64,000 nt of DNA from Geosiphon pyriformis uo1 (lineage: Eukaryota > Fungi > Glomeromycota), in contig JAAOMT010000436.1 of NCBI GenBank assembly GCA_016748015.1, positions 52,703 to 116,702 on the forward strand, read 5' to 3'. Position numbers and translations under genes: made by a program. This document shows positions 1 to 64,000 of the stretch, piece by piece. Numbering within the stretch: the first letter of the stretch is position 1; the number at the start of each line of letters is the position of its first letter. Below the pieces are notes generated by a model. The model was not told where the DNA came from, did no database searches, and saw nothing but the letters and a program-made list of their open reading frames with translations.

Positions 1-566
1 AGTTTAAATTACTGGTTATATATAAAAAATGTGTAAATAATATTTTTGTTACATATTTTAAGTTTTAATTAATTTATATTTAATTAATACATAAAAATAA
101 CATTATTAAATTTGTTTTATATTTACAAATTAAAATATATAAGCTTTTATTTATTAAGTTTAAATTAATATAAAGTTACATATATATATATAAAATAATA
201 ATAAAAATATATTTAATACTGGTTTGATTTTTTTTAATTTTAAAACTTACAATTATTTTTACTTTAAAATAATAAAACGAATTTTATTCAATATTAAAAT
301 ATATAAAACAATTATAATGTTAATTTAACAAAACAAAATAACTTAATGAATATTGCAAAATACAATAATTATTAAAAAAGCAATTATATTATATAGGCAT
401 ATGGCAGGGGGTAAAAACTCTGATTATCGTTATAATTTAACAAAGACGAGTTTGTACTTAAATAGTAAACTTATACTGATAAATCAAAGATCTGAAACGT
501 CATTGACACGAACCAAACATATATTAGGCCATATCTTCCCAAACCATAACAAACACGCAAAACAGC

Positions 567-1750
567 ATGACGAGCGTTGAAGATATTAAACGTGAATTAG
601 AATACGTAAAGACCCAGTATGGGAGATGCGTGGAGGAGCTGAAGGAGAAGGGTGAGAAGCTGGGTGAAAAGGAAGTTGAGTTACATGACTTGAAGAAGAA
701 TTTGAGACAGAGGAAGTACGAGGACGAAAGCGAAAAGAATTGGTGGTTAGAAGATATGCAAAAGCTAGAAGAAGAAGTGAAGGAGCTAAAATTAGACAAG
801 AACGAGCTAAGAACGAGTAAAGATAGATGGGAGTTGCAAATGCAAAAATTACAAAATACGTTGATGGAAACAACTAAGACAGGTAACTCGGGCGTTGGGA
901 AATGGAGTAGGATAAAAAAGTACTTTCTTTGGGGAAATAGAGTAGTGTGTACATAGGGTAGAATAGACATAGTAATGTGGTTTTCTATACTGTGGATTTA
1001 TCACTAACTGGAGTTACTTTTCTAGTTAAAATCAGCTTGGAAGATGCGCTGTCATCTATACCACCCCCCGTAAGATATTCTTCAACAGGTGTTACATCGA
1101 AGACCACTACGAAAGTCCATGGTAACCCACCGACAAGTGTACTGCTTTGGGATAACTTTCTCGAGGAAGTGAACCAATTCCGCTTCGATCAACAACCGAG
1201 ATTCGAGAGACCGCAATTTGCTAAAGATAGAGAGATGATTAATGAAGAAGATGTTCGTGATGCCTTGAATTCCAACATTTGTACAGTGGTAAATAGGCTT
1301 ATGTCATCAGAAGGTTATAAGTTCACAAGGCGTCAAACCCATACTCCTGGTATACCAGACTTCAATTGTTTTCTTGGAGAATTATTAATCTTAGTGATCG
1401 AAGTTAAAAGAAAGCATGTGTTAGAAGATATTGGTGGAAGGAGGTTTCCCGAGTTTTATCAGGATAATGACAAGGCAAGAATGGTGGTCCAACAAATCTA
1501 CAATTATATGGGAGCAAATGAGCGTAGATATGGTATTTTAACCACCTACGATAATCACTGGTTTCTACGCCGAGAGCACACAATGCTCTGGATCTCAGAA
1601 ACTCTTTCACTACAATCAAAATCTCCGCCAGTGCTTAAGGCGTACGCTTATTTGGCTCGACAAGCAAAGGATAATCCTGAATCCCTTAATCCATATCGGG
1701 TGCCGGTACCAACTCATGGAAATAATAATTCACGTGTTCTTCGATCACAG
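567..1750 (+). CDS. Spliced gene, 3' end lost in the N gap: coiled-coil N-terminus plus PD-(D/E)xK nuclease-like domain (Crinkler-type; such proteins often continue into a kinase). Exons 567-882 and 1026->1750
   Basis: Intron 883-1025: AG|GTAACT donor, CACTAAC branch at ~1002, TTTTCTAG acceptor. Phase 1 on both sides joins the 567 and 977 ORFs. Motifs GIPDF...LVIEVK...QQIYNYM...YGILTTY..HWFL. CpG-rich, no internal stops. Confidence 0.7.
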
Positions 1751-1770
1751 NNNNNNNNNNNNNNNNNNNN

Positions 1771-3490
1771 GGAGAGGAATGGCGCTTCATGTTCATTCTT
1801 TGGCACGCTATCAAAAAGCTGCAAGAATATTCCCTCACTGAATCAGCTGAGAAACTCTGGAATCTGCAACTGGATTACGAGTGGTGCCAGAAATTCTGGG
1901 CAGAGGTCTTAGCAAGCAGTAAAGACTGGGAGAATGTTAATCAGAGCGATGCAAACCTCGACATGGATAAATTCCCATTCTCAGATAATCCCAAAAATGA
2001 AGTCAAGATTCTTTTATGCATTGACGAAGCTCGATGCCTCATTAGTTCTGTGCAAAATGATGACTGCAGTAAATTTCGATTGTTTAGAAGAGCTATGAGA
2101 CACATCAACTGGAATGGCTTCTTCGTCCTCTTTTTGGACACGCTCAGCAAAATTTCCAACTTCACACCACCGTCATCAGCAGACCCATCTGCAAGAAGGG
2201 ACGAGCTAAAATTTGAATTATTTCATCCATTTATTCGACTTACAACGATGGATATCTTTGGAAAAAAGACAGTAGATCCAATGGAAACATCTGAAGAAGA
2301 TCCAATAGAAACATCTGAAGAAGATCCAATAGAAACATCTGAAGAAGACCAGATGGTCCAATTGGCAAGGCTAGGGAGACCATTAATATACAGTTATTTT
2401 GATGTCAAACGGAAAGCTCCCTTTAGGACTCAAACAGCCCTTATAGGACTTGTCTCACTATTGAAGATTAAACTTTTTGGTGGAGAATCTTCTTTCCAAG
2501 GCAGCGACATGTCCAGTATTGCTGTTTTATCAGTTCTCGTTTGTTTGGATTTTTCACCCCAATCAAAGATCGCTTCCGATCTCGTGGCATCCCATATGGC
2601 AACGTGTTGCAGTATCACATGACAGAGAGCGCTTGTTAATTCGTTATCCTTCGGAACCTTTATTAGCAGAAGCAGCGTTATCTGCTATTACTGATAACGA
2701 GACATTGATTTGTGTTCTTCAAAGGTTCAATGAGACACTAAAAAAGGGGTTCGTGGACGCAGGCCCTCGTGGAAAGGTGGTGGCACGAATTATCCTAATT
2801 CTCGCAGTAAGGTCTATACAGAAAACGAAACAATGGAAATCAATTGCCATCACAGTCAAACAATTAATGGAATTACTGGATCCTGCTGCACTTAACCTAA
2901 AAGATTTTGAGGATGCAACCGTGGCTTTTACACACTTCATTCCCATAACATACGTTCCTGAAATATGTTCTTTGAAAAAATATTATCAACGACGGTGTGC
3001 TGTGATTCTTAAGCGTAATAACCCTGGTGCAGACATTATGATTCCTGTAAAATTGGCAGAAGATCGATATTCCTATATCCTCGTTCAAGTGAAAAACTAT
3101 GCATCAAGCGACCGGAACGCAGACAAGACCTATCCAGAGTCTGGTTCAACCAAATTAACTTCACGATTTGTTTTTCGAAATTCAGATCTCAAAGATCATA
3201 CCGAGCAATACATCACTTTATATTGGCAACTCGGATTTGAAGGACAACTCAGTGAGGTTCCACCAATCCGCGAGTCCAAACGCCAAAAACTTGAACAAAA
3301 ACAACACACTTTTGCACACTTTGGACTAGATACTTTCGAATTTCTTGATTCCAGCATCAAAAAAGAATTAGCAGACCTTTTGGACGCCTTTATTTCACCC
3401 TTTGATGAAACATGGAAGTTTGAAAATGAGGATACAGGCGATCATTGGTCTGAGGATCATATCGTGGCTCAAGATCCCCTTGTTTACTAG
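1771..3490 (+). pseudogene. C-terminal part of a Crinkler-type NTPase + restriction-endonuclease-like effector, frameshifted at ~2605 (true pseudogene or assembly error)
   Basis: Walker B-like ILLCIDEA, GRPL, YPSEPLLAEAA and G.RG.VVARIIL motifs, plus REase-like NNPGADIMIPV...ILVQVKN. ORFs 1789-2622 and 2477-3490 join as SHMATC/VAVSHDRE if 2 nt are restored in TGTTG. Confidence 0.65.
2275..2346 (+). repeat. 3 x 24-bp coding tandem repeat (DP[M/I]ETSEE)
   Basis: GATCCAAT[G/A]GAAACATCTGAAGAA three times. Confidence 0.95.
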
Positions 3491-3564
3491 TCTAGTATTC
3501 ATCACCAATGTGATGGCAAGTGTTCGCTTTTGACTTTCTTCAATAGCAGGTATTAAACAGTTGT

Positions 3565-6115
3565 GCCTTTCTAGTAAGCTATCTTTAAATTTCTATTCTT
3601 ATTTCTAGATTTTTTACCAGGCTATTCTTGACATTAAATACTTAGCATTTAATTTTTTTAATTAATTAGTAAACAACAAAAAAATAAAATAAACAAAAAT
3701 AAAAAAAAAATAAAAAAAAAAATAAAAAAAAAATAAAAAATTAGTATTTTGTCAATAGCTATGATCAAGAGCAATTGGTCCAATATAGTTAAGTGTTAGA
3801 TACTATTAACATAAAGTGTTGATAAAATAGAATTAATTAATATTTTTAATCAAATGATAATAATATAGATTTGAATAATAAGTAGATATTTTATTGATAT
3901 TAATGTAATTTTACTTTAAGTTATAAAAAACTATTTTTTGAAGAAAAAATATTGGAGATTTAGAATTTTAATAAATTCTGCCTCTTTTTTGCTTCTAATA
4001 TTTTCACTATATATACATAATTCTTGTTATATAAGATTACATATTTTTTGAACAGTGTATTTTAATTTTTCTAACAGTATATATATTGCTAAATAATATG
4101 TCATAATTTTCTAACAATATGTTCATTGTTAAGTAGTATGTTATAATTTATTAATAATACACTCTTTGCTAAGCAGTATGTCATAATTTACTAATAATAT
4201 GCATATTGCTAAGCAATATGTCATAATTTTCTAATATTGTACTTACTTATTAAGTATTATTCTCTTATTGGTTTATTTTTCTATTTGTTTTTCTTACTTT
4301 TTTTTTGTACTCTTTTCTATGAATAACATTATCTTCTCTTTTAATATTGAACTCTATCAAAATTTTCATTTCAAATTAAGTCTTTTACTTTTTTTTCTAA
4401 TACTGTTTGTTTAATTTTGTTTCTTATTTTTTTACATTAAAAGTTGTTTATTTTTTTTCATTGGTTAATGATTATTGTTTTTATTTTTTGATATGGTAGT
4501 ATTTCTGAATAGTTTTGAAATATAATATATAGTTAGTAAATTGTTTTGATGTATAGTATAGAATTTGTCTTCTTTTTAATAAAATTTCTGAATATTTAGT
4601 TTTTGTCCTAATTAATAATAAAAATATATACTGGAAGTTGTTTTATTTATAGCTTCCAGTTTTTTTTAGTTAATTTTTCTGTTGAAACAATTATTGGTAT
4701 TTTTTTAAAAGTGTTCTTTACTTTTTCTATAATTTTATTTGACCAGTGTTTTGTTTAGTTTTGTAATTATTAATATGAAATAGTTTTTGCTTTTTTCTTC
4801 TTTTTAGTGTTTTGATAGCAAATTGTTTGGTGGTTAATAATAATTTTTATGTCTAACTATTGTTAATTTATAGCTTGAAACAATTATTGTGTTATTATGT
4901 AAATATGATTTGGAATTTTTATCTTTTTACTATTGCTTTTTTCACATATGTTGTTTTTTTATATACTATTTTAATCAATTAATTTGACATGTTTGTTTTG
5001 ATAACTATAATTGATTTCAGATTTCATAAAATCTCATCTGGTTTAAATAATATTTGTTGTATTTCTAATTGTAAAATATTATTAATAGATAATGATGTTA
5101 TATTGTGATATAGTTTTAGTTAATTACTATATATTGTTTTAGTTAAAATTTTGTTGTTCTATCTTAATTTATAAGTTTTGTTTTTTAAAATTTTTTCAAT
5201 GTAAATTAATCTGTTTTATTTGGGGTCAAATCTTCTACTTCATTGTTTTTTTACTTTAATATAATATAAGAGTACTTTGTCTCCAATCTTAAATTTGATT
5301 GGGTTATCTAATAACTAGTTATTATATTATTTTTTTTGTTTTGCTTGTGGCTTTTGTATATTATCAGCNNNNNNNNNNNNNNNNNNNNGTTTTTGCTTTT
5401 TTCTTCTTTTTAGTGTTTTGATAACAAATTGTTTGGTAGTTAATAATAATTTTTATGTCTAATTGTTGTTAATTTATAGCTTGAAACAATTGTTGTATTA
5501 TTGTGTAAATATGATTTGGAATTTTTATCTTTTTACTATTGCTTTTTTCACATATGTTGTTTTTTTATATACTATTTTAATCAATTAATTTGACATGTTT
5601 GTTTTGATAACTATAATTGATTTCAGATTTCATAAAATCTCATCTGGTTTAAATAATATTTGTTGTATTTCTAATTGTAAAATATTATTAATAGATAATG
5701 ATGCTATATTGTGATATAGTTTTAGTTAATTACTATATATTGTTTTAGTTAAAATTTTGTTGTTCCATCTTAATTTATAAGTTCTGTTTCTTAAAATTTT
5801 TTCAATGTAAATTAATCTGTTTTATTTGGGGTCAAATTTTCTACTCTATTGTTTTTTTACTTTAATATAATATAAGAGTACTTTGTCTCCAATCTTGAAT
5901 TTGATTGGGTTATCTAATAACTAGTTATTATATTATTTTTTTTGTTTTGCTTGTGGCTTTTGTATATTATCAGCTGTTTTTTGCCTTTTGTTTTTTAAAG
6001 TTTCTATTAAGTCATATGTTCTTTTTAGTAAAGTTTCTTAGAAGTTAACTTTTGTTATTGGTTCAACTGGATATATATTAATCTCTATTTTGATTAAAAA
6101 TATTGCTGTTTAACT
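3565..6115 (-). mobile_element. Highly decayed relic E of an A/C/D-related Ty3/gypsy element: partial 3' LTR (~3565-4328), PPT, ORF3 and integrase C-terminus
   Basis: 3741-3830 matches LTR text at ~19590 (TTAGTATT.TGTCAATAGC.ATGATCAAGAGC). The LTR ends ...GAATAACA at 4328 followed by the PPT. 5200-6110 resembles integrase 20980-21270. Confidence 0.8.
4060..4245. repeat. ~40-bp tandem repeat (~4-5 copies) in the U3 region of the relic LTR
   Basis: Recurring ATTGCTAAGCA.TATGTCATAATTT.CTAA units. Confidence 0.75.
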
Positions 6116-9100
6116 ATTTTTTTATTTTTTTATTTTAATGAGTGAGGTAGGAATAAATAATGCACTTTCTACATGTGACTAGCCACTTGGGCCAGTCAAG
6201 ACAACACTACACGCCTATATGCACAGAGACCAAATTCTTAACGTCTGAAAAGAATGAACAAAACTTACAAAACCCAAAACTAACCCCAAAAGCTTCAGCC
6301 ACACCCAGCAACCTGACCATACTAGCTGAGAATCTCATAGACAAACCAGAAATTGGCATAAAAGTGGAACTGTCACAAGGGATCAAACCATGCTTTTCTA
6401 TAAAGGCCCAATGTTTGGCACAAACCAACCAGACATTCTTCCAAAATGCAAGACAAAAGTTACACACAAAATTCACAATTTTTTTAGCCCTAATCTTAGG
6501 ATCATTAAAAACCGAAACAGACTCACAACACCAGTTACAAAAAACAAAGCCCTTATACAGAGCAATGCCAACTTCTATCTCAGAGACACAAGAGGCTAAC
6601 AACAATAAAACACATGAAGAAAAGTGAGACAAACCAGAAAGAGCCTCCCAAGCCAAAGCATGAGAGTTCAACAAATGAGCATAAACAGTGGAGTCATGAG
6701 GACAAGAAAAAACATGGTCCGAAATCTCAACATCACCACAGTATAAACACATCACACTGGGGTAGCCTCTATTATACAAATGCTTACACATAGCAACCAG
6801 GAGCCAATGATAGAGGGCTTTCATAAAGTACATTCAAGAGCCAGCTGTATGCATACTAGTAAAACCAGCAGCCAAATAAGAATCAGGGTGCCACACCAGA
6901 GAGGACTTAAACCAATCAATATCAGCATGTAAACCATTCACCATAACCCAAGATCCAGATCCAACTTTCCATTGAACATGATAAACAGAACAGAAAACAT
7001 TATGTACAAAGTGTCTAAAATTTCCAGAAACCGCAATACCATCAGCACTCAGAAAGCATTCACTAATCAAGTGAGGCAGGTGCCAGGCAGAGGCAGCTGC
7101 ATTCTTGGCAAGTGCATTAGCATGCTCATTGTCTAAGATACCCAAATGACTCTTAATCTTAATTCAATTTACATCCAAATTTTTTTGATGAATAACATTA
7201 ACAATATGGTGACACTTGATCCAGCAATAGTTCCTAAACTCTGGATGGAACAGCAAAGACTCTGATATGCATGCATCCAAAGCTGCTTGGCTGTCAGAAA
7301 ACAAGTCAACTGAATGAGAAGAAGGAACACACTCAAGAGCCAAAGTGATGGCTTGTAACTTTGTCAAAGTAAAAGAAACCAGACCAGACACCTCTACATC
7401 CAAACCCATGTCAATGTCCTCAAAAAAAATGGCAGCACCTGCTTTTATGTCAACAGTGCCCAGATCACACAGAGACCTATCCATATGCACAGAAAGACAA
7501 GCAGCATCAACTGTCAGCAGAGTGTTACAAACCATACTAAAACCATGAGATTGACAAACATCAGAATTAGCTTAACTATCTGAAACCAAAGAACTAACAG
7601 AAAAGGGAGCAATACCACCAAGAAAGCAAATGGAGAGATCAAACCAGAAGAAGACTGGATCATGAAGGTCCAGCCTTTTCCAATGCTTAAAGATACTCCA
7701 ACTGAAAACATTACCATTATGGTCACAAAGCTGTTCCACAAAAGCAATTCCATAATGCCTGAGTGAAGAGACATACTTGAAAAAAAAAAGTTCATCAAGA
7801 ACAAGAGACATAGGAATACCACTCCAATGGTGAAATGCGCACACCAGAGAGCCACTTAAAGATAAATTACACCCAAAAAAAATGCAAACTACACCTGCCA
7901 AAAAATTATTTAAGGGGCTAACACCAACACAAGCCAGAAACAGCAAAGAATGATGAGACCACTAGCTGAGAACCTGAATATCATGAGACCTATGAGAAAA
8001 TAAGTGACCCAAAACACCAATGGAATTCACAAAAGTAACAATGGAAGCCGATTTGCCTTTAGCTTGAATCTGTTTAAAAGTTTTTAAATTGTACAAAGAG
8101 GGATGATGAAATACATCATTGGGGAAGTCGTGTGGTAGCCCAAACTTTGACTTTAAGACTTTGCATATAAGAGCATCCCATTTATTACAGACACAAAGAG
8201 GAACGAAACTGAACTGAGTTCTGTAGCTAATAATAGAAAAAAGAACTGCAGATACCAAATACATGCACTGTTTGTCTAATATCGCCTTCCTTAAAACCAG
8301 ATTCACAAAAAACCATATATCCAACTGAGCTTTAGCCAAGCTAGACTTTGAAAAACTCTCAAAAAACAAAAAAATACCCAGATAGTGGTAAGGTTCTCTT
8401 TTTTTGGCAATGAAAATAGACAAGCCACTGATAGTCAAAAAGGGTGTAGCAACCCGGCAGTTGATAGGGATGGCTACAGTCTTATCATTATTGATTGAAA
8501 TGTTATTTAACCTGAAAAATTCACTAGCAACATTGAAAATATGTTGTGTAGCAGTCTGGCTGCTATCTACCCAAATGGTATTATCTACAAAAGCACCAGC
8601 AGTGAAAAAAGAGAAAAGCCCAGTCTGAGACTCAGCATGACCACTTCCAGAAACAAAATGAGAAATGAGCCTGTATTTGCACACACTCTCTTGGTGCTTG
8701 ACTTCACACAGAAAAGGATCATAAAATATGTACCACAGAAGAGGGGAAAAAACTTCACCTTGGTTCAGTCCATTGTGCACCCAATAACCATTGGTCAAAC
8801 CAAAATCTGTTATAACTTGGTTGGTCTGGTCCTTGTAAATACTACCAAAAAAACAAACAAATTTACCACACATTTTGATCCTCAAAAGGCACTTCTCAAG
8901 ATGCTTCCAGCCAACCGAATCATATGCTTTTTGCATGTCCTGCAGAACAAGCCAGAGTTTCCGGTTCTTTTCCAAAACATCCTCAATTACCAAGCCAATT
9001 GCAAAAATAGAAGACTGAGTTGTTATACCCCTTAAAACCAAAAAATTGTTACCATGTAGAACATCATGAGTACTGCAAGCCAGTGAAATTTTATCTGAAA

Positions 9101-10852
9101 GAATCTTGGAGAGAATTTTGCAAGCCATTTTGATCAAGACAATAAAATGAGTGTTTATTAGAACACCTTCCCACTCATAAGGCTTGAAAATCATCGAGAC
9201 CCAAGCCTCCTTCCAAAGGCTAAACACAGATTTAACAAACAAGCAAAAATTCAAAAGCACCAAAAGCATACTAAGAACTAAAATGTCACAATGTTTCTAT
9301 AATTTATTTGAAATACCCAAGAAATTAGCAGCTTTGCCATCGGGCTAGTTAGAGACAACTCTAACCAATTTATCATAATCAATCATGCCCATCACGCCAG
9401 AAAAAGCATCATTATACACATAATTCAAAGATTGATACTGTCAAGACCAGTTGTTAAGAATATCAAGAACCACCCTGTACTTTTTAGTCCAGCCCTTCAT
9501 GATCTTATTCATCTTAGACTTCACTGGAGCTGGTTCCAAAATCAGCTCATCATCTATTATTAAATGATCCAAAACAACTTTGCGGAAAGAATATTCCAAA
9601 ACACTCTTAATAATATGGTCCTTGTCCAACTCAAAGCTTTTCATCCTCTTGTCAATTGCCAATCTGATCTGGGACTCTTAAGCATGGCTTGATTCTAAGA
9701 GTTTAGAAAAATGATATGATTTTTTAATCTTGGCCAAGATTGAATGGATGATATTAAAATGAAAACCCAAGAGAAACAGAGACTTTACAACAGAGGCATT
9801 GGCAGAATCAAAACCACCCTATACATCAAGCAAAGACACAAATTCTTTGTAAGCAACCAGACGAAAGGCCTTAACAATCTTTAACACCAAAAGTTCCAAT
9901 TTGTGAAATCTGGAAGACACCTTATTGAAGACTTCATCATAGCTCTTGAACCATATCTTCTTGAAAATAGACTCAGCTGACAAACACATTACCTAGTGAA
10001 GAGCATACTACATAGCATTCAAATCCGAACTTTTCACAACAACAGAGAATTCATCAATAAACATAATAGCATTCACCACTGTTTCTTTCCTAAACCCAAT
10101 CTATTTAGCATTATTAGCACTCTTGTAATTGTACTTCCAATAATCTTTATTTGCTTGCTTGCACAGTAAGAACAAGTGTGTATTCAAAAAACCACCAACA
10201 CCCACAGAAACAGAAACAGCCCTATAATTAGTATCAAAATAATCACCAACATTGACCACTTCATGATTCAATATCGCATTAACCAGACTTGAGGATACAA
10301 ACACATAGTCAATGGTCTTAAAGACACTTTGAGAATTGTTCTATGTTGCTTTCTTTTCAGACGCACTCCCACCCAAGAAATTAACTAAACCAAGATTGAA
10401 ACATTTTTTAAAGCTAGCACACTTATGAGAGCCATCTTCATTGAAATCTCTACCTAAGATAGTGAAAAAAAATTCATTCACAGTCTTTGCAATCATAGAA
10501 TTAATATTGTTTATCTAAAAAAAACGTACTGCCAGAGATGCCCCAGCATACAGCCCCAAAATTGACACAGAAAGTTTATTTTTGAAGAGTAACTTAATAG
10601 AAAAAAGCTGGCCAGGAACTTCCAAAACCTTACACATGTGCCAAGTCAAAAAATTGTTCATAATAATTGTGACACCAGAATCCAAGTGACCAGCATCCAT
10701 ATCCGAAGTGAAAACTCGGATACTGCCAAACTTGTTTATGATCTACGGTTAGATCTTACCTTTCAGTTTAGTTTTAGTAACAATTGTAATCAAATTGTCT
10801 ATCTTTTTATGTCAACAAACAATATTATCCTGTTTCACAGGATTGTTCATGC
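6116..10852 (-). mobile_element. LINE-1: non-LTR retrotransposon with degraded ORF2 (APE endonuclease, RT, RNase H, C-terminal Cys/His); 5' part missing
   Basis: RT motifs VLQDMQKAYDSV, GLNQGEVFSPLLW and AGAFVD[N]T. RNase H motifs LQAITLALE, LFSDSQAALD, NEHANALA. C-terminal CLYCG..E..DHVFSC. EN motifs ILGLYAG and IDYMFVS. A-rich tail at ~6116-6136. Confidence 0.9.
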
Positions 10853-12475
10853 TGTTACTAGAGGTTTTTGGTCTCTTTTCTTAAATGTTGTTGATGCCTG
10901 TTTGCTGTGAATTCACGTTTTCTGGATGTGGTTAAACCTCCAGTACTGAATTTATCTTCAGATTATCTCCTATAATTTGAACTGCTGGGCTTATAAGTGG
11001 AATGGCCAATTCCATGCCAGTTACTTTATATAGTTATATTGTAGTAAACATCAACTCTTTCCCAGGAATTGCTCATCTGAAAGCTCACTAAATGTGTAGT
11101 TACTTTGCTGTGAAAGTCAACTTTTCTACAGGAATCTCGTCTGTAGGCTACCTTAATGATTATAATAAGAAAATAAAAAGAAAATAAAAAAAATGTAAAA
11201 GAAATAGAATTCTGTCAAGAGAAATGTTTTCAATTCAGGCCTGGAGTCACTAACAGTTTATTGAAATTGGTAGCTAATCAATTTCAGAATGTTAGTTGGG
11301 TTTTGAAAATTTTTCAAGTACAATAATTAAAAAATTTGGTTTTTCAAATTTGTTTGATATTTATTTCTCTTTTGTGTGTGTAGAAATAATTCTAAGTGAT
11401 AAATCTAAAATAAGATACATTTTTTCAAAGAGAGAACCTCTTCTTTTATACAACTTGTTGTAACACTATTCTATGAACTTGAACTTTGCTCTTTTCTACA
11501 ATTTTGTTAAACTAAAGATACATTTTGGCAAACTACAAGTTATTTCTGCGAACTATTAGATATTTTGGTGAACTATCAATTATTTCAGCGAATTTCTTCA
11601 AATTTCGACAAACTTTTTGAATGTTACATAGTTCGAGGTATTGCATGATTGATCATCACAATTAGGTTACATTTGTGTTATGTACAAATTGGATTATTAA
11701 TTAAATGATAATTTTGGACATTTTGCTAATATACTAAGTGATAATTTGAAACGATAATATATATTAATTAATGATAGGAATTATAAAGATAATTTCATGC
11801 TAAATAATATCTCTAATTTTGTCTGAAAATTGTTGAAATTTCAGTTCTGTGAGCTTTTCAATGTATTGAATCTTCAAAGACTGTAAAATTGGGTTTTGTA
11901 GGGCGTTTTCACAGGTGTAAAATAGGTCATAAAGTGCAAGAGCAGCTCTGAGCCTGTAGTGACTGTTTGTTGATCCAGCTGTTGTCTTGAATTTATTGTG
12001 GAGTTGTTTCTGAATAGCTTTTTTTGAAAGATTTGCTGTTGTAAATTCCAGTTTTTGTTTGTAGAGTGTTTTTCCAATGTGGAAATATCTATAGATTGGA
12101 GGATATTCAGTGTTTTTCTCATTGAGACACAGTTGAAGTCTTTGTTGAATTGTAGCATTTGGTGGAATACTAATCGGAATGAGCATTAAGTTTTCTCTTA
12201 AAGCAAGCTTTAAAAGTTCTGGCAGGTGAATTCCAGAATAACTTCTTGTGTTTTTCTTATATGGGTGATATTTTCGTGAATTTGGGGCTAAATTTGTGAC
12301 TACTTTTGTTTAGGTATAATTAATGTGGTTTCCAGTAACAGTAATGAATAATTCGGGTATTGTTTTTAAAGCTAACATTAGTTTTTGGAATAATTGTTAA
12401 ATGTTTTGAGGAATAGTCATTATAAGAGATTTGAAATAAAGAAAATTATTTTTGGTGTATGGGTTTTTATGTTAT

Positions 12476-12478
<3 letters not shown>
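10853..12478 (-). mobile_element. Partial family-B LTR element (3' LTR plus ORF3) abutting the LINE-1 endonuclease
   Basis: Starts TGTTACTAGAGG like the LTRs at 22772 and 31608, and aligns to 22772-24500 apart from a 99-bp deletion. Confidence 0.9.
11800..12420 (-). pseudogene. Family-B ORF3, unknown function (207 codons, in-frame stops, 33-codon deletion)
   Basis: ATG at 12420 gives MTIPQNI*QLFQKLMLALK...YRYFHIGK...RAALALYDLF...; homologous to 23722-24441. Confidence 0.8.
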
Positions 12479-12533
<55 letters not shown>

Positions 12534-12535
12534 TT

Positions 12536-12575
<40 letters not shown>

Positions 12576-12580
12576 CTTTC
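12479..12580 (+). repeat. ~100-nt poly(T) tract at the B/A junction
   Basis: Seen directly. Corresponds to the shorter T-rich tract of LTR A at 41783-41819. Confidence 0.95.
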
Positions 12581-12953
12581 CTTGTGTTGTTTTGTTGTTG
12601 TATACTAATTGATTAAGGATTAGAAGTGCTGAGTTATTGATGTCATGGATAGCCTGATAAAAGACCCAAAAATAAGGGTAGAATTTTATATATTATCAGA
12701 TAGCTTACTAGAAGGGCACAACTGCCAGACTAAATCTGGCCTCCATGCTAAGAAAAAAATTGAACAGAATTGCAATTCCAAAAACTATTACAAATACAGT
12801 CGAATTTCTGTTCATTATACAAAGAACTTCACCAAAACCTTTCAGATTGCATAAGACCTTCAGATTACCAATATTAACAGAAATCAATAGCTTTTGAGCA
12901 CCAAGTTACAGGTTTGTTATTTATTCTCACACCAGAAATAATCACTTGTAACA
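12480..12953 (+). repeat. Truncated 5' LTR of A
   Basis: Ends CACTTGTAACA, as does the 3' LTR at 42190. Confidence 0.9.
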
Positions 12954-12955
12954 TT

Positions 12956-12970
12956 TGGTGCTTCCTGTGA
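12956..12970 (+). promoter_or_regulatory. PBS of A (consensus from D/C: TGGTGCTCCCTGTGAG)
   Basis: TGG lies 2 nt after the LTR. Complementary to a tRNA ending ...GGAGCACCA (elongator Met or Ile-UAU are candidates; unverified). Confidence 0.85.
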
Positions 12971-13015
12971 AGTATAATCCTACAGAAAACCAGCATCAAC
13001 AAACACCATCTAAAA

Positions 13016-16000
13016 GTGGCAGAATCAGAAAACATAGGAGCAAACCATTTAGGATTCACAAAATCCTTATTTTAACACTATTGTCAACACTTGGAATTAA
13101 ACCACAATCATACATCCGCCAAATCAGCCTTTAATTTCTACATTAATGAAAAAATTTCCTCTTTGTTAGGAACACCAGTGAATACTAAAGCAGCCAGAAA
13201 AACTTTCTACAGAGAATTAATTCAAAATACCAACCTGCCAACAAATTACAATTTTGCCTCCATCATTACTAAAATCAACAAAAAAATTGAACATTACATC
13301 CAACAAAGATATTTAATTACTTACACCAGTAAAGGCAAAGAAAAACTACAAACACCAGTGGTAACACCCAAAAAGATACAACCACCCACTTGGAAAAAAA
13401 CAAGAGTTGAATTACCAACTGCCCTATTCTATTACTACACACTGGAAAGTGCCATTAATATAACATCAGCAAATGTATCCATATCAAACGCGACATCAAC
13501 ATTTAGATAATTCCTATTCCAAAGTAAACAAAAAAAACAGAGTTATTAGAACCATATGGCGAATATTTTGAAGGATTTAAATTGCAATTACTGACACCAT
13601 CAGGAATTTGATCACTGCTGCCTCAACCAGACTTTGGAACCACTACCCCATGGGAACTATCTGAAGAAGAAAAGGAAAAAGAATCAAAAGATCAAGAATT
13701 TACTTACCAAAACCCAATCACTGAAAACCTGGAAGTTAAAACCCCAAATCTTTAAACTCAGCAAAATCTAAATCTAGAAAATTCGGAAATAGAAACTCCA
13801 AATTATTAAAGGCAGAACAATCTAAACCCTGAATTAATTAATTAGCAAAACTTACCTTCAGTAATTGTCATCAATCAACCACCAATTAATCCAATAGCCG
13901 AACCCATATAGCAGCCACTTCAATTATCATCCCAACAACCAGTACCACAACAACCACTTCAACAGCCCCAGCAACCTATAGTACCAATGGCCTATGCACC
14001 AATTGCCAAATTAAAAAAATTCACCAGTTAAGAGGATGATGCTCAAGCTTGGTTGAATGATGTCATTAAAGCAATCATGGCAAACAATTGGAATGATGAC
14101 AGAGCTCTTCAGGCAATCCCATATTTCCTTCAAGATATTGTGGATTTGTGGTACCAAAGCTTAGCCACAAAACCTCAAACATTTGACGCATTTAAGCAGG
14201 AGTTCCTAAAATATTTCAGTAATAATAACAGTATTAACCATTTGGTAAATACTTTTACTACCATCAAACAAGAGAACACTGAAGCCATTACCACGTACTT
14301 GGGACAATTCCATAGATGCCTGCGCCAGATCCAAGCTATTAATGCTGATTATTTCACAGTGGCCCAAATTTTAAATCAGTTTATCAGAGGCTTATACAGT
14401 AGTATTCTCCAGCGCATACGTCCACTACACCCAGCAAATTTACAAGCAGCCATCACTAATGCCAAAAATTTTGAAGCAGCTGAACTCGAAGCTAACCATG
14501 CCCAAGCCATTAATCTAGTAATAAATAGATTATCTGAATTGGATTCTAAATTGAAACAATTCAGTGATTCTATCAATCAAAAATTAGAGGGATACTTAGC
14601 TGACAATTGAGCAATCTATTAACCACCACAATGATACAACAATCAGGGAAACTTTAGTCATGTCCAAAATCAGCCACATCCATCATTTTCAGCCAATCAA
14701 CAGTGGCAACAAGAAATGCATGTTTGCTGCTATTGTGGTAAACAAGAACACATACAAGTTGATTGCCACCAGCATTTAAATAACCAATGATCAGGAAATC
14801 AATATTGAAATCCCAATTGCTGGTTCCCAGTTCTGAGTTCTTAGCAAAATCAAGAACAATACCAATACTTACCTCATTATGTACCAATGACGCAGCAATC
14901 AATTTATCAATCTCTGATATATCAAGCTCAAATTTATCAACCACAGCCACAAGTAATTTATCAACAACCACAGCCACCAATAATCTATTAACCCCAACAA
15001 ATTCAAACACTGCCCCAAAACTTATCACCCAATGGAACACAAAGACCGAGAATGGCTCAACAGAGCTAGAAATTGGCAATGGTAGTTTATCAGCCAATCC
15101 CCAGTTCTTCACAGCAACCATCTGGATTATGCCAGTAGAATTTGGGTACTGATCAACCCCAGAACCTGAATTTCCAAAACTATTTAAGTCTCCTGATTAC
15201 CCCAGAAGACACCTCAGCCAATAACCTGAAATCTGCCCAAAAACAACTACTCACCAGTAATATCCCACCTGCTACTATCACCAAAGATAAGTCCTTGACT
15301 GCTATCTTCCCATTCGAATTTAAGGAAACAATTACAACGCTATTATTTAGTGGAGCTGCTCTTGAAGCCAAACCAATCACCATGATGTACACGGATGCCA
15401 AAGTTGATGAACAATCTATCAAATTGATCTTTGACAGTGGTTCAGCAGGTAGCATTATCACATGACAACTCATGGACCAATTAGGTCACCAAGTTGATCA
15501 CACTGTCAGTGCCAGAATCTTTACAGCCGATGGAGTGACCAAAATGTCTATCGGTGAGATAGATGAATTCCCATTTGAAGTCAATGGCATCATCACTCTT
15601 ATCAAAGTCTTGGTGATAAAAGCCACCCAATACCAAGCTTTAGTTGGTAATAACTGGCTGTCCAAAACCAATGCCGTTCTGGACTGGATAATGCAAGAGC
15701 TTTAACTAAGCATCAATGGTCAACACACACATGTGCCAGCCACATGTGGCCACTTCAAAGTTCTGTCAAGAGAGGAACCATTAATAAAGCTGAAAGAAGA
15801 AGAAAAGAAGTCTATCTGGGAAGCTTACCAAGTCTTGTGAGCCAACAATGACCACAATGAATTGCCACCCATACTCTTATGGAATGACAAAGGAAAGAGA
15901 AAAGAAGAAGAAAAACTTACCTGGAGAACAAACCAAGAATTGTGGAGTGATAACGGCCAAAGTGAACCAGCCACTGAATAAAGTTGGGAAGAAAAGGGGA

Positions 16001-19000
16001 AAGGAAAAGAACAGGAAGAGGAACCAAAACAAACCACCTCCTCCACTCATATTCTATATGTAACACTATCTCAAAATGCTTATCGTCGACCCAAACTTGT
16101 ATGTGTCAATTGTGGCAAGAAACTGTCAACAATAGACACATGCTGTAGTAAGAACGAAGAATAGATGACAGTAACCAAGTACTACTGTTGCCCATGCATC
16201 CTTGAATGTGATAGATGACAGCCAAAAATAGGAAAATGGGATGGTACTTTGTGTTTAGCTTGTGGAGATACCCTCTTAGATAAAGGGATGTAAAAAGACA
16301 TTCCTGGAAGAGGAGGAGCATGTGATGAGACATGCCAATACACTATCCTAATCAACAACTGAGTATGAAAGGGAACTCCCATCAACGATGTCTGGAAACA
16401 AGCATTAAGATGCCTAGAAAGATATTCACATGACGAAGATAAGATCTAGAGAATGGCATATGCTATGTCAGAAGGCGCTACAACAGAGGAGCTGAGAGAA
16501 ATTAAAAACAACCTACTATCCCTACCTGAGCCCAAATATATCCAAATCTTTGATGTTTTTGGCAACATCGAAGACGAATTAAAGGAATTTCATGAGCACT
16601 TCCAGCAACTAGCACTCACAAGAGAAGAACAAGAAGAGCACTTAGCACAGCTAAACACCTGGCTATGTGACCACTGTTTAATTCCATATGACTTTCAATA
16701 TTGTAATAAGTATGACCTCATTTACAATCCACCACCATGCATGATCTACACGATCCCTAAAGAGGAAGAACCAATCAGCAATTGTACATCAGAATCAGAA
16801 TTGCTGATCAATTATGATTTAAACTCCGACAACAATGACAACAACAACGGTTTAAGCTCCATTCATAATGGCAATAACAATAACAATGATTCCAACTCTG
16901 ATCCAAACTCTGATACAAACTACAAACAATATATTGCACTACCAAATATCTCTAAGAAGCAGGAATTGAAATGGTATAGTGACAATGGGGAAGGTATTAT
17001 GTCAGAATACATGCATGATACTGATGCAGGGTTTGATCTGAGATATCCAGAAAAAGATGCTATCAAATTGAAGCCAAATGCATGAATATGCATTGATCTG
17101 AGAATAGCTCTAGAGATCCCAGCAACAATCATGGTTCTGTTAGCATTTAGAAGTAGTTTAGCAAAAAAAGAAATTAATATTAGAGGAGGAATAGTGGATG
17201 CAGAATATACAGAAAATATCAGTGCCATGCTACAAAATGACTCAGAAAAGGCTTACACTATTGAGCCAAATGAAAAGATAGCACAGGCAATATTTCTGCC
17301 ACTAGTCAAAATAGCTAACTTAATGTCAGTAAGAACAAGAGAAAAATTAGAGATAACAGCAAGAGGGATACAAGGATTTGGATTAATGAGTAAAATAGAT
17401 GTACCAGTTAATATGGTGGAGAAAAAAATTGTTGGTCAAGAAATTTCCATTCCACCATATAGCCAGTACATGCTAGCAATAGAAAAAAAGGAAAAAGAAC
17501 AGCATCAGATTTTTGAAGCAAAACTGACTCTTTGTGAATCAGGAGAGATTAGACTCATCAATCTCCACATACCAGCCAAAAATTACAGCCACATCAAAAT
17601 TTTTATCTACAACAACACAAAAAATGTCATAGTGATACCAGCCAGAACCACCATAAGATACTTAAACACTGAAATAGAGGATCAACCACCAAACCCCATT
17701 CTAGACTTTCCACAGCTTTGTAAATATGTCGACATTACATCACAAACAATCTATGGACGAGATAAATGTTATTTGCTCTAACTAAAACAATTAGAACAAA
17801 TGAACATAAGAAATCTGGACCCACTACAATGTATGCAGCTCAAGATGTTACTCAACAATTTCAATGACATCTTTGCCAGTGAAAACAAATTTGGCAGAAC
17901 TGACATCATCTAACATCAAATCAAGACTGGAGATGCAATGCCAATCAAACAGTAAGCATACAGAGTACCACCAGCCAGCCATAAAATCATCCATCAAGAG
18001 ATCAACCAAATGCTTGACAATGAGTTAATTCAGCTATCAATGAGTCCATGGTTGTCACCAGTAGTATTTGTCCATAAGAAGAATGGAAAGATCTGATTTT
18101 GTGTAGACTACAGAAAACTAAATAGTATAATTTGTGGAGACAACTATCCAACTCCACAGATACAAGAACTATTCGATGCTTTTGGTAGAAACAAATAGTT
18201 CTCAATGTTAGACTTAGATAGTGGTTACTGACAAGTAGCCATGGATCCAGCCAACAAAGAAAAAATGGCATTCACCACAAAAGAGAGAAACTTTGAGTTT
18301 GAAGTTATGCCATTTGGCTTAACCAACGCACCAGCCACTTTCCAATAGCTAATGAAAATTGTTTATACTGGCTTATTGTGGAAATTAGTAGTTATATACT
18401 TGGACAACACCAATGTATTCTCAAAAACATTTGATGATCATCTTCATTATCTTTAACAAGTGTTTGAAAGACTAAGAAGAATAGAACTAAAGTTAAATGC
18501 AACAAAGTGCTTCTTTGGCAAGACAGAACTCAAATTCTTGGAACACATAGTCAGCAAAAATAACATCAAAACGGATCCAGAGAAAATAGAGATAGTAAAA
18601 AACTTTCCAGTACTGACCAATATAACAGAACTAAAATCATTCTTGGGATTTGCCAGTTATTATTGACATTTTATCAAGAACTTTTCCAAGATAGCGCAGC
18701 CACTCAACCAACTGCAAACCAAGAATACAAAATATGAATAGACAGAAAGTCAACAAAAAGCTTTTGATATTCTGAAAAGAAAGCTCATTTAAGCTCCAGT
18801 ACTGATCTATCCAGATTACAGCAAACCATTCATCATTACTACCAATGCATCCGGCCAAGCATTAGGAGCAGTACTATCTCAGAGAGGACCAGATGACAGA
18901 GAACATCCAATAGCATATGCCAGCAGAGGTTTAACACCAGCCAAAAAGAACTATGGAACACCAGAACAAGAACACTTAGCGATATACTGAGCAGTCATGA

Positions 19001-19163
19001 AATGAAAAGAATACTTGAGCCAGAAGTTTAAAGTATACACAGATCACAAAGAATTAACATCACTCCAAAAACAAGAATTTGGAGATAGAAGACAGTCAAG
19101 ATAGAAAATGGCACTTGCACCATATAATTATACTATACATTATAAAAAGAGAAAAAACAATGA
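13016..19163 (+). pseudogene. gag-pol: Element A polyprotein: N-domain, Gag capsid (from MAYAPIAK, 13987), CCHC knuckle, aspartic protease, Cys-rich domain, dUTPase, RT, RNase H (last codons at 39112-39148)
   Basis: ORFs 14053, 15142, 15472, 16453, 17131 and 18460 are all in the same frame. Motifs [31 protein letters not shown][N], TNASGQALGAVL, YTDHK. Confidence 0.92.
17010..17400 (+). pseudogene. dut: dUTPase domain of A (also D ~33830-34220, B ~27810-28180, C ~52270-52655)
   Basis: Five trimeric dUTPase motifs across the copies: AGFDL, ASRSSLA, GGIIDAGYTG, KIAQ, RGIQGFGSTG. Confidence 0.92.
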
Positions 19164-20040
19164 TATTACAGGTAACAATTTCTGGTGTTGAATTAAATAC
19201 AAACCCATAACTTGGTGCTCAAAGCTATTCTCGTTGTCGATGATCTGAAGGTTTGGTATCTGAAGGTTTTGTATCTAAAGGGTTTGGTTGAGTTTTTTGT
19301 ATAATGAACAGAGATTTAATGGTAATAGTTTTATCCATAGCTTTCCAAAACCGCAGTTTCATCAATTTCTTTCTCAGCTTGATGGCTGGTATTCCTCCTG
19401 GTAAGCTATCCTCAATTAAGTGTTCTATCCTTATTTCTGGGTCTTTTACCAGTCACATTTATCTTGACGTCAGTGCTTCATGCATTAATCTTCAATAGAG
19501 TTAGTAAACAACAATAAAATCAAAGCAAAAAAATAAAGAAAATAAAATAAAATAAAGAAAGAAAAGAAATAAGCCAAGGTGATTTACAAGTTAGTATTCT
19601 GTCAATAGCCATGATCAAGAGCTATTGTTCCAGTATGGTTAAATATCAATTACTATTAATATAAAGTGTTGATAGTAGAAATGGATTTGAAATAACAAAT
19701 AGTTATTTATTAGATACTTGTAATTTGGAGTGTTGTTTAAATTAAATCTAAACTAAGAGATCTGTCTTTTCAGCTTCTAATCCTGCTGCTATATATACAT
19801 AATTGAGATTCCTCAATTCCTTGATTCTTTATGACAGGAATCCTAGAATTCCTGGAATTCTGTGATTGCTTTAAGAGAAATCCTGGAATTCTGGAATCCT
19901 ACAATTCCTTGTCGGGGAATCCTGAAATTTCTGGAATCCTGCAATTCCTGAGAGGAATCCTGGAATTCCAAATTTACTATGCCTACTTCTGGTTGGTTAA
20001 TAATCATGCTAATATATTTCCTATATTTCTATGAGTAACA
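19164..20040 (-). repeat. 3' LTR of D (877 bp); PPT at 20041-20055
   Basis: T[A]TTACA...GTAACA termini; matches 38269-39107. Confidence 0.93.
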
Positions 20041-20053
20041 TTATTCCCTTCTT

Positions 20054-20713
20054 TTAATATTGAGCTCTGTCAAAATCCAACTCGTTTAATTCCTCCTCTT
20101 GAAGTATTTCCTGGATTTTGTTTTCGAGAATTACTTGTGTTATTTGGGTCTGTAATTCTTCAAATTGAGTATTGGTGATCTTTTCCAATTGATTATTGGT
20201 AACCATATCCATTGCTTTGTTGAGTAATATTTCTGGTCTATTCTGAAATGCTGTATGTATTCAGTATATAGCTCGGGCCTATGTGGATAAGTTGTTCTTT
20301 CCCACAAAATATTCTAATTGTTGTAGTATTTTTCTGTCAAATAATTGCTTTGTTTTATTTGTATATAGATTCTGGATATTTACGTGTTGTCCCAAGTAAA
20401 AATAACAATAGTTTTGTGGAAATTGTTGTATTCACCAATTCCAAGTTTCTTTAGTCAACTCTTGATATAGTGACTCTTTTGTCAACTCTCTTATTGCTAA
20501 TTTTACTTTTACAATGATTTTGTCCACAGTATTTTCAGTTTTCTTCTGTGTTCTGGATTGTAATGTCTTTCTAGTATCTTGATATCAAATGGTTTGTTGA
20601 TTGATTGTAATCTCCACTTTCTGGTGTTGAATCAATTGAAAGAGTTGTTGTGCTAGTGAGTGAATGTTGTTTGTAACTTCTATTTTTCTGATATTTTCTG
20701 TCATGTTTACCAT
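20054..20713 (-). pseudogene. ORF3 of D (220 codons, unknown function)
   Basis: ATG at 20713 (MVNMTENIRKIEVTNNIHSLAQQLF...); colinear with 40616-41275. Confidence 0.85.
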
Positions 20714-20739
20714 GTCTTTATATATTCTTTTGATGGATC

Positions 20740-22120
20740 AATTTGACATGTTGTTGTCAATAATAATGATTGGTTCCAGATCTCATGGAATCTGATCTGG
20801 TTGGACTAGTATTTTCTGTACTCCTAATTGTGGAATATTGCTGGTGGATAGTAGTATAGTGTTGTGATATGGTTTCAGTCAATCTCCATATGCTGCTTTG
20901 GTTAAGATTTTGTTGTCCAGTCTTAATTTGTAAGCTCCATTCCCTAGAATTTTTTCTATGTGAAATGGTTCATCCCAATTGGGGTCGAATTTTCTATTTC
21001 ATTGTTTTTTTGCTTTGGTATAATGTAAAAGTACTTTGTCTCCAATCTTGAATTCAACTGGTTTGTCTAGTAGTTGACTATCATGTCTTTCTTTCTGTTT
21101 TTTTTGTGACTTTTGAATATTATCAGCTGCTCTTCTTCATTTGTTTTCTAATGTTTCTATTAAGTCATATGTTTTTTTCAGCAATGTTTCTTGAAAATTC
21201 TCTTCTGTTATTAGTTTAGCTGGATATGTATTAATTTCTCTCTCTACTGGTAATGTTGCTGTTCTACCATATACTAATTCAAATGGTGTTGTTTGTGTAG
21301 TATCTTGCTTCATTGTCCGATAAGCAAATAATACTAATGGTATGAACAAATCCAATTTGTCCTGGTTTTCTTGGCTGAGTTTGGCAATTGCTTCACACAA
21401 TATTCTATTAAATTTTTCAACTAGACCATTTGTTTGTGGATGATATAGTGATGATAGTGGTCTCTTAATTCCGAATCTCTGGCTTAATTCTGCTAATGTT
21501 CTATTCACAAAGTGGGTTCTTTGGTTTGATAATGGTTTTTTTAGATATCCGTGTTGACAGATCAAATTTTGATGAATAAATTTGGCAACGGATTCTGTAT
21601 CCGCTCTTTGAATTGCTTTTGTCTCTGGCCATTTAGTGAGATAGTTCATGACTACTGCTATATATCTGTTTTCTCTGCTGGTGATTGTTAATGGTTTGAC
21701 TAAATCAATTCCAATCTGGTCAAATGGTTGTCCCACTTTGATTGGTCTTAATGGTTCACTGGATTTTGTTCCTTTTCTTCACTGACAACCGTCACAATTT
21801 TGAACATATTGGATGATGTCTGGATACATTGATAGCCAATAGTATCTTTTTTTGGTTCTTTCCATGGTTGCTTCTTTGTAAAAATGTCCTGCTGTTGGAT
21901 TTGAGTGCATGTTGAATAATATTGTCTCTTTTTCTGGCTCTGTAATTACTCTGGTTGGTTGATCTGGATCCCTTCTATTTTTCTGATAAAGTATATTTTG
22001 GTGAGTGATAAAATATTTTGATTGTTGTTTGATACTCTTTCATTCCATTTGAGATAAATTCTCCTTGAATTGTTGAGTAGTTATATAATATTGAATTTGT
22101 TGATATTTTTGTATGTTCAT
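20740..22120 (-). pseudogene. Integrase of D, separate ORF
   Basis: Own ATG at 22120; HHCC, GIDLV, LS[N]Q and GLVEKFNR motifs; GPF module. Confidence 0.9.
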
Positions 22121-22183
22121 CTTTTGTTGTATTTTTTCATTGGTATTGTTCTGGTTTTGTTATATTTTTGGGTTGTAATGTCC

Positions 22184-22771
22184 TTAGATTTGTTTCATTC
22201 GCGATAAACCATCAGCATTTCTATTGTCTTTTCCCTTTTTATAATGTATAGTATAATTATATAGTGCAAGTGCCATTTTCCATCTTGACTGTCTTCCATT
22301 TTCAAATTCTTGTTTTTGGAGTGATGTTAATTCTTTGTGATCTGTGTATACTTCAAACTTCTGGCTCAAGTATTTTTTCCATTTCATGACTGCCCAGTAT
22401 ATTGCTAAGTATTCTTGTTCTGGTGTTCCATAGTTCTTTTTGGCTGGTGTTAAACCTCTGCTGGTATATGCTACTAGATGTTCTCTGTTGTCTGGTCCTT
22501 TCTGAGATAGTACTGCTCCTAATACTTGGCCAGATGCATTGGTAGTGATGATGAATGGTTTGCTGTGATCTGGATAGATCAGTACTAGAGCTTGAATGAG
22601 CTTTCTTTTCAGAATATCAAAAGCTTTTTGTTGACTTTTTGTCCATTCATATTTTGTATTCTTGGTTTGCAGTTGGTTGAGTGGCTGCATTATCTTGGAA
22701 AAGTTCTTGATAAAACATCGATAGTAGCTGGCAAATCTCAAGAATGATTTCAGTTCTATCATATTGGTTGA
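22184..22771 (-). pseudogene. RT connection/RNase H of D
   Basis: ASYYRCFIKNFS, TNASGQVLGAVL, NADGLSRMKQI*. Confidence 0.92.
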
Positions 22772-23082
22772 TATTACTGGAGGTTTTTGGTCTCTTCTTA
22801 GCTCTTGTATGTTTGTTGTAATGCTGTTAATTCACAATTATGGGAAGTGTTTGAACCTCTGATAACTGAATTTATTTTCAAATTATCTCTTATAATTTGA
22901 ACTGCTGGGCTTATAAGTGGAATGGCCAATTCCATGCCAGTTGCTTTGTATAGTTATGTTGTAGTAAACGTTAACTCTTTCCCAGGAATTGCTTGTCTGG
23001 AAGCTCACTAAAATATGTAGTTACTTTGCTGTGAAAGTCAACTCTTTTACAGAAATCTCATCTGTAGGCTATTCTAATAATT

Positions 23083-23114
<32 letters not shown>

Positions 23115-23753
23115 AAATGTAAAAAAAATAGAATTCTGTTAAGAGAAATGTTTTCTATTCAGGCCTGGAATCACTAACAGTTTACTAAAATTGGTAGCTA
23201 ATCAATTTCAAAATGTTAGTTGGGTTTTAAGGATTTTCCAAGTGCAATAATTAAAGAATTTGGTTTTTTGAATTATTTGATATTTATTTCTTTTTGTGTA
23301 TATAGAAACAGTTCTAAGAGGTAAATCTAAAAGTAAGATACATTTTCTTAAAGAAAGAAGCTCTTCTTTTATACAACTTGTCATAACACTATTTTATGAA
23401 CTTGAACTTTGCTCTTTTCTACAATTTCGCCGAACTAAAGATACATTTTGGCAAACTACAAGTTATTTCTGTAAACTATTAGATATTTCGGTGAATTATC
23501 AATTATTTTGGCAAATTTCTACAAATTTTGGCAAACTTTTGAATGTTACATATTTCGGGGTATTGCATAATTGATTATCGTATTTAGGTTACATTTGTGT
23601 TATGTACAAATTGGGTTATTAATTAAATGATAATTTTGGACATTTTGTTAATGTAATAAGTGATAATTTGAAACGATAATATATGCTAATTAATGATAAG
23701 ATTTATAAGGGTAATTTCATGCTAAACAATATCTCTAATTTCGTCTAGTAATA
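22772..23753 (-). repeat. 3' LTR of B
   Basis: Matches 31608-32589 and 10853-11825. Confidence 0.93.
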
Positions 23754-24441
23754 TAACCTCCTCCTCAAGACTGAGCTCCATTGAAGTCCAAGTACTGTCT
23801 GTAATTTCTAGATAATAATCCAAAATTATTGAAGAAATTTGGTCTGAAAATTGTTAAAATTTCAGTTTTGTGAGCTTTCCAATGTATTGAATCTTCAAAG
23901 GCTGTAAAATTGGGTTTTGTAAAACATTTTCACAGGTATGGAATAGGTCATAAAGTCTAAGAGCAGCTCTTAGTTTATAATGACTGTTTGTAGGTCCAGC
24001 TGTTGTCTTGAATTCATTGTAGAATTGTTTCTAAATAGCTTCTTTTGTGAGATTTGCTGCTATAAGCTCTTATTTTTGTTCATAAAGTGTTTTTTCAATG
24101 TAAAAATATCTATATATTGGAGTATAGTTGTAGTTTTCTTCATTAAAACACAGTTGAAGTTTTTGTTAAATAGTAGCATTTGGTGGAATACTAATAAGAG
24201 TGAGCATTAAGTTTTCTCTTAAAGCAAGCTTTAAAAGTTCTGGCAGGTGAATTCCAGAATAATTTCTTGTATTTTTCTTATACGGGTGATATTTTTGTGC
24301 ATTTGGGGCTAAATTTGTAACTACTTTTGTTTGGGTATAATTAATGTGGTTTCCAGTAACAGTAATGGATAATTCGAGTATTGTTTTTAAAGCTAACATT
24401 AGTTTTTGAGATAATTGTTGAATGTTTTAAGGAATAGTTAT
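23722..24441 (-). pseudogene. ORF3 of B (240 codons), reading through the PPT into U3
   Basis: Start mutated to ATA; ends ...SLEEEVILLDEIRDIV*. Confidence 0.8.
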
Positions 24442-24563
24442 TATAAGAGATTTGAAAATAAAGGAAAATTATTTTTGGTGTATGGGTTTTTATGTTATTT
24501 TTGTTTTGTTTTTGTGAGATTGTTCCTAAATTATAAGGAGATAACTATAATAATAAATTTAAA

Positions 24564-25912
24564 TTAAGTATTCAAGTTGGGAGGTTGTTCAATAACAACT
24601 ATTGGTTTTAAATTTTGGAGAATATCTTCAAGATTGATTCAGGATTGTTTCTGGAATTATAGTGTTTCAAATGATCTCCATGTGCAACTTTTGCTAGGAT
24701 TTTGTTATCAAGTCTTAGCTTGTATGATCTATTGCCTAGAATTTTATGGATAAAAAATGGTCCATCTCATTTATTTTCAAATTTTTCACTCCATTGTTTT
24801 TTGGCTTTAGTTCTGTGTAAAAGAACTTTGTTTCCAATTTTAAATTCATTGGTGACTGATGGCAATTTGTTGTCATGCCATTCTTTTTGTTGAGTTTGAA
24901 AGTGTTCAATGTGGATTGCTGCTATTTGTCGTTTTTCTTTTAATGTGCTAAGCAGAGTGTAGGCTCTTTATTGTAGTGTTTCCTGAAAGTTGTCTTCATT
25001 AATTGGCTGTACTGGGTATGTTTCCACTGTGAAACTAATTGGTAACATTGTTGTCCTTCCATAGGTTAAATCAAATGATGTGTGTTTTGTGATATCTTGT
25101 TTTAGTGTTCTATATGCTAGTAACACTGATGGGATAAAGATATCCCATTCCTGCTCAAAATTTGTTGAGACTTTGGCTAAAGATTTACACAATGTTCTGT
25201 TGAAACATTCTACAAGTCTATTTGTTTGTAGATGGTAAAGTAAAGATAATGGTCTTTTAACATTGAATTGTTCACAGATTTTTTGAATTAGATTGTTTAC
25301 AAAATGTGTTTTTTGATTGGATAAAAGTTCGATTGGGCATCTATATCTACAAATAATGTCTTTGTAAATGAAGTTTGCTACTGATTTTGCATCTGCTTGT
25401 TGAATGGCTCTGGCTTCAGGCCATTTGGTAAGATAATCTATAGCTACTGTGATATAACAGTTTTCTTGGTTTGTAATAGGTAGTGGTCCGACTAAATCAA
25501 TACCAATTTGGTCAAAAGGCTGTCCAACTTTGATTGGATTTAAAGGTTCTGTAGGGCAAGTTCTTCCTTTTCTTTGACAATTATCACAAGATTTAATGTA
25601 TTCATGAATGTCTTTTCTCATTTGGGGCCAAAAGTAATGTTCTAATGTTCTTTGGGTGGTACTATCTTTTTCTAAATGTGCTGATAAAGAGTCTGAGTGC
25701 ATGTTGTATAAGATAGTTTTCTTCTCATTTTCCTGTATTAATCTGAGTGGTTTGTCTGGGTTTCTGAAGTTTTGATAATAAATGGTGTTGTTGTGTAGAA
25801 AATATTGTTTAGTTTTTTGTTGTAATCGGTGTTTTTCATCTGAAGACCAATCTGTTGGGATTGTTAGTGTCTCCAAATATTGTTTGGGATTGTTGTAGTT
25901 TTCAGGGTTCAT
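24564..25912 (-). pseudogene. Integrase of B, separate ORF
   Basis: MNPENY...; H-H-C-C, GIDLVGP and LVECFNRTL motifs; C-terminal GPF. Confidence 0.9.
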
Positions 25913-25962
25913 TGTTTGTTGTTTTTGTTACTGCTAATTCGAATGAGTGTTGGTTTTGTGTT

Positions 25963-28900
25963 TTAATCTTGCCTCATTCTTGAAAGACAATTAACATTGG
26001 TGTGAAGTTTTCCTGGTTTGTAATGTACAATGTATTAGTAGTTGGCTAAAAATCTTGTCTATTGGGTTTGTTTGGCATTCAGCTGAGTGTTTTTGTTTTG
26101 AAGCCATTTGAGTCCAATATTATCAGTGATAATATCAAATTCTTTAGGCCTAAAATAAAGATTGAAGTGATATAAGGCCCAAATTACGGCTGCTGTTTCT
26201 AGTTCTGTGGCAAAGTAGTTTTTTTCAACTGGTTTTAATGTTCTATTAGCATAAGCAATTACTTGCTCATTTTTGTTGTCATCTAATTGTGATAAAATGG
26301 CACCAAAGGCAGTGTAAGAAGTGTTTGTAGCTAGTCAAAATCAGTTATTGAAGTCTGGGTAGGTGAGAATTGGAGCTGTTGTCAGCTTTTTCTTGAGAAT
26401 TTCAAAAGCTTTTTGGTGTTCTTCCATCCATTTGTATTCGACGTTTTTAGTAGTGAGCTGGTTAAGGGGTTTTGCAATTTCTGAGAATTTTTTAATAAAT
26501 TTTCAGTAATAAGATGCTAATCCAATAAATCCTCTTAATTCTGTGGTATTTTGTGGAGTCTTGAAGTTTTTGACAATGCTGATTTTTCCAGGGTCTGGTT
26601 TAATTCCATCTTTGCTAACAATGTGACCAAGAAAGGCCAAACTCATTTTTCTGAAGTAGTATTTTTTGATGTTCAGTTTCAATCCTGCTTTCTGTAATCA
26701 TTGAAAAACTTTGCACAGGTGTTTTAAGTGTAATTCAAAAGATGATGAATAAACATTAGTATCATCAAGATAGACAACTACTGATTTCCAAAGGAGGCCT
26801 TTGTAAACAATGTTCATAAGTCTTTAGAATGTTGCTGGTGTATTGCATAATCCGAAAGACATTACGTTAAACTCGTAGTTTCCTTCTTGAGTAGTGAATG
26901 CTGTTTTGGGGCAATCTTTGGGATCCATGGCAACTTGCCAGTATTCACTCTCTAAATCTAATGTTGAAAAGTATTTGGACTTTTCAAAAGCATCTAGCAT
27001 GTCATCAATTCAGGGAAGAGGGTAAGCATCTCCAATGGTGACACTATTGAGTTGTCAATAATCAACACAAAATCATATCTTTCCATTTTTTTTTTTAACT
27101 AAGACCACAGGTGAAGCCCATGGATTCATTGATGGTTGAATAAGCCCATTGTTGAGCATCCGTTGTACTTCTTCGTGAATAAATTGGTGACTTTCTAGAG
27201 CAACTTGGTAGACTTGCTGTTGCTTTGGTTTGGTATCTTCTGTATAGATTTGGTGTTGAACCAAATTGGTTCTTCCTAAGTCATTGTTATTTTTGGCAAA
27301 GATATCAGCAAATTCTGCAATTAGCTCTTTGAGCTGGCTCTGTTGTTGTGGTTCAAGTTGTCCCATGTTGATTTGAGATAGTTTTTTCATAACAACATGG
27401 TAGTTTTCAGAGCTGGAGTTTGGGTTGATTTTTGGTAGTCAATGTCCAATAATTTCAGAGAAATCAGAAACTGTTTGGGGTAATTTTTGTTGAAAGATAT
27501 TATTGTGAATAACTCCAATTTCTAAGTTATTTAATAAAACTATGAGATAATTGTTGGGATTGTAAAAAGTAACTTGAACTTTCTTTGTTTCTTCTGGAAT
27601 ATAAATGTTTGGGATCAAGATATTATGTTCCAAGCAGACTTGTTTATTGGACTCAAAAATTTGTCATGTGGTTGTTGGCTTTTCACAAGTGTAAATTTCA
27701 GGGTGTTCTTCAAAAGGTGAAATAGTAATTGGTTGTGGAAGTTGTAAAATCTGGTAAGATTCACTTTGTTCATTAAGAGCTATGTTTACTGGAACTGTGA
27801 ATCATCCAGTTAAACCAAAACCATTGGTTCCTTTTTCACTTTTTCCCAATTGTTCTCTTTGATTGACTAATTGTAAACCCGAAATGTTGATTAAGGGTAA
27901 ATAAATAGCTTGAGTAATTTTTTCAGCATGTTCAATCTAAAAAAGTTTATCAGTTTTATTTTGTAATATGATTGTAATGTCTCCTGTATATCCAGCATCT
28001 ATGATTCCTCCTCTAACATTGATTCCTTTGCTTGCCAATAATGATTGTGAAGTGATTTGGACCATTGCTCCTGGTGGGATTTCAAGAGCAATTTTGAGAT
28101 TGATTTTGGTAAGAGAATTTGGTTGAAAAACCAAAGTGTTTTTTCCTGGATATCGTAGATTGTATCCAGCATCAATTTCATGTGCTTTTTCCAGTTTTAT
28201 TTCTTGTCCATTGTTGTTGAAGTATTTGAGTTGTGAAGCAGACTGATTTTTAATGAGATAGATGGGTGTTGTTTCAATTTTGTATTCATTACTTTTGCTG
28301 GGCAATGGAATGCTAAGAGCATAGCATTTAGAACACTATTGTTCGTCACATGGCATTATACACTCCTCACATAATTTAATGTTCATTTGCTCTAATCATT
28401 GAATTTGAGCTTCTTGGGTTGGGTAGGTGTGACTTGTAATTTGGTAATATACTTCTACTTCCTCTTCATAATTGAATTCAGCTAATTCCATAGTGTATTC
28501 AATGTATTCTGCTTCTTTCATTTGATGAACATCTTCTTTGGTAGCTTCATTAACTAATGCCATTGCTAGGTCAAAAATCATCTCAGCATCATGGAAATAG
28601 TGATAAAGTTTGTTGAAAGCATCATTGTATGCTGCATCAAAAGGTGTTTCTCTTTTGACTTTTTCTGAAATTGATAAAGCATATTGGCAGGTTTAATCAC
28701 AAACTCCTCCTCTCATTGCTACATCAATCCAATTGCATTCTTCTGGTAGCATATCTCCACAAGTCAAACAAGGGATGTTGTTCCATTTTTCGTTTTTTTT
28801 TATTAGATGGCCCCATTATTTTCTGTGGCAAGCCTTGCAGTAATAACAAGTATGATTTTCATATTTTTTTTCAGGTGAAATGCAGACTCTCATTGAAGAG

Positions 28901-31562
28901 AGTTTCTTGTGGCAGTCCTTGCATTTGAGTGGAATGTAAGGGTGTCATTTCTTTGGTTCTGGTTTAGAATATGGGATGTTCTATTCAGAGGTTTCTGGTT
29001 CCTCTGAATATGAGTTTGTTGCAAAATATGTTTGCTCAGTTTCTTCAGCCCAGTTAGATGTTGATTCAAGTGCCATAAATGTTTTGACTACAGGCTTTTC
29101 TTTTTCTTCTTTAAATTCAAAAACAGAGGTTTTTTCTGATTGTTTGTTGAATGTACCACAAGTAATGGGTACTCGGACATGTTGTCCTTGATAGAAGAGT
29201 TGTAATTCTTGGGTTTCCCAGCTTAATTTTGCATTGGCTTTTTGAAGCCAATCATTTCCGACAAGGGCTTGATACTGGGGTGCGTCTATTATAAGAACTT
29301 TGACTGGAATGGTGATTTCATCAAGAGTGAATAGAAAATTGTCAATTTCTCTTACTGGAGTCTTTTTCATGTCATCAGCAGTAACAATTACTGTTTGAGC
29401 TGATCGGTCAACATTTCTCTTTAACTGTTGCATTAACTGGTAGGTAATGATGCTTCCGGCAGATCCACTGTTTAGGATCAAGTGAATTGCCTTTCCTTTG
29501 ACTTCTGCTTCAGTGTACATAGCAGTGATTGCTTTTTGTTTGTTGGCGGCTGCATTGCTAAGCAGGAATGATGACTCATTTGCTTTGAACTCAAAAGGGA
29601 ATATATCTGAAAGGTTGGCATTTTCAGCAATTCTGGCTGGTGGGATTGTGATAGGAATATAGGAAGGATTTGTTGTCGTGCTACAGCTCTACCTTCTGAG
29701 AGTGCAGTATGGTAAAAATCCTGTTCTTCAGGTATTGTAAGATAGTTAGGTTGAGTATAATAATGAGTGGGTTTTGGCTAAGCTGGATTTCAGGGAACTA
29801 ATTGGTTATTTGGGTTGATTCTGTTGTTGTTTGTTGCGAATTAGTTTTGTGGTGCAAATTGGTTTTGTTGAACCAATCTTTGAGCAAGTACTTGGTAATG
29901 TTGAATGGGTTGTCAATACTGTTGTTGCATTGGCTGTGAAGCAGGTTGATAGTAGTCAGTTTGATATTGCAGTCTTGGTGGATAGTAAGCTGATGATAGT
30001 GGTAGTTGATAATAAAATTGTTGTGGTGAAGGGTAATGTTGATTACTCTTGTTTTGTTGGTCTTGTTGTAGCTTTCTACAATCTCTTTTCCAGTGGCCAG
30101 GGATTTCACAGTAATGGCAATTCTGAGGCTGGTTATTAGAGGATGATACAAAATTGTTTTGATTCTGTCTTTGGGGTGGTTAATATCTTTGGAGTTGCTG
30201 TTGTTGTTGGTTGGTGAAATAGTTTTCGACTTTCTTTGTGAGTTGGTTAATTTTCTCTTTAGCTGCTGAGCTGGTCTCTCCAATGGCTAAGTTCACAAGT
30301 TTTGTATAATTGGCTTCTTCCATGGCCATTTCATATCTCTTTGCATGCTGAATGGCAGAGTTTAAATCTTCTGGGGCATGTGGACAAACCTTTTTAATCA
30401 GTTTATTCTTTAAACCAATGATAAATTGATCCAAAATTTGAGCATTGGAATAATAATCATTAGTTTCAAGTTGGTAAATTTGTCTGAGAAGTTTGTTGAA
30501 TTTCCCAATATAAGTCATGACAGATTCGGAGAGTTCTTGTTTGATATTGCAAAAATGATTTTGAAGTGTGATTGAGGTGTTGTTATTGGTGAATTGTTCT
30601 AAGAAGGCAGTTTTGAAAGCTGTCCAGTCATTAAAAGGGGTGGTCAAGTTTTCGAACCATTCGCCTGCTATTCCTTTGAGAAAGTAGAGAATTGTTTTTA
30701 ACATTCTGGCAGCATTCTATCTATTTGTATCTCCAGCTTTAGTAACTTGGTCGAGCCATTCTTGGAGACTGGTCTTAATATCTTCTCCATTAAATTCAGG
30801 GATTTTTGCAATGTATGCTGTTATTTTGTCTTCTTCATTTTCACTGTTTATTGATTCTTCTTCAGATATTTCAGAGTCGTTTTCTTTATTCGCTCTTGTC
30901 TCAGAGTGTTCACTTTGATTTTCAGCTAGAAAATCAAGGAGATTGGAACTAGTTTAAAGGGGTTCTTGTTGTCTGGTGGGACTTCTGGGTGATGTAAAAT
31001 CTTCTAGTCTTGCAAATCAATTTAAGAGTAAATTAGGTGTTTGTGTTTGTGCTTGTGCAAGTAAAGCTGGAAAAGGTGTGATAGTAAGTAGAAGTTTTGA
31101 ACTGGTTCCTTGTTCAGGTGTTTGTAAGTGTTTGGCAGTTGTTTTTGGTAGTATTGAAGTATTTGGGGTGGTTTTTGAGTATTGCTTCAATTTTTGTTTG
31201 TCTTTGTTGCTTGTTTCTGTCTCTGATTCAAAATCAATAGAGTATTGAAACTGCACTGGATATGTTTCTTTACAGTACTTGATAATGTTAAAATTAAGTT
31301 CTTGAAAGTAAGTGGCAAGTGTTTCACTGTTAAGGTCTTCAGTTTCCAACTGTGAATAGTGTACTAAATTATTGTAAAGATTGCTTCTAACTTCTGAGAT
31401 ATTGTAATTTCCAAAAAAATAATTGTTGATGCAGTTTTTAATATATTGGTATACTGATTTCTTGACAACTTCAATTCCGTCTAGAATGTTGAATCTTTGT
31501 TTGCAGTGGGTGTAAATTGACTGGTAATACTCTAGAGTTGTTGCATCTAGTATGGTCACCAC
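25963..31562 (-). pseudogene. gag-pol: Polyprotein of B (N-domain, Gag, CCHC, PR, Cys-rich, dUTPase, RT, RH)
   Basis: CHYCEIPGHWKRDC, LILNSGSAGS, GGIIDAGYTGD, PWASPVVLV, VYLDD; ends CLSRMRQD*. Confidence 0.92.
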
Positions 31563-31607
31563 TTTGAAGTTGTTTTTGCTGTGTTGTTTCTGTGGGAGAG
31601 CACCAAA

Positions 31608-32589
31608 TGTTACTGGAGGTTTTTGGTCTCTTTTTAGCTCTTGTATGTTTGTTGTAATGCTGTTAATTCACAATTATGGGAAGTGTTTAAACCTCCGATA
31701 ACTGAATTTATCTTCAAATTATCTCCTATAATTTGAACTGCTGGGCTTATAAGTGGAATGGCCAATTCTATGCCAGTTGCTTTGTATAGTTACATTGTAG
31801 TAAACATCAACTCTTTCCCAGGAATTGCTCATCTGGAAGCTCACTAAAATGTGTAGTTACTTTGCTGTGAAAGTCAACTCTTCTACAGGAATCTTGTCTG
31901 TAGACTACCCTAATGATTATAATAAGAAAATAAAAGAAAGAAAATAAAAAAAATGTAAAAGAAATAGAATTCTGTCAAGGGAAACGTTTTCTATCCAGGC
32001 CTGGAGTCACTAACAGTTTACTGAAATTGGTAGCTAATTAATTTTAAAACATTAGTTGGGTTTTGAGGATTTTCCAAGTGCAATAATTAAAGAATTTGGT
32101 TTTTCAAATTATTTAATATTTATTTCTTTTTGTGTGTATAGGAACAGTTCTAAGAGGTAAATCTAAAAGTAAGATACATTTTCTTGAAGAGAAAAGCTCT
32201 TTTTTTATACAACTTGTTGTAACACTATTTTATGAACTTGAACTTTACTCTTTTCTACAATTTTGCCGAACTAAAGATACATTTCAGTGAACTACAAGTT
32301 ATTTCTGCAAACTATTAGATATTTTGGTGAACTATCAATTATTTCGGCAAATTTCTACAAATTTTGGCGAACTTTTGAATATTACATATTTCAGGGTATT
32401 GCATGATTGATCATCGTACTTAGGTTACAATTGTGTTATGTACAAATTGGGTTATTAATTAAATTATAATTTCGGACATTTTACTAATGTAATAAGTGAT
32501 AATTTGAAATGATAATATATGCTAATTAATGATAAAATTTATAAAGATAATTTCATGTCAAACAATATCTCTTATTTTGTCTGGTAACA
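31608..32589 (-). repeat. 5' LTR of B
   Basis: TGTTAC...GTAACA termini; adjacent PBS. Confidence 0.95.
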
Positions 32590-35500
32590 TCAGCATTGGA
32601 AAGTTCCTTACTATCTCTATTTTCTCTGGATCTGTTTTGATGCCATCTTTGCTGACTATATGTCCCAAGAATTTTAGTTCTGTCTTGCCAAAGAAGTACT
32701 TTGTTGCATTTAACTTTAATCCTGCTCTTCTTAGTCTTTCGAACACTTATTGAAAATGATGAAAATGATCATTAAATGTTTTTGAGAATACATTGGTGTT
32801 GTCCAGGTATACAACTACTGATTTCCACAATAAGCCAGTATAAATGATTTCCATTAGCCATTGGAAAGTGGCTGGTGCATTGGTTAAGCCAAATGGCATA
32901 ACTTCAAACTCAAAGTTTCCCACTCTTGTGGTGAATGCCATTTTTTCTTTGTCGGCTGGATCTATGGCTACTTGCCAGTAACCACTATCTAAGTCTAACA
33001 TTGAGAACTATTTGTTTTCACCAAAAGCATTGAATAGTTCTTGTATCTATAGAGTTAAATAGCTGTCTCCACAAGTTACACTATTTAGTTTTCTATAGTC
33101 TACACAAAATCGGATTTTTCCATTCTTCTTATGGACAAGTACTACTGATAACAACCATGGACTCATTGATAGCCAAATTAACCCATTGTCAAGCATTCGG
33201 TTGATCTCTTGATGAATAATTTCATGGCTGGCTGGTAGTACTCTGTATGCTTGCTGTTTGATTAGCATTGCATCTCTGGTCTTGATTTGATATTAGATGA
33301 TATCAGTTCTGCCAAATTCGTTTTTGCTGACAAAGATGTCATTGAAATTGTTGAGTAATATCTTGAGCTGCATACATTGTAGTGGGTTTAGATTTCTCAT
33401 GTTCATTTGTTCTAATTGTTTTGGTTGAAGCAAATAACATTTGTTTTGTTCATAGATTGTTTATGATATGATGTCGACATATCCACAAAGTTGTGGAAAG
33501 TCTGGAATGAGGTTTGGTAGTTGATCTTCTATTTCAGTGTTTAAGTATCTAATGGTGGTTTTGGCTGGTATCACTATAATATTTCCTGTGTTGTTGTAGA
33601 TGGGAATTTTGAAGTGGCTGTAATCTTTGGCTGGTATGTCGAAATTGATGAGTCCAATCTCTCCTGATTTGCAAAATGTTGGTTTTGCTTCAAAAATTTG
33701 ATTCTGTTCTTTTTCCTTCCTTTCTATTGCTAGTATGTACTGGCTATATGGTGGAATGGAAATAGCTTGACCAGTTGAGATAATTTCTCCTTGGCTAACA
33801 ATTTCTTCCTCTGTCATATTAACTGGTATATCTATTCTACCTGTTGATCCAAATTCTTGTATCCCTCTTGCTGTTATCCCTAATTCCTCCCTTGTTCCCA
33901 CTGATACTAAGCTAGCTACTTTGACTAGTGGCAGGAATATTGTCTGTACTATCTTTTCATTTGGCTCAATGGTATAGGTTTTTTCTGAATCATTTTGTAA
34001 CATAGTACTGATATTTTCTGTATATCTTGCATCCACTATTCCCTCTTTAATGTTAATTCCTTTTTTTGCTAAGCTACTCCTAGATGCTAGTAGAATTATA
34101 GTTGTTGCTGGGATCTCTAAAGCTATTCTTAGATCAATGTATACTCTCGCATTTGGTTCTAATTTGATGGCATCTTTTCTTGGATATCTCAGATTAAACC
34201 TGGCATCAGTATCATGCATGCATTCTGGTATAATATCTTCCCCATTATCACTAAACTATTTCAGTTTTTGTTCCTTGGTGAGGTCAGGGAGTGCAATATA
34301 TTGTTTGTAGTTGAAGTTGGAGTTTAAATTTGAGTTGGAATTGTTGTTGTTGTTAATGCCATGTTGAATAGAGCTGGAACCAGTGTTTTCATCATTGTCC
34401 TTGTTGAAGTTTGAATCAGAATTGAAAATTGATTCTGATTTCAATGTGCAGCTGCTGATTGGTTCTTCTTTTTTGGGGATCGTGTAGATCATGTATATTG
34501 GTGGATTGTAAATGAGGTCACAATCGTCACAATATTCAAAGTCACTGGGAATTAAACAATGGCAACACAGTCTTGTATTCAACTGTGCTAGCCATTGTTC
34601 TTGCTTCTCTCTAGTGGGTGCCAAGTTTTGGTAGTGTTCATGGAACTCTTCTGGTTCCAGGAAATTTATGATTGGCTCTGCATCTCAGTCAAGTTCGATG
34701 GGTTCTGGTAGGTTGTTTTTGATTTCTCTAATCTTTTCAGGTGTTGCTCTTTCTATTTTGGCAATTGCTATTCTCCAAATTTTGTTGTTGTCATGTGGAC
34801 AACTGTCCAGTCGCTGTACAGCTCTTCTTCAGACAGCTTTTATTGGTGTCTCTTTCTTGACCCAGTCGTTGATAAGGATCATGTATTAACAAAAAACGTT
34901 GCACATTCCTCCTCTCTCCAGAATGTCATTCCACATTCCTTCATTGAGGAGAGTTTTTCCACAGGCTAGACATAGTGTATTATCTCATTTTCCCACTCAT
35001 TTTGGTCTTCCAAAACATTTGACGTGGCATGTGCAGTAATAGAACTTGGTTGCCATCTGATATTCTTTGTCGTCACCACAGCATGCACCCATTAATGACA
35101 ATTTTTTGTTGCAATCAATGCATATTAGTTTGGGTCAGCAATAGGTCGATGATTGTTGTTGACCGTAGGTGTATAGGATATAAGTGTTGTTGGCTTGAGT
35201 GTTTTTTTTCTCCCTCTTTTTCCCTTTTCTCTTTTCTTCTTTTCACTCCCAACTCAATGGTTCTTTCTGTTTGTTGTCAGTCCAGGTCAAATCATCTGTC
35301 TCCCAGGTCAGTTCCTCTTTTTGCTTTCTCTTGGGGTTGTCATTTCACGAAAGTATCAGTGGTAGTTCATTGTGGTCAGTGTTGGCTCACAATACTTGGT
35401 ATGCCTTCCAAGTAGGCTTTGGTTTTTCCTCCTCTAAATTGATGAGTGGCATTGATGATGTAACATTGTTAGGTTTAAAATGGCCACACGTGGCTGGTAC

Positions 35501-38206
35501 TCACGTGTATTGGCTGTTTTGGCTAAGTTGGAGTTTTTGTGTGTTCCAGTTGAGCATTGCATTGGTTTTGGACAATCAGTCATTGCCAATGAGAGCTTGG
35601 TACTGGGTTGCTTTCATTACTAATACCTTGATTGGTACAGTGATGCCGTTGATTTCAATGGATAGATTGTCAATCTTGCCAATGGGAGTTTTGGTTGCTC
35701 TATTGGCTATTATGATTCTGGCACTGACAACATGATCAACTCAGCAACCTAATTGGTCCATAAGTTGTCATGTGATAATGCTGTCTGCTGATCCACTATC
35801 AAGAATGAACTTGATAGAATGGCCATCAATTTTGGCATTGGTGTACATTGCTGTAATGGGTTTTTTCTTAATAGCAGTTCTGCTGAACAAAGAAACTCCT
35901 GATAGTTCCTCAATTTTAAATGAGAATATGGCTGCGAGTGACTCATCTTCTGTGATGATAGTTGGTAGGATATTGCTGGTGAGTGTTAATTGTTGGTTGG
36001 ATCCCGAATTGGTGTTGGTGACATCTTCTGGGGTAACCAGAAGACTTAAATAGTTCTGGAAATTCAGGTTTTGGGTGGTACTAGTACCCAAATTCCGAGA
36101 ATGCAATCCTGATGGTAAGTTAAAAGAACTGGGGATCAGTTGGTGAACAACCATTGCTGATCTCCAGTTTTGTGTGATTCTAGGTCTGGGATGGCCTGAT
36201 GTCATATTAACTGAATTTTGGGATGGTGTCTGAATTGATTGGGGTTGATAAATTATTTGGGGTTGTGGCTAATAGATTATTGGTGGCTGCAGTTAATAAA
36301 TTTAAGGTTGATATACTAATGGTTGATAGATTGGTGGCTGTATTGTTGGCAGGTAAGTAGTTTGATCTTGATTTGGAGAATGATTCAGAGTTTGAAATCT
36401 GCAATCAAGGTTTTGATATTGATTTCCTGATTGTGAATTGTTGCTATAAAATCTGCAGTCTGCTCTTATGTGTCCTTGTTTACCACAGTTGTGGCAAACA
36501 TGCATTTCTGGCTGCCATGACTGATTAGGTACTGCTAATGATGATGATGGATGTGACTGATTTTGGAAATGATTTGTGTTTCCAGGATTATTGCATTGTT
36601 GTGGTGGTTGATAAATTGCTCGATTGTCAGCTAAGTATCCCTTTAATTTCTGATTAATTGAATCACTGAATTGTTTCAATTTGGAATCCAATTCAGATAA
36701 TCCATTCATTACTAGGTTCATGGCATGAACGTGATTGGCTTCTAATTCGGCAGATTTAAAATCTCTGGTGTGTGTGACTGCGTCCTGGAAAGTGGCTAGA
36801 TGCAATGAGTGTACATATTACAGGATGCTACTGCACAGGCCATGGATAAATTGATTGAGAATTTGTGGTGCTGTAAAATAATTAGCATCAATTGCTTGGA
36901 TTTGTCACAGATTTCTATGAAAGTGTCCTAGATATGTGAAAACTGCTTTAGTTTTTCCTTGTTTAATTGTAGTGAAAGTGTTGGCTAATCTGTTGATGCT
37001 ATTGTTATTGCTAAAGTATTTCAAAAATTCTAATTTGAAGGTGTTAAAATCTTGGGGTTTGTCAACCAGGCTTTGATACCATGAATTTACTGTATTCTTG
37101 AGAAAATAAGATATGGCTTGCATGGCTCTGGTGTCATTCCATCCATTGGCTGTAATGGCTTTTTTTACATTGTTCAGCCAAACTTGTGCATCATCCTTTT
37201 TACCAGTGAATTTGTCGAGCTTTGCGATTGGTGCGTACGCCATTTGTTGTTGTTGCTGTGATGGAAGTTGTTGTTGTTGTTGAGGTGGTACTGGAGGTGG
37301 TTGTTGAGTTTGTTGATTTGGTATTTGGATGGGCTGACCAATTGGTTCAACTGGTGGTTGATCGATGACAATAACTGAAGATAAGTGTTGATTAATTACT
37401 TTGGGGTTTTGATTTTGCAGTGCTTAAATATTCGGAGTTTTGATTTCCGGATTTTCTCGCTGAGTTTGAACATTCGGGGTTCCAAATTCCGGGTTTTCAA
37501 AGATTGGGTTTTGGTAAGTAAATTTTTGATCTTCTGATTCTTTTTCCTCTTCTTCTTCAGATAGTTCTCATGAGGTAGTGGTTCCAAAGTCCCGTTGAGG
37601 CGGCAATGATCGAATTTCTGATGGTGTTGGTAATCATGACTTAAATCCTTCAAAATATTTGCTGTATGGTCCTAGTAGATCTGTTTTTCTTTGTTTACTT
37701 TGGAATAAGAATTGTCTGAATGTTAATATTGCGTTTGATGTGGGTGCACTTGATAATGTTATATTGATGGCGCTTCTCAGTATGTAGTGATAGGATGGAA
37801 CAGTTGGTAATTCAACTCTTGTTTTCTTTTAAGTGAGTGGTTGTATTCTTTTGGGTATTACCACTGGTGTTTGTAGTTTTCCTTTGCCTTTACTGGCATA
37901 AGTAATTGGATATTTTTGTTGGGTGTGATGTTTAATTTTTTTGTTGATCTCAGTAATGATGGAGGCAAAATTGTGATTTGTTGGCAGGTTGGTATTTTGA
38001 ATTAATTCTTTGTAGAAAGTTTCCCTGGCTGATTCAGTATTCACTGGTGTTCCTAACAAAGAGGAAATTTTTTTATTGACATAGAAATTAAAGGCTGATT
38101 CAGCGGATATATGATTGTGGTTTAATCCCAAGTGTTGACAATAGTGTTGAAATAGGAATTTCGTGAATCCTAAATGGTTTGCTCCTATGTTTTCTGATTC
38201 TATTAC
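32590..38206 (-). pseudogene. gag-pol: Polyprotein of D (N-domain to RT)
   Basis: MAYAPIAKLDKF, CHNCGKQGHIRADC, FILDSGS, dUTPase motifs, [12 protein letters not shown]. Confidence 0.92.
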
Positions 38207-38250
38207 TTTTGGATAGTGTTTGTTGGTGCTGATTCTTTGTAAGATTATAC

Positions 38251-38266
38251 CTCACAGGGAGCACCA
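38251..38266 (-). promoter_or_regulatory. PBS of D
   Basis: TGGTGCTCCCTGTGAG, 2 nt inside the 5' LTR. Confidence 0.9.
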
Positions 38267-38268
38267 AA

Positions 38269-39107
38269 TGTTACAGGTAACAATTTCTGTTGTTGAATTA
38301 AATACAAACTCATAACTTGGTGCTCAAAGCTATTCTCATTGTTGATAATCTGAAGATTTGGTATCTGAAGGTTTTGTATCTGAAGGATTTGGTTGAGTTC
38401 TTTGTATAATGAACAGAGATTCAATGGTGATAGTTTTATCTGTAGCTTCCTGAAACCGCAGTTTCATCAATTTCTTTTTCAGCTTGATAGCCAGTATTCC
38501 TTCTGGTAAGCTATTCTCAATCGAGTGTTCTATTCTTATTTCTGGGTCTTTTACCAGTCACGTTTATCCTGACGTTAGTGCTTCATGCGTTAATCCTCAA
38601 TAGAGTTAGTAAACAACAATAAAATCAAAGCAAAAAAATAAAGAAAAAAAAATAAAATAAAGAAAGAAAAGAAATAAGCTAAGGCGATTTACAAGTTAGT
38701 ATTCTGTCAATAGCCATGATTAAAAGCTATTGTTCCAGTATGGTTAAGTATCAATTACTATTAACATGAAGTGTTGATAGTGGAAATGGATTTGAGATAA
38801 CAAATAGTTATTTATTAGATGCTTGTGATTTGGAGCATTGCTTAGATTAAATCTAAACTAAGAGGTCTGTCTTTTTAGTTTCTAATCCTGCTGCTATATA
38901 TACATAATTGAAATTCCTCAATTCCTTGATTCTTCATAACAAGAATCTTAGAATTTCTGGAATCCTGTGATTGCTTTAAGAGAAATCCTGGAATTCTGGA
39001 ATCCTACGATTCCTTGTCGGGGAATCTTGGAATTCCATATTTACTATGCCTACTTCTTATTGGCTAATAATCATGCTAATATATTTCCTATATTTCTATA
39101 AATAACA
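38269..39107 (-). repeat. 5' LTR of D (839 bp)
   Basis: TGTTACA...ATAACA termini. Confidence 0.93.
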
Positions 39108-39209
39108 ATGGAAATGCCGACAGTTTATCGTGAATAAGACAAATCTAAGAACATTTCAACCCAAAAATATAACAAAACCAAAACAATACTCACAAAAATA
39201 TAACAAAAA

Positions 39210-40586
39210 ATGAATACACAAAAATATCAACAACTTCAACATTATATAGATACTCAACAGTTCAAGGAGAAATTATCTCAACTGGAACAAAAGAAGATCA
39301 AACAACAATCCAAATATTTTATCACCCACCAAAATATACTTTATCAAAAAAATAGAAAAAATTCAAATCAGCCAACCAGAGTAATTACAGAACCAGAAAA
39401 GGAAACAATACTGTTCAATATGCACTCAGATCTAACTGCAGGACATTTTTATAAAGAAGCAACTATGGAAAGAACCAGAAAGAGATACTATTGGCCATCA
39501 ATGTATCCAGACATCATACAATATGTACAAAATTGTGATGCTTGTCAAAAAAGAGGAGGAACAAGACCCAGCAAATCATTAAGACCAATCAAAGTGGGAC
39601 AACCATTTGACTGCATTGGAATCGATTTAGTCGGACCATTGACAATTACCAGCAGAGGCAACAGATATATTGCAGTAGTCATAAACTACCTTATAAAATG
39701 GCCAGAAGCAAAAGCAATTCAAAGAGCAGATGCAGAATCCATTGCCGAATTTGTCCATCAAGATTTGATTTGTCGACATAGATGTTCAAAAGAATTATTA
39801 TCAGACCAAGGAACCTATTTTGTGAATAAAACATTAGCAGAACTAAGCCAAAGATTCGGAATTAAGAGACCACTATCATCACCATACCATCCACAAACCA
39901 ATAGATTAGTTGAAAGATTTAATAGAACATTATGTGAAGCAATAGTGAAACTCAGCCAAGAAAACCAAGACAAATGGGATTTGTTTATATCATCTATACT
40001 ATTGGCTTATCAGACAATGAAGCAAGACACTACATAAGCAACACCATTTGAATTAGTATACAGTAGAACAGCAACACTACCAGTCGAGATAGAAGTTAAC
40101 ACTTATTCAACAGAACCAATAACTGTAGACAATTTTTAGGAAACATTACTAAGAAGAACATATGATTTGATGGAAACTCTAGAAAACAAGTGACAAAGAG
40201 CAGCTGATAACATTAAAAAGGCACAAGAAAAACAAAAAGAAAGGCATGATAACCAACTACCAGACAAACCAGTTGAATTCAAGATTGGAGACAAAGTATT
40301 TTTACATCATACTAAAGCAGAAAAACAATGGAGTGGGAAATTTGACCCCAAATAGAATGGACCATTTTACATAGAAAAAATTCTAAGAAATGGAGCTTAC
40401 AAATTAAGACTGGACAACAGAATCTTAGCCAAAGCAGCACATGGTGATTGACTGAAACCATATCACCAGATAGCATTAGCATCTACCAATAACATTTCAC
40501 AACTGGGAGTACAAAGAATACTAGTTCAACCAGATGAGATTCCACAAGACTGGGAACCAATCATAATCATTAGACCAAACACATAA
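39210..40586 (+). pseudogene. Integrase of A, separate 459-codon ORF with in-frame stops after 40037
   Basis: MHSDLTAGH...CDAC; D(GIDLV), D(SDQG), E(VERF); FKIGDKV...GPF...GAYKL; no chromodomain seen. Confidence 0.93.
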
Positions 40587-40615
40587 AATTGAACAACAAA
40601 AGAGTATATAAAGAC

Positions 40616-41275
40616 ATGGTCAACACGACAAAAGATACCAGAAAAATGAAAATAACCAACAACATTCACTCACTAGCACAACAACTCTTTCAATTGATCC
40701 AACACCAAGAAATGGAAATTACAATCAATCAACAAACCATTTGTTACAAAAATATGGCAAAGATACTACAACACAAAGCACAGAAAAGACTTGAAAATGT
40801 TGTTAACAAAATCATAACCAAGATAAAATTGGCCATAAATAAACAACAAATAGTCAGATTATACCAAAACCTTACCAGAGAAACTTAGACTTAGTGGATG
40901 CAACAATTTCCAAAAAACTATTGTTATTTCTACTTGGGACAATACATAAATATCCAGAATTTGTACACCAACAAAACGAAATGGTTATTTGACACAACAA
41001 TACTGAGACAACTAGAACAATTTATGGAAAATAACAATCTAACCACACAAGCTTGAGCCATCTACTGGCTATATATGGAATTTCAGGATCGACCAGAAAT
41101 TTTACTCAATACAGCCATGGATACAATTACGAGTAATCAATTGGGAAAAATGACCAATGCCCAATTTGAAGAACTACAAACTAAAATAACACAAATTATA
41201 CTTGAAAAAGAAGTTCAAGAAATAATTCAAGAAGGGAAATTAAAGAAATTAGATTTCGACAGAGCTCAATATTAA
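40616..41275 (+). pseudogene. ORF3 of A (220 codons, unknown function)
   Basis: One frame with three internal stops (TAG, TAG, TGA); its stop overlaps the PPT. Confidence 0.87.
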
Positions 41276-41288
41276 AAGAAGAGAATAA

Positions 41289-42190
41289 TGTTATTCATAG
41301 AATATAAAAAATATAGTATTATTAGTCAGTAGATATTAGCCAATCAGATGAAGATGTAGTAAATATGGAATTCCAGGATTCCTCTCATAGGAATTGCAGG
41401 ATTTCAGGAATTTCAGGATTCTCTGACGAGAAATCGCAGGATTCCAGAATTCCAGGATTCCTCTCATTAGGAATCACAGGATTTCAGGAATTCCAGGATT
41501 TCTGTTGCAAGGAATTGAGAAATTGAGGAATCTCAATTATGTATATATAGCAGTAAGATTAGAAGCTGAAAAGACAGATCTCAGAAGTTTAGATTTCTTT
41601 AAGCAATCTTCTACATCACAAATATCAAATAAATAATTATTTACTATCTCAAATTTCTTCCCAACTATCAACATTTCTTGTTGATAATAGCACATATTTA
41701 ACCATACTGGAACAATAGCTCTTGATCATGGCTATTAATGGGATACAAATCAAAATTACCTTGGCTTATTTTCTTTATTTCATTTTTTTTTTTCTTTTTT
41801 TTCTTTTTTTTTCTTTTCTTGTGTTGTTTTGTTGTTGTATACTAATTGATTAAGGATTAGAAGTGCTGAGTTATTAATGTCACGAATAGTCTGGTAAAAG
41901 ACCCAGAAATAAGGATAGAATTTTATATATTATCAGATAGCTTACCAGAAGGGCATGACTACCAGACTAAATCTGGCCTCCACGCTGAGAAAGAAATTTA
42001 ATGGAATTGTGATTCTGAAGACTATTACAAATATAGTTGAATCTCTGTCCATTATACAAAAAACTCCACCAAAATCCTTCAGATTGTATAAGACTTTCAG
42101 ATTACCAACATTAACAGAAATCAATAGCTTTTGAGCACTAAGTTATGGGTTTGTTATTTATTCTTACACCAGAAATAATCACTTGTAACA
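41289..42190 (+). repeat. 3' LTR of A (902 bp); PPT at 41274-41288
   Basis: TGTTA...GTAACA termini; GGAATTCC/GGATTCC array at 41366-41530. Confidence 0.93.
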
Positions 42191-42310
42191 ACGTTATTCT
42201 ATGTTATCCTGTGTTATAACACATTATCTTATGTTATAATGCATTATCCTATGTTATAATGTGTTATCCAATGTTATAACATGTTATCCAATGTTATTGC
42301 ACACTATTCT
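42191..42310. repeat. ~20-bp minisatellite (TGTTATCC.ATGTTATAACA-like)
   Basis: About 5-6 degenerate units seen directly. Confidence 0.8.
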
Positions 42311-44499
42311 GTGTCCCTTCACATTTCGTCACATTTTTTTTCAGGTTACGTTTTTTTTTCTTTCTTTAATAGGCTTTCTTTTTTTAAGTAATAATGTTTT
42401 TGTAAATAATACTATTTGAATCAACAATAGTTATGCTATTATATAATATACTCTAAATATAATTAGTAAATTTTTTAAAATTAGTAATATTTTTATTAAC
42501 AATAATAAAACTGTAATTATTTTTATTAACAAATATATTATTAATAATAATTTGCTTATTAATAATATGCTAATTGTAATTGTAAAAAAATAAATAAATT
42601 GTTGACTAAAAATTTTTTGATTTATATATAGTTTGTTTAAACTTAGCATATTTAAAATCTATTTAAATGTAAAATTTTTTGCAAATATAGTTTTAAAAAA
42701 AACAATCTTTAATAACCAATTTTTGTATTTAGTTTTTGCTTTGTTTTAATTAATTATTAATTATAAATTACAGTTTGATTATATTTTAAAAAATATGTGC
42801 TAAAAATAGAATATAATAATATGTAAAAATTTGAGATATAAGACAAATTTTTTTAAGAACTTTTTAAATAAAACTTTGTATTAATTACTGTTATATAGTT
42901 TTAAGTTATTTAAACAGATTTAGACTAAAAACAAAATAATATTTTTGGTTTTTTTTCAAAAATGTTTAGTATTATTAATGAATTTTTTAAATATAAATTT
43001 ATGAATTTCCAGATTTTTAAGTTAGGTTTTGTTAAACTTTTTGCAATATTTTATTAAATGTTAATCTAATCAATAATTTTTTGACAAATATAGTTAAGAT
43101 TATATTAAAATACAGTATATTATTAGTTTGTTTTATTTTTTTAATGTTTTTGAACTTAAATAATATTTTTATTTAAACATTTTGAATGAAAATTTGTATT
43201 ATAATGTGGTTTATTTTTTAAAAAAATTTGGAATAGTATTCAAAAAGTAGTTATTTAATAAACAAAACAAAGTTTTTAATTGAAAACCATTTTAACAATA
43301 GAAAAAACTTAATCTTAGAAATTTAATATCTTATTAATTTATTATTATTACTTAGTTTTTTCAATAAAAATTTATTTGTAAACAGACTTTTTTTTTCAGT
43401 GTAATGTTTTTTAAAATAGTATTTTAAATTTTAATAACTTGTTAGTAATTAGAAAAAGCTTAACAAAAATACAATTACTAATTATTAATGTTTTTATAAA
43501 TAATTTATTGAAAAAATTAACATTTTGTGATATTATTTATGGAATTGCTACATATTTTAATGATTTGAATTTGAATATTAACATTTAAGTTTCTGAATTG
43601 ATATTATTAATACTTATCAAACTACAGACTATTGTTTTGGCTTTTAATTATATTTTTTTAATATTATTACTATTTATTTAGACAATTAAACTATTAATAT
43701 TTGTATTTTAAAGCTTAATTTATGTAAATTTGATATTTGTAATAACTATTAGATTAAAAAAAAACAGATTTCTAATTTTATTTACAATAAAAATATTTTA
43801 GTAATATAATTTAAGATTAAGTATATCTAATAATATAATTGCTAATAAATTGATTTGTATTACTATTTTATTTTTATTTTTCTTTCTGTTTTAATTAAGA
43901 AATATTATTTTCAAGTCAAAAATATAACTATATTAAGCAATATTTATCATTTTATTTATCAAATTTATAAGTTAATTAAAAGTATTAAGTAAAAAATTAG
44001 TTCTAATAAAGATATAATTTCTTATAATATAATTAGTAAAGTTAATTAGTATTATATATTAACTATATAACAACTTAATTCAAATATAAACTCAAGTTTT
44101 ACCAATAATTATACTGGTAATTTATGTATATATATTATAAAAACTATTTATAAAAAACTTTTTATTGTTATTTAAAAATAGTTATATAATAAGTAATACT
44201 TTAAAATAATTTAATTTTATTATAGTAAAATAAAGTAAAGTAAAGTTTTTAGATCATGTTTTTACATGTAATTTAGATATTGTTACTTGTTTGAAGCTAT
44301 TAAAAAAAGTTTCAAAATTTTGGGTTTATAAGATAAGAGTATTAGTTTTATCATTTTTAATAATATAGTTTTTAATTTTGTGTATTTTAATTGATATAAA
44401 ATAAAATATTAATTTTATTTAATTTTTTAATATTTATATTAGTTAAATTATAATTATATTAATTATAATATTTAATTTAAATTTAGTTATAAACAATAA

Positions 44500-44730
44500 T
44501 TTTTATTTATTTATTTATTTTTTCCTTTTAATAAGTGAAGTCCAAATATAGCCTAGTACTATACATTACATATATAATCTAAACTAAGTGCAAATCATGT
44601 ATTTGCTACACGTGACCAGCCACTCAGGCCAATCAAGACAACACTAGGCATCTATATGAACAGAGACCATGTCCTCAATACCTGAAAAAAACAGACAAGA
44701 CTTACGAAACCCAAAACTAACACCAAACAC
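44500..44730 (-). mobile_element. ~230-bp 3'-end fragment of a LINE-1-related element
   Basis: Homologous to 6120-6300 (CAAGACAACACTA...GAAACCCAAAACTAAC), with a (TTTA)n tail. Confidence 0.8.
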
Positions 44731-45109
44731 TATTTATTTAAATAATAATAGTAATAATATATTTATTAAAATTGGTTTTAATTAATTATTATTAATTTTA
44801 AAATTAAAACAAATTATATTTTTAATTAAATAAAAATACTATTAATTTTATTAATTAAAAAAAATTTTTTTTTCAATAAATAATTATTACTTTAATATTT
44901 AATAAAAATTATAAATTTGTATTTCAAGTTTTATATGTAAAATATTATAATTGAAATTATTAAAATTATATTATATTATATTTTTTTATTAGAAGTTTTA
45001 CAAGTGTAGTCCAACTACTATCTAAATACATAGATCAACATAATCTAAATTAAGCATGATTCATGTCTTTTCTACACATAATCAGCCACTTAAACCAATC
45101 AAGACAGCA

Positions 45110-47458
45110 TTACATATCTAGATTTTTTACCACAGGAACATCACACAAAAAACCAAAATCTGATCTGGTTAAACATAAATACAACCCAAAACACACATAG
45201 ATACCTAACCTGAACCTAAAATCTCTAATTGTTCCAGCAGACCACAATGAAGACAAATCAGACACCAAAGAAATGGAAGAGCCATCACATGGCAAGAAAT
45301 TATATTTTTCATAATAGGACTTCAACTTAGCTGCAGGCAGCCAAATGGCAGACCTATAATTCTCAGCAAAATGATAAATGAAATTGACAATCAATGCACC
45401 CTCACTAGAATCAGCATTCAAATGGCCCAATGTGTCAACCATCCAACTCTTTAGAACAAAACTCTTAGCCAGTGCTGTGAACAAGTCTATAGAAGAAGCA
45501 GTCTCAAGCAGTAAATTAGCGACTGCATTTTTATTGACAAAAGTGCCCAACAACTCATTCCACTCCAAAGTAGCATCAGACAATAAAGTATCCCAAACAT
45601 TGACATCACAAATGCAAGAAAAAACATGATCAGAGTCCTTTACTAAACCATACTGAATACAGGCAATATTTAGATAATTCAAATTATACTTTTTTTTCCT
45701 TATGGCCATTGGCAAGCAATGATAGAGCACTTTTATGAAGTATGACCAAAGTGTTGCCGACACAGTACTAGTGTAGCCAAATCTGATCCTGCCATCAGAA
45801 TGCCAAACACAAAAAGTCTTAACTTTATCAAAGTGGCTACTAAGACTCACACTAATAATGCCACCAACACATCTGGCCTCTCAACCAACAGAGTGAACAG
45901 TATTGAATAATTTTTTGGCAACATGACAAGTATTTCCAGAAACAGATCTGCTTTCAACATTAAGAAAATGATAAGGTACCATAAGAGACAGAAAGAACCC
46001 AGAAGTGACAGCTGCATCAGCATAGAAATTGGCACATTCATTTCTAACTACACCAGAATAGCCTTTGACCTTATTCTAAGTAATTAATAAACTTTTTTTG
46101 GAAATGACATGACAGATATGTTCCTTCTCAATTCAGCATTTGTCACAAAAGTCAGGACCAGCCAAACCACTAGCAGATTTGCACAGGTCCAGTAAAGCTT
46201 GGCTGTTCATATACAAGTTAACAGATTGAGAAGCAAGCACACACTTCAAAGCAAGTGCAATAGTCTGCAGTTCTACCAGAATTGATAATAGCAACCCATC
46301 CATCTTAATTCCAACACTAGTATCTATATTCAGAAAATAGGCGGTGGCACCACCATAAGCACCCAACAAACCTAAATTCTTGATAAAACCATCTGTGTAA
46401 ATAGTTATAGAGCCCAACCCGGAATTCAGCAGATGCTCACCAACATAACCAAAGTCACAAGAAGAGTCAGTAGAAACAGAATGAGGAAACAGCAGTACAC
46501 AATTCAACAAGCCATCTTTAACAATAAATTTGGCCAAAGAAACAAACCAGATGGAAACCGGATCTCTAGGATCCAGCTTTTTCCATCTGCAAAAAGTGTT
46601 CTACATAAAATACTTGTTATGACAGTCCAAAAGCTGGTTTGCAAACACAATACCATATCTTTTAAGAGATTTCACTATGCCCAAATAAGACTCAAAACTG
46701 AGCACATCCAAGACTACAATACTATTTCTGGCCTGAAAAACATTAGGCAGATTACTGCCCAATGATAGATTACACAACTTAAGAGCACATGTTGCACCAG
46801 TCAAAAAGCAATTCACAAGATCAATCAACAACTTAATCAGAAATTTAAGAGAGTGCTGGGGCATCCAGCTAATGATCTACAACTCCATGGCTTTGTGTTT
46901 AAATAATTCACTGAGAATTCCATTAGCATTAGTGAATTTAACCAAGCCAGCTAGCAAATTCTTAGCCAGTACTTGCTTAAAAGTTTTTAAACCATATAGT
47001 TCTGGATGATACAAAGCTTTATTTGGAAAATCCTTGAGCAAATTGGCCTTAAGCTTTAAACTCTTCCTCAACATTTTGTCCCACTTCTCACATACACCTT
47101 TGGAAACACAACTAAACTGCAGTCTATAGCCAATTATAGACTGCAAAACAGCAGAAACCAAATATAAAAACTGCTTCTCAGTAATAGTCTTCCTTAAAAC
47201 CACATTTGAAAAGAACTTGATATCTGAATGAGCTTTGGCCAAACTTGGCTTTGACAAGCCATCCCTAGAAAAAAAAATTCCTAAGTATCAGTAAAACACA
47301 CCCTTTTTGGCAACAAATATCTCAAAGCCACTGATTGATAGTAAAACCTCTCTGGCTTTTTGATTAATAGAAATGACAACCATTTTGTCTGTGTTAATAG
47401 CAATATTATTGATTAAAAAAAATTTATTTACAATGTCCAAAATGTGTTGTGTAACCAC
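45110..47458 (-). pseudogene. LINE-2 ORF2 3' half (RT end, RNase H, Cys/His tail)
   Basis: Track ORFs 46877, 46133 and 45110. Confidence 0.88.
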
Positions 47459-48338
47459 TGTTACAGATAATTATTTGGGGTTTCAAAACAAATAACAAAT
47501 CCGTAATTTGGTGCTTAGTTGGTATTCTAGTGTTGATATCTGAAGGTTTTGTTGATCTGAAGATTTTGTTGTGGAGTTCTTTGTATAATGGACAGAGATT
47601 TAATAGTTGTTTTCAGTAGCCTCCTGGAATCGCAATTCTGTCAAATTTTTTTCTCAGCATGGTAGCCAGTAATCTTTCTGGTAAGCTATACTCAAATCTA
47701 TGAGTGTTCTATTCTTGTTTCACAGGTCTTTTACCAGTCCCTATGACATTTGTATTTCAGCACTTAATCTTTAATCAATTAGTTAACCAAAAAAAAATAC
47801 AAAGAAATAAAAAAAAATAAAAAAAAATAAAGAAAATAAACAACAGCAATTGCAAGTTAGTATTCTGTTAATAGCCATGATCAAGAGCTATTGTTCCAGT
47901 GTGATTAAGTATTACTTACTATCAACATGAAGTGTTGATAATGAAGAATGGATTGAGATAGTGAATAATTATTTATTGATAGTTGTGAATGAAAGGTTTG
48001 TTTAGATCAGATCTAAACTGAGAGGTCTCTAACTAAAGGATTCTGTCTTTTCTACTTCTAGCACTATTGCTATATATACATAATTGAGATTCCTCAATTC
48101 TTCAATTTTTCACATCAGGAATCTTGGAATTCCTGGAATCCTGCAATTTCTCTTGAGAAAAATCCTGGAATTCTGGAATCCTGCAATTCCTTGTATGAGA
48201 ATCTTGAAATTCTTGGAATCCTGCAATCCCTCTTGAGAGGAATTCTGAAATTCCATATTTACTATGACTACCTTTGATTGGCTAATTTACATACTAATAT
48301 ACTCTCTATATTCTATAAGTAATATTATTCCTTTCTTT

Positions 48339-49008
48339 TTAATATTGAGCTCTGTCAAAATCTCCTAAATCTTCTAACTCTAATTCTCTGTCTTTGAGTA
48401 TTTCTTGAACTTTTTTTTCGAGAATTACTTGGGTTATTTTGTTCTGTAATTTTTCAAATTGGGTGTTGGTTATTTTTCCCATTTGGTTAACTATAATGAA
48501 GTCCAATTCCAGATTAAGTAAGATTTCTGGTCTGTCTTGGAATTCTGTATGTAGCTGATAGATAGCTCTTGCTTATGTAGTCAAATTGTTTTTTCCCACA
48601 AATTGTTCTAGTTGTTACAATATTGTTGTGTTAAATAATCATTTTGTTTTGTCTGTGTATAAGTTCTGAATATTTAAGTGTTATCCCAAGTGGAAATAAC
48701 AAAAGTTTTTTGGAAATTCATGTATTCACTATTTCCAAGTTTCTTTGGTCAACTTTTAATATATGGTGACACTTATTGGTTCTTCTAATGCTAATTTTAT
48801 TTTCAGAACCATTTTATTGATAGTGTTTTCTGTTTTCTTTTGACTTTTGTATTTGGGTATTTTTCTGGTATTTCAGTATCAAATAGTTTGTTTGATTGAT
48901 AGTAATTTCTATATTCTGTTGTTGAATCAGTTGGAAAAGTTGTTGTGCTAGTGAGTGGATGTTGTCAGTAATTTTCATTTTTCTGAAGTCTTCCATCATA
49001 TTTACCAT
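48339..49008 (-). pseudogene. ORF3 of C
   Basis: MVNMMEDFRKMKITDNIHSLAQQLFQ...FDRAQY*. Confidence 0.85.
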
Positions 49009-49036
49009 GTCTTATATACTTTATTATTATTCAATT

Positions 49037-50413
49037 TTACGTGTTTGGTTCAATAATTATGATTGGTTCCAGATCTTGTGAAATCTCATCTGGTTGGACT
49101 AATATTCTCTGCACTCCTAATTGTGGAATATTACTGGTGGATGGTGACACTATATGGTAATATGGTTTCAGTCAATCACTATATGCTGCTTTGGCTAAAA
49201 TTTTGTTGTCCTATCTTAATTTATAAGCTCTATTTCCAAGAATTTCTTCTATGTGAAATAGTCTGTCCCATTTGGGGTCAAATTTTCTACTCCATTGTTT
49301 TTTCATTTTGGTATGATGTAGAAGTACTTTGTCTTCAATCTTGAATTCAACTGGTTTCTCTGGTAATTGGTTATTGTGTTTTTCTTTTTGTTTTTCTTGT
49401 GACTTTTGGATGTTGTCAGCTGCTTTTTATTGTTTGTTTTCTAGCATTTCTATCAAGTCATATGTTCTTCTTAGCAATATTTCCTAAAATTTATCTTCAG
49501 TTATTGGTTTTGTTAGATAGGTGTTGATTTCTATTTTAATTGGTAATGTTGCTGTTCTACCGTATACTAATTCAAATAGTGTTTCTTGTGTAGTGTTCTG
49601 CTTTATTGTCCAATAAGCAAATAATACTGATGATATAAACAAGTTCCATTTGTCCTGGTTTTCTTAACTAATCTTGGCAATTGCTTTACACAATGTTCTG
49701 TTAAACCTTTCAACTAACTCATTTGTTTGTGAATGGTATGGTCATAATAATAATCTTTTTATCCCATATTTTTAACTTAATTTTGTCAATGTTCTATTTA
49801 CAAAGTGAGTTCCCTGATCTGATAGTAGTTTTTTTGGACATCTGTATTGACAGATCAAATCTTAATGAACAAATTCAGCAATGGATTTTGCATCTGCTCT
49901 TTAAATGGCTTTTGCTTCTGGCTATTTAATAAGATAGTCCATGGCTATTGTAATATATCTGTTGCTTCTGCTGGTGATTGTTAATGATCCAACTAAGTCA
50001 ATTTCAATGTGATTAAATGGTTGTCTCACTTTGATTGGTCTTAATGGTTCACTGGATTTTGTTCTTCCTTTTCTCTGACAAGCATCACAATTTTGAACAT
50101 ATTGGATAATGTTTGGATACATTGATAGCCAATAGTATCTCTTTCTGGTTTTTTCTATGGTTGCTTTTTTATGAAAATGTCCTGCTGTTGGATCTGAGTA
50201 CATGTTGAATAATATTGTTTCTTTCTCTGGTTTTGTGACTACTCTGGTTGGTTGATCTGAATTTCTTCTGTTCTTCTAATAAAGTATATTTTGATGATTG
50301 ATAAAATATTTTGATTGTTGTTTTATGTTCCTTTGTTCTTGTTGAGATAATTTCTTCTTGAACAATTGGGTATTTATATAATGTTGAAGTTATTAGTATT
50401 TTTGTATATTTAT
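49037..50413 (-). pseudogene. Integrase of C, separate ORF (459 codons, start mutated to ATA)
   Basis: YSDPTAGHF, CDACQ and IDLVG motifs; same length as the A integrase. Confidence 0.88.
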
Positions 50414-50443
50414 CTTTTGTTATATTTTTGGGTTGAAATGTTT

Positions 50444-53400
50444 TTAGACTTGTCTCATTTGTGACAATCTATTGGCATTTCCATTTTCTTTTTCTTTTTT
50501 GTAATAAACTGTATAATTAAATGGTAAAAGTTCTATTTTCCATCTGACATGGTGGTCATCTGCAAACTCTTATTTCTGAATTGAAGTCAATTCTTTGTAA
50601 TCAGTATACACATCAAACTTTTGACTCAAGTATTCTTTCTATTTGATAACAGCCCAATAGATAGCTAAGTGTTTCAGTACTGGAGTTCTATAGTTCTTCT
50701 TAGCTGGACTTAAGCTTCTACTTGTGTAAGCTACTGGATGTTCTCATCTGTCCAGTTTTTTTTGAAACAATACTGCTCCCAATGCTTGACCAGATGCATC
50801 TATTATGATTATGAATAACTTGCTATAATCTGAATAGATTAGTATTGGAGCTTAAATAAGCTTTCTTCTTAATATATCAAAAGCTTCTTGCTGAATTTTC
50901 ATTCATTCATATTTGGTTTTTTTTGTTTGGAGTTGGTGTAGTGGTTAAGCTATTTTGGAAAAGTTCTTGATAAAACAGCAGTAGTATCCAGCAAATCCCA
51001 AGAATGTTTTTAATTTTGTAAGATTATTTGGTATTGAAAAGTTCTTGACAATCTCAATCTTGTCTGTATCTGTTTTGATTCCATCTTTGCTTATCTTATG
51101 TTCCAAAAACTTGAGTTCAGTTTTTCCAAAGAAACATTTGGTTGCATTTAGCTTTAGTCCAGCTCTTTTTAGTCTTTCAAACACTTGTTGGAGATGATGC
51201 AGATAATTATCAAATGTTTTCGAGAACACATTGGTGTTATCTAAGTATATGACTACTGATTTCTATAGTAGTCCAGTATAAACAATTTCCATAAGTTGTT
51301 GGAATGTTGCTGGAGCATTCATCAAGCCAAATGGCATTATTTCAAATTCAAAATTTCCTTCCTGAGTTGTGAAAGCTGTTTTCTCTTTGTCTTCTGGTTT
51401 CATAATTACTTGCTAATAACTATTGTCTAAGTCTAATGTTGAAAATCATTTCTTTTTTCCAAAAGCATTGAACAATTTTTGGATCTTTGGAGTTGGATAG
51501 CTATTTTCTTTGGTTACTCTATTTAATTTCTGGTAATCTACACAAAAGTGAATTTTCCCATTTTTTTTATGGACTAGTATTACTGGCAATGACCATGAGC
51601 TTATTGATGGCTAAATTAACCTGTTGTCAAGCATCCAATTAATTTCTTGATAAATGATCTTATGGCTGGCTGGTGGTATTCTGTATGCTCTTTGTTTAAT
51701 TGGCATTGTATCTTCAGTCTTGATTTGATGCTGGATGATGTTAGTTCTGCCAAATTCGTTTTCACTGGCAAAGATGTTACTGAAATTGTTGAGTAACATC
51801 TTAAGTTGTATACATTGTAGTAAATCTAAGTTTCCCATGTTTATTTGTTCTAATTGTTCTGGTTGGAGCAAATAACATTCATTTCATCTATATATTGTTT
51901 GTAATGTAATATCCACATATCTGCAAAGTTGTAGAAAGTCTGAAATGATGTCTGAAAGTTGGTTTTTAATTTCTGTGGTCAAGTATCCAATGGTGGTTCC
52001 TTCTGGTATCTCGATAATGTCTCTCATATTGTTGTAAATAGAAATTTTGATGTGGCTGTGGTTTTTGGCTGGTATGTGTAGATTGACTAATCTGATCTTT
52101 CCTGATTTACAAAGTGTTGCTTTTGTCTCAAAAATCTGTATCTGATCTTTTACTTTTCTTTTTATGGTTAACATATACTGGTTATATAGTGGAATGGAAA
52201 TTAATTGACAAGTGAATATAATTTCTTCTTTGTCAATAATTTCTTCTTCTGCCATATTAACTGGTACATCTATTCTATCCGTTGATCTGAATCTTTGTAT
52301 CTCTCTAGCTGTAATTCCTAATTCTTTTCTGTTTTCCACTGATATTAATTGAGCTATTTTAACCAGAAACAGGAATATTGCCTGTGCTATCTTTTTATTT
52401 GGATTTATGCTATATATTTTTTCTGAGTCATTTTATAGCATTGCAATAATATTTCCTACATATCCTGCATCAATTATTTCTTCTTTAATGTTGATTTTCT
52501 TTTTGGCTAAGCTACTCTTAGATGCTAACTGAACTATTGTTGTTGCTGAGATTTCCAGTACTATTTTGAAATCAATGCAGATGTATGAATGAAGTTCCAA
52601 TTTGATGGGATCTTATTTCAAATATTTCAGATCAAATCCTACATCAGTATTATGCATGCATTCTGGCATAATACCTTCATTATTATTGCTAAACCATTTA
52701 AGTTTCTGTTCTTTGGTGAGATCAGGGAGTGCAATATATGTTTTGGGATTTAAATTGGAGTTCAAATCACTATATTTTTTATTGCCATATTGAGCAGAGC
52801 TAGAACCATTGTTTTTATTGTTATCAATGTTGGAGTTTAAATTAGGATTGAAAGTTGATTCCGATTCTGATGCACAGTTGTTGATTGGTTTCTTTTCTTC
52901 TAGAATTGTGTAGATCATGTGGATTGGTAGATTGTAAATAAGATCACACTCATTACAATATTGAAAGTCACATGAGATTAAACAATGGTTACATAGTCTT
53001 GTATTTATTTCTTCTAACTATTGCTCTTGTTTTTTTCTAGTGGGTGCTAATTTCTGGTAATGTTCATGGAATTGTTTTGGATTCAAAAAATTTATGACTG
53101 GTTCTGAGTCCCAGTCAAGTTTTATGGGCTTGGGAGGGTTATTTTTGATCATCCTTATTTCTTTTAGTAATGCTCCTTTGATTTTAGCGAAAGCTATTCA
53201 CCATATTTCATCATTGTTATGTGGACATCCATCCAAGCGTTTGACTGTTTATTTTCAGGCAGCATCTATGAGCATTCTTTTTCTTATCCAGTTGTTTATG
53301 AAAATTGTGTACTGACATGATTTGTCACATGTTTTTTCTCTCCCAGAAATGTTATTCTACATTTCTTTGTCAAGGAAAGTTTCATCACAAGCCAAACATG

Positions 53401-56400
53401 GCTTATTATCCTATTTTCTAACTCATTTTGGTCTTCCAAAGTGTTCAATAACACATGAGTGGCAATAAAATTTAGTTACTGTTCAGTATTTTTCATCGTC
53501 TCCATAGCATGTGCTCATTGATGACAATTCCTTATTATAATTAACACATATGAGCTTTGGTCGTCGATAATACAATTGTGGTGGTTGAGAGTAAGTATAT
53601 GGAGTATATATTGAGGTGGTATCTGGTTCTGGTTCTTCCTTTTTCTCTTTTCCCTTCTCTTTTCAAGTCCAAATTGGTGACTGCTTGCTTTGGATACTAC
53701 TGTCCCAATAACTTTGGTTGGCTTTCCCAGTAAGTTTTTTTTCTCTTTTTTCCTTTTCTTTGTCATCTTATGATGGTATTGGCAGCAGTTTGTTGTGTTC
53801 TGTATTGGCCCAAGAGACTTGATAGACTTTCTAGATAGGTTTTCTTTCTTCTTTTTTGAACTTAATGAGTGGTGTTATTGGCATAGTGATTGACTTGAAG
53901 TGGCTACATGTGGTTGGTACATGTGTGTGTCAATTATTCTGACTAAGCTGGAGCTCTTGGGTGTTTCAATTAAGCATTGTGTGAGTTTTAGACAGCCAGT
54001 CATTGCCAATGAGTGCTTGGTATTGAGTGGCTTTCATGACTAATATCTTAATCAGTACAATGATGCTGTTGACTTCAATAGGTAAGTCGTCTATCTTGCC
54101 AATCAGAGTTTTGGTTGCTCCATTAGCTGTTATAATTCTGGTGCTGGCAGCTTAATCAACTTGGCGACCTAATTGGTCCATAAATTGTCTTGTGATAATG
54201 CTGTTAGCTGATCTATTATCTAAGATTAGTTTGATGAGATGGCCATCAACTTTGGCATCAGTGTACATGGTAGTAATAAGTTTTTCTTCAAGAGTGGCTT
54301 CACTAAACAATGGTGTGGTTAACAGTTTTTCGAGTTCAAACAGAAAGATGGCATTCAGTGATTTGTCTTCCATAATGGTAGCTGGTAGAATGTTGCTGGT
54401 AGGTGTTGCTTGTTGGTTGGTTTCTAGATTATTGGGTTGGGTGTCTTCTGGAGTAATCAAAAGACTTAAATAGTTCTGGAGACTTGGGTTTTGGGTGTAT
54501 CTGGTGCCCAAATTTCATTGTTAAGATTCTAATGGTTGTGTCATGGAACTGGAGATCAGTTGATAGACCACTATCAACAATCTCCAGCTTTGTTGTGTCA
54601 GTCTTGGCCTTTGGGTTTCATTTTGAAGTAAGTTCTGCAGTGGTGTTTGAATTTTTTGGGGCTGATAAATTACCTGAGGCTGTGGCTGATAAATGGGTTG
54701 GAGCTGTGGTTGATAAATAATGGGTGTTGTTGGCTGATAAATTGGTGGTTGATAAATTTGTGACTGCGTTATGAGTATGTAATTTGGTTGATATATTGCT
54801 GAGTTTGATTGATAACTCGGAGTTGAAAACCTGCAATCAGGGTTTCAATATTGATTTCCTGATTGTTGGTTTTCTATTCTTAACCTACAATTGACTTTCA
54901 AATGTCTTTGTTTACTATAGTAGTGGCAAACATGTGTCTTCTGCAGCCACTGTTGATTGGTCGAGAATGATGGATGCAACTGATTCTGGAAACAATTCGC
55001 ATTTCCAGAATTATTGTATCATTGTGATGATTAATAAATTGCCTAATTGTTAGCTAAGTATCTCTCTAATTTCTGATTGATTGAGTCACTGAATTGTTTC
55101 AATTTGGAATCCAATTCAGATGATTCATTCATTACTAAATTAACAGCTTGGGTGTGGTTAGCTTTGAGTTCAGCTGCTTCAAAATCTCTGGCATTTGTAA
55201 TGGTGGCTTGAAAATCTGCTGGATGCATTGGATGTACACGTTAGAGGATACTACTGTGCAGACCTCTAATAAATTGATTTAGGATTTGTGGCACTATAAA
55301 ATAATCAGCCTGGATTGCCTGAATTTGGTGCAGATTTTTATGGAAGCATCCTAGGTAAGTGGTGACTGCTTCATTTTTTTCTTGCTTGATAGTGATAAAA
55401 GTGTTTGCCAATTGATTGATGCTATTATTATTACTAAAATATCCCAAAAATGCAACTTTAAATTCCTGGAATGTTTGCAGTTTGGTGACTAAACTTTGAT
55501 ATCAGAAGTCGGCAGTATCCTGTAAAAAATAAGGGATGGCTTGAAGTGTTCTTGCATCATTCCATCCATTGGCTGTAATGGCCTTTTCAATGTTGTTGAG
55601 CCATATTTGGGCATCATCTTTTTTGCCAGTGAATTTCTCGAGTTTTGCTATTGGGGCATAGGTCATTGGATCTAAGTTTGGTTGTTGAAGTTGTTGTTGC
55701 AGTTATTGAAGCAGCTGTTGTGGTTGTTGGGATGGTTGAAGTGATGGCTATTGAATCAGTTCAATAATTGGTTCAATTGGTGGTTGATTGATAACGATTA
55801 CTGAAGGTAAGTGTTATTGGTTATTAATGTCAGAATTTCGATTATTCTGATTTTGCTGAGTTTAAAAATTCAGGAGTTTTGACTTCCAGATTTTCTAAAT
55901 TTGGATCTTGCTGAGTTTGAAAGTTCGATATTCAGGTTTTCTGGAATCAGGTTCTGCTAAGTAAATTTCTGATCTTCAGCTTCTTCTTCTTCTTTTTTTT
56001 TTGATTCTGTTATCTTCCAGGGACTTATGTTTTCAAAATCTGGTTGAGGTGACAGTGATTGGAATCCTAATGGCATTGGCAATTGCAATTTAAATCCTTC
56101 AAAATAATCACCATAGGTTCCTAGTAATTCTGCTTTCTTTTGTTTACTTTGGAATAGGAGTTGTCCAAATGTTAATGTTGTGTGTGATGTAGACGTGCCT
56201 GTTAATGATATGTTAATGGCACTTTTAGCTATATAGTGATATAATAAGTTTGTTGGTAATTCAACTCTGGTTTTCTTTCAAGTGGGTGGTTGTATTTGTT
56301 TTGGTGTTACTGCTAGTGTTTGCAACCTTCTTTTGCCTTTGTCTGCATAAGTAATGGGGAATTGTTGTTGTGTGTATCTTTCAATAGTTTGATTAATTTC

Positions 56401-56655
56401 CCTAATGATTGATACAAAACTGTAGTTTTTTGGTAGGCTAATATGTTGAAATAATTCTGTATAAAAGTTTTTTCTTGCAGATTCAATGTCAACTGTTCCT
56501 CCTAAGCAGTCTGTAATTTTATTATTGACATAAAAGTTAAAGGCTGATTCTGCTGAGAAATGGTTATTGTTTAATTTTAATGGTTGGCTGTACTGTTGAA
56601 ACAAAGATTTGGCAAATTCTAAATGGTTTGCTCTTATAATTTCTGATTCTGCCAC
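50444..56655 (-). pseudogene. gag-pol: Polyprotein of C
   Basis: Colinear with A and D; ends NRLSQMRQV*. Confidence 0.9.
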
Positions 56656-57477
56656 TTTTGGATGATTGTTGTTGGTGCTGGTTTTCTGTAAGATTATACC
56701 TCACAGGGAGCACCAAATGTTACAAATGATTATTTGGGGTCTCAAAGCAAATAACAAATCTGTAACTTGGTGCTTGGTTGGTATTCTGGTGTTGATATCT
56801 AAAAATTTTGTTGATCTAAAAGTTTTGTTGTGGAGTTCTTTGTATAATGGACAGAGATTTAATAGTTGTTTTAAGTAGCCTCTTAGAATCGCAATTTCAT
56901 CGAATTTCTTTCTCAGTGTGGTGGCCAGTAATTCTCCTGGTAAGTTATCCTTAAATCTATGAGTATTCTATCTTTGTTTCATGGGTTTTTTACTAGTTTC
57001 TATGATGTCTGTATCTCAGTGCTTAATTCTTAATCAATTAGTCAACCAAAAAAAAATACAAAGAAATAAAATAAAATAAAATAAAAGAAAATAAAGAAAA
57101 TAAACAACAGCAATTGCAAGTTAGTATTTCATCAATAGCCATGATCAAGAGCTATTGTTCCAATGTGATTAAGTATTACTTACTATCAACATAAAGTGTT
57201 AATAGTAAAGAGTGGATTGAGATAGTGAATAATTATTTATTAATAGTTGTGAATAGAAGGTTTGTTTAGATCAGATCTAACTAGGAAATCTCTAACTAAA
57301 GGATTCTGTTTTTTTTACTTCTAGCACTACTGCAATTCCTTGTATGAGAATCCTGAAATTCCTGGAATCCTGTGATCCCTCTTGAGAGGAATCCTGGAAT
57401 TCCACATTTACTATGGCTATTCTTGATTGGCTAATTTACATGCTAATATATTCTCTATATTCTATAAGTAACACTAC

Positions 57478-59813
57478 CAGACAATTTCCAACCCAAATAG
57501 TATTATTCACAAAAGTCCCAGCCACAAAAAATAAAGTCCTGCCACTCTTGGAATCAGCTCTACTGGTCCTAGTGAAAAATCTTGAATCCAACTTATAACC
57601 ACACAATTGTTCATGTCTTTTGACCTCACAAAACAAAAGATCATAAAAAATCTTTCACAACAGTGGCAAAAAAACTTCTCCTTGATTCAACCCATCATGA
57701 ACAGTATATTTATCAGTAAGACCAAAGTCTGTTATTATCCAGTTGGTCTAATTATTGTGTATGTTTCCAAAAAATTAATAAAATAGGGGCACATCTTGAT
57801 TCTAGTCAGACTGTTTTACAAATGAGGCCATCCAACTGAGTCATAAGCCTTCTGTATATTCTGAAGTACCAGTCACAGTTTTCTGTTTTTCTTAAGTATA
57901 TCCTCAACAATTAAGCCAATGGTAAAAATAAGAATTTGAGTAGATGTATCCTTTAAAACCAAGAAATTGTCTCCACAAAAAACATTAAACTCACTGCAGG
58001 CCAGAGATATTCTGTCAGAAAGGATCTTTAATAGTATCTTCCTAGCTGTTTTAACTAATACTATAGGTCTAATATTAGTAAGTATTCCTTCCCAATTATA
58101 TGGTTTTGGTATCATAGAAATCCAGGCCTGCTTCTACTGTAAAAAAACTGCACCCAACTCTAAACATGTATTAAGAATGTCTAACAAACCACCCAGAACC
58201 AGAACATCTCCATGTTTCCAAAGCTTATTAGGAATGCCAAAAATGCCAGCAGCTTTCCCATCAGGCAGTTCTTTGACCACTAAGAGAAACTCATTTGATC
58301 CAATTACATTCATGATTTTTGAAAACACATCATCATTAACATAAGACAAGAGGGCATACTAATCAGACCAGTAAACAGGCAGAGAATTGGGAGCAACTTA
58401 TTTTTTTGTCTATCCTTTTATGATGACATCAACAGTAGATTTCACTTCTTTAGGTTCCAAAATTAGCTTATCATCCATTATTAAATGGTCTAGTACCATC
58501 TTTTTAAATGGCCATTTCAATACACTTTTGATCATATGTCTTTTATTAAAGCTAAAGTTTTCTATGCATTTGTTAATTGCATCTCTGATTAAAATGTCTC
58601 TGACCACCTTAAACTCATAATATTTAGACTTTTGGTACAATTTTTTGACCTTTAACAGATGTCACAAAATGTTCTCTTTGTTCTCACTGCAATCAAACAT
58701 TGTGCAGGTTTTAAAGGCCCCCTTATCATTGAGATTGAACCACACATCAAAAAGACGAGCAGCTTCTGATTTCCAACCTGAGCTCAAACACTTTATTAAC
58801 TTGGCCACCAGCAATTCCAGCTTAAAGAACCTCAAAGACTGCCTATTTTTCTGACAATTGAACACACTAAACCAATGCTTAGAAAACACACTATCAGCTG
58901 AGCTTATAACCACCTCTTTAAGAATCTCCCACATAGTATCCAAATCTCTATTAGCCTTTGCATCATTGAACACATTCATACTTTCCAAGAATCTGTCTAG
59001 CAAGTATGCTCTAAAGCAGGACCACTTATTAGCATCCGCATTCTTGATTTTAAACTTCCATTTATTCTTATTTGCCTGCTTATAATTACTATTAAGCCAG
59101 ACATCTAAGAGACCACCCAGACCAACTGAAACCAAAACAGTATTATACTCCATGTCAAAGAAATCAGAAACAGACACAATTTTGTGACTGGCTACTACAA
59201 ATAACAAATTTTTGCTCATGAAAATGTAGTCAATAATTTTCACTGCACTCTGTGAATTGCCCTAAGTAGAAGCTTTAACCAGAAAGTGACCACTAAAAGA
59301 ATTGGCCAATTCCAAATCCAAGCAGAACTTAAAACTAGTACTCTTTCTGGATCCATTTTCATTAAAATCACCACTTAGTACCATGAATATAAAGAAATTA
59401 ACAGCTTTGGCAATAACAGAGTTGGTCTTACAAGCTTGGCCGAATCTGGTTTCAGCAAAAACACTAGCATATAGGCCCAAAATCACTACTGACAGCTTGC
59501 TCTTGAAAAGGAGCCAAACAGAAACAAGACAACCAGAAATTTCTTTAATCTTAAAAACATAATGTGCAAGAAAATTGTTCATAATGATTGCTACCCCAGC
59601 ACCAAGAAATTTTCTGTCCAAACCAGAAGAAAAGATTTTTACCCCATCAAACTTATTCATAATCTAAAGCCTGACATTAGATCTCAACTTTGTTTTTGTA
59701 ACAATAGAAACCATACTTCCAGATTCCATATGCCAATAAACAACATCTTCCTGCTTAGTAGAGACATTGATACCACAAATATTGCATATTGCAAATTTAC
59801 AAACCAAATCTAT
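57478..59813 (-). pseudogene. LINE-2 ORF2 5' half (APE endonuclease, RT)
   Basis: CNICGIN, ILGLYAS, SGDFNE, IIDYIF, KAAG. Confidence 0.88.
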
Positions 59814-61650
59814 TATTGAGAAAAACAAATAACAAGAACCAAACCAGCATTGTCCATTTTGGCTGAGAGGCCTATAACCATAATTGAGAGATTATTCAGA
59901 GTTTTTTCTATTTTAGAAATAACTAAAGAATTAAAAATCTTCACTTCTGCAATAGCCTCACCATTAGTGGTCACACCTAAACTCTCACTCATCACTATAT
60001 TCACTTCTTGATTCTGTAATGAAAAGGTCACCAATGGCTGACATCCAGGGCTAGGCCAGGAAACCATTGGCTCAGATGAGTCCAATCTCTTAGCCAACCT
60101 GTTAATGCATTCTACAAGACTGACAAGACTACATTCAAGTGCAGCAAACCTATTGTTCAATTCCACAGACACCATCAGAATAGGTTTTATCTTCGAAAAG
60201 ACACTAGAAACAGTTGAACCATTGCATACAGGGAGAGGAGGAAATGAAGATCTACCAACAATATTGGCCCAAGAGACATCACCAAAAAAAACAGGACAGG
60301 AGATAGATGCAAAGCATCTAGCATAAATAGAAGCTAGTCTGCTTTTATCATCATTTGACAGTATTCTGCGAACTGAGCCATCAGAAAAAACATTTCCACC
60401 CACAGAACAGTTTAGAGAGGTATGACATAAATTCTCACACTTAGCACACTTAGCAGAACTCAGGTAAGACCAGCACAAATTGACACCCTTCAAAACAAGT
60501 GTAATTTCCATGACAGCATCAATTAAAACAGCAGAGTCAAAACACACAACAGCACACCTGGCTCAGGCATATATAATAGGATATCAATTGATGACACATG
60601 TTTTCTCACCCACAGAGCCAATAAAGTCCCAGATATCATGAGCATTAGTGTCTATTGGCAGTATATAGAGCAAAGCCCTATGCTGATTCCTTGTATTCCA
60701 TGATTCCTTATCTGCATTAGTCTTAACCACTCTCATAGCATTTTTTTTGATTAAAATGGATCATTTAGCTGCTACCAAATCAGCCTGATCTGATTGGGCA
60801 AATTCAACCACAGCCTTTTGCCACAGCCTTATTAATTACATTTTGATTGACACAACAGAACCAAATTTAGAAAACACAGCATGCACAGTTTCAGCCAAAG
60901 TTCTAACTGGAATTTCCTTTACCACCACAGCCCGATCTAAGCAAATAGTTAATTTTTTGAGATCAGTATTTACTAAAATGTTTACTGCTCTCATCTTTTC
61001 CATAGTCTGTACCAAACTAGCTTCAGAAGTAAAGGAAGCACAGATGATCTCAGAAAATTTTGAAGGAGTAAAAGCCTCTTATTGACTTTTGAAAATAATC
61101 TTCTGACCACCATCAGCTTTTTCTGAAAAGATTTCCCAGTCATTTTGTCCAGTTCAATATCCATAGCAAAAGATTTCTGAACAAAAACATTGACCAGATT
61201 CTTTAGAAGGGAAGGGAGAATCACTGGAGTATCCAACAGAATGTTATCATCATTAACATTATCCAAAAAATTGATTTTCTCCAATGGTGTATCCACGGCT
61301 TTCTTGGTTACCAATCTTAGACTCTTCAGTATCTGATTAGAATCACCTTTCATAAACAAACTTCTTTCACCATAATCTATACTGGTTTTCTCTACCAAGC
61401 ACTTCTCTTCTATATTAACATTATCAGATTCAGTGGTATCATCAGCTTTAGACTTTCAAAAACTACCAACAGCTTTTTTAGACAAGACCAGTTCACTAGC
61501 AATACCATCCTTCAAAACACCACCTTTTCTTTTCTTCCTAAAAGCAATATTCTTTTTAACACTTTCTTCACTATTAACAGAACTAAAGCCTTTAACAGAC
61601 TTCTTTATTACAGCAATACTACAGCCAACAATAACCTTGTAATTAAGCAA
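59813..61650 (-). pseudogene. LINE-2 ORF1 (gag-like, CCHC knuckle, coiled coil)
   Basis: CAKCENLCHTSLNC; lies directly upstream of ORF2. Confidence 0.8.
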
Positions 61651-62152
61651 AAAGGGTTTGGATTTGTCATACTGAATTGTAAAAAACTTTTTTCAGAAAA
61701 ACTTTTTGATTCTTTTTAGGGAATTTTGGACGAAGGAGAGAAAAAAGTTTTTATTTTATATTTTATTATTTAATATTATTAATTTTTAATACTTTAGTAT
61801 TTTACTTTTTTTTTAATTTTTTATAAATTAAAATTATGTTTTTGTTTATATTTTTTATTAAATAATTTTTAAAAATTATTATTATATATATTTATTTTTA
61901 AAATATATTTTTAAGTATTTTTAATAAAATAATAATATAAATAATTTAGATTTAAAATTATTATTAAAAAAAAAAGGTACAATAAATTTAAATTAAATAA
62001 TATATATTATAATAATTAAAAAAAAATCATTAAAAAAAATTTAAATAAATAAATTTATTGTTAAAAAACAATTATTTAAACGGTTTTTAATTAACTTAAA
62101 TAATTAATTACAATATAATTTATATTTAATATATATAATAATTGGATTATAC

Positions 62153-62187
<35 letters not shown>
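62153..62187. repeat. (TAA)n microsatellite
   Basis: Seen directly. Confidence 0.9.
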
Positions 62188-62188
<1 letters not shown>

Positions 62189-62790
62189 TAATGGTTAAAT
62201 TATATTTCTAAAATAATAAAAACATTTAAACAAAAATATACAAATAATATTCAATACAAATTAAATTATAAAACTGCAAAAATAATCTAAACAAAATAAA
62301 ATTTTTTCAAAAAAAATTAATGTTAAAAATCAAAATAATTATCAAATTAAATAATTGATTTTATAATTATTATTGTCAAACAAGTTTTACTAGTATAAAT
62401 ATTACAAAAAGTAATGAATAAATTTTTTTTAAAAAAGAATTAAACTATAATTTTACAATTATTTTTACAATTAAAAATAGATAATAATAATAATAATAAA
62501 TAAAATAAAAGGAAAAAAAAATCATTAAATTTATACCAACATTTGTTTTTGCTTCATCTTATTAAATATGTTTATTTCTCAAAACGTTAGCATGTAGTTT
62601 TCAAACGCATAAAACCAACGTTAACAAATTACATGTCTCATAAATATTATTTACAATGTTAATTATAAAGATCCAGATTAATTAAAAAAGAGTGGTTTTC
62701 GGGAAACCAAAATATTTCAAAGTTTTCACGTAAAATGCGAAAGTCGGCCCGTAAAGTCCAAAATGAAGGCAAAACCAATGTTTTCGTGGA

Positions 62791-64000
62791 TTAACAGCAG
62801 CCTTCAGAGTGAGATCGCTGCTCATCATGAAGATTTATAGTCCCGTTAGAGTCCTTTGGTGTTTTTCCTTGGTTCTTTTCCTCAATATCCATGATTTCTG
62901 ATACCAGATATCTGGCAGCCTCATCAACGTTATGATTCTCTTTTGCCGAAGTTTCAAACCTGTAAATACAAAAAGTAAAAATGGTAAATTCAGGTTTCTT
63001 AATTAATATAATCAATAGTTACTTTTTTCAATGTTTACCAATGGACGAATCCTTTCTCTTCGCAATATTTGATCATTTCTGATTCGGTCTTATACGAGTA
63101 ACTATCTTTTAACAGATCGCACTGTCAGGGAAGGAGAGTCATGAATTCATGATTGAATGAATTTAAAAGAAAATTATTAGCGGAAAAATATTAGTTTACT
63201 TTGTTGGCCACCAATACGGCAGGAATTGGTCCACCACCCCATGCTTTAGGAAGAGAAACTTTCGAATCTAGATCATGTTTCCATTTGGCGACCCCATCAA
63301 ATGTTGAAGATCGAGTGACGTCATAGACCACAAGGGCTCCCAAGGCCTCTTTATAATAAACCTTTTTTTTGATATGTTTTGATAGGGTGAAGAGGCAGGA
63401 TGAGTCAATAATGATTCAATAAGAAGGAATGTGTGTTGATTTCTCGGTCAAAATGGTTTCCGATCACAAGTAGAGTAGGGTAGGGTATGGTAGGGTATGG
63501 TAGGGTAGGGTAGGGTAGGGTAGGGTAGGGTAGGTAGGTAGGTAGGTAGGTTTAACTCTCAAAAGTAGGCCAGGTTTTTAATAAAATTAGTAGTTGTATC
63601 TTACTCTTGTCATATCTCCAAATCGTTCTTGACCGGCGATATCCCATAACTGTAATCTGACCACCGTGTCTGGTGACCATTGTAAAGCTTTCTGGGCGAA
63701 ATCAACACCAATCTTGGAAAAAAGAGGATGAAATAAGGATAAAAATTATTAAATTAAGTTTAAATATAGATAAAAAAAATGAATTCTTTCAATGAAATTT
63801 ATTCCCAATGGTAAATAAAGAATTCTTGAGAATTCAGTGTAAAAAAGTATTAAAAAATGCAACTAAAGTGATATTTTTTCTCTCATTACATTTTAACTTA
63901 CCGTACTCTTATAGTGCACTGAGAATATGTTGTGAACATAACGTTTAATGATACTCGTCTTTCCAGTACCCAAGTCACCGACGACAAGAATTTTGTAGAG
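62791..64000 (-). CDS. RAB32: Rab32/38-family small GTPase, 5' end outside the window. Exons 64000-63902, 63712-63605, 63361-63200, 63121-63039, 62959-62791
   Basis: [25 protein letters not shown] (Rab32/38/29 signature), ANKCD, FETSAK and C-terminal CC. All four introns are GT-AG and frame-consistent. Confidence 0.93.
63471..63550. repeat. (TAGGG)n/(TAGG)n microsatellite in a Rab intron
   Basis: Seen directly. Confidence 0.92.

Follow-up and report, generated by a model that had tools for sequence, protein, structure and literature searches.

We analysed a 64,000-nt stretch of the Geosiphon pyriformis genome (the window), a decayed nest of Ty3/gypsy retrotransposons in which the capsid frame is preceded by a long AUG-free extension. 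The extension probably starts at a GUG codon in strong context, with most ribosomes scanning past it to the capsid AUG, an arrangement that would yield a short Gag(-Pol) as the main product and a long one in smaller amount. Judged from the sequence, the feature is largely confirmed as real and would represent a known translation strategy in a new setting. Five lines of evidence support this reading: a GTG in three element families, a conserved context around it, a leader that is neutral with respect to frame, depletion of ATG in the extension and retention of the capsid Met. An earlier note on this DNA had proposed GUG initiation that either gives long and short Gag forms or throttles the polyprotein; the five lines favour the two forms, and the claim as a whole is partly supported.

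The window is filled by nested long terminal repeat (LTR) elements, with copy B lying inside D, D inside A, and C apart. Their LTR pairs are 87–92% identical and have the ends TGTTAC..GTAACA, and a primer-binding site (PBS) starting with TGG follows the 5′ LTR. Copies A, C and D make up one family (family A), copy B represents a second (family B), and a third (family C) was found by search. All four copies are dead, each with 2–7 stops within the extension. G>A (563) and C>T (553) are the commonest changes among the three-way differences between A, C and D, and CpG decay, which converts ACG to ATG or ACA, bears on every ATG count given below. Pfam matches follow the Ty3-type order of Ty3_capsid, Retrotrans_gag, protease, dUTPase and integrase; Pfam matches to reverse transcriptase (RT) were confined to a different element of the window (7965–9296), and the end of RNase H was read by eye. 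LTR elements account for 41.2% of the G. pyriformis genome (PMC11952901). The features discussed are collected in Table 1.

Table 1. Positions in the window of the features of copy A and of the corresponding sites in the other copies
Feature	Position	Strand	Remarks
5′ LTR of A, 3′ part only	12526..12953	+	89% to 41766–42190; ends TGTAACA at 12953
Candidate 74-nt GT..AG intron across the PBS	12912..12985	+	GT at 12912 resembles a donor, CAG ending at 12985 an acceptor
PBS of A	12956..12972	+	in-frame TGA at 12968–12970
A/C-rich leader of A	12971..13015	+	45 nt; lengths among subfamilies differ by non-multiples of 3
GTG of A, likely long Gag(-Pol) start (predicted)	13016..13018	+	AAA-GTG-G; A at −3, G at +4
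N-domain, about 110 residues	13016..13345	+	five predicted helices; one stop in A; no Pfam match
Low-complexity linker	13346..13986	+	predicted disordered
First conserved ATG (MAYAPIAK), capsid start	13987..13989	+	ATG in A, C and D; likely short Gag(-Pol) start
Capsid of A (Ty3_capsid, Retrotrans_gag)	14032..14610	+	Pfam E 3.8e-12 and 1.8e-11
dUTPase piece of pol, A	17086..17781	+	in phase with the GTG
GTG of copy B, second family	31560..31562	-	in frame with the capsid codon, decayed to ATA at 30824
GTA of copy D	38204..38206	-	probably a GTG changed by G>A; in frame with the capsid ATG at 37243
Integrase of A, own frame	39210..40037	+	ATG 61 nt past the RNase H stop (39146–39148)
Conserved upstream AUG (uAUG) of family A, 3′ LTR of A	41728..41730	+	precedes a T-tract and a branch-point-like motif
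GTG of copy C	56653..56655	-	AAA-GTG; capsid ATG 989 nt on, at 55666

The extension spans 321 codons in family A, 246 in family B and 293 in family C. Differences between C and A/D number 18, 19 and 42 at codon positions 1, 2 and 3, and over 82 of the 110 codons of the N-domain the dN/dS of C against the A/D pair is 0.15 (Fisher P 5e-9). By this codon-level evidence, the extension is protein-coding and under purifying selection. The earlier note had read about 320 Met-free codons before MAYAPIAK in copy A. No Met is found there in the coding frames between the GTG and the capsid ATG, but the stretch is not a single frame, since A alone has lost 1 nt from an A-run (near 13529–13533) and it also has seven stops. 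The distance from the site to the capsid start is 971 nt in A, 738 nt (in frame) in B and 963 nt (in frame, with four stops) in D, the only copy in which the whole frame of about 320 codons is seen. We do not read the A-run near 13530 as the site of a programmed −1 frameshift, as C and D are in frame at this point and contigs show the extra A.

The N-domain is common to both families of the window, as had been claimed (BLASTP 22% over 122 amino acids, E 4e-7), and is 27–30% identical between the third family and the window copies, giving 22–30% across the three families. A structure prediction of the copy C sequence with a 45-sequence alignment agrees with the helical domain proposed earlier, yielding five helices with an AlphaFold pLDDT of 85 and a pTM of 0.79. 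In the model of a near-complete family-C Gag, this folded domain recurs, followed by an extended linker of low confidence and then the capsid helices (overall pLDDT 54). The linker, described before as rich in P, Q and E, is rich in Q, P, T, E and S. The N-domain has no match in Pfam, a PDB sequence search returned nothing for it or for the capsid piece, and fold searches gave no significant match, a result that does not establish a new fold; Foldseek found none at E ≤ 0.001, and the best match by VIA was an unrelated helical chain (Z 7.0, rmsd 3.4, 104 residues aligned). No signal peptide or membrane segment was found in the extension, in which the maximum Kyte–Doolittle value of a 19-mer is 0.73–0.92, and 0.29–0.40 near the N terminus. 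The named homologues of the N-domain are all gene models of one species, G. pyriformis. Protein scans of viral and metagenome contigs and a pattern scan of metagenomes, which are sensitive to close relatives only, returned no relatives beyond it; two viral pattern matches proved unrelated on inspection.

The motif AAA-GTG-G reported by the earlier note in copies A, C and B, and the GTA in D, were all seen. To sample other copies, the proteins of public gene models were used as a proxy for codon identity. The stored set comprised 410 partly overlapping proteins (the best 120 of 142 matches, the best 120 of 422, all 69 of 69, and 130 representatives); four window-derived entries were excluded, and the site was placed by motif match 308 times. 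Such models are a biased sample, picked for open frames and carrying invented introns. Many of them, P0005 included, merge host genes (for example, a small GTPase) with decayed element pieces via such introns, and the fused models often supply an AUG to the GTG-started domain.

Among the matches listed, the 308 residues at the site were V265, M29, L12, I1 and S1, with V120/M18/L4 in family A (n = 142), V100/M10/L4/I1 in family B (n = 115) and V45/L4/S1/M1 in family C (n = 51). The consensus over many copies is GTG in three families and not ATG. The Leu residues look like splice joints of the gene models, and many of the 29 Met residues are model starts. A G>A change at the first position turns GTG into a Met codon and other Val codons into Ile codons. 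The 37 other Val columns contain V 2140, I 286 and M 30 among the matches listed, whereas the site has 29 Met to 1 Ile; this excess of Met, the opposite of that in the other columns, indicates that the site codon is GTG. Among the same matches, internal Met at the site tracks decay, with KM 2 versus KV 102 and NM 4 versus NV 8, the latter where the GTG lies in a CpG. Codon bias does not account for the retention of GTG, which makes up only 14 of the 66 Val codons in the pol segments. The pattern at the site fits a GTG that is decaying by G>A rather than an ancestral ATG. Its surroundings are likewise conserved among the matches listed: the residue before Val in family A is K in 102, T in 9, N in 8 and S in 1 of 120, so that in 119 of the 120 the codon ahead of Val (K, N or T) has A as its first base, at −3 of the site, and the residue after Val is mostly Ala in all three families. 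The site thus has the near-cognate codon, purine at −3 and G at +4 of a leaky-scanning design. GUG supports appreciable initiation, needs a purine and a G at these positions, and is usually part of leaky scanning (PMC3542737). A stable hairpin about 14 nt 3′ of the start, an optional enhancer, was not seen in the four decayed copies (z −0.7 to +0.4).

The leader between the PBS and the GTG is CAA-rich, as first described, G-poor (3–4 G in 45 nt) and unstructured (minimum free energy 0 to −1.6). The earlier note had the frame closed by a TGA inside the PBS; this holds for A, C and D, 45 nt upstream of the GTG, and fails for B, whose frame continues without a stop across the PBS and into the LTR (open reading frame (ORF) from stop to stop, 31017–31667). 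Among the matches listed, the leader peptide meets the Val in three frames, in the proportions 89/12/4 of 142 in family A (37 unclassified) and 28/9/10 of 115 in family B (68 unclassified). Some of these shifts may be post-insertion slips in A-runs; repeated identical leader peptides point to differences between subfamilies. A leader that shifts in frame before a fixed −3/+4 context suggests that the coding constraint seems to begin at the GTG. The PBSs, at 12956, 56715, 38266 and 31605, share their first nine bases between both families and then diverge, and that of family A presumably resembles the 3′ end of elongator Met tRNA.

ATG is rare in every frame of the extension. The observed and shuffled counts are 4 versus 11.2 in A, 4 versus 13.1 in C, 5 versus 11.5 in D and 2 versus 7.9 in B, each below dinucleotide shuffles (four of four copies, P 0.003–0.01), and in the pooled extension ATG is the most depleted triplet (15 versus 43.9 expected). 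The next 4 kb show no such depletion (357 versus 366.9 expected). None of the nine ATG sites in the extension of A, C and D is common to all three copies; shared out-of-frame ATGs return within 50 nt past the capsid ATG, and 3–11 ATGs per kilobase bin are common to the three copies across the next 7 kb. The path from the weak start to the capsid AUG is thus free of AUG except at two ambiguous spots in the gene models of family C, namely one column with M26/T16, read as ACG decay, and one G/E-C junction with a possible out-of-frame ATG. The depletion of ATG in all frames of the extension is the signature expected of ribosomes that scan a coding region to reach a downstream AUG (PMC3542737). It is less likely that the GUG serves solely to throttle the polyprotein, as this would need no removal of out-of-frame ATGs over 0.7–1 kb.

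The capsid Met behaves differently from Met elsewhere in the extension. We scored Met over 288, 240 and 293 columns with at least ten sequences in families A, B and C, respectively. Among the gene models listed, Met in extension columns with at least 15% Met pairs with Thr or Ala, like decayed ACG; the sole exception, a column beside the family-B capsid Met, is that Met moved by one codon. At the capsid start, the models listed have M10/I1 in family A, M37/I7 in family C and M63/A27/T12/I8 in family B, with a further M32 one column earlier. The pairing with Ile in three families indicates that a true ATG is kept at this position.

These observations suggest how the elements may be translated. 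Ribosomes would probably scan a capped LTR transcript through its AUG-poor leader, some of them initiating at the GUG and the others going on to the capsid AUG. Initiation at near-cognate codons ranges from 2 to 30% (PMC3542737). Initiation at either codon, and the ratio of the two, is a likely inference from the sequence. From the GTG to the end of RNase H, across protease, dUTPase and RT, the phase stays the same with no shared frameshift, and both forms would therefore be Gag-Pol-type polyproteins. The long form could co-assemble through its capsid domain and display the five-helix domain in the cytosol on a flexible tether of 140–210 residues. We infer only weakly that the N-domain is a module for targeting or an adaptor, comparable to a matrix domain and required at low abundance, a role we regard as doubtful. 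It is conceivable, though we hold it tentatively, that protein ratios in these elements are set by initiation alone, with a long Gag-Pol that starts at the GUG and carries a new family of helical domain, a short Gag-Pol from the leaky-scanned AUG, a separate integrase cistron and possibly a PBS-removing intron, together an independently evolved counterpart of glyco-Gag.

In both families, integrase and RT/RNase H are read in different frames, with a stop at the end of RNase H and, some 60 nt further on, an ATG that opens the integrase frame. This ATG is present in A, D and B and has decayed to ATA in C. The junctions lie at 39146–39212 in A, at about 25900–26000 (- strand) in B and at matching places in C and D, and no ATGA stop/start overlap was seen.

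Alternatively, the GUG might be the sole start, with the capsid Met internal (for example, at a protease site) and the weak start lowering the output of a single polyprotein. The uninterrupted phase from the GTG through RNase H would suit such a design, as would the C at −3 of the family-A capsid ATG, which is unfavourable to leaky scanning as we propose it, and a GUG can serve alone, as in NAT1 (PMC5714202). This explanation leaves the absence of out-of-frame ATGs over 0.7–1 kb, and their return after the capsid ATG, unaccounted for; moreover, one B-type subfamily shifts the Met by one codon and yet retains the capsid-start position. We consider it unlikely.

Another explanation dispenses with a non-AUG start: an AUG exon in the LTR could be spliced across the PBS onto the extension. 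A CAG lies a short way past the PBS in both families, family A contains the 74-nt GT..AG stretch of Table 1 and a conserved ATG in U5, and a family-B LTR frame (MELAIPL..., 53 codons) reaches the end of the LTR and is fused in frame to the extension, via a 35-nt gap, in several gene models. However, the distance from the acceptor to the GTG occurs in all three frames, the family-A uAUG is followed by a variable T-tract and meets stops within 12–41 codons, and the conserved A at −3 is left unexplained. The ‘Met’ of the family-B frame reads M solely where a model begins (26 of 31 cases); its internal occurrences read T (2), A (1), K (1) or N (1), so this first codon is likely a decayed ACG. Splicing of this kind is an unlikely source of the start. 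Creation of an AUG by splicing at AAG|TG was also rejected for the N-V subfamily, which lacks that AG. In the contigs, positions 12982–12984 show no variants at 2%, and 12985 shows G>A at 3.7%. Removal of the candidate intron would leave an mRNA that could not be primed.

The family-A ATG in U5 lies in strong context about 200 nt past a TATA-like box and is kept in five of the five LTRs that cover the site, a sixth LTR fragment having ATA at its place; most other U5 ATGs resemble CpG decay. It opens an upstream ORF (uORF) of 12–41 codons, so plain scanning to the GUG requires that it be spliced out or bypassed. Given its place ahead of the T-tract and branch-point-like motif, the uAUG may be intronic. 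In family B, three of three LTRs have an ATG 32 nt from the TATA-like box, near the expected transcript start.

The conserved uORF of family A also lends itself to a further scenario, in which ribosomes reach the extension by reinitiating after the uORF, by shunting, by entering internally on the A/C-rich leader, or through some near-cognate codon other than this GUG; because integrase forms a cistron of its own and has a separate ATG, non-standard initiation of some kind is likely in these elements. The other near-cognate codons of the leader, however, sit upstream of its length-variable stretch and cannot share the frame, and the simplest landing point for reinitiating or internally entering ribosomes would again be the GUG, so that the route would change more than the site; we consider this scenario improbable. 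Decay of an original ATG to this GTG, or a non-coding nature of the extension as mere leader DNA, is largely refuted and highly improbable: every copy is decayed and Met occurs at 29 of the 308 sites among the matches listed, but Val outnumbers Met there 9:1 despite the preference of gene callers for Met, the most frequent changes are G>A and C>T, and the dN/dS of the N-domain, the protein similarity across three families and the confidently predicted fold all argue for a coding extension.

The reading we prefer, GUG initiation with leaky scanning, has parallels in other systems. The earlier note had likened the extension to the glyco-Gag (gPr80) of murine leukaemia virus (MLV), and the likeness holds for the translation strategy, an in-frame extension of Gag lacking an AUG. 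It does not hold for the protein. MLV glyco-Gag starts at CUG and its extension carries a signal peptide and is glycosylated and displayed at the cell surface, whereas the Geosiphon elements have a GUG and an extension with a maximum 19-residue hydropathy of 0.7–0.9. MLV is a gammaretrovirus with env; here we are dealing with a fungal retrotransposon that has a Ty3-type capsid, and a Pfam scan of 19 ORFs returned no env family. The extension of 246–321 residues, with its predicted folded domain, has no homology to glyco-Gag that we could find. The Geosiphon elements are thus, by analogy, similar to glyco-Gag in translation only and not members of that group.

In Ty1, of the Ty1/copia superfamily, p22/Ty1i is made from an internal transcript with AUG codons, and this short form is a restriction factor. 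Ty1 is likewise a retrotransposon with long and short Gag-derived products (PMC5408680). Rice tungro bacilliform virus (ORFs I–III, about 895 nt kept free of other AUGs) and the CUG coat-protein extension of furoviruses similarly combine a non-AUG start, a long AUG-free stretch and a downstream AUG (PMC3542737). Unlike the Geosiphon elements, these plant viruses use AUU or CUG, and tungro virus has separate ORFs and shunting. Neurospora cpc-1 has conserved non-AUG starts with A at −3 and G at +4 and an extension under purifying selection (PMC5487733); cpc-1 is a host gene of Ascomycota with ACG, AUU and CUG starts that were experimentally shown, whereas the Geosiphon GUG start is predicted from sequence. 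The Gag-PR-dUTPase-RT order is shared with PosPlaTy3-5, a dUTPase-bearing fungal Gypsy element (PMC2864245); the passages on it mention neither a non-AUG start nor an extension of Gag. In the open-licence literature we found no description of a non-AUG Gag start in an LTR retrotransposon, nor of dUTPase-bearing LTR elements in Glomeromycotina.

Non-AUG Gag extensions are known from gammaretroviruses and, if our reading is true, fungi of this lineage acquired the strategy independently. Our reading would also reveal an accessory domain so far left without annotation, since methods that look for an AUG miss it or bury it in false spliced models, and offer a natural test of GUG initiation in Glomeromycotina with thousands of copies.

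Several further observations concern the LTRs. Both LTR families have a TATA-like box 600–650 nt from the LTR end, an AATAAA about 86–100 nt later and, after this, a T-tract with a branch-point-like motif and an AG, resembling a 5′-leader intron. Examples are found at 41728–41870 (+), 57142–57020 (-) and 38717–38590 (-) in family A, and in the family-B LTRs at 31607–32590, 22771–23754 and 10853–11825 (-). The U3 of family-A LTRs (for example, 41370–41520) contains degenerate tandem repeats of about 20–30 nt whose copy number varies between LTRs. The 5′ LTR of A stops at a poly-T of about 100 nt (window 12470–12575), upstream of which lies family-B internal sequence (11815–12490 matches 23836–24513); truncation at the poly-T next to foreign sequence indicates that this LTR lost its promoter part by deletion or through an assembly join. 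Elsewhere, a 586-nt direct repeat (97%) at 4783–5974 surrounds an N gap (5369–5388) and is likely an assembly artefact, and a 316-codon frame at 962–1912 (+), outside the elements, matches HSDR_N weakly (E 4e-4) and falls short of the curated cut-off.

What the first reader, a model, noticed from the sequence alone, without database searches (positions are those of the whole stretch)
40616..41275. Conserved unknown ORF3 between integrase and the 3' LTR in both families
Seen in A, D, C, B, the partial B copy and relic E. Families A and B align end to end by eye: ITNNIHSLAQQLF/IPQNIQQLFQKLM; FPKNYCYFYLGQ/YPPIYRYFHIGK; A(R)AIYWLYMEF/RAALALYDLF; QLGKMTNAQFEELQTKI/YIGKLTELKFQQFSDQI. I see no signal peptide or TM segment, so it is not Env. 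In B it runs through the PPT into U3, the position nef occupies in HIV. From memory it resembles a small helical domain expanded in Glomeromycota hypothetical proteins (unverified). Inference: a trans-activator, anti-silencing factor or DNA-binding accessory protein kept by selection.
Basis: partly seen in the sequence, partly recalled or inferred. Interest (0 to 1): 0.85.

Follow-up and report, generated by a model that had tools for sequence, protein, structure and literature searches.

The report
Unnamed accessory gene of fungal retrotransposons
Jumping genes in what is likely a Geosiphon-type soil fungus carry, after their integrase gene, an extra small gene that is kept by selection, has no membrane anchor and matches no known protein family; it likely binds the element's own DNA to control its activity, but that role is untested.

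Summary
40616-41275 is a 209-219 codon ORF (three in-frame stops in this copy) between integrase and the polypurine tract of a decayed, nested Ty3/Gypsy element. Related ORFs sit at the same place in D, C, B, partial B and relic E. Families A and B are homologous end to end (HHalign 87%, E 4e-6; 21% identity, against 54% for integrase). dN/dS between A-type subfamilies is 0.20-0.24, like integrase. There is no hydrophobic segment, so it is not Env. All named close relatives are Geosiphon pyriformis gene models, which points to the host. An unrelated metagenome contig shows the same layout with an intact 230-aa ORF3, so the gene is an old part of this lineage. No Pfam, PHROG or PDB family matches. 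A DUF1016_N/ParB-like helix-turn-helix reading rests on weak hints and failed or barely passed my controls. The nef comparison is poor: the U3 overlap is about 10 codons and only in B-type elements. Extra: integrase is a separate ORF in five of five elements checked. The scan noted similar soluble ORF3s on other genomes; homology untested. Verdict: new protein family in a known kind of gene; function inferred.

The parts
40616..41275 (+). ORF3 of element A (pseudogenised copy, 3 in-frame stops); start shared with family B is ATG 40646
39210..40586 (+). Integrase of element A, a separate ORF with its own ATG after the RNase H stop (TAA 39146-39148); several stops in this copy
   Evidence: Pfam Integrase_H2C2 4e-20 and rve 8e-8; junction
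40605..40612 (+). TATA-like word 34-41 nt before ATG 40646, present in A, D, C and E; a possible internal promoter, but the DNA is AT-rich and this is untested
41274..41285 (+). Polypurine tract of A, overlapping the ORF3 stop codon
41289..42190 (+). 3' LTR of A (TG...CA); U3 holds short repeated words (GGAATTCC, GGATTCC)
12526..19161 (+). 5' part of element A (partial 5' LTR to 12953, PBS, gag, protease, dUTPase, RT), cut off from the 3' part by the nested elements D and B
20057..20713 (-). ORF3 of element D (A-type; 4 stops); D spans about 39107 to 19163
48342..49008 (-). ORF3 of element C (A-type; frameshift and stops); C spans about 57476 to 47459 inside a LINE
23722..24441 (-). ORF3 of element B (239 codons, 5 stops), last 10 codons inside the 3' LTR; B spans about 32590 to 22771 inside D
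11800..12420 (-). ORF3 of the partial B copy (2 stops; about 99 nt deleted across the PPT)
4344..5540 (-). ORF3 relic of element E, a further subfamily; its 5' part is duplicated across the N gap at 5369-5388

Best explanation
ORF3 is a soluble, mostly helical accessory protein that this Ty3/Gypsy lineage has kept under purifying selection, and it likely binds the element's own DNA (likely the repeats in U3) to switch on or protect its transcription. Shown: position, sense, homology across subfamilies, selection, lack of a membrane segment, same layout in an unrelated metagenome contig. Predicted: a small N-terminal helix-strand-strand module, a basic linker, and a compact helical core (about residues 80-200) with conserved Tyr/Gly/Asn/Arg positions. 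Inferred: expression from a subgenomic RNA or by re-initiation (it is out of frame with integrase, and integrase is itself a separate ORF), nucleic-acid binding by the core, and an LTR target. The copies in this window are dead; the protein would act from intact copies elsewhere in the genome.
For: dN/dS A-D 0.24 (0.15-0.37), A-C 0.23, D-C 0.20; integrase 0.25-0.33; non-coding A-type LTR control 0.55-0.83; shifted frames 0.44-2.0. The core is the most constrained part (0.18). At least six subfamilies among Geosiphon gene models plus three unnamed metagenome proteins share the pattern. L001 has RT-RH, integrase, intact ORF3, PPT, LTR. Highest 19-residue hydropathy 0.27-1.25 in 10 of 10 proteins; pI above 8.4 in 8 of 10. 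AlphaFold model mean pLDDT 78, 84-97 over residues 61-200. ORF3 diverges far faster than integrase (21-30% against 54-56%), and A and B have different U3 repeats, as expected of a family-specific regulator and its site. Weak hints of a DNA-binding helix-turn-helix: ESM Atlas DUF1016_N and HTH_ParB clusters at 0.87-0.89, Pfam DUF1016_N E 0.12 in 1 of 22 members, three ParB-type domains among 50 VIA rows at Z 3.2-3.4.
Against: No direct evidence of binding or expression. Every family hint is under its threshold: Pfam 12.9 bits against a cut-off of 32.8; HHalign to a 10-sequence DUF1016_N alignment P 0.089, and 4 of 60 column shuffles reached the core's score; to a 7-sequence ParB-HTH alignment 33 of 60 shuffles reached it. 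The best VIA rows are unrelated helical bundles (Z 4.6, rmsd 3.0, 64 aligned). Atlas scores under 0.9 are leads only. B against partial B gives 0.43, no lower than a shifted frame (0.42) or the B LTR control (0.37), and the N-terminal 80 codons of A-D give 0.35 against 0.27 in a shifted frame, so selection is shown for the A-type core only. L001's U3 has no GC-containing repeat like A's. Two of 10 proteins are not basic (pI 6.9 and 5.8).
Confidence: 0.4

Rival explanations
1. ORF3 is a partner of the stand-alone integrase: because integrase is not part of the Pol polyprotein, ORF3 would load it into the particle, carry the cDNA complex into the nucleus or steer integration.
For: A TAA follows RNase H and integrase has its own ATG in A, D, B and L001, with the stop also in C. 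ORF3 always lies directly behind integrase. No chromodomain was reported on these integrases, only an SH3-like end.
Against: ORF3 is 21-30% identical between families whose integrases are 54-56% identical, which is fast for a fixed partner. No interaction was tested.
Confidence: 0.25
2. ORF3 counters host silencing or limits copy number by binding RNA or host proteins rather than LTR DNA.
For: Rapid divergence under purifying selection. The copies decay mostly by transitions (38 of 39 differences between A's LTRs), which fits methylation or similar host control (inference). Family-specific anti-silencing proteins exist in DNA transposons (VANC; PMC6719617, passages read).
Against: No similarity to a known suppressor or nuclease; no conserved acidic or metal-binding set in the family alignment.
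Confidence: 0.2
3. ORF3 is a passenger: a captured host fragment or a reading frame that only looks conserved because of DNA elements near the PPT.
For: All window copies are broken; the last codons follow a DNA motif that is read in two frames.
Against: dN/dS 0.20-0.24 in the right frame only; protein-level homology across lineages at 21-37% identity; intact ORF in L001, whose integrase has a stop; no host gene outside elements among the hits inspected.
Confidence: 0.05
4. ORF3 is an Env-like or fusogenic protein for spread between nuclei, hyphae or hosts.
For: It holds the env position and sense.
Against: No hydrophobic stretch (maximum 1.25), 0-2 cysteines, a soluble helical model, no credible Env family hit (PRRSV_Env E 0.53 in 1 of 22 members).
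Confidence: 0.03

Closest known systems
Sense additional ORFs between pol and the 3' LTR (aORF-3S; Vicient and Casacuberta 2020, PMC7264820, parts 1-2 of 3 read)
   Same: Position, sense, presence in most copies, conservation comparable to pol.
   Different: The sense ORFs described there are env-like, some with transmembrane segments, and are from plants and insects. This one is soluble, fungal, and no sequence link was found.
Non-Env ORF3s of bdelloid rotifer LTR elements (GDSL esterase, DEDDy exonuclease; PMC5408684, abstract and outline seen)
   Same: Third ORF in dUTPase-bearing LTR elements that is not an envelope.
   Different: Those are recognisable enzymes; this protein has no enzyme signature and no family hit.
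Foamy virus Tas (abstract starts in search listing: PMC4929722, PMC8670036, PMC13220597)
   Same: Proposed way of working: a small accessory protein that binds and activates the element's LTR and an internal promoter. Its place before the 3' LTR and the separate expression of Pol are recalled, not read.
   Different: No sequence or fold similarity was found; binding and an internal promoter are untested here.
VANC of VANDAL transposons (PMC6719617, passages read)
   Same: Family-specific accessory protein paired with short repeats in its own element.
   Different: DNA transposon of Arabidopsis; no homology found; anti-silencing untested here.
DUF1016_N (PF17761) and ParB-type helix-turn-helix (PF17762)
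   Same: Similar spacing of an aromatic-x-x-Ile-Gly helix and a later Asn...Arg-aromatic-Tyr helix in one HHalign run; helical core of like size.
   Different: Below all cut-offs; no PD-(D/E)XK nuclease or ParB CTPase domain attached; extra N-terminal module.

Membership tests
Ty3/Gypsy LTR retrotransposon (host element) | LTRs, PBS, PPT and order gag-protease-RT-RNase H-integrase | tested here: met
   Pfam Ty3_capsid, Retrotrans_gag, aspartyl protease, dUTPase, Integrase_H2C2, rve; map. RT and RNase H were placed by position, by tblastn with L001 and by recalled motifs, not by a Pfam scan.
Sense additional ORF (aORF-3S) | Lies between pol and the 3' LTR, same sense | tested here: met
Sense additional ORF (aORF-3S) | Present in most copies and conserved like pol | tested here: met
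   6 of 6 window elements that keep a 3' end carry it; dN/dS 0.20-0.24 for A-type pairs; the B pair is uninformative
Sense additional ORF (aORF-3S) | Transcribed, spliced or from its own promoter | not testable with these tools
   no RNA holder listed
Env / env-like protein | Transmembrane anchor | tested here: not met
   highest 19-residue Kyte-Doolittle mean 0.27-1.25 in 10 of 10 proteins; the usual mark of about 1.6 is recalled
Env / env-like protein | Signal peptide | tested here: inconclusive
   hydropathy only, no dedicated predictor; the N-terminus is an amphipathic helix in the model
Nef-like accessory gene | Long overlap with U3 (recalled) | tested here: not met
   about 10 codons in B and L001, none in A
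DUF1016_N (PF17761) | Score over Pfam's cut-off | tested here: not met
   best 12.9 bits against 32.8, 1 of 22 members; 1 of 17
DUF1016_N (PF17761) | Remote homology by profile-profile comparison | tested here: inconclusive
   P 0.089, probability 0.6%; 4 of 60 shuffles reach the core's score, on another stretch; both alignments shallow
ParB-type helix-turn-helix | Fold match | tested here: inconclusive
   1vz0 Z 3.4 rmsd 5.2 over 96; 1r71 Z 3.2 rmsd 4.3 over 89; 6s6h Z 3.2 rmsd 3.1 over 59; none above unrelated rows
ParB-type helix-turn-helix | Profile similarity to PF17762 members | tested here: inconclusive
   33 of 60 shuffles reach the score against a 7-sequence alignment; no PF17762 hit
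Tas- or VANC-like regulator | Binds its own element and raises its transcription or lowers its methylation | not testable with these tools
   needs a binding or reporter assay

The most novel reading that the evidence does not exclude
An undescribed fungal Ty3/Gypsy lineage is built like a complex retrovirus, with three separately expressed units (gag-pol without integrase, integrase, ORF3), and its ORF3 is a family-specific DNA-binding trans-activator of a new fold or of remote bacterial DUF1016/ParB ancestry that co-evolves with the repeats in its own U3.
Probability: 0.25. Interest if true: 0.75.

Novelty: new variant of a known kind. Interest (0 to 1): 0.5.

Why it matters
Extra ORFs before the 3' LTR are common and mostly unexplained (PMC7264820). 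This one comes with natural intact copies, several subfamilies paired with different LTRs, and a confident model, so the question 'what do non-Env accessory ORFs do' can be tested by cross-family binding assays. Geosiphonaceae genomes underwent a striking LTR expansion (PMC11952901, passage read); an element-encoded regulator could be part of the reason. It also reassigns well over a hundred 'hypothetical proteins' of Geosiphon to retrotransposons (95, 120 listed). A separate integrase ORF is unusual for Ty3/Gypsy elements as far as I recall.

Tried and rejected
Pfam on window copies and relatives: nothing over a cut-off; Glypican E 3.5e-4 on the read-through copy is under its cut-off and recurs in only 1 of 22 members. 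PHROGs: best E 0.006, scattered. PDB by sequence: importin-5 E 0.007, weaker (0.32) with the more diverse profile, rejected. Fold searches: first model pLDDT 43, uninformative; second model no Z of 5 or more among 48,161 chains, no Foldseek E under 0.001 in PDB or BFVD; this does not show that the fold is new. ESM Atlas: no usable hit for A; for the B core the top three are unnamed bacterial clusters at 0.91-0.94, not followed up. Phage tblastn: none. Viral, metagenome and prokaryote contig scans: none; one locus. P0316 (E 2e-4, repeat protein) was dropped as a chance hit; chimeric gene models (P0259, P0255, P0268 and others) were left out of alignment A7. Homodimer prediction: no verdict. Sequencing runs: no RNA holder listed. 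No whole genome is held, so copies were not counted at DNA level. I recall similar small helical proteins in other mycorrhizal fungi, but no call showed them. Literature: searches listed no paper describing this ORF; the Geosiphon genome paper and supplements were not seen and may bear on novelty.

Full report
Observation. The window is a nest of decayed retroelements. Element A (+ strand) starts at a partial 5' LTR (12526-12953), is interrupted near 19162 by element D (- strand), which itself holds element B, and resumes near 39108 with the end of RNase H, integrase (39210-40586), ORF3 (40616-41275), a purine tract (41274-41285) and a 3' LTR (41289-42190). Pfam finds gag, protease, dUTPase and integrase domains in Ty3/Gypsy order. 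The focal ORF3 has stops at codons 91, 93 and 147. Related frames lie at the same place in D, C, B, partial B and relic E. LTR pairs differ by 8-11%, nearly all transitions, so these copies are old and dead.

A and B are homologous. HHalign of a 25-sequence A alignment and a 52-sequence B alignment gives probability 87.1, E 4e-6, over 187 columns from the first residue. The BLAST score of intact A against intact B is 115; the best of 2000 shuffles is 90. Identity is 21%, against 54% for the integrases.

Selection. Between A-type subfamilies dN/dS is 0.24 (0.15-0.37), 0.23 and 0.20. Integrase gives 0.25-0.33, gag A-C 0.10, non-coding A-type LTRs 0.55-0.83, and the shifted frames of ORF3 0.44-2.0. 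These values include neutral decay after insertion, so they are upper estimates. The core (codons 81-209) gives 0.18. Against this, the N-terminal 80 codons (0.35; shifted frame 0.27) and the B pair (0.43; shifted frame 0.42; B LTR control 0.37) are not informative.

Relatives. With the A copy, 95 of 157 candidates passed and all 95 are named hypothetical proteins of Geosiphon pyriformis. With the B copy, 199 of 279 passed; all 120 listed are from the same species. I infer that the window comes from this fungus or a close relative. Near full-length models number 3 of 95 for A and 70 of 120 for B; gene models can splice around stops, so this is an upper count. A full HMMER scan of 1.84 billion representatives gave 116 proteins at E up to 0.001, adding more subfamilies. 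Of 10 divergent ones looked up, 6 are G. pyriformis and 4 are unnamed metagenome proteins, one of which (P0316) I drop as chance. The last search, with the diverse alignment, gave 52 of 7996 candidates: 51 G. pyriformis and P0256. Integrase sequence is fused into 38 of 355 of these gene models, which places further subfamilies behind integrase. The contig of P0256 (L001, 3713 bp) reads RT, RNase H, integrase, an intact 230-aa ORF3, PPT and LTR; its integrase is 56% identical to A and B and its ORF3 28-30%. ORF3 is thus an old, fixed part of the lineage.

Not Env, not nef. The most hydrophobic 19-residue window scores 0.27-1.25 in 10 of 10 proteins, with 0-2 cysteines. B and L001 run about 10 codons into U3; A stops at the PPT. 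A short DNA motif before the PPT is shared but read in different frames in A and in B/L001, so the tail follows the DNA element and says little about function.

Structure. The shallow first model was poor (pLDDT 43). With 17 diverse sequences the model of P0256 reached mean pLDDT 78 and pTM 0.66: helix 7-20, strands 25-29 and 34-38, a loose basic linker, then helices 54-66, 82-93, 100-119, 126-141, 146-160, short turns and 185-221. Conserved across ten subfamily representatives are a Tyr-x-Tyr-aromatic-x-x-Gly helix, a Lys-x-Asn turn, an Ala-x-x-Arg-Leu helix ending in Phe, and Asn-x-x-Gly-Lys/Arg-x-Thr. No solved or viral structure matches well.

The DNA-binding lead. Hints towards DUF1016_N and ParB-type helix-turn-helix domains: Atlas clusters at 0.87-0.89 (ranks 14, 21, 26 of 30), Pfam E 0.12 in 1 of 22 members, an in-register HHalign at P 0.089, and three ParB-type chains at Z 3.2-3.4 among 50 rows. 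Direct controls did not confirm them: 4 of 60 shuffles matched the DUF1016_N score and 33 of 60 the ParB score. DUF1016 itself is only suggested to bind nucleic acid (PMC3424549, one table passage read). I treat this as a lead, not a membership.

How it likely works. ORF3 is out of frame with integrase and 30 nt behind its stop in A, so it needs its own route to translation. So does integrase: a TAA follows RNase H in A, D, C, B and L001, and an ATG opens integrase shortly after in A, D, B and L001. A TATA-like word precedes ORF3 in A, D, C and E, in AT-rich DNA. A-type U3 holds repeated words: 6 of 6 window copies of GGAATTCC and 15 of 18 of GGATTCC lie there; B's U3 has other repeats. A small, mostly basic, fast-diverging but selected protein beside family-specific U3 repeats fits best a regulator that binds its own LTR, in the manner of foamy virus Tas (abstract starts) or VANC (PMC6719617 passages). 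I give this 0.4. An adaptor for the free integrase (0.25) and an RNA- or protein-level anti-silencing factor (0.2) are close rivals. None was tested directly.

Comparison and novelty. Sense ORFs between pol and the 3' LTR are a known kind (PMC7264820, parts 1-2 read; PMC5408684 abstract). This protein family matched no Pfam, PHROG or PDB entry, and seven literature searches listed no description of it; subscription papers and supplements were not seen. The scan's notes e1-9576172 and e1-7552150 describe similar soluble ORF3s on other genomes; sequence look-ups found no look-alikes, so I cannot say whether they are the same family. Verdict: real and selected, a new protein family within a known kind of gene, mechanism inferred. 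Interest 0.5.

Noticed in passing
window 39146-39212 (A), about 22190-22120 (D), 50450-50410 (C), 26000-25915 (B); L001 772-801: A TAA follows RNase H in five of five elements and integrase starts from its own ATG (other frame in A, D, B; same frame in L001; not clear in C). Integrase is a stand-alone ORF in this lineage.
   Followed up: partly
window 41259-41273; 23760-23780; L001 3088-3104: A DNA motif (GAGCTCAR) just before the PPT is conserved across families but translated in two different frames; likely a cis element.
   Followed up: partly
window 41368-41530 and the other A-type LTRs: U3 carries tandem words GGAATTCC/GGATTCC, found almost only there; they resemble heat-shock elements (recalled), but TTCNNGAA is not confined to them (8 of 41).
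   Followed up: partly
window 12526-42190: Three-level nest: B inside D inside A; C sits inside a LINE (about 58217-57490 and 47467-46868).
   Followed up: yes
window 16450-17781, 27451-28569 and equivalents in C and D: Both families carry a dUTPase and a Cys-rich unannotated stretch between protease and RT.
   Followed up: no
window 13076-13510 and 31017-31667: Long open stretches before the gag core in A and B with no Pfam hit over cut-off; the gag N-terminus or a further ORF.
   Followed up: no
window 4783-5974: A 586-nt, 97% identical duplication around the N gap at 5369-5388; may be an assembly artefact.
   Followed up: no
window 962-3490: Non-retroelement ORFs: a weak restriction-endonuclease-like hit (HSDR_N E 2.6e-4, under cut-off) followed by two unannotated ORFs, across an N gap at 1751-1770; may be a Crinkler-like gene (recalled resemblance).
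   Followed up: no
window 11815-11825: The partial B copy lacks about 99 nt spanning the end of ORF3, the PPT and the LTR start, in frame.
   Followed up: partly
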